From NCBI RefSeq assembly GCF_035285525.1, contig NZ_JAYKGW010000014.1, positions 1 through 20,430 on the forward strand: 20,430 nucleotides of DNA. The letters run 5' to 3'. This DNA is from Okeania sp. Lineage in GTDB: Bacteria; Cyanobacteriota; Cyanobacteriia; Cyanobacteriales; Microcoleaceae. Numbering within the stretch: the first letter of the stretch is position 1; each line of letters begins with the position of its first letter. The translations under genes were made by a program, and so were the position numbers. Positions 1 to 20,430 of this stretch are shown piece by piece. The notes under the pieces are model-generated. The model did no database searches. It saw only the letters and a list, made by a program, of their open reading frames with translations, and was not told where the DNA came from.

Positions 1-1
1 C

Positions 2-151
2 TTTGTGCTAGCAGTTGTTGGGGTAATGGAAAGCTTGAAACGGTTTGGTTCCGAGAACTATCCGCGTTGGTTGGGATGGGTTCCCACCTACAGTATTGGA
101 ACAATGGCATCTTTCTGGTGTATTCAGAGAGTTGTGGCGTTTTGGGGGTAA
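2..151 (+). CDS. 3' end of an unidentified CDS entering from the left edge (hydrophobic C-terminal ~49 aa)
   Basis: Frame 2 is open from the window edge to TAA at 149-151. The translation FVLAVVGVMESLKRFGSENYPRWLGWVPTYSIGTMASFWCIQRVVAFWG is Trp/Val-rich and membrane-like. A 13-bp-stem hairpin follows at 156-217. No family recognised. Confidence 0.35.
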   Translation, partial: FVLAVVGVMESLKRFGSENYPRWLGWVPTYSIGTMASFWCIQRVVAFWG

Positions 152-155
152 TTTA

Positions 156-217
156 TAGGGGCGGGTTTATGTAAACCTGAGAGTAAGCATTAAAACTCTA
201 GCTAAAACCCGCCCCTA
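156..217. repeat. GC-rich palindromic hairpin element (TAGGGGCGGGTTT...AAACCCGCCCCTA), terminator-like
   Basis: Perfect 13-bp inverted repeat 156-168 / 205-217 with a 36-nt loop, starting 5 nt after the TAA at 149-151. A related copy lies at 12372-12432. Confidence 0.6.
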
Positions 218-304
218 CCCCATGCAACATTAAGCGAACCCAGAAACCCGCTTTCTCTTCAACGTTTGCTGTTCAAAACAATGATTTACTGTATAAACCG
301 GGTT

Positions 305-367
305 CCTCCCGTGTAAGTCCTAAGTTTGTTGTTGTTTAAATTTATGCGACTGGCATCTCACAATAGT
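305..367. repeat. Mosaic of repeat fragments: solo MITE-B end, xisI 3' remnant, truncated leader copy (L0)
   Basis: 305-321 CCTCCCGTGTAAGTCCT is the reverse complement of 6976-6992. 324-345 GTTTGTTGTTGTTTAAATTTAT matches the xisI 3' end at 6631-6652 with 1 mismatch. 350-367 CTGGCATCTCACAATAGT is identical to 3183-3200. Confidence 0.5.
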
Positions 368-377
368 CCATTATTCC

Positions 378-589
378 TAGGTTGGGTTGAGGAGATGTTT
401 GCGGAGCATTTCCAACGGAAAAACCCAACAACTCTAATAGACATCTCCAAAAATAAAAAATTAAATCAATTCTTATCCATAAATTATCAATTATTTCTTC
501 CTGTTCCCACATATCTAGTGTTCCCTGTTCCCTCATTTGGAGGAGATGTCTAATATTTTTGTTGGGTTTCCTGCCTCAACGCAACCTAC
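378..589. mobile_element. MITE-A copy 1 (TAGGTTGGGTTGAGG ... CAACGCAACCTAC inverted-repeat element), split by a nested insertion
   Basis: The halves 378-437 and 553-589 are collinear with the uninterrupted ~97-nt copy at 5562-5658. The termini are inverted repeats of each other. ORFs 326..553 (+) and 342..536 (-) lie inside it and are treated as spurious. Confidence 0.6.
438..552. mobile_element. Nested 115-bp MITE with perfect 11-bp terminal inverted repeats
   Basis: TAGACATCTCC at 438-448 and GGAGATGTCTA at 542-552. The interior is AT-rich with TGTTCCC heptamers at 502-508 and 519-532. The segment is absent from the paralogous MITE-A copy at 5562-5658. Confidence 0.6.
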
Positions 590-604
590 GTTTTTGATGA
601 TAAA

Positions 605-742
605 GTAAATCTACCCTGGCATTTCATTAATTGAGTTTAAGTCCAGCAAGTGAGCGATCGCTTCCCAACCAAAAGAGATAAACTTACTAAAGGTGACGAG
701 ATCGCAACCGAACCCAAAACTTAGCCAAAAAGGAGGCTATTA
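605..742 (+). promoter_or_regulatory. Leader copy L1 (short-loop variant), directly upstream of DUF3604 gene 1
   Basis: GTAAATCTA 605-613. Proposed P1 is CTGG 616-619 / CCAG 643-646. Proposed P2 is TTCA 623-626 / TGAG 632-635 with a 5-nt loop. HIP1 palindrome at 654-661, GCTTCCCAAC block at 660-669, AGGAGG SD at 731-736. Confidence 0.45.
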
Positions 743-3175
743 ATGTTCGAGAAAATGAAATTTGTTCAGAAATGGACAGCGATTGCCCTCAGTGGCATCC
801 TACTGTCCCTTTCCCTGTGGACGTATCCAGCCCAAGCTGTCGAAGCGCCCCAGCGTTACGCCTACTTTGGCGATCTACATACTCACACCACCTATTCCCT
901 TGATGCCTACACGGGCTTCATGCGGAATGACCCCAACGCAGCCTACGAATTTGCGAGTGGTGGCTGCAATGTTGTGCCAGGTGGTCCACAAACCTGTGAC
1001 GAAACTCTTGGTATCCCCCTCCACAAACTAAAAAAGCCCCTAGACTTTGCTGCCGTTACCGATCACGCCGAATTTTTAGGTGAGATGGAAATGGCTATCA
1101 ATCCCGAATACGGCAAAAAGAAATACTACAATCCTCTAGCCATTGCTATTCGGAACAAACCCCAGTCTGAATTACTATCAACCTTGGTTTTTGTTAAGGT
1201 CTTGCAAGCAGCAAACCGTGGTAACAACCCCGAACGTAGTGACTATGGCTCCGGTCCCATTGCCGATGAAGCCAGAGTTAACGCATGGAAAAAAATTCAA
1301 CAGGCTACAGAAGACTACTACAAACCTGGAGAGTTTACGACGCTGCATGCCTTTGAATGGTCATCAGCTCCAGGCGGTGTCAACTTCCACCGGAACGTAA
1401 TTTTCGGCGACACTGTTCCTACGGACGAGAATGGTAACGTTTTGCCTGGAGTTCTCCCCGATGTGCCTGTCAGTGCCTTCGAGACTCAATCCCCTGAAGT
1501 ATTGTTGGAATATCTCAGTCAATACGAAGCTGGTGGTGCTAAAGTTCTAGCGATTCCACACAATGGTAACGCCAGTGCCAACAAAATGTTTATGCCCGAA
1601 CGGTGGGATGACGATACACCCATTGACCCTGAATGGGCAGCAAAGCGTGCCAAGTACGAACCATTAGTCGAAATTATGCAAATTAAGGGGACTTCAGAAA
1701 CCTTACCTGACTATGCCCCCGAAGACGAATTTGCGGATTTTGAATTAATGGAACTCACAGACCGGACTCGCGGACGCTACGGTTATGTGCGCGAAGCTTT
1801 GAAAAACGGTCTGCGCCATGAAGAAAACTTAGGAATCAACCCCTTCAAGTATGGTATTGTTGGTGCAACAGACAACCACAACGGTTCCCCTGGCGATACC
1901 TACGAAGATGACTATATGGGTTCCCACGGTTTCAGCGATGCCACCCCCGAACTGCGACAATTTAGTGAGATACCAGGCTGGGAGTCCTTCCCTTATCTAA
2001 ACCCTGGTGCCCTCACAGGGGTTTGGGCTGAACAAAACGAACGTGAACCGATTTTCAATGCCCTACAGCGTAAGGAGACTTTTGGCACTAGCGGTACGCG
2101 GACTCAGGTGCGCTTTTTCGGAGGTTGGAACTTCTCTGATAATCTGAACGAGCAGCCAGATGCAGTTGACACTGCTTACACTACCGGCGTACCAATGGGT
2201 CAGAATTTGCCAGTGCGGGCAAGTGAAGCACCGAAGTTTATGGTCTGGACAACGAAAGATCCCGATGGGGCTAACCTGGATCGGATTCAGATAGTTAAAG
2301 GTTGGACGAAACACGGAGTGACCTACGAGAAAATTTATGATGTGGTAGGTTCGGATGGTCGCACCTCCGATCCAGAAACCCACAGACTGCCTCCTCTTGA
2401 AAGTACGGTGAATGTGGTCAATGCTACTTACGAGAATACTATTGGCGAGCCAGAACTTTCTACAGTCTGGACTGACCCCGATTTTGACCCCACGGCACGA
2501 GCAGTCTACTATCTGCGGGCACTGGAAATTCCTACCCCCCGCTATTCCACCTATGACGCTGCAGAATTGGGCATCGTCCCTAACCCAGTTTCAGCAACGG
2601 AAATCCAAGAGCGGGCTTGGAGTTCGCCTATCTGGTATACCCCCAGTGAGGAAGACTTGACCGCAGGAGAGGCAAATTCCCTGACTGTTGACAAACTGGA
2701 AGCAGCGGGAATTCAACCCCTGACGACTCAGCAGATTAAAGACCGGATTTCTGGCCATAATTTCCAGATTGCCAACCGCATCACAGAGGAGGAGTTTATC
2801 GGTTTCTTCCAGCCATTGGGCTTGCGTTCGGAAGGTGAGTGGTTTTTAGGGTTGTCAGCTAGCTACGCACCAATGCACACCCACGAACTAGAAGCGGCAG
2901 TGCCGACAAAGTACGAGATTAAGGATAATGAACTTCACTTTAACCTCAAGGATGGTAGTGAGTTCGTCGCCCAACTCTTCCTTCAGGATGGGAAAATTCT
3001 GGCAGCTCGCAATGACGAAATTGGCTATGTTAACTATGAGTTGACAGACCTCGAACCAGAGATAGAGCGGTTGACTCTACCTCCTCAAATTTCTGAAAAG
3101 TTGAGTTCACAAGATTTTTGGGATTTAATCATTCAGCAAGTTGAGAAACATTATTCAATCAAGCAGATCAAGTAA
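743..3175 (+). CDS. Secreted DUF3604-family protein (PHP-like metal-dependent hydrolase fold), 810 aa, with an extra ~170-aa C-terminal region
   Basis: Long ORF behind a strong SD. Signal-peptide-like N-terminus (...LWTYPAQA/VEAP). Motifs GDLHTHTTYSLDA, AAVTDH, FEWSSAPGGVNFHRNVIF, AIPHNGN, VRFFGGW, LDRIQIVKGW and ERAWSSPIWY are what I recall for DUF3604. About 50% identical by eye to the next gene. Confidence 0.88.
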   Translation: MFEKMKFVQKWTAIALSGILLSLSLWTYPAQAVEAPQRYAYFGDLHTHTTYSLDAYTGFMRNDPNAAYEFASGGCNVVPGGPQTCDETLGIPLHKLKKPLDFAAVTDHAEFLGEMEMAINPEYGKKKYYNPLAIAIRNKPQSELLSTLVFVKVLQAANRGNNPERSDYGSGPIADEARVNAWKKIQQATEDYYKPGEFTTLHAFEWSSAPGGVNFHRNVIFGDTVPTDENGNVLPGVLPDVPVSAFETQSPEVLLEYLSQYEAGGAKVLAIPHNGNASANKMFMPERWDDDTPIDPEWAAKRAKYEPLVEIMQIKGTSETLPDYAPEDEFADFELMELTDRTRGRYGYVREALKNGLRHEENLGINPFKYGIVGATDNHNGSPGDTYEDDYMGSHGFSDATPELRQFSEIPGWESFPYLNPGALTGVWAEQNEREPIFNALQRKETFGTSGTRTQVRFFGGWNFSDNLNEQPDAVDTAYTTGVPMGQNLPVRASEAPKFMVWTTKDPDGANLDRIQIVKGWTKHGVTYEKIYDVVGSDGRTSDPETHRLPPLESTVNVVNATYENTIGEPELSTVWTDPDFDPTARAVYYLRALEIPTPRYSTYDAAELGIVPNPVSATEIQERAWSSPIWYTPSEEDLTAGEANSLTVDKLEAAGIQPLTTQQIKDRISGHNFQIANRITEEEFIGFFQPLGLRSEGEWFLGLSASYAPMHTHELEAAVPTKYEIKDNELHFNLKDGSEFVAQLFLQDGKILAARNDEIGYVNYELTDLEPEIERLTLPPQISEKLSSQDFWDLIIQQVEKHYSIKQIK

Positions 3176-3355
3176 ATCTACTCTGGCATCTCACAATAGT
3201 TGGGTAATTTCCCAACCCATTGATTGAGTGTAAGTCCAGCGACTGACAGATAGCTTCCTAACTAGAAGCGATCGCCAAAAAACCTGAACCAATAGAAACC
3301 TTGTCCAAAGTTCAAAAATCCAACAAAAAACAATTCCTACAGGAGTTATCAAAAA
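3172..3355 (+). promoter_or_regulatory. Leader copy L2 (long-hairpin variant), between the two DUF3604 genes
   Basis: GTAAATCTA 3172-3180 contains the TAA stop of gene 1. P1 is CTGG 3183-3186 / CCAG 3236-3239. P2 is CTCA 3190-3193 / TGAG 3225-3228. Also CAAT 3194-3197 / ATTG 3219-3222 and an apical stem GTTGGG 3199-3204 / CCCAAC 3211-3216. GCTTCCTAAC at 3253-3262, AGGAG SD at 3341-3345. Confidence 0.5.
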
Positions 3356-5536
3356 ATGAATCGAACGATTTCGCAAGTCCAACGGCTTTTGGTCGGACTT
3401 TGCACTCTCCTCTTCGTGGGTAGGATATTCCTCGGTGCTAATAGCGCCCTGGCAACTCCCTCGATCCCCGGAGAATACGACTTTATATTTCGGAAAAGCA
3501 ACTCAACCACTGTGCCTGAAGTAGATTGTCGCTTTTACCCAAATACCAAGTGCTACTCTCCCAATGTGCAGCATCCTCAACAGGTATTATGGGGCGATAC
3601 TCACCTGCATACCATTTATTCTTTTGATGCAGGAGCCGATGGAGCTCGTTTGACACCAGCCGATTCCTATGAATTTGCTAAAGGCAATGAAGTCACGATT
3701 GATGCAGGACAACCTGTCAAGCTTTCTCGTCCCTTAGATTTTTTAGTCGTTACCGATCACTCGGACGGATTAGGGGCTTTTGGGGATTTTTTGTATAATC
3801 TTCCCACAGATTGTGGTTCCGATCAAGAGCAGGTCAATACCTGGCATGAGATGATTCTTGCAGGTGGAGATGAGGCATCTCAAGCTTCATCAGAAATTAT
3901 TGCCAGTTTTTCCCAAGGAAACTTCCCCTTATGTATGTTTCCCTCTGCCGAAGAATTCCAAACTTTCTGGCAGGAAATTATTGATGCAGCAGAAGCTTAT
4001 AACGATCCGGGTAATTTTACCGCTGTGATTGGTTATGAGTGGACTTCGCTGTTGGGTGGCAACAACTTACACCGTAACATCATCTACCGCGATAATGGGG
4101 ATAAAGCCAAGCAACTGGTCCCCTACACCACAGACCAAAGCACTAATCCAGAATACCTTTGGGATTGGATGCAAAACTATGAGGATAAAACAGGTGGTAA
4201 TGTGCTAGCGATTCCTCACAATGGTAATCTCAGCAACGGTCTGATGTTTGCAGAAATCGATCATAATGGTAATCCTTTAACTGAAGACTATGCTAAACGG
4301 CGACAGCTTTGGGAACCCATCTATGAAGTTACCCAAATTAAAGGTGCCAGTGAGACCCATCCAGAAATATCTCCTGATGATGATTTTGCTGATTTTGAGG
4401 TTGCAGGTTGGGATATTGGCAACCTGGATCTGAGTTTCCCCAAACCCCCTGAAACCGATCCCGAAGCCCGCAAGAAGATGTTTGAGCATGAATATGCTCG
4501 TCCAGCTCTGAAAAATGGACTAAAATTTGAAGAAAGCCTGGGTGCTAACCCGTTCAAATTTGGTCTAGCAGGTGCATCAGATTCTCATATTGCTCTGTCG
4601 GCAGTCGAAGAGAATAGCTACATGGGTAAGTTTGTAAGTGAAGCTCCCAGTGCTGAACGAGCAGTAGAGGATCATGGCGGTCGTTTGGGATGGCAGTATG
4701 GAGCCTCTGGCTTTATAGGAGTTTGGGCTACGGAAAATACCCGTAAGGCTCTATTCGATGCGATGGAACGGCGAGAAGTTTATGGCACAACCGGACCGCG
4801 TATGAAGGTGCGTTTCTTTGGCGGTTGGGATTTTGCCAACTCCGATCTAGAGGATATGGCTGAAGTGGGCTACAACAAAGGAGTTCCTATGGGTAGCGAT
4901 TTACCTCCAGCACCTCCGGTTCCTGCAATATATCCACCCCCGATTCCGTCTCCAACCTTTATGGTGGCAGCGATGAAAGATTCTGATTCCTATGGAGCAA
5001 ATCTAGACCGGATTCAAATCATTAAAGGCTGGCTGGATGCTGAGGGCGAAACCCATGAGAAAATCTACGATGTAGCTTGGTCTGGCGGACGTACCCCTGA
5101 TACCGAAGGCAAAGTCCCCGCCATTGAAAACACTGTGGACACAGAAACGGCAACTTGGGACACCACCAGCGGTGCTGACTACCTGGAAACAGTCTGGACT
5201 GACGATGAGTTCGATCTCACCCAGCGAGCGTTTTATTACGCGCGGGTGTTGCAAGTTCCGACTCCTCGTTGGACGGACTACGACAAGGCGTTCTATGGCG
5301 ATGAGTGGGATGCTGCTTGTGCTGCTGCGGAAACAGACCCGGAATTAGACATCGTTTGTGATGAGATTCCCCTAACCTTACAGGAACGGGCGTATACCTC
5401 TCCGATTTGGTATTCTCCAGCTACAGTAGCAATGGAATCCACATCCGAGTCTACCCAACCTGTTGAAAATGTGGCTGAAGAAGATTTTTGGGATACAATC
5501 ATTCAGCAGGTTGAGAAACGTTATTCAACTAAGTAG
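3356..5536 (+). CDS. Secreted DUF3604-family protein, paralog 2 (726 aa)
   Basis: Signal-peptide-like N-terminus (...GANSALA/TPS). Same motif series as gene 1: GDTHLHTIYSFDA, VVTDH, YEWTSLLGGNNLHRNIIY, AIPHNGN, VRFFGGW, LDRIQIIKGW, ERAYTSPIWY. Confidence 0.88.
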   Translation: MNRTISQVQRLLVGLCTLLFVGRIFLGANSALATPSIPGEYDFIFRKSNSTTVPEVDCRFYPNTKCYSPNVQHPQQVLWGDTHLHTIYSFDAGADGARLTPADSYEFAKGNEVTIDAGQPVKLSRPLDFLVVTDHSDGLGAFGDFLYNLPTDCGSDQEQVNTWHEMILAGGDEASQASSEIIASFSQGNFPLCMFPSAEEFQTFWQEIIDAAEAYNDPGNFTAVIGYEWTSLLGGNNLHRNIIYRDNGDKAKQLVPYTTDQSTNPEYLWDWMQNYEDKTGGNVLAIPHNGNLSNGLMFAEIDHNGNPLTEDYAKRRQLWEPIYEVTQIKGASETHPEISPDDDFADFEVAGWDIGNLDLSFPKPPETDPEARKKMFEHEYARPALKNGLKFEESLGANPFKFGLAGASDSHIALSAVEENSYMGKFVSEAPSAERAVEDHGGRLGWQYGASGFIGVWATENTRKALFDAMERREVYGTTGPRMKVRFFGGWDFANSDLEDMAEVGYNKGVPMGSDLPPAPPVPAIYPPPIPSPTFMVAAMKDSDSYGANLDRIQIIKGWLDAEGETHEKIYDVAWSGGRTPDTEGKVPAIENTVDTETATWDTTSGADYLETVWTDDEFDLTQRAFYYARVLQVPTPRWTDYDKAFYGDEWDAACAAAETDPELDIVCDEIPLTLQERAYTSPIWYSPATVAMESTSESTQPVENVAEEDFWDTIIQQVEKRYSTK

Positions 5537-5561
5537 ATGAAGTAAATCTAACCTAGTATTT

Positions 5562-5658
5562 GTAGGTTGGGTTGAGGACACGTTTGCGGAGTATTTCCAA
5601 CGGAAAGACCCAACATTACCAAGATTTTTGTTGGGTTTCCTGCGTCAACCTAACCTAC
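5562..5658. mobile_element. MITE-A copy 2 (uninterrupted, ~97 nt)
   Basis: GTAGGTTGGGTTGAGG at the left end and CAACCTAACCTAC at the right end are inverted repeats. Collinear with 378-437 plus 553-589. Confidence 0.6.
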
Positions 5659-5673
5659 ATTTTTGATGATCAA

Positions 5674-5768
5674 GTAAATCTATCCTGGCATCTCACAATG
5701 GCTTGGGAAACTACCAAACCATTCAATGAGTCTAAGTTCTGGAGGAAGCGATCGCTTCCTAACTAGAG
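5674..5768 (+). promoter_or_regulatory. Leader copy L3 (orphan: no intact gene downstream; proposed P1 3' half mutated)
   Basis: GTAAATCTA 5674-5682, CTGG 5685-5688, CTCA 5692-5695 / TGAG 5727-5730, AATGG 5697-5701 / CCATT 5719-5723. The 3' partner of P1 reads TTCTGG instead of TCCAG. 16-nt palindrome GGAAGCGATCGCTTCC, then GCTTCCTAAC at 5754-5763. Confidence 0.4.
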
Positions 5769-5907
5769 ACCATAAACTTACGAACTCACTGTTTTTTTTA
5801 ACTGTTGTCTATATTACAAGAATTAACCGAGTTTGCCTGTGTAGATTTTTGAGAAAAATGAGACTAAAAGGAAGTATAATTATTGATGTTAATCTTGAAA
5901 GAAAATA

Positions 5908-6290
5908 ATGCCAGCCAAAGATACTTATCATCAAGCCGTTAAAAATGCTTTAATTAAAGATGGTTGGGTAATTAATTACTTTTGACCCTGATCCTATAAA
6001 TATGAAGAAGTTAAATTAGTTGCCGATCTGGCTGGCGAAAAAACAATTTCTACAACTAGAGAAGAGCAACAAATTGTGATTGAAATTAAAAGTTTCCTGA
6101 GCCGTTCTCCGATGCGTGAATTTCAAACAGCATGAGGACAATATTTAATTTGTCAACTATTACCCATCCGATTTATCAAGTTTATTTAGCAGTTGGTCAC
6201 AAAATTTATGAAAAGTTTTTTACACAAAATGCTATTCAATTAATTATCCAAAAATATCAAGTTTTACTATTAGTGATTAATATTAAATAA
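5908..6290 (+). pseudogene. xisH: xisH-like gene, decayed (in-frame stops and a frameshift)
   Basis: Starts MPAKDTYHQAVKNALIKDGWVI and continues ...EEVKLVADLAGEKTISTTREEQQIVIEIKSFLSRSPMREFQTA*GQYLI, typical of the XisH family. It is broken by TGA codons. The C-terminal part (HPIYQVYLAVGHKIYEKFF...) is in another frame. Confidence 0.7.
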
Positions 6291-6304
6291 CAGGAAATTA
6301 TCAA

Positions 6305-6646
6305 ATGGATAAGCTAATTAATTATCAAAATATCATCAAACAAATCTTAACTAATTATCAAAGAATATCAGAACAAATTCCCGATCCTGATATAAATGAA
6401 GTATTAATGTTTGATGACCAAAGAAGTTAATATCTTTGGTTTAATATTGGCTGGAAAAATGAGAAACGAATTAAAGCAATTTCTGTTTATGTTAGGATTA
6501 AAAATGAGAAAATTTATATTGAAGAAGATTCGACAGCAGAAGGAATTGCTAATGAATTATTAATAAAAAATGTACCGAAAGAGGATATTGTTTTAGCTTT
6601 CCACGATCCAGAAACTCCTAAATTAACTGAGTTTGCTGTTGTTTAA
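6305..6646 (+). pseudogene. xisI: xisI-like gene with one in-frame TAA (6428-6430)
   Basis: [112 protein letters not shown] matches the XisI pattern (GW...IE.D.TE.GIA.EL...[12 protein letters not shown]). It sits directly after xisH, the usual pairing. Confidence 0.7.
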
Positions 6647-6673
6647 ATTTATATTCCTGTGAATACTTACCTT

Positions 6674-6884
6674 ATAATTAACCGCGAACAACTCAAAAAC
6701 GAACTTGATTCTGTCGATGATGCAACAATTAATATCCTACATAATGTCAGAATAGCACTCAAAAAAAAATAGTGAATCTTCTAATTTTCTAACTAACTGG
6801 TTAGTCAATAATCTACTCAAAAATAGTGTTATTTATGAAAAAGATATTATTTCTCCTATTGATGAAAATTGGTCTAACTACTGA
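6674..6884 (+). pseudogene. Decayed paralog of the 11611-11823 antitoxin gene
   Basis: Collinear with 11611-11823 at high nucleotide identity. The ATG is replaced by ATA at 6674-6676. An A9 run (A8 in the intact copy) shifts the frame into TAG TGA. The upstream context 6655-6673 is also shared with 11591-11610. Confidence 0.7.
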
Positions 6885-6975
6885 AGCCGAATCATTAAAC
6901 AAAATTTGACAAATATTAATAAATATTGAAAATATACTGATGTTCTGCTGTTATTAAGCTATTGTTTATACTAAC

Positions 6976-7066
6976 AGGACTTACACGGGAGGTACTATAT
7001 ATAGGGTATTGGTGCGTTACATGATCGTGTAACGCACCCTACCAAGAGCGTTCATGTGTAAGTCCT
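6976..7066. mobile_element. MITE-B copy (AGGACTTACAC ... GTGTAAGTCCT terminal inverted repeats, internal GGTGCGTTAC/GTAACGCACC hairpin)
   Basis: 11-bp TIRs at 6976-6986 and 7056-7066. Internal 10-bp stem spans 7011-7038. Related copies are at 11465-11552 and 19786-20153. Solo ends are at 305-321 and 9887-9898. Confidence 0.6.
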
Positions 7067-7122
7067 AACTAAATTATCAAATACTTTTTTCCTGGCTCAC
7101 CAGTTCAAATGCAATCAATTTG

Positions 7123-7294
7123 GTAAATCAATCTATTGTCTGCCTTTTGCCTTCCCAACTGCTTTTCCTGGCACCTCGCAATAACGAGTGGTAAGTCCAG
7201 TAAGTGAGCGATCGCTTCCGACACCAGCGGAACTGAAAGCTTCCTAACAAAAGGTACTCGTACCAAAAAAAAATCAACTTTACAAGAATCAAAC
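7123..7294 (+). promoter_or_regulatory. Leader copy L4, directly upstream of the PLP-decarboxylase gene
   Basis: GTAAATC 7123-7129 plus a ~38-nt extension shared only with L5. P1 is CTGG 7168-7171 / CCAG 7197-7200. P2 is CTCG 7175-7178 / CGAG 7185-7188 with loop CAATAA. HIP1 palindrome present. GCTTCCTAAC at 7239-7248. Confidence 0.45.
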
Positions 7295-9556
7295 ATGAAA
7301 AAATTACAGTCTAAACTCACCCCCGACTATGACAGTAAGAAATTCAAGCAAGAAATCGGCAAAATGCTCGCTGATCGCGTCATCCCCAAATTAACCGACA
7401 AAAAACGGGCTAAAAACCCAACCACTATGGAAACAACAGACGGCACAATAGAAGTCTCCTCCGACGTAGCTGCCTGGTTTTTAGGACCCCGTGGTGAAAA
7501 CGTCGATTTGTTCTCTGAGTTAGTCTCCATCGCCCTTAACGACCATGTTTTCTGGCGACGTAACTTCCACCCCACCGATCCCTCCCCCCTCACTGAAAGC
7601 ATGAAGCGAGATGAGGCTTATCTCGATGCGGTAGACCTGATCAAAACTGAGTTCTACGCTTTGCTAGCCCAACTCAAAAAATCCGGCCCTTTTGCCAGTA
7701 TGCGCTACCAGGGACACATGACCTGGGACCAGACCTTACCGGGGATGGCGGGTTATTTCGCTGCTATGCTCTACAACCAAAATAATGTTGCCCTGGAAGC
7801 ATCCCCCATTACCACTGTATTAGAAGTAGAAGCTTGCGAAGATTTGTGTTATATGTTAGGCTATCAGGAGACAAGCCCTAAGCCCTGGGGACACCTCACC
7901 TGTGGCGGTTCGACAGCAAATATTGAAGCTCTGTGGGCAGCACGGAACCTTAAGTTCTATCCCTTCTCCTTCCGCAAGGGGTTAACAGCAGCAAATCCCA
8001 CTGTTGCAGAACAGTTTACGGTAAATCTTCCATCAGGTACTTCAGCTTTATTGAAAGATTTGGATAATTGGCAGATATTGAACCTATCGGTGGATGAAGT
8101 ATTGAATTTGTTTAACCGTGCTGTGGTAGACTATAATGTTGATCAAGTGACATTGAATGGAGCGATCGAACCTTATTCATTGCAAAATATGGGCTTTCTG
8201 GATTTTGCTCAAGAATTTTTAACAGATTCTACCGTGGGCGACCCCGTTGTTTTAGTACCTGCTTCCAAACATTATTCTTTGCCGAAAGGAGCAGCAATAT
8301 TAGGTTTGGGAGCGAAGAATATGCACACCGTACCCCTAGATATTTATGGTCGTATGGATGTGAATGAACTGAAAACAGCGATCGATGACTACCTTTCTGG
8401 CAACACAGACGATGGCAAAAAGCACCCCATCGTGACAGTGGTGGCAGTGTTTGGAACTACAGAAGAGGGCAATGTCGATCCATTGGTGGAGATTTTGAAT
8501 TTGCAGAAAGCCTATCGTGCAGCTAATGTAGACTTTGCGGTTCATGCAGATTGTGCTTGGGGTGGATATTTTGCCTCCCTATTGCGGGATGACGGAACTG
8601 GTGGTGTTCCCATCGCTGTCAGCCAATATGTAATCGATCAATATCAAGCGCTTGGTAGTACAGATACAATTACCATCGATCCTCACAAAACAGGTTATTT
8701 GCCCTATCCAGCGGGTGCTTTGTGCTATCGTAATATGGCGATGCGGAGTCTGATTGCTTTTGAAGCGCCTTATATCAACAGTGACGAGTCGGATGTTCCC
8801 CCCGAATGGTCCTTGGGTACTTATGGCATTGAAGGTTCAAAACCAGGAGCAGCAGCAGCAGGAGTTTATCTCAGCCATGCAGCTATCCCCTTAAACCTCC
8901 AAGGTTACGGTAAGTTGATGACTTTGACGGCTTACAACTGCAAAATATTCCATTGGAAACTATTGGAAGCGAGCCGACAAGAAACAGATTTCATTGTCGA
9001 GCCAACCCCTCATTGGCCTGAATCAAACCAAACCAAGGAAGAGTCGGTCAAGAATTTTCTGAACAAGCTGTCGGGCAAAACTCCTCAGTCGATCCTCAAC
9101 GATACCACGGGCACCGATCTAGCAACTTTGCGTGAAGCAGGAGCGGATTTGAATATCCTTACTTATGCTTTCAATTACAAAGTCAATGGTACCCTAGTCA
9201 CCGATCTTGACAAAGTGAATGCGTTGAACGAGCGAATTTACGATCGCATTAGTCTCAAGGCAGATGGTCGCGACATCTACAACTATAAGATTCTAGTTAG
9301 TACAACTTCTTTCTACAAGGATACTTATGGCGAAGTGTTTTTCGAGGATTACCGCAAGCGCCTCCTGGGAATGACTGCTGTTCCTGCCTCCAGTTCTGGT
9401 GCTGGCGAACATATCGTCGTGATGCGATCAACTATCATGGATCCATGGATTACCGAAGATGTAGATGGAAAACCATTTGTAGACTACATCGTGGCCGAGT
9501 TGTTCGACATTGTTCGGGAAGTGGTGGCTGAAGTTGTCGCAGAAGAAGCAGCTTAA
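7295..9556 (+). CDS. Pyridoxal-phosphate-dependent decarboxylase-like protein (group II family), unusually long at 753 aa
   Basis: Motifs LTCGGSTANIEALWAARN, VHADCAWGGY and TIDPHKTGYLPYPAGALCYRN (PLP-lysine D-x-H-K signature of group II decarboxylases). Uninterrupted ORF with codon-like composition. The start could alternatively be M24 or M45. Confidence 0.8.
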   Translation: MKKLQSKLTPDYDSKKFKQEIGKMLADRVIPKLTDKKRAKNPTTMETTDGTIEVSSDVAAWFLGPRGENVDLFSELVSIALNDHVFWRRNFHPTDPSPLTESMKRDEAYLDAVDLIKTEFYALLAQLKKSGPFASMRYQGHMTWDQTLPGMAGYFAAMLYNQNNVALEASPITTVLEVEACEDLCYMLGYQETSPKPWGHLTCGGSTANIEALWAARNLKFYPFSFRKGLTAANPTVAEQFTVNLPSGTSALLKDLDNWQILNLSVDEVLNLFNRAVVDYNVDQVTLNGAIEPYSLQNMGFLDFAQEFLTDSTVGDPVVLVPASKHYSLPKGAAILGLGAKNMHTVPLDIYGRMDVNELKTAIDDYLSGNTDDGKKHPIVTVVAVFGTTEEGNVDPLVEILNLQKAYRAANVDFAVHADCAWGGYFASLLRDDGTGGVPIAVSQYVIDQYQALGSTDTITIDPHKTGYLPYPAGALCYRNMAMRSLIAFEAPYINSDESDVPPEWSLGTYGIEGSKPGAAAAGVYLSHAAIPLNLQGYGKLMTLTAYNCKIFHWKLLEASRQETDFIVEPTPHWPESNQTKEESVKNFLNKLSGKTPQSILNDTTGTDLATLREAGADLNILTYAFNYKVNGTLVTDLDKVNALNERIYDRISLKADGRDIYNYKILVSTTSFYKDTYGEVFFEDYRKRLLGMTAVPASSSGAGEHIVVMRSTIMDPWITEDVDGKPFVDYIVAELFDIVREVVAEVVAEEAA

Positions 9557-9720
9557 TTTGTTAGTTTTCTGGGGTTGCTGGTTATAGGTATAATTTTCCT
9601 TGCCCTAGCTCCCCAAAATTAAAGGTTGAGGGACATTTTGAAAGTCCCCCGAAGTCAGGATTTAGGGGGCTTTACCAAAACCAAACAATCGCGCATTCAT
9701 ACTTCAATGACAAGGCGCTA

Positions 9721-9756
9721 TTTGTAGGAGGGCGAACGCCATTCGCCCCTACAAAT
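9721..9756. repeat. Imperfect palindromic repeat (TTTGTAGGAGGGCGAA ... TTCGCCCCTACAAA)
   Basis: Inverted repeat with a one-base bulge, downstream of the decarboxylase stop. A further hairpin TAGGGACG/CGTCCCTA lies at 9795-9821. Both resemble dispersed Nostocales hairpin repeats. Confidence 0.5.
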
Positions 9757-9920
9757 GAACGGTTTACAGCAGTTTTCATTTCGGTAGACCACAGTAGGGA
9801 CGCCCTTATGCAACGTCCCTAAGAGATGCAAGGTTATCGCTCCGGTGGTTCATCGAGAGTGAAAAGCGCTGTATATTTTCTTGTGTTGCATAAGTCCTAA
9901 TAGAAACAACAATCATATCT

Positions 9921-11318
9921 ATGAACACCAAAAATCGTTTGACTTTCAGTTTTCTCATAACCTGGGTTTCTACCTGCTTACTAGCAGTAGTTATTGGATT
10001 GACTTCCAATGTTGCTCCTGCCAAAGCAGATGCGATATACCACGCTTTCGACGAATGTTTTGCCAATGTCACAGCCAAACTTCCTGAAGTTGAAGCAGCA
10101 GGATATAACTATATTCAAATTTCGCCTCCCAATAAAACACCATCACGGGAAGATGATGCCTGCACTTCAGACAAATACTGGTACATTCAGTATCAGCCTT
10201 ATGATTACGTTCTAGAGGGAAATCTAGGTAATGAGCAAGATTTAAAGAATTTGATTGATGCTGCTCACGAACGGGGAATTAAAGTTATTGCCGATGTGGT
10301 CTTTAATCACATGGCTAATTATCGTTTTTACAAAGATGTTGCACCTTTCCCCGAAGCATATCCGCTCTATCCAAAAAAGGAATATTTCCACGAGGCAAAA
10401 TGTATTTCCAATTATAATAATCCCTATGAAGTTGAAAATGATTGGTTATGCAGTCCCAATGACACGGAAGGATTGCCAGATTTGAGGACAGATTTACCTT
10501 ATGTGCAACAAAAACAGCATGAGTATATGCAAAAACTGATGGATATGGGAATTGATGGTTTCCGTTTTGATGCTGTCAAACATATTTCTGTTGAAGATTT
10601 GGAAAAGATCGTTGAAGTTATTCCTGAAGATAAATTTTACTATGGTGAAGCCATCGGACGCAACTTTGACGAGAGCATGAAATATATTCCAGTGTTTCCC
10701 AAAGTCACCGATTTTCAATTGGTTAATACTCTGAAAAGTGCTTTTGGTTACGGAGGAGACTTACGCTCTTTAATCAATCCAGCAGATACCCAGCGTGCTG
10801 TACCTGGTGACAATGCTGTTACTTTTGCTCGCAACCATGATACTTGGGCAATAGGACAGTTTGATAATTGGAAATTTGACAAGAACGACTTAGTTTTAGC
10901 CACAGCTTACGTTTTAGCCAGAAAAGAAGGAACGCCTTTGATCTTGACATTTGATGCTTTCGAGCCTACAATTGTTGCTGGAACTCAATTTCACGAAAAA
11001 ATGATAGCAGAACCACAATATTATCGCAATGGTAACGAAATTGCAGCTAGTGCGGATAGCCCAAATTTACTTTTTATTGAGCGTGGAGATAAGGGTTTAG
11101 CTATTATTAATAAAGCTGGTGAAACATTTGATGTGACTGCTGCTAAAATGCCTGGTTTGGCAGTGGGTTGTTACCGCGAGCTACAGTACGATTTTGAAAT
11201 GTGTGTTGACTACGGTGGTGATGGTCAAAAGTACATTAATAAATGGGGTTCTCCTAATCGCGGTGGAATTAATATTGGTTCTAGAACTGCATTGTTCTTT
11301 GTGAAAACGGACTTTTGA
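9921..11318 (+). CDS. Secreted alpha-amylase, glycoside hydrolase family 13
   Basis: Signal/anchor-like N-terminus. GH13 conserved regions are present: DVVFNHMAN, GFRFDAVKHI, YGEAIG, FARNHDT. Confidence 0.88.
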   Translation: MNTKNRLTFSFLITWVSTCLLAVVIGLTSNVAPAKADAIYHAFDECFANVTAKLPEVEAAGYNYIQISPPNKTPSREDDACTSDKYWYIQYQPYDYVLEGNLGNEQDLKNLIDAAHERGIKVIADVVFNHMANYRFYKDVAPFPEAYPLYPKKEYFHEAKCISNYNNPYEVENDWLCSPNDTEGLPDLRTDLPYVQQKQHEYMQKLMDMGIDGFRFDAVKHISVEDLEKIVEVIPEDKFYYGEAIGRNFDESMKYIPVFPKVTDFQLVNTLKSAFGYGGDLRSLINPADTQRAVPGDNAVTFARNHDTWAIGQFDNWKFDKNDLVLATAYVLARKEGTPLILTFDAFEPTIVAGTQFHEKMIAEPQYYRNGNEIAASADSPNLLFIERGDKGLAIINKAGETFDVTAAKMPGLAVGCYRELQYDFEMCVDYGGDGQKYINKWGSPNRGGINIGSRTALFFVKTDF

Positions 11319-11384
11319 GTAATCTCTTTGATTACTTGAGATCAAATCCGTTGTTTACGGTTTTCGATAAATCAGAGTATTATC

Positions 11385-11425
11385 AGAAACCGGGTTTATG
11401 AGTATTTCATATCAACCCGGTTTCT
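11385..11425. terminator. 12-bp-stem hairpin downstream of the amylase gene
   Basis: AGAAACCGGGTT 11385-11396 pairs with AACCCGGTTTCT 11414-11425. There is no clear U tract, so it may be a dispersed repeat rather than a terminator. A related AAACCGGGTTC occurs near 296-306. Confidence 0.35.
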
Positions 11426-11464
11426 AGCGATCGCCATACCATGAGTATTGATGTTAATCTTGAC

Positions 11465-11552
11465 AGAACTTACGAATTAACGCTATTAGTAGGGTGTATT
11501 AGCTGTAGCATAACGCACCAACACCCTAGAATACTGTCTTTGCGTAAGTCCT
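11465..11552. mobile_element. MITE-B copy (degenerate left end)
   Basis: AGAACTTACGAA at 11465-11476 and TGCGTAAGTCCT at 11541-11552. The interior ACGCTATTAGTAGGGTG ... TAACGCACC is collinear with the element at 19786-20153. Confidence 0.5.
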
Positions 11553-11610
11553 GTTAATAAAGCTTTTATCGCCCACTAAAAATAATAACTCACCCCTGAA
11601 TGCTTACCTT

Positions 11611-11823
11611 ATGATTAACCGCGAACAACTCAAACACGAACTTGATTCTGTCGATGATGCAACTATTAATATCCTACATGATGTTATCATAGCACTTAAA
11701 AAAAATGGTGAATCTTCTAATTTTATAACTAACTGGTTAGTGAATAATCCACTCAAAAACAGTGTTATTTATGAAAAGGATATTATTTCTCCTATTGATG
11801 AAAATTGGGATGTTGATTTATGA
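11611..11823 (+). CDS. DUF2281-like type II antitoxin (70 aa)
   Basis: The stop overlaps the PIN gene start (ATGA at 11820-11823). MINREQLKHELDSVDDATINILHDVIIALKK ... IYEKDIISPIDENWDV resembles the helical N-terminus plus D-x-x-x-P-hydrophobic-x-E/D-x-W C-terminus of DUF2281 antitoxins as I recall them. Confidence 0.6.
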   Translation: MINREQLKHELDSVDDATINILHDVIIALKKNGESSNFITNWLVNNPLKNSVIYEKDIISPIDENWDVDL

Positions 11824-12206
11824 TTATTCTTGATACCCATGCTTGGATTTGGTGGTTGACAGAATCTCCTAAACTTTCCAATAGAGCAATCAAAACTATT
11901 GAGAATAATACTATCATCGGGATTGCTGCTATTAGCTGTTGGGAATTATCTATGCTAGTGGCAAAAAATAGAATTGAATGATCAATGGATATTCAAATTT
12001 GGATGAGTTTAGCTTTCCAACATCCTCAAGCTACACTTTTACCCCTTACTCCAGAAATTGCAGTTTTATCAACTCGATTACCTGGAGAATTTCATGGAGA
12101 TCCTGCGGATAGATTAATTGTTGCTAGTAGTTTGGTTCATAAAGTTCCACTGATTTCCAAAGATGAAAAAATCAAGAAATGGGGATATTTACCTGTCATT
12201 TGGTAA
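11820..12206 (+). pseudogene. PIN-domain (VapC-like) toxin gene with an in-frame TGA at 11979-11981
   Basis: The single frame reads MIILDTHAWIWWLTESPKLSNRAIKTIENNTIIGIAAISCWELSMLVAKNRIE*SMDIQIWM...FHGDPADRLIVASSLVHKVPLISKDEKIKKW. The PIN acidic residues are in the expected context (LDTH, WE, DPADR). The ORF track only reports the part after the stop (11985-12206). Confidence 0.7.
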
Positions 12207-12281
12207 ATCAATCTATTTTCTGCCTTTTGCCTACCAGACTACTTTTCCTGACGCCTCCCAATAACGAGTGGTAAGTCTTGC
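12203..12281 (+). promoter_or_regulatory. Leader copy L5 (orphan, degenerate)
   Basis: By eye roughly 85-90% identical to L4 (7122-7200). P1 reads CTGA.../...TCTTG and P2 reads CTCC/CGAG, so both proposed stems are broken. The PIN stop TAA (12204-12206) lies inside GTAAATC. Confidence 0.4.
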
Positions 12282-12322
12282 AAGAGAGCGATCGCCTCTA
12301 GTTAAGAAGCGATCGCTCTCTT
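12282..12322. repeat. 14-bp perfect inverted repeat built on two HIP1 sites
   Basis: AAGAGAGCGATCGC 12282-12295 and GCGATCGCTCTCTT 12309-12322, with a 13-nt loop. Confidence 0.6.
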
Positions 12323-12371
12323 CAAATTTTGCTTTAATTCTTACTTTTGAATCCATGAATTTCTAGCCTTG

Positions 12372-12432
12372 GGGGCTGGTTTAGGTAAATCTGATATCAA
12401 CCCCCGAAATCTCTGGAAAAACCCGCCCCTAC
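12372..12432. repeat. Second copy of the GC-rich hairpin element, just 3' of thyX
   Basis: GGGGCTGGTTTAGGTAAATCTGA ... AAAACCCGCCCCTAC is collinear with 158-218 (GGGGCGGGTTTATGTAAACCTGA ... AAAACCCGCCCCTAC). One stem mismatch. It lies 15 nt beyond the thyX stop. Confidence 0.55.
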
Positions 12433-12446
12433 GATATTTGGAATTT

Positions 12447-14984
12447 CTATGGTGCTAATTTACCTTTACCAAGTCTATTTTTTTCATACCATTCTGCTAT
12501 ACTAGGAACCCAATCTTGAACATGAGGCCACATTAACTCACATAATTTTTGAATTTCTAATTGAGCATTCTTTTTAAAACGTAAATCCAAAAAATGTAGC
12601 AAACTACGGGAATTAAAACTAACAATAAAATGCTGACGATAATCAAAAGGAATTATTCCTCTAGCGTGTTCTTCAGACATTCCTAAATCCATAGCAATTT
12701 TATATTTATTAGCTGCCTCTAAACACCACTGTAAATCTTGTTCTCGTTGTTGAGGAGAATAATAATATTTTTTACCTTGACGGTCAAAATATTCTCCCAC
12801 CGGACGTAAGTAAAAAGCAGTTTCTATATCCGTTTTTCCCTCTGCCACTGCAATAACTTTTCCGGAACAGTAACGATAACTTTGTACATCAAAAGAATTA
12901 TGAACAACTAAACCATTAGCGATAAAATTATGTTCTGGATGTTCTACTTCAATATCATAAGTAATTTCTTTCCCAAATTTTTCAATAGATTCTATTTCTA
13001 CAAAATCAGGGAACAGGGAACAGGGAACAGGGAACAGAGAATTAATAGGATTTATAGTTGATTTTGGATAGGAATTTTCTGCTATCCACTTTTCATCCAA
13101 GATTTCTTTTTCCCAAAAATTAATGTCTCGTTGAGCAATTTTATTACCAGTTAATCCCACTTCACATAATTGAGTTTTATTCTTCTTTATCAGGAATGGG
13201 GAACAGGGAACAGGGAACAGATAATCAATATAATTTATAGTTGATTTTGAGTGGGAATTTACTGGCATCCACTTTTCATCTAACATTTCTTGTTCCATAA
13301 AACTAATTTCCTGTGGAGGAATTTTATTACCAGTTAATTGCACTTCACATAATTGAGTATTATTATCAAATTCCTTCAACCTTTTCCACCCTTGATTAGT
13401 CCAAAACTGGTGTTCTAATGTAGCTCTTATTTCTTTACCAGAAACAGTTTTTATTGTGTAAGTTTCTTGTTCGCCATTAATATAAATATTAGTAATTTTA
13501 CTAGAAACAAGTTGGTTAGTTTTAGTATCTAAAGTCAAAATAGTACGTCTAGATATACTCTCTTGCATATATTTTGCATCATTAGAAGTTTGTTGATGTT
13601 TTCTCCCGTAATGCCATAAATTAGCTAATTTTTCAATAGTTTCTTCATAATATTTCTCTCCTCTATATAAAGACGAATGCCCAAATCTAACCTTTGTATT
13701 ACCCGACAAACAACAACCTATTCTATGAGTTCTTGCTTGTTGCATCACACTATGAGGAAAAAATCCACAATTAAAAGTAATTTGCGGGTGTTCAAGACAA
13801 TTTCCACAGACAATAACTTTTCCATTTCTTCTAACTAATAAAGCACCAGTAGAAACAGAAGCGCAATAAACTTTACCTTTGTAATTAACAAAACCTTCTT
13901 TTCTTCCTGCATCTTTATTTTCTTGACAATATTCAACAGGATATGTAGAAATTTCAGAGCTATGTAATCTCCAGCAAGGTTTCTGATTTTTATCCGCTTC
14001 ACACTCATTTTTATTATTTAAAGTTAGGTTTGCCCTAAAACCATTAATATGTGCAGTTGCTTGAATTATTTCTAAAGCATTTTTATTAGTTGAATCATAG
14101 CACCAACTTTTTTCTTTTATATTTGTACCATCACTGTTTTGTAAGCCATCCCAAAAACTTGCTATTAAATTTGCTGGTAATTCTAATAACCAAATTGGCA
14201 CAGTCTTATCTTCAGAATTAGAAAAATTTCGATGAATCCATGAAGCTAAGGATTTGTGTTCAATTACAAACCTATTTTCCTGAGTTTTTTCGATGTCTAA
14301 ATTCAATGAAAGTAAATAATCTATTTTGCCAGAATTTTGTATTGTAAATCTAACAACATCAGAATTTTTATTTATACTTCTCAACCCATCTCTATAGAAA
14401 AAACCTGCTATTCTAAAAGCTGTTTCTAAGTCGATATTTTCTGGTAGATCCTTAGGTAACTTTCTGGAACTATTTTTTAAATAGCAATTCAATAAATAAC
14501 GTACTGGTGTATTATAAACATCTTCAGCTTTTTTGCTAAACCATTCTGTCCAATTATTTTCTGTACTTGTTCTTCGGGAAACTATCATCCTATGGTCTTT
14601 TGTGACTAGCAAATCAATAAAATTGCTCTGAACATAATATAATTCATCATCTATATCATACTCATAAAGTTTACTTGGCTTTTCAAACCAAGCCTCTTTT
14701 GTCTCAGGATTTACAGCTAGTAACTCCATAGCATAAGTTATTTTATTCCAACTAATCCAACCTTGATTTGTTAACACTTCAGTATCAGCAGAATAGCATC
14801 CAAAATGGCCGCGATCGCCTGCTAAAAGTCGCTTAACAATAATTTCCCCACATTTTGCTTCCGAAGGCCAAGTATTTTGTTCATCAAAGACAAATCCTTC
14901 ACTATAATCTTGATGTAAAGCTGCATAAATTAGTTGTTGAGGATTAGGTGTTTTGTTAATAATTTCTACTCGAAATTTATCCAT
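12447..14984 (-). CDS. thyX: FAD-dependent thymidylate synthase ThyX precursor carrying two inteins (845 aa; exteins total ~240 aa)
   Basis: Exteins are aa 1-62 (...LLAGDRGHFG), aa 396-424 (CLEHPQITFNCGFFPHSVMQQARTHRIG[C]) and aa 697-845 (SFDVQSYRY...). Joined, they recreate the ThyX signature R-H-R-x(2-3)-S-x(4)-S-x-R-Y. They are separated by two Hint-type insertions. Confidence 0.88.
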   Translation of the reverse strand: MDKFRVEIINKTPNPQQLIYAALHQDYSEGFVFDEQNTWPSEAKCGEIIVKRLLAGDRGHFGCYSADTEVLTNQGWISWNKITYAMELLAVNPETKEAWFEKPSKLYEYDIDDELYYVQSNFIDLLVTKDHRMIVSRRTSTENNWTEWFSKKAEDVYNTPVRYLLNCYLKNSSRKLPKDLPENIDLETAFRIAGFFYRDGLRSINKNSDVVRFTIQNSGKIDYLLSLNLDIEKTQENRFVIEHKSLASWIHRNFSNSEDKTVPIWLLELPANLIASFWDGLQNSDGTNIKEKSWCYDSTNKNALEIIQATAHINGFRANLTLNNKNECEADKNQKPCWRLHSSEISTYPVEYCQENKDAGRKEGFVNYKGKVYCASVSTGALLVRRNGKVIVCGNCLEHPQITFNCGFFPHSVMQQARTHRIGCCLSGNTKVRFGHSSLYRGEKYYEETIEKLANLWHYGRKHQQTSNDAKYMQESISRRTILTLDTKTNQLVSSKITNIYINGEQETYTIKTVSGKEIRATLEHQFWTNQGWKRLKEFDNNTQLCEVQLTGNKIPPQEISFMEQEMLDEKWMPVNSHSKSTINYIDYLFPVPCSPFLIKKNKTQLCEVGLTGNKIAQRDINFWEKEILDEKWIAENSYPKSTINPINSLFPVPCSLFPDFVEIESIEKFGKEITYDIEVEHPEHNFIANGLVVHNSFDVQSYRYCSGKVIAVAEGKTDIETAFYLRPVGEYFDRQGKKYYYSPQQREQDLQWCLEAANKYKIAMDLGMSEEHARGIIPFDYRQHFIVSFNSRSLLHFLDLRFKKNAQLEIQKLCELMWPHVQDWVPSIAEWYEKNRLGKGKLAP
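12897..13712 (-). mobile_element. ThyX intein 2 (~272 aa), mini-intein without a recognisable endonuclease
   Basis: Starts (C)CLSGNTKVRF. Block B is ATLEH. Ends ...ITYDIEVEHPEHNFIANGLVVHN, followed by +1 Ser697. The first residue is ambiguous between Cys424 and Cys425. Confidence 0.8.
12999..13364 (-). repeat. In-frame tandem duplication (2 x 183 nt = 2 x 61 aa) inside intein 2, each unit ending in GGGAACA heptamer repeats
   Basis: Unit 1 is 13182-13364 (NNTQLCEVQLTGNKIPPQEISFMEQEMLDEKWMPVNSHSKSTINYIDYLFPVPCSPFLIKK). Unit 2 is 12999-13181 (NKTQLCEVGLTGNKIAQRDINFWEKEILDEKWIAENSYPKSTINPINSLFPVPCSLFPDFV). On the + strand (GGGAACA)x4 lies at 13009-13036 and x3 at 13199-13219. Confidence 0.85.
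13800..14798 (-). mobile_element. ThyX intein 1 (333 aa) with a LAGLIDADG homing-endonuclease domain
   Basis: Starts CYSADTEVLTNQGW (block A). Block B is LLVTKDH. LAGLIDADG-like motifs are RIAGFFYRDG and LIASFWDGLQNSDG. Ends ...VYCASVSTGALLVRRNGKVIVCGN, followed by +1 Cys396. Confidence 0.85.
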
Positions 14985-15010
14985 AAAATTATTCTAAAGT
15001 TTAGCTATTA

Positions 15011-15038
15011 AGTCAAAAGTCAAAAGTCAAAAGTAAGA
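15011..15038. repeat. STRR-type heptamer tract (AGTCAAA)x3 plus one degenerate unit
   Basis: AGTCAAA at 15011-15031 and AGTAAGA at 15032-15038, starting 27 nt upstream of the thyX start codon. Confidence 0.8.
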
Positions 15039-15219
15039 AAAATCTATTTTATTGTAGGGGTTTGGTCTCCAAATCCATTTGGGCTTGATAAAGAGCAAAG
15101 CAATTTATTATTATTACACTATAAAAATTGACTATCTAAAAAATTATAGATTTTTGTTATTTTTGACTTTTATAACACTAGGCAAATATATTAATCTTAA
15201 ATATATTTGTGAAAAAACT

Positions 15220-15276
15220 GTAGGGGTTTGGTTTCCAAATCTCATTTATGCTTGGGTTTAGAGACCAAACCCCTAC
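15220..15276. repeat. 16-bp-stem palindromic element (GTAGGGGTTTGGTTTC ... GAGACCAAACCCCTAC)
   Basis: Arms are 15220-15235 and 15261-15276 with one mismatch. A solo left arm GTAGGGGTTTGGTCTC lies at 15054-15069. Confidence 0.6.
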
Positions 15277-15353
15277 GATTAAATGTTAAAACCTATTTAG
15301 TATTGCAATAGGTTAGAACATTTACAAATACTCAAAGTCAGTCAGACATCATT

Positions 15354-15388
15354 TTTGACTTTTGACTTTTAAATCTTGACTTTTGACT
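15354..15388. repeat. STRR-type heptamer tract (TTTGACT)x5, inverse of 15011-15038
   Basis: Five heptamers, the third degenerate (TTTAAAT). It is the reverse complement of the AGTCAAA tract and ends 8 nt before the ATG at 15397. Confidence 0.8.
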
Positions 15389-15396
15389 TAAAAATA

Positions 15397-15966
15397 ATGA
15401 TACATCGTTTTACACAAGCTTTAGTATATGCCACCGAGTTACACGCTCATCAAATTCGCAAAGGAAGTAAAATTCCTTATATTTCCCACCTTTTGGGAGT
15501 AGCTAGCATTGCCCTCGAATATGGCGCTGATGAAGATGAGGCCATAGCAGCATTACTCCACGATTCTATAGAAGATCAAGGTGGGGAAACTGTTCGTGCC
15601 GAAATTAGAGTCCGTTTTGGGGACAGGGTGACAGAAATAGTGGATGGTTGTACTGACACGGACATTACTCCAAAACCACCTTGGGCAGAACGTAAAAAAG
15701 CTTACATTGCTCGTATTCCAAGTGCTTCACCTTCAGTGCGCTTAGTTTCTGCGGCAGATAAGCTACATAATATTAGGTCTATTTTGAAAGATTATCGTAT
15801 CCAAGGTGATGGACTTTGGGATATATTTAAGGGTGGTAAAGAAGGAACGCTCTGGTATTATCGATCACTTGTAACTGCATTTCATCAAGCTGACTCTACT
15901 CCGATAGTAATAGAGTTAGATCGTCTAGTTACAGAGTTGGAAAAGTTAGTCGAAAGCTCAAGTTAG
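15397..15966 (+). CDS. HD-domain phosphohydrolase, RelA/SpoT-hydrolase-like (possible small alarmone hydrolase), 189 aa
   Basis: FTQALVYATELHAHQIRKGSKIPYISHLLGVASIALEYGADEDEAIAALLHDSIED carries the H...HD...D pattern of SpoT-type HD hydrolases. I prefer ATG 15397 over the TTG at 15376 because the TTG lies inside the heptamer repeat. Confidence 0.75.
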   Translation: MIHRFTQALVYATELHAHQIRKGSKIPYISHLLGVASIALEYGADEDEAIAALLHDSIEDQGGETVRAEIRVRFGDRVTEIVDGCTDTDITPKPPWAERKKAYIARIPSASPSVRLVSAADKLHNIRSILKDYRIQGDGLWDIFKGGKEGTLWYYRSLVTAFHQADSTPIVIELDRLVTELEKLVESSS

Positions 15967-16272
15967 CTTTTATATTAGGTTGCATTAATTAACCACAACA
16001 GAACTAAAGCCACGAGTAATACAATTTCGACGTTTGAGATTGCTTTCCTGAGGTCATGCTACGCATTCATGTCGCGGAGCGAAACACTGTCGCTGGCGTT
16101 GCGAGCCGCGCCATGACAGAAATAGGTTGTTCTGCGTCAGTCCTACACAATACAAAAAGACGGTATAGATATAGATAATTTAGTCATCTTTAAAGATGAC
16201 TTAAGCTATCAGCCAAGGATTTTAATCCTTCCCTTGGCCAGCCTCCCACTGCCGTAGAAATTTCCCTACCTC

Positions 16273-17325
16273 CTACTCCCTATTTTGAAATTGTTCTAAT
16301 TCTCCTGGAGCAACTGTACCATATTCTGTCATTATTCCAGCAATTAATTCTGCTGGTGTAACATCAAATGCGGGATTATAAAATTCTACACCTTCTGGAC
16401 AAATGCGGGTTTTTCCCACTTGATATACTTCTTTCACATCTCTCTCTTCAATAGGTATTTGACTACCATCAGATAATTTAAAGTCGATAGTTGATAGAGG
16501 TGCTGCTACAAAAAAGGGAATATTATGTGCTTTCGCCACAATAGCTAAACTATAAGTACCAATTTTATTAGCAGTATCTCCATTTGCAGCTATTCTGTCA
16601 GCTCCCACCACTACAGCATGAATTAAACCTTGTTTCATACAATGAGCTGCCATATTATCACTAATTAAAATGACAGGTATGTTTTCTTGCACACATTCCC
16701 AAGTAGTAAGTTTGGAACCTTGGAGACGAGGACGAGTCTCATCTGCATAGACTTTAGCTAACCTACCATCTCGCCACGCAGAACGAATCACACCTAATGC
16801 CGTACCATAACCAGCAGTTGCTAAAGCACCCGCATTACAGTGAGTTAATATATTCAATTTTTCTGGAGTAGTTGGTAAAAATTCAACTCCGCGATCGCCT
16901 ATATTTTTACAAGTTTGTATATCTTCTGCATGAATATTTTTAGCAGTTTTTAGTAAAGCTTTTTGAATTTCTTCGACAGTTCCATTAGTTTGATTTGCTA
17001 CTTTTAACATTCGCTCAATAGCCCAAAATAAATTAACAGCAGTTGGGCGAGTTTGTCGTAACATTACAGCTATTTCTTCTAACTGTTTTAAAAAGTCATT
17101 TCTATCAGTTATAGAAATTTCTCTTGCTCCTAAATACATTCCATAAGCTGCTGATACACCAATAGCTGGTGCGCCACGAACTATCATTATTTTAATAGCT
17201 CGTGCCATGTCTTGAGAACTCTTAATTTCTACAATTTTATATTCTCCTGGTAAGAGAGTTTGATCAATTAATAAAACTCGGTCATTTTGCCAAATAATCG
17301 GATTAACTTCTGTTATTTTAGACAT
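16273..17325 (-). CDS. mtnA: S-methyl-5-thioribose-1-phosphate isomerase (eIF-2B alpha/beta/delta-like family), 350 aa
   Basis: [34 protein letters not shown]..., [67 protein letters not shown] and NPAFDVTP are MtnA hallmarks. Start set at Met42 of the tracked ORF (ATG 17325-17323). Confidence 0.9.
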
Positions 17326-17696
17326 GATATTTTTCCCTAATTTTTTTCTAAACAAAAATATAATATCATCAGGACTAAAGTTTTTTATTTGAGGGGAGGA
17401 GTCAGAATCGGTGAATCCAGCAATCCTGCAATCCAGGAGGAATAACAATTATAGAACAGGTAGCCAGAATAATCTTACTCTAATTTTTTACCCCTCGAAA
17501 TACCCAAAATCCAGGATTTTTGAGCTGGAGTCTCCTAAAAGCTGGTAGTTTATTAGTATCTATAAATGCTGAAAGCAATGCCCGTAAACACTTTGATAAA
17601 TAATTCAGCCAGCCCTAAGTATCTTATTGTATCGCTTATAGCGGTCGAAGCAAAGGTTAGGACAGTTCAAAAGCTGAAAACTCAGACAACGCCAGA

Positions 17697-17742
17697 TTCT
17701 TCCTTCTTCCTTCTTCCTTCTTTCTTCTTTCTTCTTTCTTCT
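17697..17742. repeat. Polypyrimidine heptamer tract (TTCTTCC)x3 (TTCTTTC)x3
   Basis: Six consecutive heptamers at 17697-17738 plus a partial TTCT. ORF 17566..17826 runs through it and is treated as spurious. Confidence 0.85.
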
Positions 17743-17780
17743 GCTATACATACGCAAATCATCAAGATAAGTAGCCGAGA

Positions 17781-17820
17781 GTCTTTCCTCCCCGTGACTT
17801 TAGTCACGGGGAGGAAAGAC
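17781..17820. repeat. Perfect 18-bp-stem palindrome (GTCTTTCCTCCCCGTGAC TTTA GTCACGGGGAGGAAAGAC) in the 3' flank of the IsrB-like gene
   Basis: Arms are 17781-17798 and 17803-17820. A second hairpin GACGGTT/AACCGTC lies at 17825-17840, 5 nt after the IsrB stop. Either could be a transcript terminator or an IS200/IS605-type subterminal hairpin. Confidence 0.6.
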
Positions 17821-17845
17821 GAATGACGGTTTTAACCGTCGTGAT

Positions 17846-19022
17846 TTAAACAACACAGAGCTTATTTGACCGACGAATCAGCTTAACTTTCTTAAGGGAA
17901 AATTGCCCAATTCGTTTCCAATTGTGGTCGTAAACGCTGATATTTTTGCTTTTAGCATCAGTAAAACCACCAACCCATCCCATGTAGGTTTTTCCTGCTT
18001 TTTCTGCTAAAACTCGATCGCCATAACGAACATTAAAAGGAGTAGTTGTTCCCCCTTTGCGTTTACGAATGCTGCCTTTTTCTGTATTGTCAAAGTGCAA
18101 AGCACGACGAAAATAAGCAGGTCTGGTTATAACTCGGAAAATGCAAGGAGTAATATTAACTGAACCTTTCCATCCCCAAGTATCGTTTTTTTTACCAGGG
18201 GTTACGCGCCCGACGGACAAACTCACTTGCTCCCAAAGCAATCCCATCTACTGCATGAGACTCTGGTACTTGGGCTTTTTTATCTTTGATTTTCTCCAGT
18301 TTTAAATATCGGCGTATTTGGCTGGTTCCGTTATTATTCTTTTGCCAACCATAGACAGTTTTAACTGGGGCAATAGATTTGAGCTTTTCTACGCAATAAT
18401 TCTGTCCAACCATTACTGGAGAAAATCCTTTACCCGAACGCGCTCCTTTTCTACCGCTGGTTAAATCGACATCAGCTTTAACCAATTCATAGACAATTTT
18501 ACTAATAGGAAATACCTGGGAAAGTTCAGCAATGACTCTGATTTCCATCTCCCTAGAAGCTCGAATAGATGGAACTAATTTACCTTTTTGAATGCGATTA
18601 TTGAATCGCTTTTGTCGATGGGCACGTTGGTTAAAGGGTACTTTTCTATTAATTCTTCTACCTCGTCGTGCCCGACGTTGCAATGCTCGGTTTCTGACAT
18701 TTTTAATGACTTTGCCTTGCTTAATAACAGCAGAACCAAGTCGCTCTTTAACGCGGTCGAAAGGCAAAACGAAATGTGCGGCAAAAAGAGTAAACTTTGC
18801 GGATTGGACTGCAATCCCGGTATACTTTTTACCAGGGTCACAGCCAACTGCTATTTTCTGAGTTTCACAACCCGATGGTTCAGCTACCAGCCGAACATAA
18901 TACAAGCCTGTATCATTCCAATGGGAAGTTGCTTTTCCTTTCTTGAGCCAACGACGTGCCCGCGATGCTTTTGTCGGCATTGCAGGGGAACCGTCTGGAT
19001 TTTGAACTGGTACTCGAAACAT
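17846..19022 (-). pseudogene. isrB: IsrB-like (IscB family lacking the HNH domain) OMEGA RNA-guided nuclease gene, split by one frameshift
   Basis: N-terminal PLMP-type domain MFRVPVQNPDGSPAMPTKASRARRWLKKGKA. RuvC-I is KIAVGCDPGKKYTGIAV. Arg-rich bridge helix is LQRRARRGRRINRK...RFNNR. RuvC-II is KIVYELVKAD. RuvC-III is SHAVDGIALG. No CxxC/HNH insert is present. The C-terminal target-interaction-like domain (RRALHFD...KGG...FNVRYGDRVL...GWVGGF...) is in the adjacent frame (ORF 17846..18247). Confidence 0.8.
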
Positions 19023-19290
19023 AAGAGATAATCCTTTTCGAGAAAAGTTGTATGTCCCTACGACCACCAAAAACGTTGTGTCCTGGAATAACCCAGTGCC
19101 TTCACCCAAGAAGGCCAACAAATAGTCCGGGCTAGGGAAATACCCAGAGGTGTTATCGTTTTTGGCTCCATGCATGCATGGTCTAGCCAACTCTTAGTTA
19201 GACGTTGGGTTGTCCAAGCTGCGCGTCTTTAGACCGCAGAAGTTGACCTAAGTCAAAACTCTCTTCGCTATTCGTGGTTTATACACTTTT
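19023..19290 (-). ncRNA. Candidate omega-RNA scaffold (plus guide at its 5' end) of the IsrB-like element; boundaries approximate
   Basis: It is in the position expected for IscB/IsrB omega-RNAs, immediately 5' of the ORF on the same strand. Several hairpins read on the - strand: CTGCGGTC-TAAA-GACGCGCAG (~19221-19241), TTGGCT...AGCCAA enclosing the 14-nt palindrome CCATGCATGCATGG (~19163-19190), CCTTC-TTGGGT-GAAGG (~19098-19113), CTTTTC..GAAAAG (~19034-19047). The 56-codon N-terminal extension of ORF 18192..19190 lies here and has no IscB-like sequence. Confidence 0.45.
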
Positions 19291-19583
19291 TTTCATACTA
19301 AAACTACTATATTTGACATGACTCACTTGTCTCTTAATTTAGGACAAAATAATAGGAATATTACAAATAGTACCATCTATATTCTATGGTTTATGGCGGT
19401 CCTAATAGATATTATATCAAATCCGCTTAATTCGATAGAACAAAATATTTTATCTTCAACCATTACTATATCTTCCCATACTCCTCACCCTCTCCACCCT
19501 CTTTTTACACCGATACTACCGGATTTGATATTACTATTCTCACCATAGATTCTAATAGGAATATTGGTGAGCCACCTGCTCGC

Positions 19584-19667
19584 ACAGCGTTCGTCTCATA
19601 AATTATCAGTAATTATCCGTATAATACAGCGTTCGTCTCATAAATTATCAGTAATTATCCGTATAAT
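19584..19667. repeat. Perfect 42-bp tandem duplication
   Basis: ACAGCGTTCGTCTCATAAATTATCAGTAATTATCCGTATAAT occurs at 19584-19625 and again, identical, at 19626-19667. Confidence 0.9.
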
Positions 19668-19785
19668 TCACTGAAGCTGTACTCAAATTTTAATAAATAG
19701 ACTATAATAAGAAGGATTTACGCAGAGCCACCATTTCTATTAGGAGCAAATCTTTGCCTTCTATAGGTAACTCATTTTCTAACAC

Positions 19786-20153
19786 AGGACTTACCCATGG
19801 ACGCTATTAGTAGTAGTTGACTGTTTCAGCTAAAATAGTGCATTAGATTTTCTCTTTTGCTACCTTGTCTTCCTTGTCTAGACACAATCAAAAAGTAATG
19901 CACCATTTAAGGTGAAACAGTCTACTGGATTGTTTCTTCTTAAATTCTTAAATGGTGTAATAGGCTTTTTTCTCCCTTACTACCTTGTCTACCTTGCCCT
20001 CCTTGTCTTCCTTGTCTTCCCACAACCCAAAATCGCTCTGTACAGTTTTAGATGAAACAGTCTATTAGGGTGCGTTACGCTACCGCTAACGCACCAAGAG
20101 ACTACTATATGTAGAACCTTTGCGTAAGTCCTGTAACAGTTTGCGTAAGTCCT
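19786..20153. mobile_element. MITE-B copy interrupted by two tandem palindromic STR-bearing elements; right end duplicated
   Basis: The left end AGGACTTACCCA...ACGCTATTAGTAG (19786-19816) and right part TTAGGGTGCGTTACGC...GCGTAAGTCCT (20065-20132, end repeated at 20142-20153) are collinear with 11465-11552. The inserted modules 19812-19925 and 19930-20065 each have inverted ends (GACTGTTTCAGC / GGTGAAACAGTC) around CCTTG-containing short tandem repeats (2 versus 4 units). Confidence 0.5.
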
Positions 20154-20213
20154 AAAATATTTAACTACCACTAGAAAATTTACTTACAAACTCAACTATA
20201 GTAGAAATTAAAC

Positions 20214-20430
20214 ATGGCAAACATTCGTATAGAAGCAGAAAATTATAAACCAGGAGGGGAAGGAGTCGCTTACCATGACACTACTTCTGGTAACTCCGGA
20301 AACAAATATCGCTCTGAAGATGTTGATATTCAAACTACTAGCGATGTTGGAGGTGGATATAATGTCGGTTGGATCAATCCTGGAGAATGGTTGACCTACG
20401 ATGTACAAATTCCCGAAGCAGGAGATTATC
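20214..20430 (+). CDS. 5' part of a protein starting with a CBM6-like carbohydrate-binding module (runs off the right edge)
   Basis: The open frame from ATG 20214 reads MANIRIEAENYKPGGEGVAYHDTTSGNSGNKYRSEDVDIQTTSDVGGGYNVGWINPGEWLTYDVQIPEAGDY. The IEAE-Y...G-YR...VDI...GGY-VGW...GEW-Y-V pattern is typical of CBM6/CBM35-type modules. Confidence 0.6.
   Translation, partial: MANIRIEAENYKPGGEGVAYHDTTSGNSGNKYRSEDVDIQTTSDVGGGYNVGWINPGEWLTYDVQIPEAGDY

Follow-up and report, generated by a model that had tools for sequence, protein, structure and literature searches.

The window analyzed here, a 20,430-nt stretch of Okeania sp. DNA, opens with the 3' end of a HupE/UreJ gene (1-151, + strand), whose C-terminus matches HupE of loci L011 and L025 and which is the conserved gene upstream of the first of the elements described below. 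On the same strand lie two genes for DUF3604 proteins with signal peptides, DUF3604-1 (743-3175, 810 aa; Pfam PF12228, E 1e-190) and DUF3604-2 (3356-5536, 726 aa; PF12228, E 1.9e-221), and a gene for a PLP-dependent, tyrosine-decarboxylase-like decarboxylase (7295-9556; PF00282 and PF21391), whose NCBIfam matches fall below the curated cut-offs. The two DUF3604 proteins align at only ~37-38% (tblastn against relatives); a sequence search returned no solved DUF3604 structure, and the searched literature contained no useful mention of this family.

The spacers around these genes contain copies of an element whose constant part, here called H1, is a single bulged hairpin, normally of 57 nt, with the layout CTGG-CAT-CTCA-CAATGG-apex-CCATTG-ac-TGAG-TGTAAGT-CCAG. 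Nearly all copies have the ends CCTGGCAT and TAAGTCCAGCA, and the bulge nucleotides are conserved; the apex is dispensable (sizes of 6, ~25 or ~200 nt are tolerated), and the spacing between the arms ranges from 0 to ~200 nt. With coordinates running from CTGG to CCAG and bit scores taken from covariance model R1, five copies are present on the + strand. L1 (616-646; 36.3 bits, repeat family D2) is an apex-truncated form of 31 nt, with the DUF3604-1 start 96 nt downstream. L2 (3183-3239; 79.1 bits), between the DUF3604-1 stop codon (3175) and the DUF3604-2 start (3356), is the canonical 57-nt form, with a minimum free energy (MFE) of -16.4 kcal/mol (z -3.2). L3 (5685-5741; 61.8 bits) follows DUF3604-2, from which a MITE separates it, and its outer stem is broken (CCAG to TCTG); the ortholog in Okeania SIO3I5 (L011, 4949-5004) is intact, is free of the MITE and stands 152 nt before a 948-aa ORF. 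L4 (7168-7200; 41.3 bits), 94 nt before the PLP decarboxylase start, is of a truncated "delta" type (CTCG/CGAG) that also occurs at L005 2303-2334 and L060 5464-5497. L5 (12248-12280; 25.4 bits, E 0.0015) is a degenerate delta-type copy after a vapC-like ORF, and the next gene, thyX, is convergent. No copies occur from 12.3 to 20.4 kb.

In addition, two partial copies were found on the + strand. The L0 fragment (350-367), which belongs to repeat family D15 and is 100% identical to 3183-3200, consists of the left arm only (CTGGCATCTCACAATAGT) and is cut off by a MITE, whereas a remnant at 9889-9920, additional to the copies listed by the initial annotation, keeps the right arm and a short leader just upstream of the alpha-amylase start (9921). 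By eye, this remnant is homologous to Dapis L053 12342-12386, and the intact H1 there (12309-12357) ends 30 nt before the amylase ATG. The five copies and the L0 fragment of the initial annotation were otherwise all recovered where it had placed them and on the + strand, together with its stem variants (CTCA/TGAG, TTCA/TGAG and CTCG/CGAG), the broken stems of L3 and L5, the GCTTCCYAAC blocks at 660-669, 3253-3262, 5754-5763 and 7239-7248, and the Shine-Dalgarno sites at 731-736 and 3341-3345. The composite pattern CTGGCA-N(14-44)-TAAGTCCAG-N13-GCTTCC occurs three times in the window versus zero times in each of 100 dinucleotide-preserving shuffles. L4 and L5 are parts of a larger segmental duplication (6660-7218 vs 11597-12298), within which 7118-7218 and 12198-12298 are 87% identical, and the same MITE precedes L1 and L3 (372-600 vs 5557-5660).

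The blocks next to H1, which had been assigned to a common core, belong to other units. GTAAATC is part of the 3' end of the upstream gene: its TAA at 3173-3175 is the DUF3604-1 stop codon, it represents the bases just after the stop of genes that share a C-terminal tail, and it is absent from copies that follow HupE, sulfatase or FGE genes. The DUF3604-1 3' coding end with its post-stop bases (3081-3182, + strand), in which the encoded tail ends in DFWDLIIQQVEKHYSIKQIK and the post-stop bases include GTAAATC, has a paralogous block at 5451-5552, and these 3' gene ends (repeat D5) are 77% identical over 109 nt. The tail is also present in DUF1254/DUF1214 proteins, the unit of tail plus H1 being common to unrelated gene families.

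Downstream of H1, the HIP1 palindrome and GCTTCCYAAC form a separate hairpin, H2, which many copies have in inverted form or lack. At L2 it is a degenerate hairpin between two HIP1 sites (3243-3278, + strand) with the loop GCTTCCTAAC, and further pieces lie at 650-669, 5744-5768, 7204-7248 (with a 25-nt insert) and 12283-12321 (loop inverted); in relatives, it is intact as GAGCGATCGC-TTCCYAACYAGAG-GCGATCGCTC. The window also contains an inverted repeat, I3, between 5740-5773 and 12291-12324. Since the H2 loop is inverted in window L5 and L011b and the block is replaced by unrelated sequence in many copies (type-B spacers L039c, L047a and L056), the pairing of CUUCC with the Shine-Dalgarno sites suggested earlier is not conserved; in L2 the site pairs with the adjacent AAUUCC instead, within a Shine-Dalgarno hairpin (3332-3347, + strand; AAUUCC-UACA-GGAGUU) that holds the DUF3604-2 Shine-Dalgarno site and is paired in both the MFE and the centroid structures of the L2 leader. 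A 28-nt hairpin, H3 (3286-3313, + strand; GAACC..GGAC-loop-GTCC..GGTTC), occupies the proximal leader of DUF3604-2-type and sulfatase genes, and among 12 copies 87.5% of cells are paired, with a covariation score of 0.229 versus 0.147 in shuffles (4/500). H3 was also observed upstream of a third DUF3604 gene in L058, where H1 is absent, and an AATTCC-N-AGGAG block in Microseira, which is without H1.

A covariance-model search detected 46 H1 copies in 226 kb of sequence, drawn from the Okeania window and from Dapis, Moorena, Symploca, a Nostocaceae MAG and Rivularia; a follow-up search of 66 kb added two more in one metagenome contig. All copies have the orientation of the genes, with none antisense and no inverted pairs, and all are confined to the intergenic spacers of a single conserved cluster found in at least six genera, with no H1 in the flanking non-cluster DNA of the searched loci; the distribution is thus not the scatter of a plain MITE. 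The cluster begins with a CDF (cation-efflux) gene, a PpiC-type rotamase and HupE, followed by one to five DUF3604 genes and then by sulfatases, 5'-nucleotidase, alpha-amylase, M20 peptidase and PLP decarboxylases. Most spacers between co-oriented cluster genes carry H1, which is also present behind the last gene, and the genes downstream of it constitute a coherent set, mostly of secreted hydrolases. A gene-unspecified metagenome scan yielded 12 element-bearing loci, all with the same cluster gene context, both whole-collection scans being pattern-based and thus liable to miss diverged H1 copies elsewhere in these genomes. The order HupE, H1, DUF3604 (L002, L056, L059 and L060) is the ancestral position; H1 positions are orthologous and stable across genera, and gene content between copies differs among strains. 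Related clusters of Microseira, Nodosilinea (in which the genes abut and are tightly packed) and Oscillatoriales RM2_1_1 are without H1, indicating that it is not essential to the cluster.

The hairpin and some of its compensatory changes, as initially proposed, are supported by the alignment of these copies. Paired cells amount to 83%, versus 15-47% when partner columns are slid. The covariation expected at the outset is borne out by one score (0.112 vs 0.083 in shuffles, with 0/500 shuffles reaching 0.112) and not by pair-count or pair-type measures, which are not significant. Changes from C-G to A-U (six copies), A-U to G-C (three copies) and G-C to A-U (six copies) were counted among copies that are not independent, many being orthologs or recent duplicates, and in L061 and L060 the helix has re-formed in another register. 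The four apex types are intermingled across positions, and the three full-length L060 copies have derived changes in common, which suggests within-genome exchange of H1. Such exchange cannot explain the constraint between genera: the arms in Moorena producens and L061 are 86-97% identical to window L2, whereas in the same comparison the neighboring DUF3604 ortholog is ~63% identical and its fourfold-degenerate sites 37-39%, that is, the arms stay ~90% identical where synonymous sites are saturated. H1 is a real and strongly conserved intergenic hairpin of one cluster in several filamentous cyanobacteria.

Weighing against a role as RNA, no RNA-type strand asymmetry was found, with 43 G-U and 35 A-C cells in total (19 and 10 in helices 1-2 alone) and a mean MFE of -13.0 kcal/mol for the + strand against -12.9 for the - strand; the z-scores for the folding of individual copies spread from +1.3 to -5.4. 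A cmscan of the whole window against Rfam 15 at E up to 1 gave no match on any H1 copy, in agreement with the earlier statement that no known riboswitch class is recognizable. The only Rfam overlap was a chance miRNA match on the L5 HIP1 hairpin (27 bits vs a gathering score of 72).

With regard to gene positions, 17 of 40 copies start at most 20 nt from the stop codon of the upstream gene, leaving no room for a promoter there, and ~30 of 46 end 34-160 nt before the next start codon, so that H1 is tied to upstream stops as tightly as to downstream starts. It is also found behind terminal genes (L046, window L5, L050 and L055); in L046 it lies in the 3' UTR, with a separate bidirectional terminator hairpin ~60 nt further on. 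The assignment of the element to 5' leaders specifically is thus not sustained, and L3 and L5, once considered orphans, do have broken stems but are copies flanking a 3' end, as H1 is found after last genes before a convergent gene. The scan of the window for terminator-like sites detected none at H1 or H2, none in the spacer between DUF3604-1 and DUF3604-2 and none immediately after DUF3604-2, and such sites show no overall excess over shuffles.

In short, H1 lies between co-oriented, probably co-transcribed ORFs, near the upstream stop and in the sense orientation, which is where intercistronic processing or stabilizing hairpins are located. The reading that we tentatively prefer, at somewhat less than even confidence, is that H1 is a sense-strand RNA hairpin that punctuates the cluster mRNAs via processing, stability or factor binding. 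We infer that it would be made within these mRNAs as a cis-acting, bulged stem whose lower part (CUGG/CCAG, CA/UG and CUCA/UGAG, with the conserved UAAGU bulge) may be read sequence-specifically by a trans-acting RNase or RNA-binding protein, the apex not being needed. Its most likely job would be to mark out or shield the 3' ends left by processing of the upstream cistron, thereby uncoupling the mRNA level or translation of individual genes. No candidate H1-binding factor was identified.

Several known systems offer parallels for such punctuation. Enterobacterial REP/BIME sequences, one of which in the malE-malF intercistronic region stabilizes the upstream mRNA, are likewise short imperfect extragenic palindromes of conserved sequence, located just after stops between co-transcribed genes as well as after last genes, and are not terminators. 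However, REPs number in the hundreds genome-wide, are frequently arranged as inverted doublets (REPINs) and have an association with RAYT transposases, whereas H1 was found in one cluster only, in one orientation and with no inverted pairs, and the gene calls in H1 loci include neither a RAYT nor a Y1-transposase gene. Hairpins are also repeated within operons as ANTAR targets in the Enterococcus eut locus and as RAT sites of BglG/SacY-type antiterminators; these are, like H1, small bulged hairpins with conserved unpaired bases in the sense orientation before several genes of one cluster, but each overlaps with an intrinsic terminator, and the regulator that binds the RNA is a product of the cluster itself, while no terminator follows H1 and no such regulator was recognized. 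The RNase III hairpins between phage T7 early genes and the inverted repeats at chloroplast mRNA 3' ends leave a protective hairpin after cleavage, serving processing and stability rather than termination. They resemble H1 as intercistronic stems with an internal loop, a processing role of H1 being putative, although H1 stems are shorter and more interrupted than those of classic RNase III substrates.

It is unlikely that H1 is instead a double-stranded DNA site, either an operator or activator for a cluster regulator (e.g., AraC-type) or a promoter module with an abutting -10 box. The arms are conserved at the sequence level beyond pairing, the cluster has an AraC-family gene next to it in L053 (Dapis), L058 and L064, and 16 of 42 copies have a TAnnnT hexamer ending a single base ahead of CCTGG, compared with 0-5 copies at other offsets; yet this signal comes mostly from one lineage with AAATCTAYGMT and is absent from the copies in the window, M. 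producens and the Nostocaceae MAG have no AraC gene within 10 kb, L064 has the AraC gene without H1, and a consensus promoter scan of the window showed no enrichment. Moreover, because the arm spacing is so variable and one contig (L039) combines differing H1 variants, with symmetric compensatory changes beside the canonical type, base pairing fits better than two protein half-sites.

Similarly improbable is a selfish or relic repeat, that is, a decayed MITE- or REP-like palindrome spread by tandem duplication, unequal crossing-over and gene conversion. Such an origin could account for conserved ends with a variable interior, including ~200-nt apex insertions (L005b and L028), for the partial copies (L0 and 9889-9920) and tandem ones (L053, at 12217 and 12309), for the co-duplication of H1 with gene 3' ends, for the mixed apex types and common L060 changes, and for related clusters without H1, but hardly for arms ~90% identical between genera or for a single orientation and cluster with no copies in flanking DNA; no target-site duplications were seen, and there is no associated transposase or RAYT gene. 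In line with the MITE derivation mentioned in the initial annotation, the H1 right arm shares the octamer GTAAGTCC with a local MITE end, and the cyanobacterial MITE with AGGACTTAC/GTAAGTCCT ends also has conserved ends and a variable interior. However, the GTAAGTCCT MITE is distributed independently, in both orientations, occurs in loci without H1 and is absent from the H1-bearing Moorena and Nostocaceae loci, and the two H1 arms are poor inverted repeats of each other, pairing only in blocks (CTGG, CTCA and CAAT) with indels. No direct repeats were seen flanking the copies, whose boundaries are provisional, as no empty site defines them.

Still less probable is a ligand- or protein-sensing 5' leader (riboswitch or attenuator) in which H1 acts with the downstream blocks and GCUUCC pairs with the Shine-Dalgarno site. 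The fairly regular distance of H1 to start codons, the coherent downstream genes, the conserved bulge nucleotides and the further hairpins of the DUF3604-2-type leader would fit this, but the constant part is one hairpin without a junction or multi-helix aptamer, a conserved expression platform or an Rfam match, no terminator follows it, the GCUUCC block is inverted or absent at the loci given above, copies stand behind terminal genes or without promoter room, H3 and the Shine-Dalgarno hairpin are retained where H1 is missing, and related clusters function without it. H1 is most likely not a metabolite-sensing riboswitch.

Very little likelihood is left for an attC-like, folded single-stranded-DNA recombination site bounding hydrolase and toxin-antitoxin cassettes shuffled by a tyrosine recombinase, which H1 resembles in its place at ORF 3' ends in one orientation, its imperfectly palindromic arms with unpaired bases and a center of variable length, the strain-dependent gene content between copies, the toxin-antitoxin modules directly before it (window L5 and L057 9827) that attC arrays also contain, its association with one tail in unrelated gene families and one Xer-like recombinase 126 nt from a copy, but from which it differs in having no RYYYAAC or GTTRRRY (R''/R') cores and no integron integrase (the Xer-like L046 recombinase, the only one called near a copy, scores 69 bits vs the 265-bit cut-off of the integron-integrase model TIGR02249), no recombinase called within 10 kb in L053, L056, L059, L060 and L061, and orthologous positions stable across genera (e.g., HupE, H1, DUF3604). 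The slimmest chance is given to H1 plus the tail-coding 3' gene end as the folded-DNA site of a non-integron cassette system, which, if true, would assemble and reshuffle secreted-hydrolase and toxin-antitoxin arrays in filamentous cyanobacteria.

Should H1 prove to be an RNA signal, a motif absent from Rfam 15 would be coordinating or uncoupling gene expression across a large conserved cluster. This cluster (DUF3604, DUF1254/DUF1214, sulfatases and nucleotidase) is entirely uncharacterized and is carried by the bloom- and mat-forming marine cyanobacteria Okeania, Moorena and Dapis; by marking genes that belong together, H1 provides a handle on DUF3604 function. The combination of H1 and a C-terminal tail across unrelated enzyme families hints at how 3' gene ends are exchanged, and H1 itself offers a compact, testable case for the punctuation of long cyanobacterial operons.

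The repeat was found at every coordinate proposed in the initial annotation, its composite pattern occurring three times in the window versus never in 100 shuffles, and a permissive cmscan against Rfam 15 (E up to 1) yielded no match on the element, which the initial annotation could not assign to a known riboswitch class either. However, comparison with at least 40 copies from other genomes revealed that the supposed single leader is assembled from several distinct parts. The conserved part, H1, is one bulged hairpin of normally 57 nt, which in minimum free energy (MFE) structures comprises, in order, CTGG, CA, a T bulge, CTCA, CAATGG, the apex, CCATTG, a 2-nt bulge, TGAG, TG, a TAAGT bulge and CCAG. 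Two window copies are canonical (L2, 3183-3239, and L3, 5685-5741), and the apex is gone in L1 (616-646), L4 (7168-7200) and L5 (12248-12280), which measure 31-33 nt. Apex insertions of about 200 nt are present in H1 of two comparison loci, L005 (4888-5140) and L028. RNAalifold returned no consensus structure from the mixed-length alignment, probably due to the truncated copies.

Screening 185,579 species genomes with a strict pattern produced 12 matches, of which three were real (the pattern was too strict); these belonged to Symploca SIO2C1, Okeania SIO3B5 and Okeania SIO3I5, and all three loci were syntenic with the window. Among 40 loci obtained by scanning metagenome contigs with GTAAGTCCAG-N7-GCGATCGC, 12 carried the element, in every case with neighbours encoding DUF3604, DUF1254/DUF1214, sulfatases, a 5'-nucleotidase-like protein, PLP decarboxylases, HupE or an FGE-type sulfatase maturase. 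Further orthologous loci were obtained via DUF3604 homologs. A covariance model of H1, R1, detected 46 copies in 226 kb, every one on the gene strand, which bears out an orientation bias relative to genes; minus-strand matches represented only the palindromic apex of two copies. Two further copies lay on the metagenome contig L061. No H1 was detected by R1 in Microseira, Nodosilinea and Oscillatoriales RM2_1_1, whose DUF3604 genes also lack the C-terminal tail described below or abut each other, nor was any found in the non-cluster flanks of the searched loci, at 12.3-20.4 kb of the window, or in the viral contigs and plasmids searched. In these searches, H1 is confined to a subset of filamentous cyanobacteria, and related clusters do without it. 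The motif is new to Rfam 15 and no description was found in the literature searched, although its kind, a repeated intergenic cis-acting hairpin, is already known; searches on DUF3604, on small dispersed repeats and on HupE/Zur returned nothing relevant.

Across 36 arm positions, H1 of Moorena producens and of L061 was 92% and 86% identical, respectively, to window L2, and fourfold-degenerate sites of the adjacent DUF3604 ortholog at these two loci were 37-39% identical. These values show strong purifying selection on the H1 sequence. Pairing held in 83% of cells, compared with 15-47% when partner columns were slid. Compensatory stem changes, already noted among the window copies, were confirmed at at least three pairs; the case for covariation held in part, as its score exceeded 500 of 500 shuffles but measures counting pairs or pair types were not significant in these related sequences. 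L060 and L061 rebuild the lower stem in another register, and in L039 compensated variants and the canonical type share one contig. This coexistence, together with the tolerance of any apex length, fits a folded single strand better than a pair of half-sites bound by a dimeric DNA-binding protein. Strand asymmetry was uninformative as a test of RNA versus DNA, single-stranded DNA included, since G-U and A-C cells were similar in number (43 versus 35) and both strands fold equally well by MFE.

With regard to position, the upstream stop codon lies within 20 nt of the H1 start in 17 of 40 copies, and in about 30 of 46 copies the next co-oriented start follows the H1 end by 34-160 nt, start codons being assigned heuristically. 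H1 also occurs behind genes that close a run (L046, window L5, L050 and L055); for window L5 the next gene is the convergent thyX. As some copies sit after terminal genes, L3 and L5 are not the orphans they were taken for; the L3 ortholog in Okeania SIO3I5 is intact, directly follows the DUF3604-2 stop and precedes a 948-aa ORF by 152 nt. Dapis has an intact H1 30 nt before the amylase start, where the window retains only a remnant (9889-9920). At L046, H1 is followed by a convergent gene (3952-4932, minus strand) for an Xer-like tyrosine recombinase, which faces the DUF1254/DUF1214 gene 126 nt past the intact H1 and scores below every NCBIfam cut-off, that of integron integrase included; a separate, bidirectional terminator hairpin stands between the two. 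A scan for terminators placed none at H1 or at the neighbouring H2, and its total did not exceed that of shuffles; a terminator role was rejected on this result.

The GTAAATC motif, formerly regarded as part of the core, lies outside H1 and is the post-stop sequence (TAG-ATGAAGTAAATCTA) of genes ending in a common tail that closes with EDFWDTIIQQVEKHYSTK and the stop codon. In DUF3604-1 the TAG is mutated and the stop codon is now the TAA within GTAAATC; the motif is missing at H1 copies after HupE, sulfatase or FGE genes. The tail itself, ENVxxEDFWDTIIQQVEK(H/R)YSTK before the stop, is common to diverged DUF3604 paralogs and unrelated DUF1254/DUF1214 proteins (window 3081-3175 and 5451-5536; L015, L046, L037, L056, L059 and L060). 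In the loci examined, every full tail has an H1 behind it, and no H1 lies behind DUF3604 genes with a truncated tail (ending IIQEVIR) or none. The 3' end of the L031 sulfatase gene resembles a frameshifted form of the tail DNA. A word-index protein search with the 44-aa tail gave no candidates. The tail may serve in sorting or as an interaction peptide, or it may represent a 3' gene end exchanged together with H1.

Downstream, H2 (the block with HIP1 and GCTTCCYAAC) is a second, separable hairpin consisting of GAGCGATCGC, TTCCYAACYAGAG and GCGATCGCTC in that order. The loop sits inverted in L5 of the window and in the Okeania copy L011b, a 25-nt mini-hairpin is inserted in L4, L014, L025, L031 and L037, and unrelated sequence replaces it in "type-B" spacers. 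The suggestion that GCUUCC acts as an anti-Shine-Dalgarno was rejected: this block forms the loop of a distinct hairpin flanked by two HIP1 sites and, among copies, occurs in either orientation or is missing, and the L2 Shine-Dalgarno site pairs instead with a neighbouring AAUUCC. For DUF3604-2-type and sulfatase genes, this site lies inside a local AAUUCC-N4-GGAGUU hairpin (window 3332-3347), and their proximal leader contains a third hairpin, H3 (window 3286-3313), with modest covariation. Both are kept in genomes or spacers without H1.

The leading reading, at somewhat less than even confidence, is that H1 forms a sense-strand RNA hairpin in the mRNAs of the cluster. This reading fits because the copies belong to one co-oriented cluster, share a single orientation, lie close to stop codons, include a 3' UTR copy before a real terminator and are strongly constrained. 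We infer that H1 is transcribed, binds a factor and affects the mRNA; it would act as punctuation between the cistrons of the transcript, set or shield processed ends, or attract a factor that reads its sequence.

A DNA operator or promoter module is improbable. A TAnnnT hexamer, a possible -10 box, abuts H1 at one exact offset in 16 of 42 copies, but mainly in one common lineage and in none of the window copies, which reduced it to a minor rival, and the AraC gene is not consistently there. A scan for sigma-70-type promoters found no sites at H1 and overall no more than shuffles; by eye, no usable -10 box lies 17 nt downstream of the 3'-arm TTGACT, and H1 was rejected as a carrier of such a promoter. 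Equally improbable is a selfish or relic repeat spread via duplication and gene conversion, which cannot account for conservation across genera. The window has two MITE families: one forms a long GTAGGTTGGGTTGAGG...CCTCAACCTAACCTAC hairpin immediately upstream of L1 and L3 (372-600 and 5557-5660), and the other has AGGACTTAC/GTAAGTCCT ends and a GGTGCGTTAC...AACGCACC core and is found in both orientations (6975-7066, 11460-11555 and 19784-20134). The earlier alternative that H1 derives from the GTAAGTCCT MITE was discarded, as their distributions are independent and their orientation behaviour differs. The original model of a 5' riboswitch or attenuator is slightly less credible still, H1 being a single hairpin without an expression platform and with copies behind terminal genes. 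An attC-like recombination site is very unlikely, and integron identity was rejected, as neither core sites nor an integron integrase was found.

The window spans an entire contig (20,430 bp) from an Okeania sp. MAG, and carries on the plus strand a HupE/UreJ gene represented by its 3' end (1-151), DUF3604-1 (743-3175), DUF3604-2 (3356-5536), a PLP decarboxylase (7295-9556), an alpha-amylase (9921-11318) and decayed xisH/xisI- and vapB/vapC-like ORFs with internal stop codons (5908-6880 and 11597-12207). A second copy of the segment 6660-7218 lies at 11597-12298 (87-95% identical); in the first, a MITE has taken the place of the vapC portion. In L057 and L059, xisH/xisI genes are again found within the conserved cluster. 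On the minus strand, thyX (12447-14984) is split by an intein (Thy1 and Intein_splicing domains) and contains a 172-nt tandem repeat (13010-13364, 85% identical), and an RRXRR-domain, IscB-like ORF (18192-19190) is overlapped at its 5' end by a HEARO RNA match (19047-19247, minus strand) of 37.4 bits, below the gathering score of 83 (E 1.2e-4). Other features are an exact 42-nt tandem duplication (19584-19667) and, upstream of an HD-domain gene, AAAGTCA heptamer runs flanking nested inverted repeats (15008-15391).

The conserved co-oriented cyanobacterial cluster (L053, L056, L058, L059, L060, L062 and L063) opens with cation efflux (CDF), PpiC-type rotamase and HupE/UreJ genes, sometimes with an AraC-type gene ahead of cation efflux, and continues with one to five DUF3604 genes, then sulfatases, 5'-nucleotidase, FGE, M20 peptidase, a LodA-like protein, amylase and PLP decarboxylases. 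Its gene content points to a metal-linked set of hydrolases, most of them secreted. H1 is a useful marker of this uncharacterised gene cluster and would lend itself well to a small experimental study.

Follow-up and report, generated by a model that had tools for sequence, protein, structure and literature searches.

Two inteins of different type in the thyX gene of an Okeania cyanobacterium

The thyX Gene and Its Two Insertions

The window, that is, the whole stretch of 20,430 nucleotides of an Okeania sp. contig that was analysed, carries on its reverse strand a thyX gene (12447..14984) for ThyX, the flavin-dependent thymidylate synthase, and its frame is open over 845 amino acids (Table 1). 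An earlier note on this DNA had proposed that only about 240 of the 845 codons belong to ThyX, and this is borne out by alignment with eight intein-free cyanobacterial ThyX proteins of 240 amino acids. Outside two insertions, the precursor aligns with these orthologues at 67-88% identity; aa 63-395 (site a, intein 1) and aa 425-696 (site b, intein 2) are clean and gap-free insertions. The spliced 240-aa sequence matches the Pfam Thy1 model (PF02511) over positions 2-191 of 191 with an E value of 4e-40, and the unspliced precursor matches it over positions 81-191 only (E 5e-29). With TIGR02170 the thyX product scores 127 bits, the cut-off being 88. The extein dN/dS is 0.08-0.14 among five close alleles, which indicates that the host gene is functional. 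An Rfam scan of the window's thyX detected neither group II introns nor RNA elements of another kind, and a reading of the insertions as such elements is therefore rejected. A scan for promoters and terminators gave results at chance level.

Alignment, profiles, and fold matches together support the view, already put forward in the earlier note, that both insertions are inteins, different in type and located at catalytically central sites within conserved ThyX motifs. Site a lies in the motif (R/G)H-x-G/(C/S/T)-x-EH (the central slash marks the junction here and below) and splits GDRGHFG/CLEHPQ as proposed. Site b lies within the RHR...S-x-RY signature, as established by alignment to H. pylori ThyX and orthologues. 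The earlier note was right that this signature is split, but it left the start of intein 2 at aa 424/425 and placed the split at THRIG/SFDVQ; the alignment gives aa 425 and the junction THRIGC/CLSGN, so that the extein reads THRIGC/SFDVQ and the proposed split is off by one residue. Cys424 is thus the last extein residue before intein 2, where orthologues have V, L, or I, and this unusual Cys at position -1 adjoins Cys1 (Cys425). The canonical junction residues that had been described are present in both elements (Cys1, a TxxH block B in the forms VTKDH and TLEH, a terminal Gly-Asn or His-Asn, and Cys or Ser at +1), and the alignment with intein-free ThyX shows exact insertions rather than ordinary ThyX domains.

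The signature motif of ThyX is RHR(X)7S-x-R-Y. In the reconstituted signature, THRIGCSFDVQSYRY, the first Arg is replaced by Thr and there is one residue extra, a variant common to all the cyanobacterial orthologues aligned. This variant would fit the "distinctive ThyX motifs" of which Liu & Yang reportedly spoke in the title of a 2004 paper.

The inteins do not bear a compositional mark of foreign origin. A contrast in AT-richness between intein 1 and the exteins had been suggested from two 60-nucleotide samples with 25% and 37% GC; the first value is reproduced (25.0%) and the second is 38.3%. Over the whole gene the contrast is weak, with 34.2% GC in exteins vs 30.5% in inteins (chi-square p = 0.078), and in GC3 the inteins equal or slightly exceed the exteins (0.18-0.21 vs 0.14-0.17). 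The difference comes from the first two codon positions and hence reflects amino acid composition, not foreign DNA. AT-richness as evidence of foreign origin is accordingly rejected.

Table 1. Features of the thyX gene and its inteins, with positions in the window; slashes mark splice junctions.
Feature	Position	Strand	Remarks
thyX precursor ORF	12447..14984	-	845 codons + stop; without group II intron
N-extein	14799..14984	-	aa 1-62, ends ...GDRGHFG
Intein 1 (site a)	13800..14798	-	aa 63-395, 333 aa, large intein, LAGLIDADG type (supported)
Intein 1 block A	14775..14798	-	CYSADTEV; Cys1 invariant, 19/19 family members
Intein 1 block B	14586..14612	-	LLVTKDHRM; Thr66; His69 invariant; Met71 = B:12
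Intein 1 first LAGLIDADG motif	14382..14417	-	FRIAGFFYRDGL; acidic Asp137 kept
Intein 1 second LAGLIDADG motif	14124..14168	-	LIASFWDGLQNSDGT; Asp223 kept
Intein 1 blocks F + G with +1 residue	13797..13871	-	VYCASVSTGALLVRRNGKVIVCGN/C
Middle extein	13713..13799	-	aa 396-424, CLEHPQITFNCGFFPHSVMQQARTHRIGC
Intein 2 (site b)	12897..13712	-	aa 425-696, 272 aa; Trichodesmium-type ThyX intein, endonuclease lost
Intein 2 N-terminal splicing domain	13308..13712	-	blocks A, B: CLSGNTKV, TLEH; pLDDT mostly >90
183-bp tandem duplication	13010..13364	-	1.9 copies, 85% identical; linker + degenerate NUMOD4 remnant
Heptamer run	13199..13220	-	3.1 copies, at end of repeat copy 1
Heptamer run	13007..13041	-	TTCCCTG (coding strand) x5, translates to LFPVPCSLFP
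Intein 2 C-terminal splicing domain	12897..13007	-	blocks F, G: ITYDIEVEHPEHNFIANGLVVHN
C-extein	12450..12896	-	aa 697-845, begins SFDVQSYRY

Intein 2 and Its Lost Endonuclease

Intein 2 extends from CLSGNTKV to LVVHN/S and carries the residues expected for splicing, namely, Cys1, TxxH, His-Asn, and Ser at +1, within the blocks CLSGNT, TLEH, and HNFIANGLVVHN/S. It is matched by PF14890 (E 1e-15), TIGR01445 (7e-10), and TIGR01443 (1e-7). AlphaFold2 models its HINT core with a pLDDT above 90, and a Foldseek comparison with the Npu and Ssp DnaB mini-inteins gives a TMt of 0.88. Trichodesmium thyX contains an orthologue of intein 2, in keeping with the earlier statement that ThyX inteins are known from that genus, and the splicing blocks of intein 2 are near-identical to those of the Trichodesmium, Okeania, and Dapis orthologues.

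The endonuclease region tells a different story among these orthologues. The orthologous intein of Okeania SIO1I7 has NUMOD4 (PF07463, E 4e-7) and HNH_3 (PF13392, E 2e-7) between its splicing halves, the two domains that score above the Pfam thresholds in the L005 orthologue; a Pfam scan finds neither NUMOD4 nor HNH_3 in the window's intein 2. Alignment of the orthologues shows that in the window copy the endonuclease region is replaced by a 183-bp tandem duplication, which fills its former position. Between the repeat copies there are 24 nonsynonymous codon differences and a single synonymous one. Disorder is predicted for this part, where residues 142-232 of the intein have a pLDDT below 50 and form a loop of about 90 residues. 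Intein 2 is a Trichodesmium-type ThyX intein in which an unconstrained 183-bp duplication, together with heptamer runs, stands where the NUMOD4/HNH endonuclease used to be. Throughout a whole clade the intein persists with no endonuclease. A Ter ThyX mini-intein, obtained by deleting the central region, has been reported to splice to about 100% in E. coli (PMC3620165).

Intein 1 and Its LAGLIDADG Identity

Intein 1 runs from CYSADTEV to VIVCGN/C, and the residues of the class 1 route are all present: Cys1, Thr66-x-x-His69, Asn333, and Cys+1. Towards the C-terminus, Cys312 occupies position F:4 and Gly332 is penultimate. Among 19 family members C1, H69, G332, and N333 are invariant. Two histidines that assist splicing in other inteins are missing as a family-wide trait, G:6 being Gly in all 19 members in place of the penultimate His and F:13 being Leu in place of the block F His. 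Both are assisting and not obligatory residues, and their absence slows Asn cyclisation in some inteins. Inteins without a penultimate His have been documented (Chen, Benner & Perler 2000, as cited in PMC4031507).

Standard intein models of Pfam and NCBIfam do not detect this element; scans of intein 1 alone with E values up to 10 returned only noise (DUF7154, IrmA), and a single-sequence PDB search gave a marginal match (E 0.029). Its identity is resolved only by a family profile and by structure prediction. There are 120 homologues, of which about 100 are ThyX proteins of roughly 570 amino acids that have an intein at site a; the remoter homologues are found in DNA methylase, PhoH, terminase, IMPDH, RpoB, and GTP cyclohydrolase I and bear PF14528 and PF14890. 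Compared with solved inteins, the family profile matches AceL NrdHF (1e-11) and PI-PkoII (6.5e-11), including the endonuclease region of the latter, as well as VMA inteins, PI-PfuI, and PI-SceI. The AlphaFold2 model has a pLDDT of 90.8 and a pTM of 0.90. Foldseek aligns it with the TliVMA, PhoVMA, PI-SceI, and PI-PfuI inteins with E values from 1e-14 to 1e-10 and a probability of 1.00, so that the predicted structure is that of a HINT fold, and its endonuclease lobe matches I-DmoI and the PI-SceI endonuclease domain.

A LAGLIDADG endonuclease consists of two motif helices, each with a catalytic acid, in an alpha-beta-beta-alpha-beta-beta-alpha fold. Two helices, their acidic residues, and this fold are all recognised in the intein 1 model. 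The motifs are IAGFFYRD137G and DGLQNSD223G; at Asp137 the family has 14 D and 3 E in 19 members, and at Asp223 it has 17 D in 19. Profile homology to solved inteins and the confident structure model thus support the predicted assignment of intein 1 to the LAGLIDADG type, which together with its limits agrees with the earlier note.

Selection, Homing, and Distribution

Among five close alleles, intein 1 shows zero indels. In these five alleles only, the whole intein has a dN/dS of 0.31 and its endonuclease part one of 0.28, and the dS of the intein is 0.13 vs 0.27-0.42 in the exteins; the dN/dS and a dS below that of the exteins suggest continuing homing. The conserved Asp residues and the purifying selection likewise point to an endonuclease that is probably active. 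The presence of the intein varies among alleles with 96-99% identical C-exteins, and occupied and empty site-a alleles may differ at as few as 1 of 48 flanking nucleotides. An example of an empty allele reads ...GGACATTATGGA/TGTATTGAACACCC...; the empty site in L007 reads GCAGGCGATCGCGGACATTATGGA/TGTATTGAACACCCTCAAATTACT, with synonymous changes in L005, L008, and L016. All four occupancy states (none, a only, b only, and both) occur among alleles whose C-exteins are at least about 80% identical.

The nearest loci to the window's thyX are from Okeania, Dapis, and Trichodesmium assemblies and are 83-94% identical. The double arrangement is present in the public assemblies of Okeania KiyG1, SIO3I5, and SIO3B5, whose proteins are not among the intein-query matches listed and were retrieved by an exhaustive representative search, and in 12 or more divergent ThyX clusters at the 50% identity level. 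The double-intein thyX is real, and it adds one more case to a phenomenon already known and found repeatedly in public genomes, many of which show it. Whether it had been catalogued, a question raised earlier, can thus be answered positively for public assemblies; in the literature searched on ThyX inteins, insertion sites, and Okeania inteins, no paper describing a site-a or a double ThyX intein was found.

Group II introns are also found in the thyX of relatives, at five positions or more. With two intein sites and at least five group II intron positions, the thyX of the Trichodesmium/Okeania/Dapis lineage is a hotspot for selfish elements, and its alleles offer a compact natural system for the intein homing cycle. 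The present pair includes one intein that still looks mobile and another with its endonuclease caught in decay, the repeats in place. Because Pfam and NCBIfam models miss the family, proteins with the site-a intein are annotated as plain ThyX, and intein catalogues could gain this family of compact, Gly-Asn-terminated LAGLIDADG inteins, which are usable for engineering. The current understanding of inteins is unaltered by these results.

Proposed Maturation of ThyX and Alternative Readings

The best explanation, to which we assign a probability of about 0.85, is that thyX encodes a ThyX precursor with two independent inteins of class 1 type, intein 1 being selectively maintained and intein 2 having a decayed endonuclease. 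The results above show how the gene is built, what its parts are related to, how they fold in the models, how selection acts on them, and where they occur; that both inteins splice and that the endonuclease of intein 1 is active, we infer. After translation, each would excise itself by the standard steps: its Cys1 would form a thioester, the N-extein would move to the residue that follows the intein, Cys+1 after intein 1 and Ser+1 after intein 2, and the terminal Asn would cyclise with release of the intein. The end product would be a 240-aa ThyX with its FAD and dUMP motifs restored. Intein 1, with a LAGLIDADG homing endonuclease apparently intact and kept by selection, probably still homes into empty thyX alleles. 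In intein 2 the decayed NUMOD4/HNH would have given way to a neutral tandem duplication with heptamer repeats, a floppy loop, and the element would no longer be mobile; it may persist because its imprecise removal would destroy an essential active-site motif.

The chemistry of intein 1 might depart from the pure class 1 route, with Cys312 at F:4 acting as a class-3-like branch-point nucleophile either alone or together with Cys1. The class 3 intein AceL NrdHF is indeed the best solved relative of the N-terminal half of the family (E 1e-11) and shares with it Met at B:12, Cys at F:4 (18/19 in the family), and the lack of His at F:13 and G:6 (PMC7891396); Cys312 is 21 residues from Asn333, and the equivalent spacing in AceL is 22. 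Class 3 inteins, however, are defined by the absence of an N-terminal nucleophile and by the WCT triplet Trp B:12, Cys F:4, and Thr G:5 (PMC7891396, PMC4031507). In intein 1 only the F:4 Cys of these features is found: Cys1 is invariant (19/19), B:12 is Met, and at G:5 the family members carry Cys, Ser, Leu, or Ala and not Thr, so class 3 membership is rejected. Moreover, Cys at F:4 is the second commonest residue among inteins generally (PMC4031507). A role of Cys312 in branching is, on balance, improbable.

It is likewise unlikely that the inteins have been co-opted as redox switches, in which oxidation of Cys1, Cys+1, Cys312, or Cys331 of intein 1 or of the Cys424-Cys425 pair at intein 2 would block splicing and throttle dTMP synthesis under stress. 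Cysteines are abundant at or near both junctions, intein 2 persists clade-wide without its endonuclease, and in M. smegmatis DnaB, which has two inteins, the endonuclease-free one is redox-sensitive (PMC6195587). Neither intein is required, however, as close relatives are without one or both, and the persistence would follow just as well from how hard it is to delete an intein precisely out of an active-site motif. The two ideas could be combined, although this too seems doubtful: given Cys1, the near-invariant F:4 Cys, the Gly-Asn end, the missing F:13 and G:6 His, and a class 3 intein as nearest solved relative, the site-a family might be an intermediate between class 1 and class 3 using either thiol, and with the Cys-Cys pair at intein 2 the maturation of ThyX might be redox-sensitive. 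In that case, the dTMP supply of these cyanobacteria could depend on redox state.

Very unlikely is a decaying pseudogene in which one or both inteins are splicing-dead and dTMP is supplied via ThyA or salvage. The two assisting His missing from intein 1 and the unconstrained junk repeats of intein 2 would fit such a state, and the view is limited to the window, other parts of the genome lying outside it. Yet the 845-codon frame is open, the nucleophiles and block B residues are all intact, the exteins are under strong purifying selection (dN/dS as given above), three other Okeania genomes maintain the architecture, and the Gly-Asn end is invariant in a large family across many essential genes. 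A reading of the two insertions as normal ThyX domains peculiar to the lineage, or as a chimera of the assembly, has a practically negligible chance and is refuted by orthologue alignment and fold matches, since the only point in its favour, that Pfam misses intein 1, stands against orthologues up to 88% identical that lack exactly both insertions, a HINT fold predicted for each, and the same architecture in independent assemblies.

Comparison with Known Systems

In Trichodesmium erythraeum, Liu & Yang (2004, J Bacteriol 186:6316) are said to have described the Ter ThyX intein. Intein 2 lies at the corresponding place in the RHR...S-x-RY motif, an equivalence that rests on Trichodesmium database sequences, whose blocks (CLSGNTKV, TLEHQFWT, and EVEHPEHNFIANGLVVHN/S) are near-identical to its own. 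Unlike the Trichodesmium-type element, the window's intein 2 has lost NUMOD4/HNH and gained the 183-bp tandem duplication and heptamer runs. The Trichodesmium thyX genes examined contain group II introns and no site-a intein, whereas the window's thyX has a site-a intein and no group II intron. A related case is the Ter DnaB-1 intein, in which Yang, Meng & Liu (2004, Mol Microbiol) reportedly found large tandem repeats; the two have in common that the dispensable centre of a cyanobacterial intein accommodates in-frame tandem repeats of DNA, but in intein 2 the host gene and the repeat unit are different and the repeat replaces a decayed HNH endonuclease.

Intein 1 resembles PI-SceI, PI-PfuI, PI-PkoII, and the Tli and Pho VMA inteins in having a HINT domain interrupted by a two-motif LAGLIDADG endonuclease. 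It shares only 10-13% identity with these inteins and differs from them in its Gly-Asn rather than His-Asn end, its F:4 Cys, the absence of the F:13 His, and its thyX host. For blocks A and B the best solved sequence match is the class 3 split intein AceL NrdHF (PDB 6ZGQ, PMC7891396), which has Ala1, Thr at G:5, and no endonuclease (PMC7891396); in intein 1, by contrast, Cys1 is invariant, G:5 is not Thr, the chain is contiguous, and a LAGLIDADG domain is present.

Unrelated inteins at separate conserved sites of one protein of nucleotide metabolism or replication are also found in the ribonucleotide reductase of T. erythraeum, with four inteins (PMC2874743), and in Msm DnaB, where, as in thyX, one intein has an endonuclease and the other does not (PMC6195587). 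The host protein differs in these systems, and in thyX there is no evidence of differential or conditional splicing.

Identification of the thyX Precursor and Its Insertions

A single open reading frame of 845 codons encodes the thyX precursor in the window. Scans with Pfam and NCBIfam recognised the C-terminal half of ThyX (aa 695-833) together with the N-terminal (aa 425-529) and C-terminal (aa 675-697) splicing regions of an intein, with no match within aa 63-395. An earlier note had claimed that this gene carries two inteins. When aa 63-395 and 425-696 are removed, the remaining 240 aa retrieve more than 2,000 ThyX proteins, and the top matches are exactly 240 aa long, with 100% query coverage and identity up to 88%. 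When the full precursor is aligned with eight ThyX proteins of 240 aa, the only indels are two clean block insertions. After excision, Pfam Thy1 is covered from position 2 to 191 of 191 (E 4e-40); the match of the unspliced precursor is confined to its C-terminal part. The two insertions are confirmed by this search, by the alignment, and by the full-length Thy1 match after excision, and the double-intein interpretation is supported with small corrections. The location proposed for intein 2 stands, and its N-terminal junction was off by one residue: the first intein residue is Cys425 (CLSGNT), at which both the aligned insertion and the TIGR01445 match begin, and Cys424 is an extein residue at which aligned orthologues have V, L, or I.

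Because the ThyX motifs holding the two sites line the FAD and dUMP pocket, it is reasonable to suppose that both splicing events would be needed for ThyX activity. Alignment with H. pylori ThyX (PDB 3AH5) places site a (intein 1) within the conserved RHSS/TLEH motif and site b (intein 2) within the ThyX signature RHRIA/SLSVKSSRY, which is one residue longer in cyanobacteria than in H. pylori.

Intein 1 had also been described as more AT-rich than the exteins. The two 60-nt counts behind that description are essentially correct (25.0% GC in the intein and 38.3% in the extein). Over whole segments the inteins have 30.5% GC versus 34.2% in the exteins (p = 0.078), and their GC3 is no lower. The gap reflects amino-acid content rather than recent import. 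Third codon positions of the exteins are AT-rich to the same degree as those of the inteins, and the whole gene, at about 31.5% GC as calculated from the values of its exteins and inteins, compares with a window mean of 40.1%.

Coordinates of the thyX segments and of other features in the window
Feature	Residues	Position	Strand
thyX precursor		12447..14984	-
N-extein	1-62	14984..14799	-
Intein 1	63-395	14798..13800	-
Middle extein	396-424	13799..13713	-
Intein 2	425-696	13712..12897	-
C-extein	697-845	12896..12450	-
183-bp repeats in intein 2		13010..13364
HIP1 palindrome		14801-14808	-
AAGTCAA array		15010-15034
TTTTGAC array		15353-15395
TTCTTCC array		17697-17742
First DUF3604 gene		743-3175	+
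Second DUF3604 gene		3356-5536	+
DUF3604 3′ repeat, copies		3081-3235; 5451-5737
Direct repeat, upstream copy		6660-6872; 7118-7218
Direct repeat, downstream copy		11597-11808; 12198-12298
Truncated PIN domain		11985-12206
IscB/IsrB-like element		17846-19247	-
RRXRR ORF		18192-19190	-
HEARO match		19047-19247
42-bp tandem repeat		19584-19667

Intein 1

Scanned alone against domain libraries at E up to 10, intein 1 was not recognised. A database search with it returned 120 relatives, about 100 of which lie in ThyX proteins some 570-583 aa long from many cyanobacteria, a Synechococcus elongatus entry among them, with 30-89% identity across the whole insert. The remoter relatives, hosted by DNA methyltransferases, PhoH, a terminase, IMP dehydrogenase, RNA polymerase beta subunit, and GTP cyclohydrolase I, bear precomputed PF14528 (LAGLIDADG_3) and PF14890 (intein splicing) domains. 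All 23 excised inserts of the family start C-[YF]-x-x-x-T-E-V and end G-N before C, S, or T, and their flanks in ThyX are GH[YF]G/C[LI]EH in every case. Among solved inteins, a profile built from 19 members matches AceL NrdHF (E 1e-11) and PI-PkoII (E 6.5e-11), and also three VMA inteins, PI-PfuI, and PI-SceI. An AlphaFold2 model made from the family alignment (mean pLDDT 90.8, pTM 0.90) retrieves TliVMA, PhoVMA, PI-SceI, PI-PfuI, and PI-PkoII by Foldseek (E 1e-14 to 5e-10), and its central lobe resembles I-DmoI. The acidic residues of the LAGLIDADG motifs are kept (Asp137 and Asp223). By profile, fold, and motif residues, intein 1 is a large LAGLIDADG-type intein, as had been proposed, and it belongs to a family of LAGLIDADG ThyX inteins that is widespread yet unannotated.

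Of the positions in the splicing blocks, Cys at position 1, His69 (B:10), Gly332 (G:6), and the C-terminal Asn333 are invariant, and Cys312 (F:4) is found in 18 of the 19 members; Thr66 stands at B:7, Met71 at B:12, and Cys at +1, the first extein residue after the intein. The family has a Gly-Asn terminus and lacks both assisting histidines, F:13 being Leu321. The closest solved relative of the N-terminal half, AceL NrdHF, is a class 3 intein which likewise has Met at B:12, Cys at F:4, and no His at F:13 or G:6 (PMC7891396). A class-3-like role of Cys312 in splicing has nevertheless a low probability, and intein 1 is filed as class 1, because Cys1 is invariant, Thr is missing at G:5, and Cys is the second commonest residue at F:4 across inteins generally (PMC4031507). 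The HIP1 cyanobacterial palindrome GCGATCGC lies 9 nt upstream of the insertion point and is kept in most alleles.

A genome scan yielded 16 related thyX loci (L001-L016) in Okeania, Dapis, and Trichodesmium assemblies. Intein 1 is present in six alleles (the window, L001-L004, and L011), each copy being exactly 333 aa. In a small sample of five alleles (the window and L001-L004), dN/dS is 0.31 for the whole intein, 0.28 for the endonuclease part, and 0.08-0.14 for the flanking exteins; synonymous divergence is 0.13 in the intein versus 0.27-0.42 in the exteins. The intein may be present or absent among alleles whose C-exteins are 96-99% identical, and over 48 nt around site a occupied and empty alleles differ by as little as 1 base. 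In this small sample the endonuclease is under purifying selection, the intein is younger than the gene that hosts it, and its distribution is patchy, as would be expected from continuing homing; the endonuclease is putatively active. Empty alleles of this clade retain Cys at +1 (CIEHP) and more distant cyanobacteria have Pro in the alignment (PLEHP), which fits repeated gain and loss of intein 1.

Intein 2

Intein 2 shares its insertion site with the inteins of Trichodesmium thyX genes, and its splicing blocks are near-identical to theirs. Most orthologues (L005-L010, L012-L014, and L016) are longer by about 120 residues, which in L005 match NUMOD4 and HNH_3 above Pfam thresholds; the region is a homing endonuclease of another type than that of intein 1. 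In the window it is gone, and 1.9 copies of a 183-bp unit, 85% identical, stand instead. The unit comprises native linker (TQLCEV.LTGNK...DEKW), a degenerate NUMOD4 remnant, and a run of the heptamer TTCCCTG translated as LFPVPCSLFP. Its two copies show 24 nonsynonymous codon differences versus 1 synonymous, and the repeat peptide is therefore unconstrained. AlphaFold2 gives a confident HINT core (TMt up to 0.88 against the Npu and Ssp DnaB mini-inteins) and pLDDT <50 for intein residues 142-232.

The duplication is common to the window, L001, and L003. A further in-frame insert of about 49 aa (IEEGVRSQ...GVLNPQKKDK), which follows ...CEVQLTG in L001-L003 and L008 and is absent from the window, resembles a small mobile repeat that is translated as part of the intein 2 loop. 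L015 has undergone an independent, clean endonuclease deletion. A Ter ThyX intein lacking its central region splices at about 100% in E. coli (PMC3620165), which is an experimental precedent for a dispensable centre. The flanks of site b are AGA ATA GGT TGT/TCT (RIGC/S) in occupied alleles and CGC GTC GGA GTA/ACT (RVGV/T) in empty ones; they are distinct, and intein 2 and its flanks have therefore been inherited together. Intein 2 is a Trichodesmium-type ThyX intein, minus the endonuclease and plus repeats. Its heptamer array is also found in intergenic DNA of L003, and intergenic DNA of the window holds three further heptanucleotide arrays of the same kind.

Group II Introns in Related Genes

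In relatives, thyX is broken by interruptions of 1.8-2.5 kb at no fewer than five positions: after codon 9 (L009 and L015), after codon 25 or 26 (L005, L008, L016, and L011), after codon 69 (L013), and inside the first codons of intein 1 (L011). In L013, one interruption likewise ends at the exon that begins with codon 26, and the preceding exon was not found in the locus. The Rfam intron scan covered four of these loci, L005, L009, L011, and L013, and each has a group II intron match that includes domain 5 and stops where the exon resumes. No group II intron was found by Rfam in thyX of the window. T. erythraeum thyX reportedly holds an intein and a group II intron, according to the title of Liu and Yang, 2004. 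Splicing of a thymidylate synthase intron has been reported for this species (PMC4143802), and the introns in the relatives agree with the published description.

Other Elements of the Window

In the 332-aa RRXRR ORF (Pfam, E 9e-42) the N-terminus is PLMP-like and a RuvC-like motif, GCDPGKKYTG, is present; an overlapping 133-aa ORF follows in a different frame. With a sub-threshold match to HEARO, the IscB/IsrB omega-RNA (37 bits, E 5.6e-5), the region resembles an element of the IscB/IsrB type that may be frameshifted. In L011, a full-score HEARO RNA is located immediately downstream of thyX. Direct repeats about 5 kb apart (87-95% identical) flank decarboxylase and amylase genes, and the downstream copy holds small ORFs adjoining thyX, including the truncated PIN domain. 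Two tandem DUF3604 paralogues (E 1e-190 and 2e-221) have repeated 3′ ends and downstream regions, and the 42-bp tandem repeat consists of two perfect copies.

Recurrence of Multiple Inteins

Both inteins occur at the same sites in three Okeania assemblies: KiyG1 (898 aa), SIO3I5 (837 aa), and SIO3B5 (905 aa). An exhaustive search of the full precursor against 1.84 billion cluster representatives gave, within the best 150 matches considered, no fewer than 12 ThyX clusters with two inteins, whose identity to the query is 28-87%. In some, which are cyanobacterial, the second intein lies five residues downstream of site b (SFDVQ/SFRY); several belong to non-cyanobacterial ThyX lineages, with inteins at HRHG/SPFEH and RHRVGF/SYNEESGRY. 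This makes both ThyX motifs recurrent hotspots for inteins. In the cyanobacterial proteins P0313, P0319, and P0321, SFDVQ/SFRY constitutes a third ThyX site, directly before the signature Ser. Intein co-occupancy of ThyX is not rare in sequence data, and the architecture recurs in public entries; a literature search found no paper describing a double-intein ThyX. Other proteins are already known to carry several inteins, for example four in T. erythraeum ribonucleotide reductase (PMC2874743) and two in M. smegmatis DnaB, of which one has an endonuclease and the other has none (PMC6195587).

Follow-up and report, generated by a model that had tools for sequence, protein, structure and literature searches.

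The window analysed here, a 20,430-nucleotide stretch of an Okeania sp. contig (NZ_JAYKGW010000014.1), carries on its minus strand an element of ~1.48 kb (17766-19247). The element is intergenic, with mtnA on one side and a divergently transcribed CBM6-domain gene on the other; the mtnA neighbour, which had been named in an earlier note on this DNA, is confirmed by a match to TIGR00512 (471 bits). Read along the minus strand, the element comprises a 225-nt ωRNA scaffold (19023-19247) that runs up to the start codon of an isrB gene, the gene itself (17846-19022), which is split between two reading frames, and a non-coding 3' end with two hairpins (17766-17845). Host sequence in the position of an ωRNA guide (19248-19267) adjoins the 5' end, and a TTGA motif (17762-17765) marks the 3' boundary.

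The ORFs of at least 196 aa that lie in the window outside of the element are seven in number, i.e. those for two DUF3604 proteins, a PLP decarboxylase, an amylase-family protein, an intein-containing ThyX, an HD-domain protein and MtnA. The DUF3604 genes (743-5536, plus strand; 810 and 726 aa; Pfam E=1e-190 and 2e-221) are tandem paralogues, and the ~1.7 kb that follows them (5537-7294) has no ORF of at least 100 aa and a GC content of 28-32%, compared with 44-50% in the adjoining genes. The ThyX ORF (12447-14984, minus strand; 845 aa) lies in an AT-rich region (30-32% GC) and contains an intein (Intein_splicing, with N- and C-terminal intein regions; residues 425-697), the Thy1 profile matching residues 396-422 and 697-828 only; its first ~395 residues have no family match and exceed by far the ~50 ThyX positions that are missing, and this extra N-terminal stretch could be a second insertion or reflect a mis-called start. 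The CBM6/CBM35 gene (PF03422, 32.4 bits) starts at 20214 on the plus strand, divergently from the IsrB element, and its sequence extends past the window end at 20430. Upstream of the element are an intergenic, perfect tandem duplication of a 42-nt unit, ACAGCGTTCGTCTCATAAATTATCAGTAATTATCCGTATAAT (19584-19667), and a cluster of interlocking direct and inverted repeats (19784-20134), with arrays of the nonamer CCTTGTCTT, units recurring at ~140-nt spacing and inverted arms of 29-37 nt containing GAAACAGTCTA; the latter cluster has the appearance of small palindromic repeats dispersed in the host. On the other side, ~20 nt past the TTGA boundary, there is a TTCTTCC heptamer array of 6.6 copies (17697-17742), and ~100 nt of this region (17636-17735) recur, with 85% matches, in L011 (1897-1996) and L008 (6676-6738), two Okeania loci, at positions that are unrelated; a further short dispersed repeat is suggested.

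When its two frames are joined, the isrB gene encodes a 391-aa protein, with an ATG at 19022-19020 and a stop at 17848-17846, exactly as given in the earlier note. The IscB-type architecture described there is also found, with all of its motifs in place: a PLMP-type N terminus (PAMP, residues 13-16), the RuvC residues D62 in CDPG (18839-18837), E179 in YELV (18488-18486) and H256 (18257-18255) and D259 (18248-18246) in HAVDG, and the RRXRR bridge helix, ALQRRARRGRRINRK. The N-terminal ORF (18192-19022; 276 aa plus stop) includes the PLMP domain, RuvC-I, the bridge helix, RuvC-II, an HNH-less linker and RuvC-III, and matches the Pfam RRXRR family (PF14239) with E=4e-42. The other frame (17846-18207) encodes the phosphate-lock loop, the WED domain and the TAM-interacting (TI) domain.

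The best solved relative is DtIsrB (PDB 8DMB), which was retrieved with E=1.5e-24 using the single sequence and E=9e-54 using a family profile, the latter alignment extending from residue 2 to residue 387. Residues 2-55 align with the PLMP domain of DtIsrB, with M15, P16 and T17 being invariant in the IsrB family alignment. The catalytic residues D62, E179, H256 and D259 align with the RuvC residues of DtIsrB and are invariant in an alignment (A1) of 11 family sequences. In the profile alignment, N313 corresponds to the phosphate-lock residue N265, and R371 and Q374 correspond to R323 and Q326, which in DtIsrB recognise G and A in the TTGA TAM (PMC9581776). The alignment to residue 387 and the TAM-reading residues thus bear out the proposal of a C-terminal target-interaction domain, which in the window copy is out of frame.

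Consistent with the earlier observation that there is no HNH insertion between RuvC-II and RuvC-III, no HNH family was matched in Pfam, even at E<=10, and the 76-residue interval from E179 to H256 has no His and one Cys, such that no HNH or zinc motif is possible within it. The NCBIfam guided_IscB profile is matched at positions 3-162 of 314, with a score of 82 compared with a cut-off of 175, and IscB structures are matched with an E-value of ~1e-6 by the single sequence and of ~1e-10 by the family profile, in the latter case over residues 1-187 alone, i.e. the N-terminal half. The protein has no OrfB/TnpB Pfam match. An AF2 model from an 11-sequence alignment, of modest confidence (pLDDT 59.5) and employed for Foldseek rather than for residue-level claims, gave 8DMB as the top match (E=5.7e-24, TM 0.53/0.63), with IscBs next; matches to Cas12f and RuvC were near background (E>=3e-4, TM<=0.27). 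Both profile and fold searches group the protein with DtIsrB and not with TnpB or Cas12f, and so support its assignment, as proposed in the earlier note, as an IsrB, i.e. an HNH-less member of the RuvC nucleases. Placement with TnpB, an overlooked HNH motif and catalytic residues out of register, which that note had set beforehand as outcomes against its proposal, were not observed. The absence of the HNH domain leads to the expectation of a nickase rather than a double-strand nuclease, and by extrapolation from characterised relatives nicking by the IsrB is predicted to be guide-dependent.

The RNA upstream of isrB, to which the earlier note had also drawn attention, is identified as an ωRNA by a HEARO match and by covariation. 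At gathering thresholds, Rfam gave nothing in the window; in a permissive search the full model of HEARO (RF02033), an RNA known today as the ωRNA of IscB, was matched at 19047-19247 on the minus strand with 37.4 bits (E=1.8e-5), which is below the gathering score of 83. An nhmmer profile made from close relatives located a homologous segment directly 5' of the ORF in 66 of 80 related loci. Using an alignment of 24 sequences drawn from the related loci, RNAalifold predicted 43 pairs, 36 of which have compensatory changes. A fuller, hand-written structure, comprising P1, several stem-loops and two pseudoknots (67 pairs in 14 helices), has compensatory changes, with both sides changed, at 52 of its 67 pairs; 91% of its cells are paired over the 24 sequences, compared with 35-48% after sliding of the partners by 1-3 columns, and the observed values were attained by none of 500 shuffles. 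The first pseudoknot is a loop-loop interaction (CCCAA with UUGGG) that in other copies is formed by AACCA and UGGUU, AGCCA and UGGCU, or UCUCA and UGAGA; the second pairs CCCUA with UAGGG. The structure agrees with the published IsrB ωRNA, in which stacked helices are held by two pseudoknots (PMC9581776). On this comparative evidence, the RNA upstream of isrB is a real ωRNA; the Shine-Dalgarno sequence of the gene (AAGGA, 19036-19032) lies inside its scaffold.

The window copy retains all of the covarying helices. It has an 8-nt insertion (19168-19175) that is private to it, being absent from all 23 other aligned ωRNAs. The insertion generates a palindrome, CCATGCATGCATGG, which overlaps a long-range stem at its GACC strand, and it may disturb this stem. 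The MFE fold leaves the consensus with the insertion and regains it without; this is weak evidence, because the RNA of an intact relative (L001) likewise misfolds in silico. Read-through transcription is the usual source of IscB-type ωRNAs (PMC10055086). There is no same-orientation gene 5' of the ωRNA in the window, the nearest being the divergent CBM6-domain ORF, and there is hence no obvious source of read-through; a promoter scan found promoter-like hexamers in the ωRNA flank at chance frequency only. Elsewhere in the family, the ωRNA profile matched a segment of locus L074 (1949-2136, minus strand; E=3.5e-12) on the opposite strand to and ~0.9 kb upstream of its IsrB gene, possibly a stand-alone or relic ωRNA, and a 25-nt piece of the ωRNA 5' hairpin was seen 2.5 kb downstream of the L001 element (6751-6775).

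The ends of the element are sharply defined by comparison of its copies. Homology starts exactly at GTCAACTTCTGCGG (19247), the flanks beyond being unrelated when the window and 14 close copies are compared. In IscB-type systems, the transposon RE gives rise to the ωRNA scaffold, and the guide is encoded by sequence beyond the transposon boundary (PMC10055086, also PMC9581776); the host flank CGAAGAGAGTTTTGACTTAG (19267-19248), outside the transposon end and immediately 5' of the scaffold, therefore occupies the guide position, with a guide length of 20 nt being assumed by analogy with DtIsrB. No second match to this guide was found within the window.

At the 3' side, homology extends ~80 nt past the isrB stop, being conserved in 14 related copies as far as CTTATC (to 17766), and is lost at the TTGA that follows (17765-17762). 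The region contains a first hairpin (17825-17840) and a second one, an inverted repeat with perfect 19-bp arms (17781-17799 and 17802-17820), and a terminator-like match occurs at the 3' end of the element; the hairpins are presumably a subterminal structure recognised by TnpA and/or a terminator. As read from the sequences, the loop of the 3' hairpin, CTAAAG, is similar to that in the first hairpin of the ωRNA. Matches to mir-4716 and MIR6426 at 17780-17821 were rejected as merely reflecting the perfect 3' hairpin.

TTGA is present at the end of homology in all 15 Okeania/Dapis-clade copies, in the case of the outlier L012 by manual re-reading of the alignment, and it also ends 15/15 copies in Coleofasciculus, a divergent clade with otherwise different 3' ends (total 30/30). 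Experiments have given TTGA/NTGA as the TAM of DtIsrB, and a TTGA TAM was used to assay CwIsrB (PMC9581776); we thus predict that TTGA is both the target-adjacent and the insertion-site motif of the window element. The reconstructed empty site, i.e. CGAAGAGAGTTTTGACTTAG joined to TTGATGATTTGCG, has a guide match followed by TTGA, and would be the expected target. Overall, the element has discrete ends without inverted repeats, subterminal hairpins and a short adjacent target motif, and its copies are at unrelated sites.

The two ORFs, ORF-A (19022-18192, 276 aa) and ORF-B (18247-17846), overlap in different frames on the minus strand and merge into a single 391-aa protein when aligned with relatives. 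The earlier note had recognised that the frame needs repair, and DNA alignment with nine intact relatives locates the sole indel of the coding region, one extra nucleotide at ~18208 in CGTCGGGCGCGTAACC (18204-18212), where the relatives have CGTCACG-GCGTAACC. Removal of one base at this site gives an uninterrupted 391-aa ORF with no further defect. The lesion is recent, since the downstream frame is otherwise intact and has the signature of purifying selection, with dN/dS relative to three relatives being 0.10-0.12 downstream of the frameshift and 0.08-0.13 upstream of it. [quoted passage not shown] The IsrB encoded in the window is thus most likely inactive, with a single-base insertion cutting the RuvC core from the WED and TI domains, and, as the insertion at ~18208 splits the ORF, the locus is probably a pseudogene that belongs to IsrB by descent. 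Decay is the usual fate of such elements, other degraded copies in the family being L025, with 16 in-frame stops, and the truncated L007, L018, L023 and L024.

We consider it unlikely that the gene is functional and that full-length IsrB is made, either because the frameshift is a sequencing or assembly error or because of +1 ribosomal frameshifting at CCC-UGG before UAA. A functional gene would fit with a single indel separating the ORF from its intact relatives and with a downstream frame that has no stops and a dN/dS equal to that of the upstream part, but the visible degradation of further family copies argues against it. With respect to error, the context of the extra base is not a long homopolymer, and the base is also present in a second assembly from raw reads, a 1,769-bp Logan contig (SRR19514071 assembly) that is 100% identical to window 17713-19481 and has the same split. 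The amylase gene of the window is also found in the SRR19514071 sample only, so the contig may share its read set with the window; it is therefore perhaps not independent, and a sequencing error at ~18208 is still conceivable. With respect to recoding, frame B would be entered exactly if tRNA-Pro slipped by +1 from CCC to CCU, within a poorly conserved loop. The putative slip site, however, has neither a stop nor a rare codon in the A site, a stimulatory element was not identified, and a frameshift is not required in any of the nine close relatives; programmed +1 frameshifting was rated unlikely. Transcriptional slippage on an A8 run was rejected because the frame-A stop codon sits at the start of the run.

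A similarly doubtful proposal is that the protein is dead and that the locus is a stand-alone ωRNA gene, serving in trans the intact IsrB copies elsewhere in the host. The retention of all covarying helices, the possible ORF-less ωRNA in L074 and reports of stand-alone ωRNAs working with IscB (cited in PMC9581776) are consistent with such a role, whereas the possible disturbance of the long-range stem by the private 8-nt insertion and the finding, in a search of the window, that the guide matches the flank of its own locus alone argue against it. It is very improbable that the split gene is alive, whether through low-level +1 recoding at CCC-UGG-UAA or with the 276-aa PLMP-RuvC fragment and the ωRNA kept as a trans-acting or regulatory module; retention of the fragment together with the ωRNA would, if true, represent an early step in the domestication of an OMEGA element. 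Finally, membership of another RuvC family (an IscB with a missed HNH domain, a TnpB/Cas12f-like protein or a plain RuvC resolvase) can be dismissed as extremely improbable, for although the RRXRR/PLMP N-terminal half is common to IscB and the Foldseek list includes IscB, Cas12f and RuvC, the IscB matches are confined to that half and are >40 orders of magnitude weaker than that to IsrB, the interval between E179 and H256 has the His and Cys content given above, and Cas12f and RuvC are near background.

As the earlier note had stated, there is no tnpA in the window; the seven ORFs outside the element are without a transposase domain. No recurrent transposase was found within 3 kb in any of the 80 related loci, so the element is considered to be non-autonomous. 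tnpA is reported near ~1.5% of iscB-family genes (PMC10055086), and the missing tnpA partner is the rule for the IsrB family, not a peculiarity of the window copy. Among the candidates scored, 2,584 relatives were found at E<=1e-3, the closest being 391-aa proteins of 78-89% identity from Okeania, Dapis, Roseofilum and other cyanobacteria, which are annotated just as 'RRXRR domain-containing' or 'hypothetical'. Many genomes have multiple IsrB copies; megablast gave no match to plasmids. The clade, with its 391-aa proteins, ωRNAs of 217-225 nt and TTGA boundary motif, is abundant in marine filamentous cyanobacteria. In Coleofasciculus loci (L027-L046 and others; ~107-2794), a family of large PAS-domain sensor-type ORFs (14 loci, 19 members) is located just 5' of the IsrB element; this recurrence may be due to insertion contexts that are orthologous or paralogous, and not to a functional link.

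The overall results are best explained, with a probability that we estimate as about 0.87, by the locus being one copy of a non-autonomous IS200/IS605-type (ISC1-type) insertion sequence that carries an ωRNA and isrB and that is frameshifted. The window element is an ordinary and, in all likelihood, recently inactivated member of the known IsrB family and not a new system. By analogy with characterised relatives, the ~225-nt ωRNA scaffold would take its 5' guide from the host flank, and isrB, when intact, would supply a 391-aa HNH-less RuvC nickase. The resultant complex would recognise the empty donor site, i.e. the guide-matching sequence plus TTGA, and nick its non-target strand, so promoting re-copying of the element after its excision by TnpA supplied in trans (for the family mechanism, see PMC9581776, PMC10055086 and PMC13565253). 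With respect to the window copy, the analysis establishes the family identity, the conservation of domains and catalytic residues, the structure of the ωRNA, the ends of the element, the TTGA motif and the frameshift; nicking activity, this homing role, the mobilisation by TnpA in trans and the loss of function we infer from sequence and from such precedents.

The correct label for the locus is an IsrB/ωRNA insertion sequence (pseudogene), rather than an 'RRXRR domain-containing protein' plus a hypothetical ORF. Its importance beyond annotation is slight, and the current understanding of OMEGA systems is not challenged by it. The clade, by contrast with this one copy, comprises many intact, compact nickase/ωRNA pairs that may be mined for genome editing, and the covariation-backed ωRNA model, which includes both pseudoknots, could aid in its annotation.

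The IsrB family has been known since 2021, with a structure following in 2022, and assays of members from cyanobacteria have been published (PMC9581776, PMC13565253). The closest structural precedent for the window protein is DtIsrB from Desulfovirgula thermocuniculi (8DMB, PMC9581776), which has the same order of PLMP, RuvC-I, bridge helix, RuvC-II, HNH-less linker, RuvC-III, phosphate-lock loop/WED and TI. The two proteins share aligned catalytic D/E/H/D and TAM-reading Arg/Gln residues, their ωRNAs are directly 5' of the ORF and have two pseudoknots, and the TTGA at the boundary of the window element is the TAM of DtIsrB. The window protein differs in being ~29% identical and ~40 aa longer, with insertions after RuvC-I (residues ~88-111) and between RuvC-III and WED, in having an ωRNA scaffold of 225 nt rather than 262 nt, and in its frameshift.

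CwIsrB (Crocosphaera watsonii) and DsIsrB (Dolichospermum sp.), which were tested in vitro in 2022, are from the same host phylum as the window IsrB, and are compared here by their published description, not by sequence. Their RuvC domain carries an inserted β-hairpin and their RECL an inserted loop, and in their ωRNAs SL3 is replaced by unpaired nucleotides (PMC9581776); a short unpaired stretch is likewise present at the SL3 position in the window copy and all of its relatives. The TAM is of the NTG/TTGA type for CwIsrB, with an ATGG TAM being used in the DsIsrB assay (PMC9581776). The IsrB element of Microcystis aeruginosa orf2067 has transposed into the cyanophage Mic1, where it inserted at ATGA, and moves as a unit comprising the IsrB ORF, ~207 bp upstream and 59 bp downstream (PMC11237433). 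The layout of the window element (225 nt, ORF, 80 nt, TTGA) is similar; the Microcystis copy is intact and demonstrably mobile, whereas the window copy is frameshifted and is known from its sequence.

With IscB (OgeuIscB, 7XHT/7UTN), the window protein shares the PLMP-RuvC-bridge helix N-terminal half (E ~1e-10), differing in that it has no HNH domain. Its ωRNA is recognisable as HEARO (RF02033) over the whole model, at 37 bits, far under 83. The position of the RNA, 5' of the ORF, contrasts with that in TnpB/Cas12f systems, the ωRNA of TnpB being at the 3' end. Under the LE/RE convention of TnpA (PMC10055086), the nuclease gene reads from the RE side, unlike in IS200/IS605 elements, and the window element also differs from these in having no tnpA. 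As in IS200/IS605 elements such as IS608, there are no terminal inverted repeats, subterminal hairpins with similar loops are present at both ends, and a 4-nt target motif lies beside one end only. The hairpins are ~15 nt and ~8 nt from the element ends, a spacing that resembles the 19 and 10 nt of IS608, an IS200/IS605 family member that moves by peel-and-paste catalysed by a Y1 TnpA. The locus thus lacks the defining features of IscB (HNH) and of TnpB and, with the exception of an intact frame, has all of the sequence-testable features of an IsrB and of a non-autonomous IS200/IS605 element.

Follow-up and report, generated by a model that had tools for sequence, protein, structure and literature searches.

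The question raised by this locus is what the DNA directly upstream of a predicted IsrB nickase gene encodes, and whether this particular copy still works. The window, by which we mean the whole 20,430-nt stretch of cyanobacterial contig that was analyzed, had been described in an earlier note that proposed the hairpin-rich region at 19023-19290 as a candidate omega-RNA. For comparison, 80 related genomic loci were retrieved. Homology searches, the position of the 5' junction and the conserved structure all support that proposal for the larger part of the region: the block 19247..19023 on the minus strand (225 nt), located 5' of isrB on the same strand, is very probably the scaffold of an IsrB omega-RNA of the HEARO type. 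The proposed span holds only in part, as 19023-19247 is a conserved, structured block and 19248-19290 is copy-specific flank. The scaffold directly adjoins ATG 19022 of the RRXRR/IsrB open reading frame. The features discussed below are collected in Table 1.

Run in E-value mode, the Rfam model HEARO (RF02033) matched 19247..19047 on the minus strand over its whole length (positions 1-211), with 37.4 bits and E=9e-6. At Rfam gathering thresholds there were no matches in the whole window, the HEARO gathering score being 83 against the 37.4 bits obtained here, and none of 20 related cyanobacterial loci passed the HEARO threshold (0/21 with the window included). This gathering score is a curation cutoff and no biological criterion, and the HEARO model has one long stem that is deleted in the window's clade. 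HEARO was later recognised as the IscB/IsrB omega-RNA by Meers et al. (bioRxiv 10.1101/2023.03.14.532601), who applied the model with a 15-bit cutoff plus ORF adjacency, called it incomplete and rebuilt it. A second covariance model, R2, consisted of Crocosphaera, Cyanothece, Arthrospira and Prochloraceae loci only, with the window and its close relatives left out; its sole match in the 20.4-kb window was 19247..19023 on the minus strand, a full-length match scoring 58.3 bits (E about 9e-15). The check with published omega-RNA covariance models that had been suggested for this region gives a match with HEARO, below the gathering score; R2 adds one with exactly the boundaries of the block. A third model, R1, was built from a structure-blind MAFFT alignment of 17 close copies, the window included, and yielded exactly one full-length match in 75 of 81 sources, on the IsrB strand. 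In 74 of these 75 the match ended at the IsrB start or no more than about 160 nt from it, the exception (L032) having an intron between the two. With R1 the window scaffold scored 238.6 bits, within the 215.7-253.7 bits of the training copies, among which the window itself is counted.

The composition and folding described for the region are confirmed. As had been remarked from the letters alone, the region is richer in GC (0.445-0.46 over 19000-19299) than the DNA beyond it (0.315-0.375), and 19023-19310 on the minus strand folds better than dinucleotide shuffles (z=-2.87; 2/200 shuffles equally good). The earlier count of at least four hairpins can be raised to at least six (SL1, SL2, SL4, SL5, SL6 and SL7, within 19239-19034), all of them kept by compensatory changes in relatives. 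From the structure-blind alignment of the 17 close copies, RNAalifold derived 66 pairs, of which 20 show such changes. In the alignment of 75 loci, which was fitted to the model so that its pair counts lean toward the structure, 59 of the 66 pairs were compensatory and 91% of cells were paired, compared to 34-48% in slid controls. The single-sequence minimum-energy fold misses the consensus structure for the window copy and was not used for the anatomy given in Table 1, in which the helix names are our own mapping to the nomenclature of Hirano et al. 2022.

Table 1. Features of the omega-RNA locus and its element, in window coordinates.
Feature	Position	Strand	Remarks
omega-RNA scaffold	19023..19247	-	225 nt; 217 nt without the private insertion
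S1	19247-19240 with 19193-19186	-	
SL1	19239-19219	-	
SL2	19217-19198	-	
S2	19183-19179 with 19069-19062	-	
S3	19162-19157 with 19075-19070	-	
S4	19155-19151 with 19120-19116	-	
SL4	19149-19126	-	
SL5	19115-19098	-	
SL6	19096-19083	-	
SL7	19047-19034	-	
small GGA/UCU hairpin over ribosome-binding site	19034-19024	-	GGN/NCC covaries across loci
adaptor pseudoknot	19209-19205 with 19109-19105	-	SL2 loop CCCAA with SL5 loop UUGGG; loop-loop covariation
nexus pseudoknot	19138-19133 with 19060-19055	-	SL4 loop UCCCUA with linker UAGGGA (between S2 and SL7); covariation
8-nt insertion, (CATG)x2 expansion	19168-19175	-	absent from 16/16 aligned relatives
palindrome CCATGCATGCATGG = CCAUGCAUGCAUGG	19181-19168	-	created by the 8-nt insertion; in the linker at the SL3 position
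candidate guide	19267..19248	-	5'-CGAAGAGAGUUUUGACUUAG-3'; transposon-flanking DNA outside the element; 20 nt taken from the DtIsrB structure
isrB N-terminal part, 276 codons	18192..19022	-	PLMP-type motif (PAMP), RuvC-I/II/III, arginine-rich bridge helix; ends early by frameshift
extra base, approximate site	18208	-	in CGGGCGCG; relatives have TATGGC-type sequence
isrB C-terminal part, TAM-interacting domain	17846..18207	-	other reading frame; KRIGQ kept
gene-distal end (left end in TnpA convention, read as reverse complement)	17766..17845	-	two hairpins; conserved in 17 copies to ...CTTGA
palindrome, perfect 19-bp arms (inverted repeat I4)	17781-17820	-	one of the two hairpins of the gene-distal end; 15 nt from left end
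invariant TTGA	17762..17765	-	predicted TAM; TCAA insertion site on the other strand

Two long-range pseudoknots add to this picture, and both covary in columns that the covariance model leaves unpaired. For the adaptor pseudoknot, compensatory changes are seen in 3 of 5 pairs, and pairing holds for 89% of cells across loci, in a loop alignment that is gappy; variants include CCCAA/UUGGG, AUCAG/CUGAU and UCUAA/UUAGA. For the nexus pseudoknot the corresponding figures are 5 of 6 pairs and 87.6% of cells, with the variants UCUCUA/AAGAGA, UGUCUA/AAGACA, UCGCUA/AAGCGA and CCCCUA/AAGGGG. Helix 12 of the RNAalifold prediction (GGGA/UCUC) was discarded, as it had no compensatory change; its place is taken by the nexus pseudoknot and a small hairpin formed locally, each of which does covary. 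It is by the adaptor and nexus pseudoknots that IsrB omega-RNAs of group B are defined (Hirano et al. 2022, PMC9581776). With a 5' stem around SL1 and SL2, a nexus stem around S3, S4, SL4, SL5 and SL6, and the two pseudoknots, the predicted window RNA has, in all likelihood, the published group B architecture. The comparison with a solved structure that had been suggested ends in agreement as to the overall architecture, which matches that of the cryo-EM-solved IsrB omega-RNA with both pseudoknots present.

Within group B, the window RNA may belong to subgroup B2. Subgroup B1 omega-RNAs have an SL3, and those of subgroup B2 have unpaired nucleotides instead (Hirano et al. 2022, PMC9581776). 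At the SL3 position, 16 aligned close relatives have a linker of only about 4-6 nt, and the predicted absence of SL3 would match subgroup B2. At the SL8 position, between SL7 and the ATG, there is only the small covarying GGN/NCC hairpin, which may correspond to SL8; alternatively, the RNA may extend into the ORF.

The window copy departs from its relatives at this linker. A nested stem around a palindrome had been reported from the sequence; the palindrome is indeed present, at 19181-19168, but it is no family feature, as it arises from the private 8-nt insertion that the 16 relatives lack (four of these 16 lack it by full-length element alignment as well). The insertion, which overlaps S2 in its 5' strand, allows a 5-bp hairpin (-5.2 kcal/mol) to form. 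In its presence, the minimum-energy fold lies at -71.3 and the consensus fold at -67.5 kcal/mol (3.8 apart); in its absence, the minimum-energy fold is the consensus fold. Since one relative without the insertion (L003) also misfolds in silico, the misfolding of the window copy is weak evidence. Judging from the aligned relatives, the insertion hairpin is a recent accident and no ancestral SL3.

We located the 5' end of the scaffold by comparing the upstream regions of 16 close copies with blastn and MAFFT. Conservation starts sharply at GTCAACTTCTGCGG, that is, at 19247 (GTCAAC), which is also position 1 of the HEARO model, and the sequences 5' of 19247 are unrelated. These 16 copies have 14 different flanks, two pairs of copies being orthologous insertions. 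Four near-identical copies of a different subfamily, all from one MAG, likewise start with GTCAAC and diverge 5' of the same point. Because conservation begins at 19247 and the flanks 5' of it are unrelated, the scaffold/guide junction is placed between 19247 and 19248. The earlier note had held that the 5' end could not be set from one copy and had suggested aligning other IsrB copies; done here, that alignment yields a sharp boundary.

The flank beyond this boundary is the candidate guide. According to Meers et al. (bioRxiv 10.1101/2023.03.14.532601), the guide is the flanking sequence 5'-adjacent to, and outside, the transposon right end, the scaffold overlaps that right end, and transcription of the guide RNA has to begin outside the element. 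DtIsrB worked with a 20-nt guide (Hirano et al. 2022, PMC9581776), and by analogy the guide here would be about the first 16-20 nt of flank 5' of 19247. A search of the window for a second element copy or a second guide target found none. A promoter scan found one -35/-10-like site, at 19333-19306 on the minus strand; promoter-like sites numbered 5 against 4.2 expected, which is the chance level, and this site was dropped as a marker of the RNA 5' end.

The other end of the element is delimited as well. Conservation among the 17 copies extends 84 nt beyond the isrB stop and ends at a TTGA that is invariant in 17/17 copies, with total divergence directly after it, and the four near-identical copies of the other subfamily end in the same way with ...CCAGTTGA. 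At the opposite, right end, 8 nt separate SL1 from the boundary, a position like that of the subterminal hairpin in IS200/IS605 elements. Such hairpins at both ends, an invariant TTGA/TCAA site and 14 distinct flanks are the hallmarks expected of a non-autonomous IS200/IS605-family element. No Y1 transposase is encoded by any of the seven ORFs of 196 aa or more that the window has outside the element. We are highly confident in reading 17766..19247 on the minus strand as a non-autonomous IS200/IS605-type element with isrB and an omega-RNA. The element lies upstream of mtnA, in the same orientation. A search of a metagenome collection for the empty site (flank, 0-10 nt, flank) did not find one, and in the locus with the closest MtnA orthologue (L082, 94% aa identity) colinearity ends at mtnA, the region upstream being rearranged, with no empty site readable there.

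The gene downstream of the scaffold is assigned to IsrB by its predicted domains, namely a PLMP-type domain, a split RuvC with bridge helix, no HNH and a C-terminal TAM-interacting domain. The ORF starts at ATG 19022 on the minus strand (MFRVPVQNPDGSPAMPTKASRARRW...), carries the motifs PAMP, GCDPG, YELV and SHAVD, and is matched by Pfam RRXRR (PF14239) at E=4e-42; this was the sole Pfam match to the ORF, HNH being absent. Its best solved relative is DtIsrB (PDB 8DMB, E=1.5e-24), with IscB structures far behind. Full-length homologues of 391 aa, a size within the about 350-400 aa expected of IsrB, were found by protein search in Okeania, Dapis, Roseofilum and many other cyanobacteria, and one such full-length relative (P0002) aligns with DtIsrB through the C-terminus at E=5e-44. 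In this alignment the R and Q of KRIGQ fall on R323 and Q326 of DtIsrB, the former reading the G of the TTGA motif and the latter its A (Hirano et al. 2022, PMC9581776). For DtIsrB, the TAM has been measured as TTGA/NTGA; it follows the target on the 3' side, in the non-target strand (Hirano et al. 2022, PMC9581776). The TTGA at the element end and the R and Q of KRIGQ thus agree with each other, as the equivalents of these residues read TTGA, and TTGA is the predicted TAM for the window IsrB.

The gene is nevertheless broken in the window copy, by a 1-nt frameshift that the earlier reading had missed. The frame is lost after ...ASEFVR, leaving a RuvC part of 276 aa cut off from the TAM-interacting domain. 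Against four relatives, no indel other than the extra base near 18208 breaks the frame; deleting this base restores an intact 391-aa protein. An identical Logan contig (SRR19514071), which may derive from the same data, has the extra base too. Measured against the four relatives, dN/dS comes to about 0.09-0.12 for the whole gene, with 0.075-0.11 ahead of the lesion and 0.12-0.21 beyond it, and as it stays low on both sides, the frameshift is recent or an assembly error. A programmed ribosomal frameshift that would rescue isrB was considered and rejected, since 4/4 relatives lack the extra base and the homologues are a single 391-aa product.

These lesions bear on whether the locus still functions, and we would put present activity of this copy in cis at somewhat short of an even chance at best. 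The strongest alternative is that the block descends from an omega-RNA and is now a dead relic, a transposon end in decay that no longer serves any function. The frameshift that severs the TAM-interacting domain speaks for this, as do the private insertion that competes with S2, the chance-level number of promoter-like sites and the lack of any same-strand gene upstream of the omega-RNA in the window. Further copies in the family are damaged as well, one (L022) by two 1-nt insertions and another (L008) by an in-frame stop. On the other hand, the gene is intact once the extra base is removed and dN/dS is about 0.12 on both sides, which points to a very recent loss or an assembly error; apart from the insertion, all conserved helices and both pseudoknots are kept, and the R1 score lies within the training range. 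The insertion itself falls in the linker that replaces SL3, and SL3 is peripheral and dispensable according to the literature. Taken together, a relic is a real possibility that we hold to be rather less probable than its alternatives combined. If the frameshift is real and the locus works all the same, IsrB might be made in two pieces (the 276-aa RuvC/bridge-helix part and a TAM-interacting domain translated separately from a 133-codon ORF at 18247), or the RNA might be an orphan guide RNA used in trans by the IsrB of other copies, and either way the CATG expansion would re-create an SL3-like hairpin; this combination strikes us as improbable.

Still less probable is a role at the DNA level only, in which the block would be a transposon end with single-stranded hairpins recognised by TnpA and would give rise to no functional RNA. 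The block does begin exactly at the transposon boundary, with SL1 close behind it, and in L003 the SL1 hairpin also turns up on its own at another place. TnpA, however, requires the terminal hairpin alone, whereas here compensatory changes preserve 13 helices spread over 225 nt and, beyond these, two long-range pseudoknots, in the architecture of an RNA solved by cryo-EM. DNA and RNA roles are, moreover, compatible, and the published view is that of a scaffold overlapping the right end. A protein-coding N-terminal extension of IsrB, for which the 56-codon open frame from 19190 that is continuous with the IsrB frame could be cited, can practically be dismissed, because the extension has no Pfam match, is crossed by 1-nt and 8-nt indels in relatives and shows substitutions that are paired and compensatory rather than codon-like, and because a conserved GGA ribosome-binding motif lies just 5' of ATG 19022, the equivalent of which is where homologous proteins begin (M-F/L/I-R-V-P); the earlier judgment that the 56-codon extension of 18192..19190 is accidental is thus borne out.

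Returning to the omega-RNA reading, the locus can be fitted to the following mechanism. The scaffold would overlap the transposon right end, with SL1 doubling as that end's subterminal hairpin, and transcription starting in the flank would add about 16-20 nt (19267..19248) as guide. The IsrB-omega-RNA complex would then bind guide-complementary DNA with a 3' TTGA and nick the non-target strand. Its target would be the joint recreated by excision of the element, consisting of left flank, TTGA and right flank, which on the minus strand is predicted to read CGAAGAGAGTTTTGACTTAG-TTGA-TGATTTGCG.... In the occupied site, GTCA stands where the TAM would be, so that this site would escape. The identity, boundaries and structure of the locus are shown, as is the TAM-type motif together with the residues that read it, and we infer expression, guide length and nicking.

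In total, the IsrB omega-RNA found here is of a known, experimentally characterised type, in a copy that is recently damaged. A 1.5-kb stretch of a contig from an uncultured cyanobacterium resembling Okeania/Trichodesmium is thereby assigned to a known class of RNA-guided transposon nickase, which has little significance beyond annotation. What is gained is the exact junction of scaffold and guide, along with predictions for the guide (20 nt) and the TAM (TTGA). That Rfam HEARO at its curated threshold misses the whole cyanobacterial IsrB clade (0/21) is useful to annotators of OMEGA systems, and the 75-locus alignment, with covariation in the helices and in both pseudoknots, could give a better model of subgroup B2 omega-RNAs. 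Compact IsrB nickases are also of interest to genome editing as tools.

Finally, the locus can be compared with known systems. With IscB omega-RNA and the crRNA:tracrRNA of Cas9 it shares a 5' guide, a conserved nexus and a 3' TAM/PAM that is read by the C-terminal domain. Unlike IscB and Cas9, the window protein has no HNH and is a predicted nickase, and the adaptor pseudoknot has degenerated in the RNAs of both (Hirano et al. 2022, PMC9581776). The DtIsrB complex (Desulfovirgula thermocuniculi, PDB 8DMB, subgroup B1) shares with it protein homology over the full length, equivalents of R323 and Q326, the RNA architecture, both pseudoknots and TTGA. The DtIsrB scaffold, however, measures 262 nt with SL3 and SL8, whereas that of the window measures 217-225 nt to the start codon, lacks SL3 and has no SL8 identified, and the one host is a thermophilic firmicute and the other a cyanobacterium. 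The CwIsrB system of Crocosphaera watsonii (subgroup B2; Hirano et al. 2022, PMC9581776) is cyanobacterial like the window's, and both have the two pseudoknots and, the insertion of the window copy aside, probably an unpaired linker in place of SL3. CwIsrB nicks targets with a TTGA TAM (Hirano et al. 2022, PMC9581776). The window differs from it in its 5' end (GTCAAC, compared to TTCAAC in Crocosphaera), in carrying an additional palindromic insertion of 8 nt in the linker where SL3 is lacking, and in its frameshifted isrB. A close relative of the window IsrB (P0005) is about 53% identical to the protein of C. watsonii loci that are perhaps other than the experimental copy. At the level of the RNA, the model built from Crocosphaera-type loci finds the window RNA, and two C. 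watsonii loci (L028 and L029) are in turn matched by the model of the window's clade.

The isrB gene of the window (17846-19022, minus strand), which encodes the RNA-guided nickase of the element, contains one extra base near position 18208, which breaks its reading frame after the RuvC-III motif and before the TAM-interacting domain. The product of the ORF at 18192..19190 described in the earlier note is therefore truncated, and the remainder of the isrB gene is the 133-codon ORF at 17846..18247. Decay of single copies seems to be common in this IsrB family, as two related loci are damaged besides the window copy, one with two 1-nt insertions in the isrB ORF (L022) and the other with a TAA stop in frame after codon 11 (L008).

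At another related locus, from a Cyanosarcina radialis HA8281-LM2 MAG (L032:441-3001), a complete group II intron resides precisely between the omega-RNA and the IsrB start codon, in the same orientation as both. The intron encodes a 554-aa ORF with RVT_N, RVT_1, GIIM and HNH domains, and positions 2919-2995 match domain V/VI of the Rfam Intron_gpII model. The guide RNA at this locus is thus displaced by the intron and lies 2.3 kb from the nuclease gene.

Coordinates of the L032 omega-RNA and start codon and of repeats upstream of the window element
Source	Feature	Position
L032	Omega-RNA	441-656
L032	IsrB start codon	3001
Window	Perfect 42-nt tandem duplication	19584-19667
Window	Several inverted repeats, 29-37 nt	19784-20134
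Window	9-nt repeats, CCTTGTCT-type	19848-20014
Window	21-nt tandem TTTGCGTAAGTCC repeats	20119-20160

At the gene-distal transposon end, the window carries a perfect palindrome with 19-bp arms (17781-17820), compared to a shorter and imperfect hairpin in most relatives. A purine-rich simple repeat, (AGAAGRA)n, occupies approximately 17690-17745 on the minus strand, starting ~17 nt past the TTGA end of the element. A near-exact, isolated copy of SL1, the right-end hairpin that forms the first stem-loop of the omega-RNA scaffold, was found at L003:6751-6775 (TCTGCGGTCTAAAGACGCGCAG), 2.5 kb downstream of the IsrB element of that locus and with the rest of the scaffold absent. This lone copy may mark where a different IS200/IS605-type element ends, or may be a solo end.

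Upstream of the window element, the intergenic DNA at 19584-20160 is rich in repeats. Because two short stretches within 19356-19577 share 87-88% identity with the 5' end of a gene for a GT4 glycosyltransferase on L082, the contig with the closest MtnA orthologue, sequence comparison suggests that this segment is a gene remnant and that the neighborhood beside the insertion has been rearranged. Elsewhere in the window are a ThyX (Thy1) gene split by an intein (12447-14984, minus strand; 845-aa product, Pfam Intein_splicing match at residues 479-696) and two DUF3604 genes in tandem (743-5536; 810 and 726 aa), with genes for a PLP-dependent decarboxylase-like protein and a member of the alpha-amylase family farther along.

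Finally, searches with the Rfam HEARO model (RF02033) at its gathering threshold detected none of the IsrB-associated omega-RNAs of 20 related loci, including that of Arthrospira platensis (L050), although a clade-specific covariance model built from 17 close copies, including the one in the window, recovered them from 75 of 81 sources. As curated, RF02033 under-covers the omega-RNAs of cyanobacterial IsrB.
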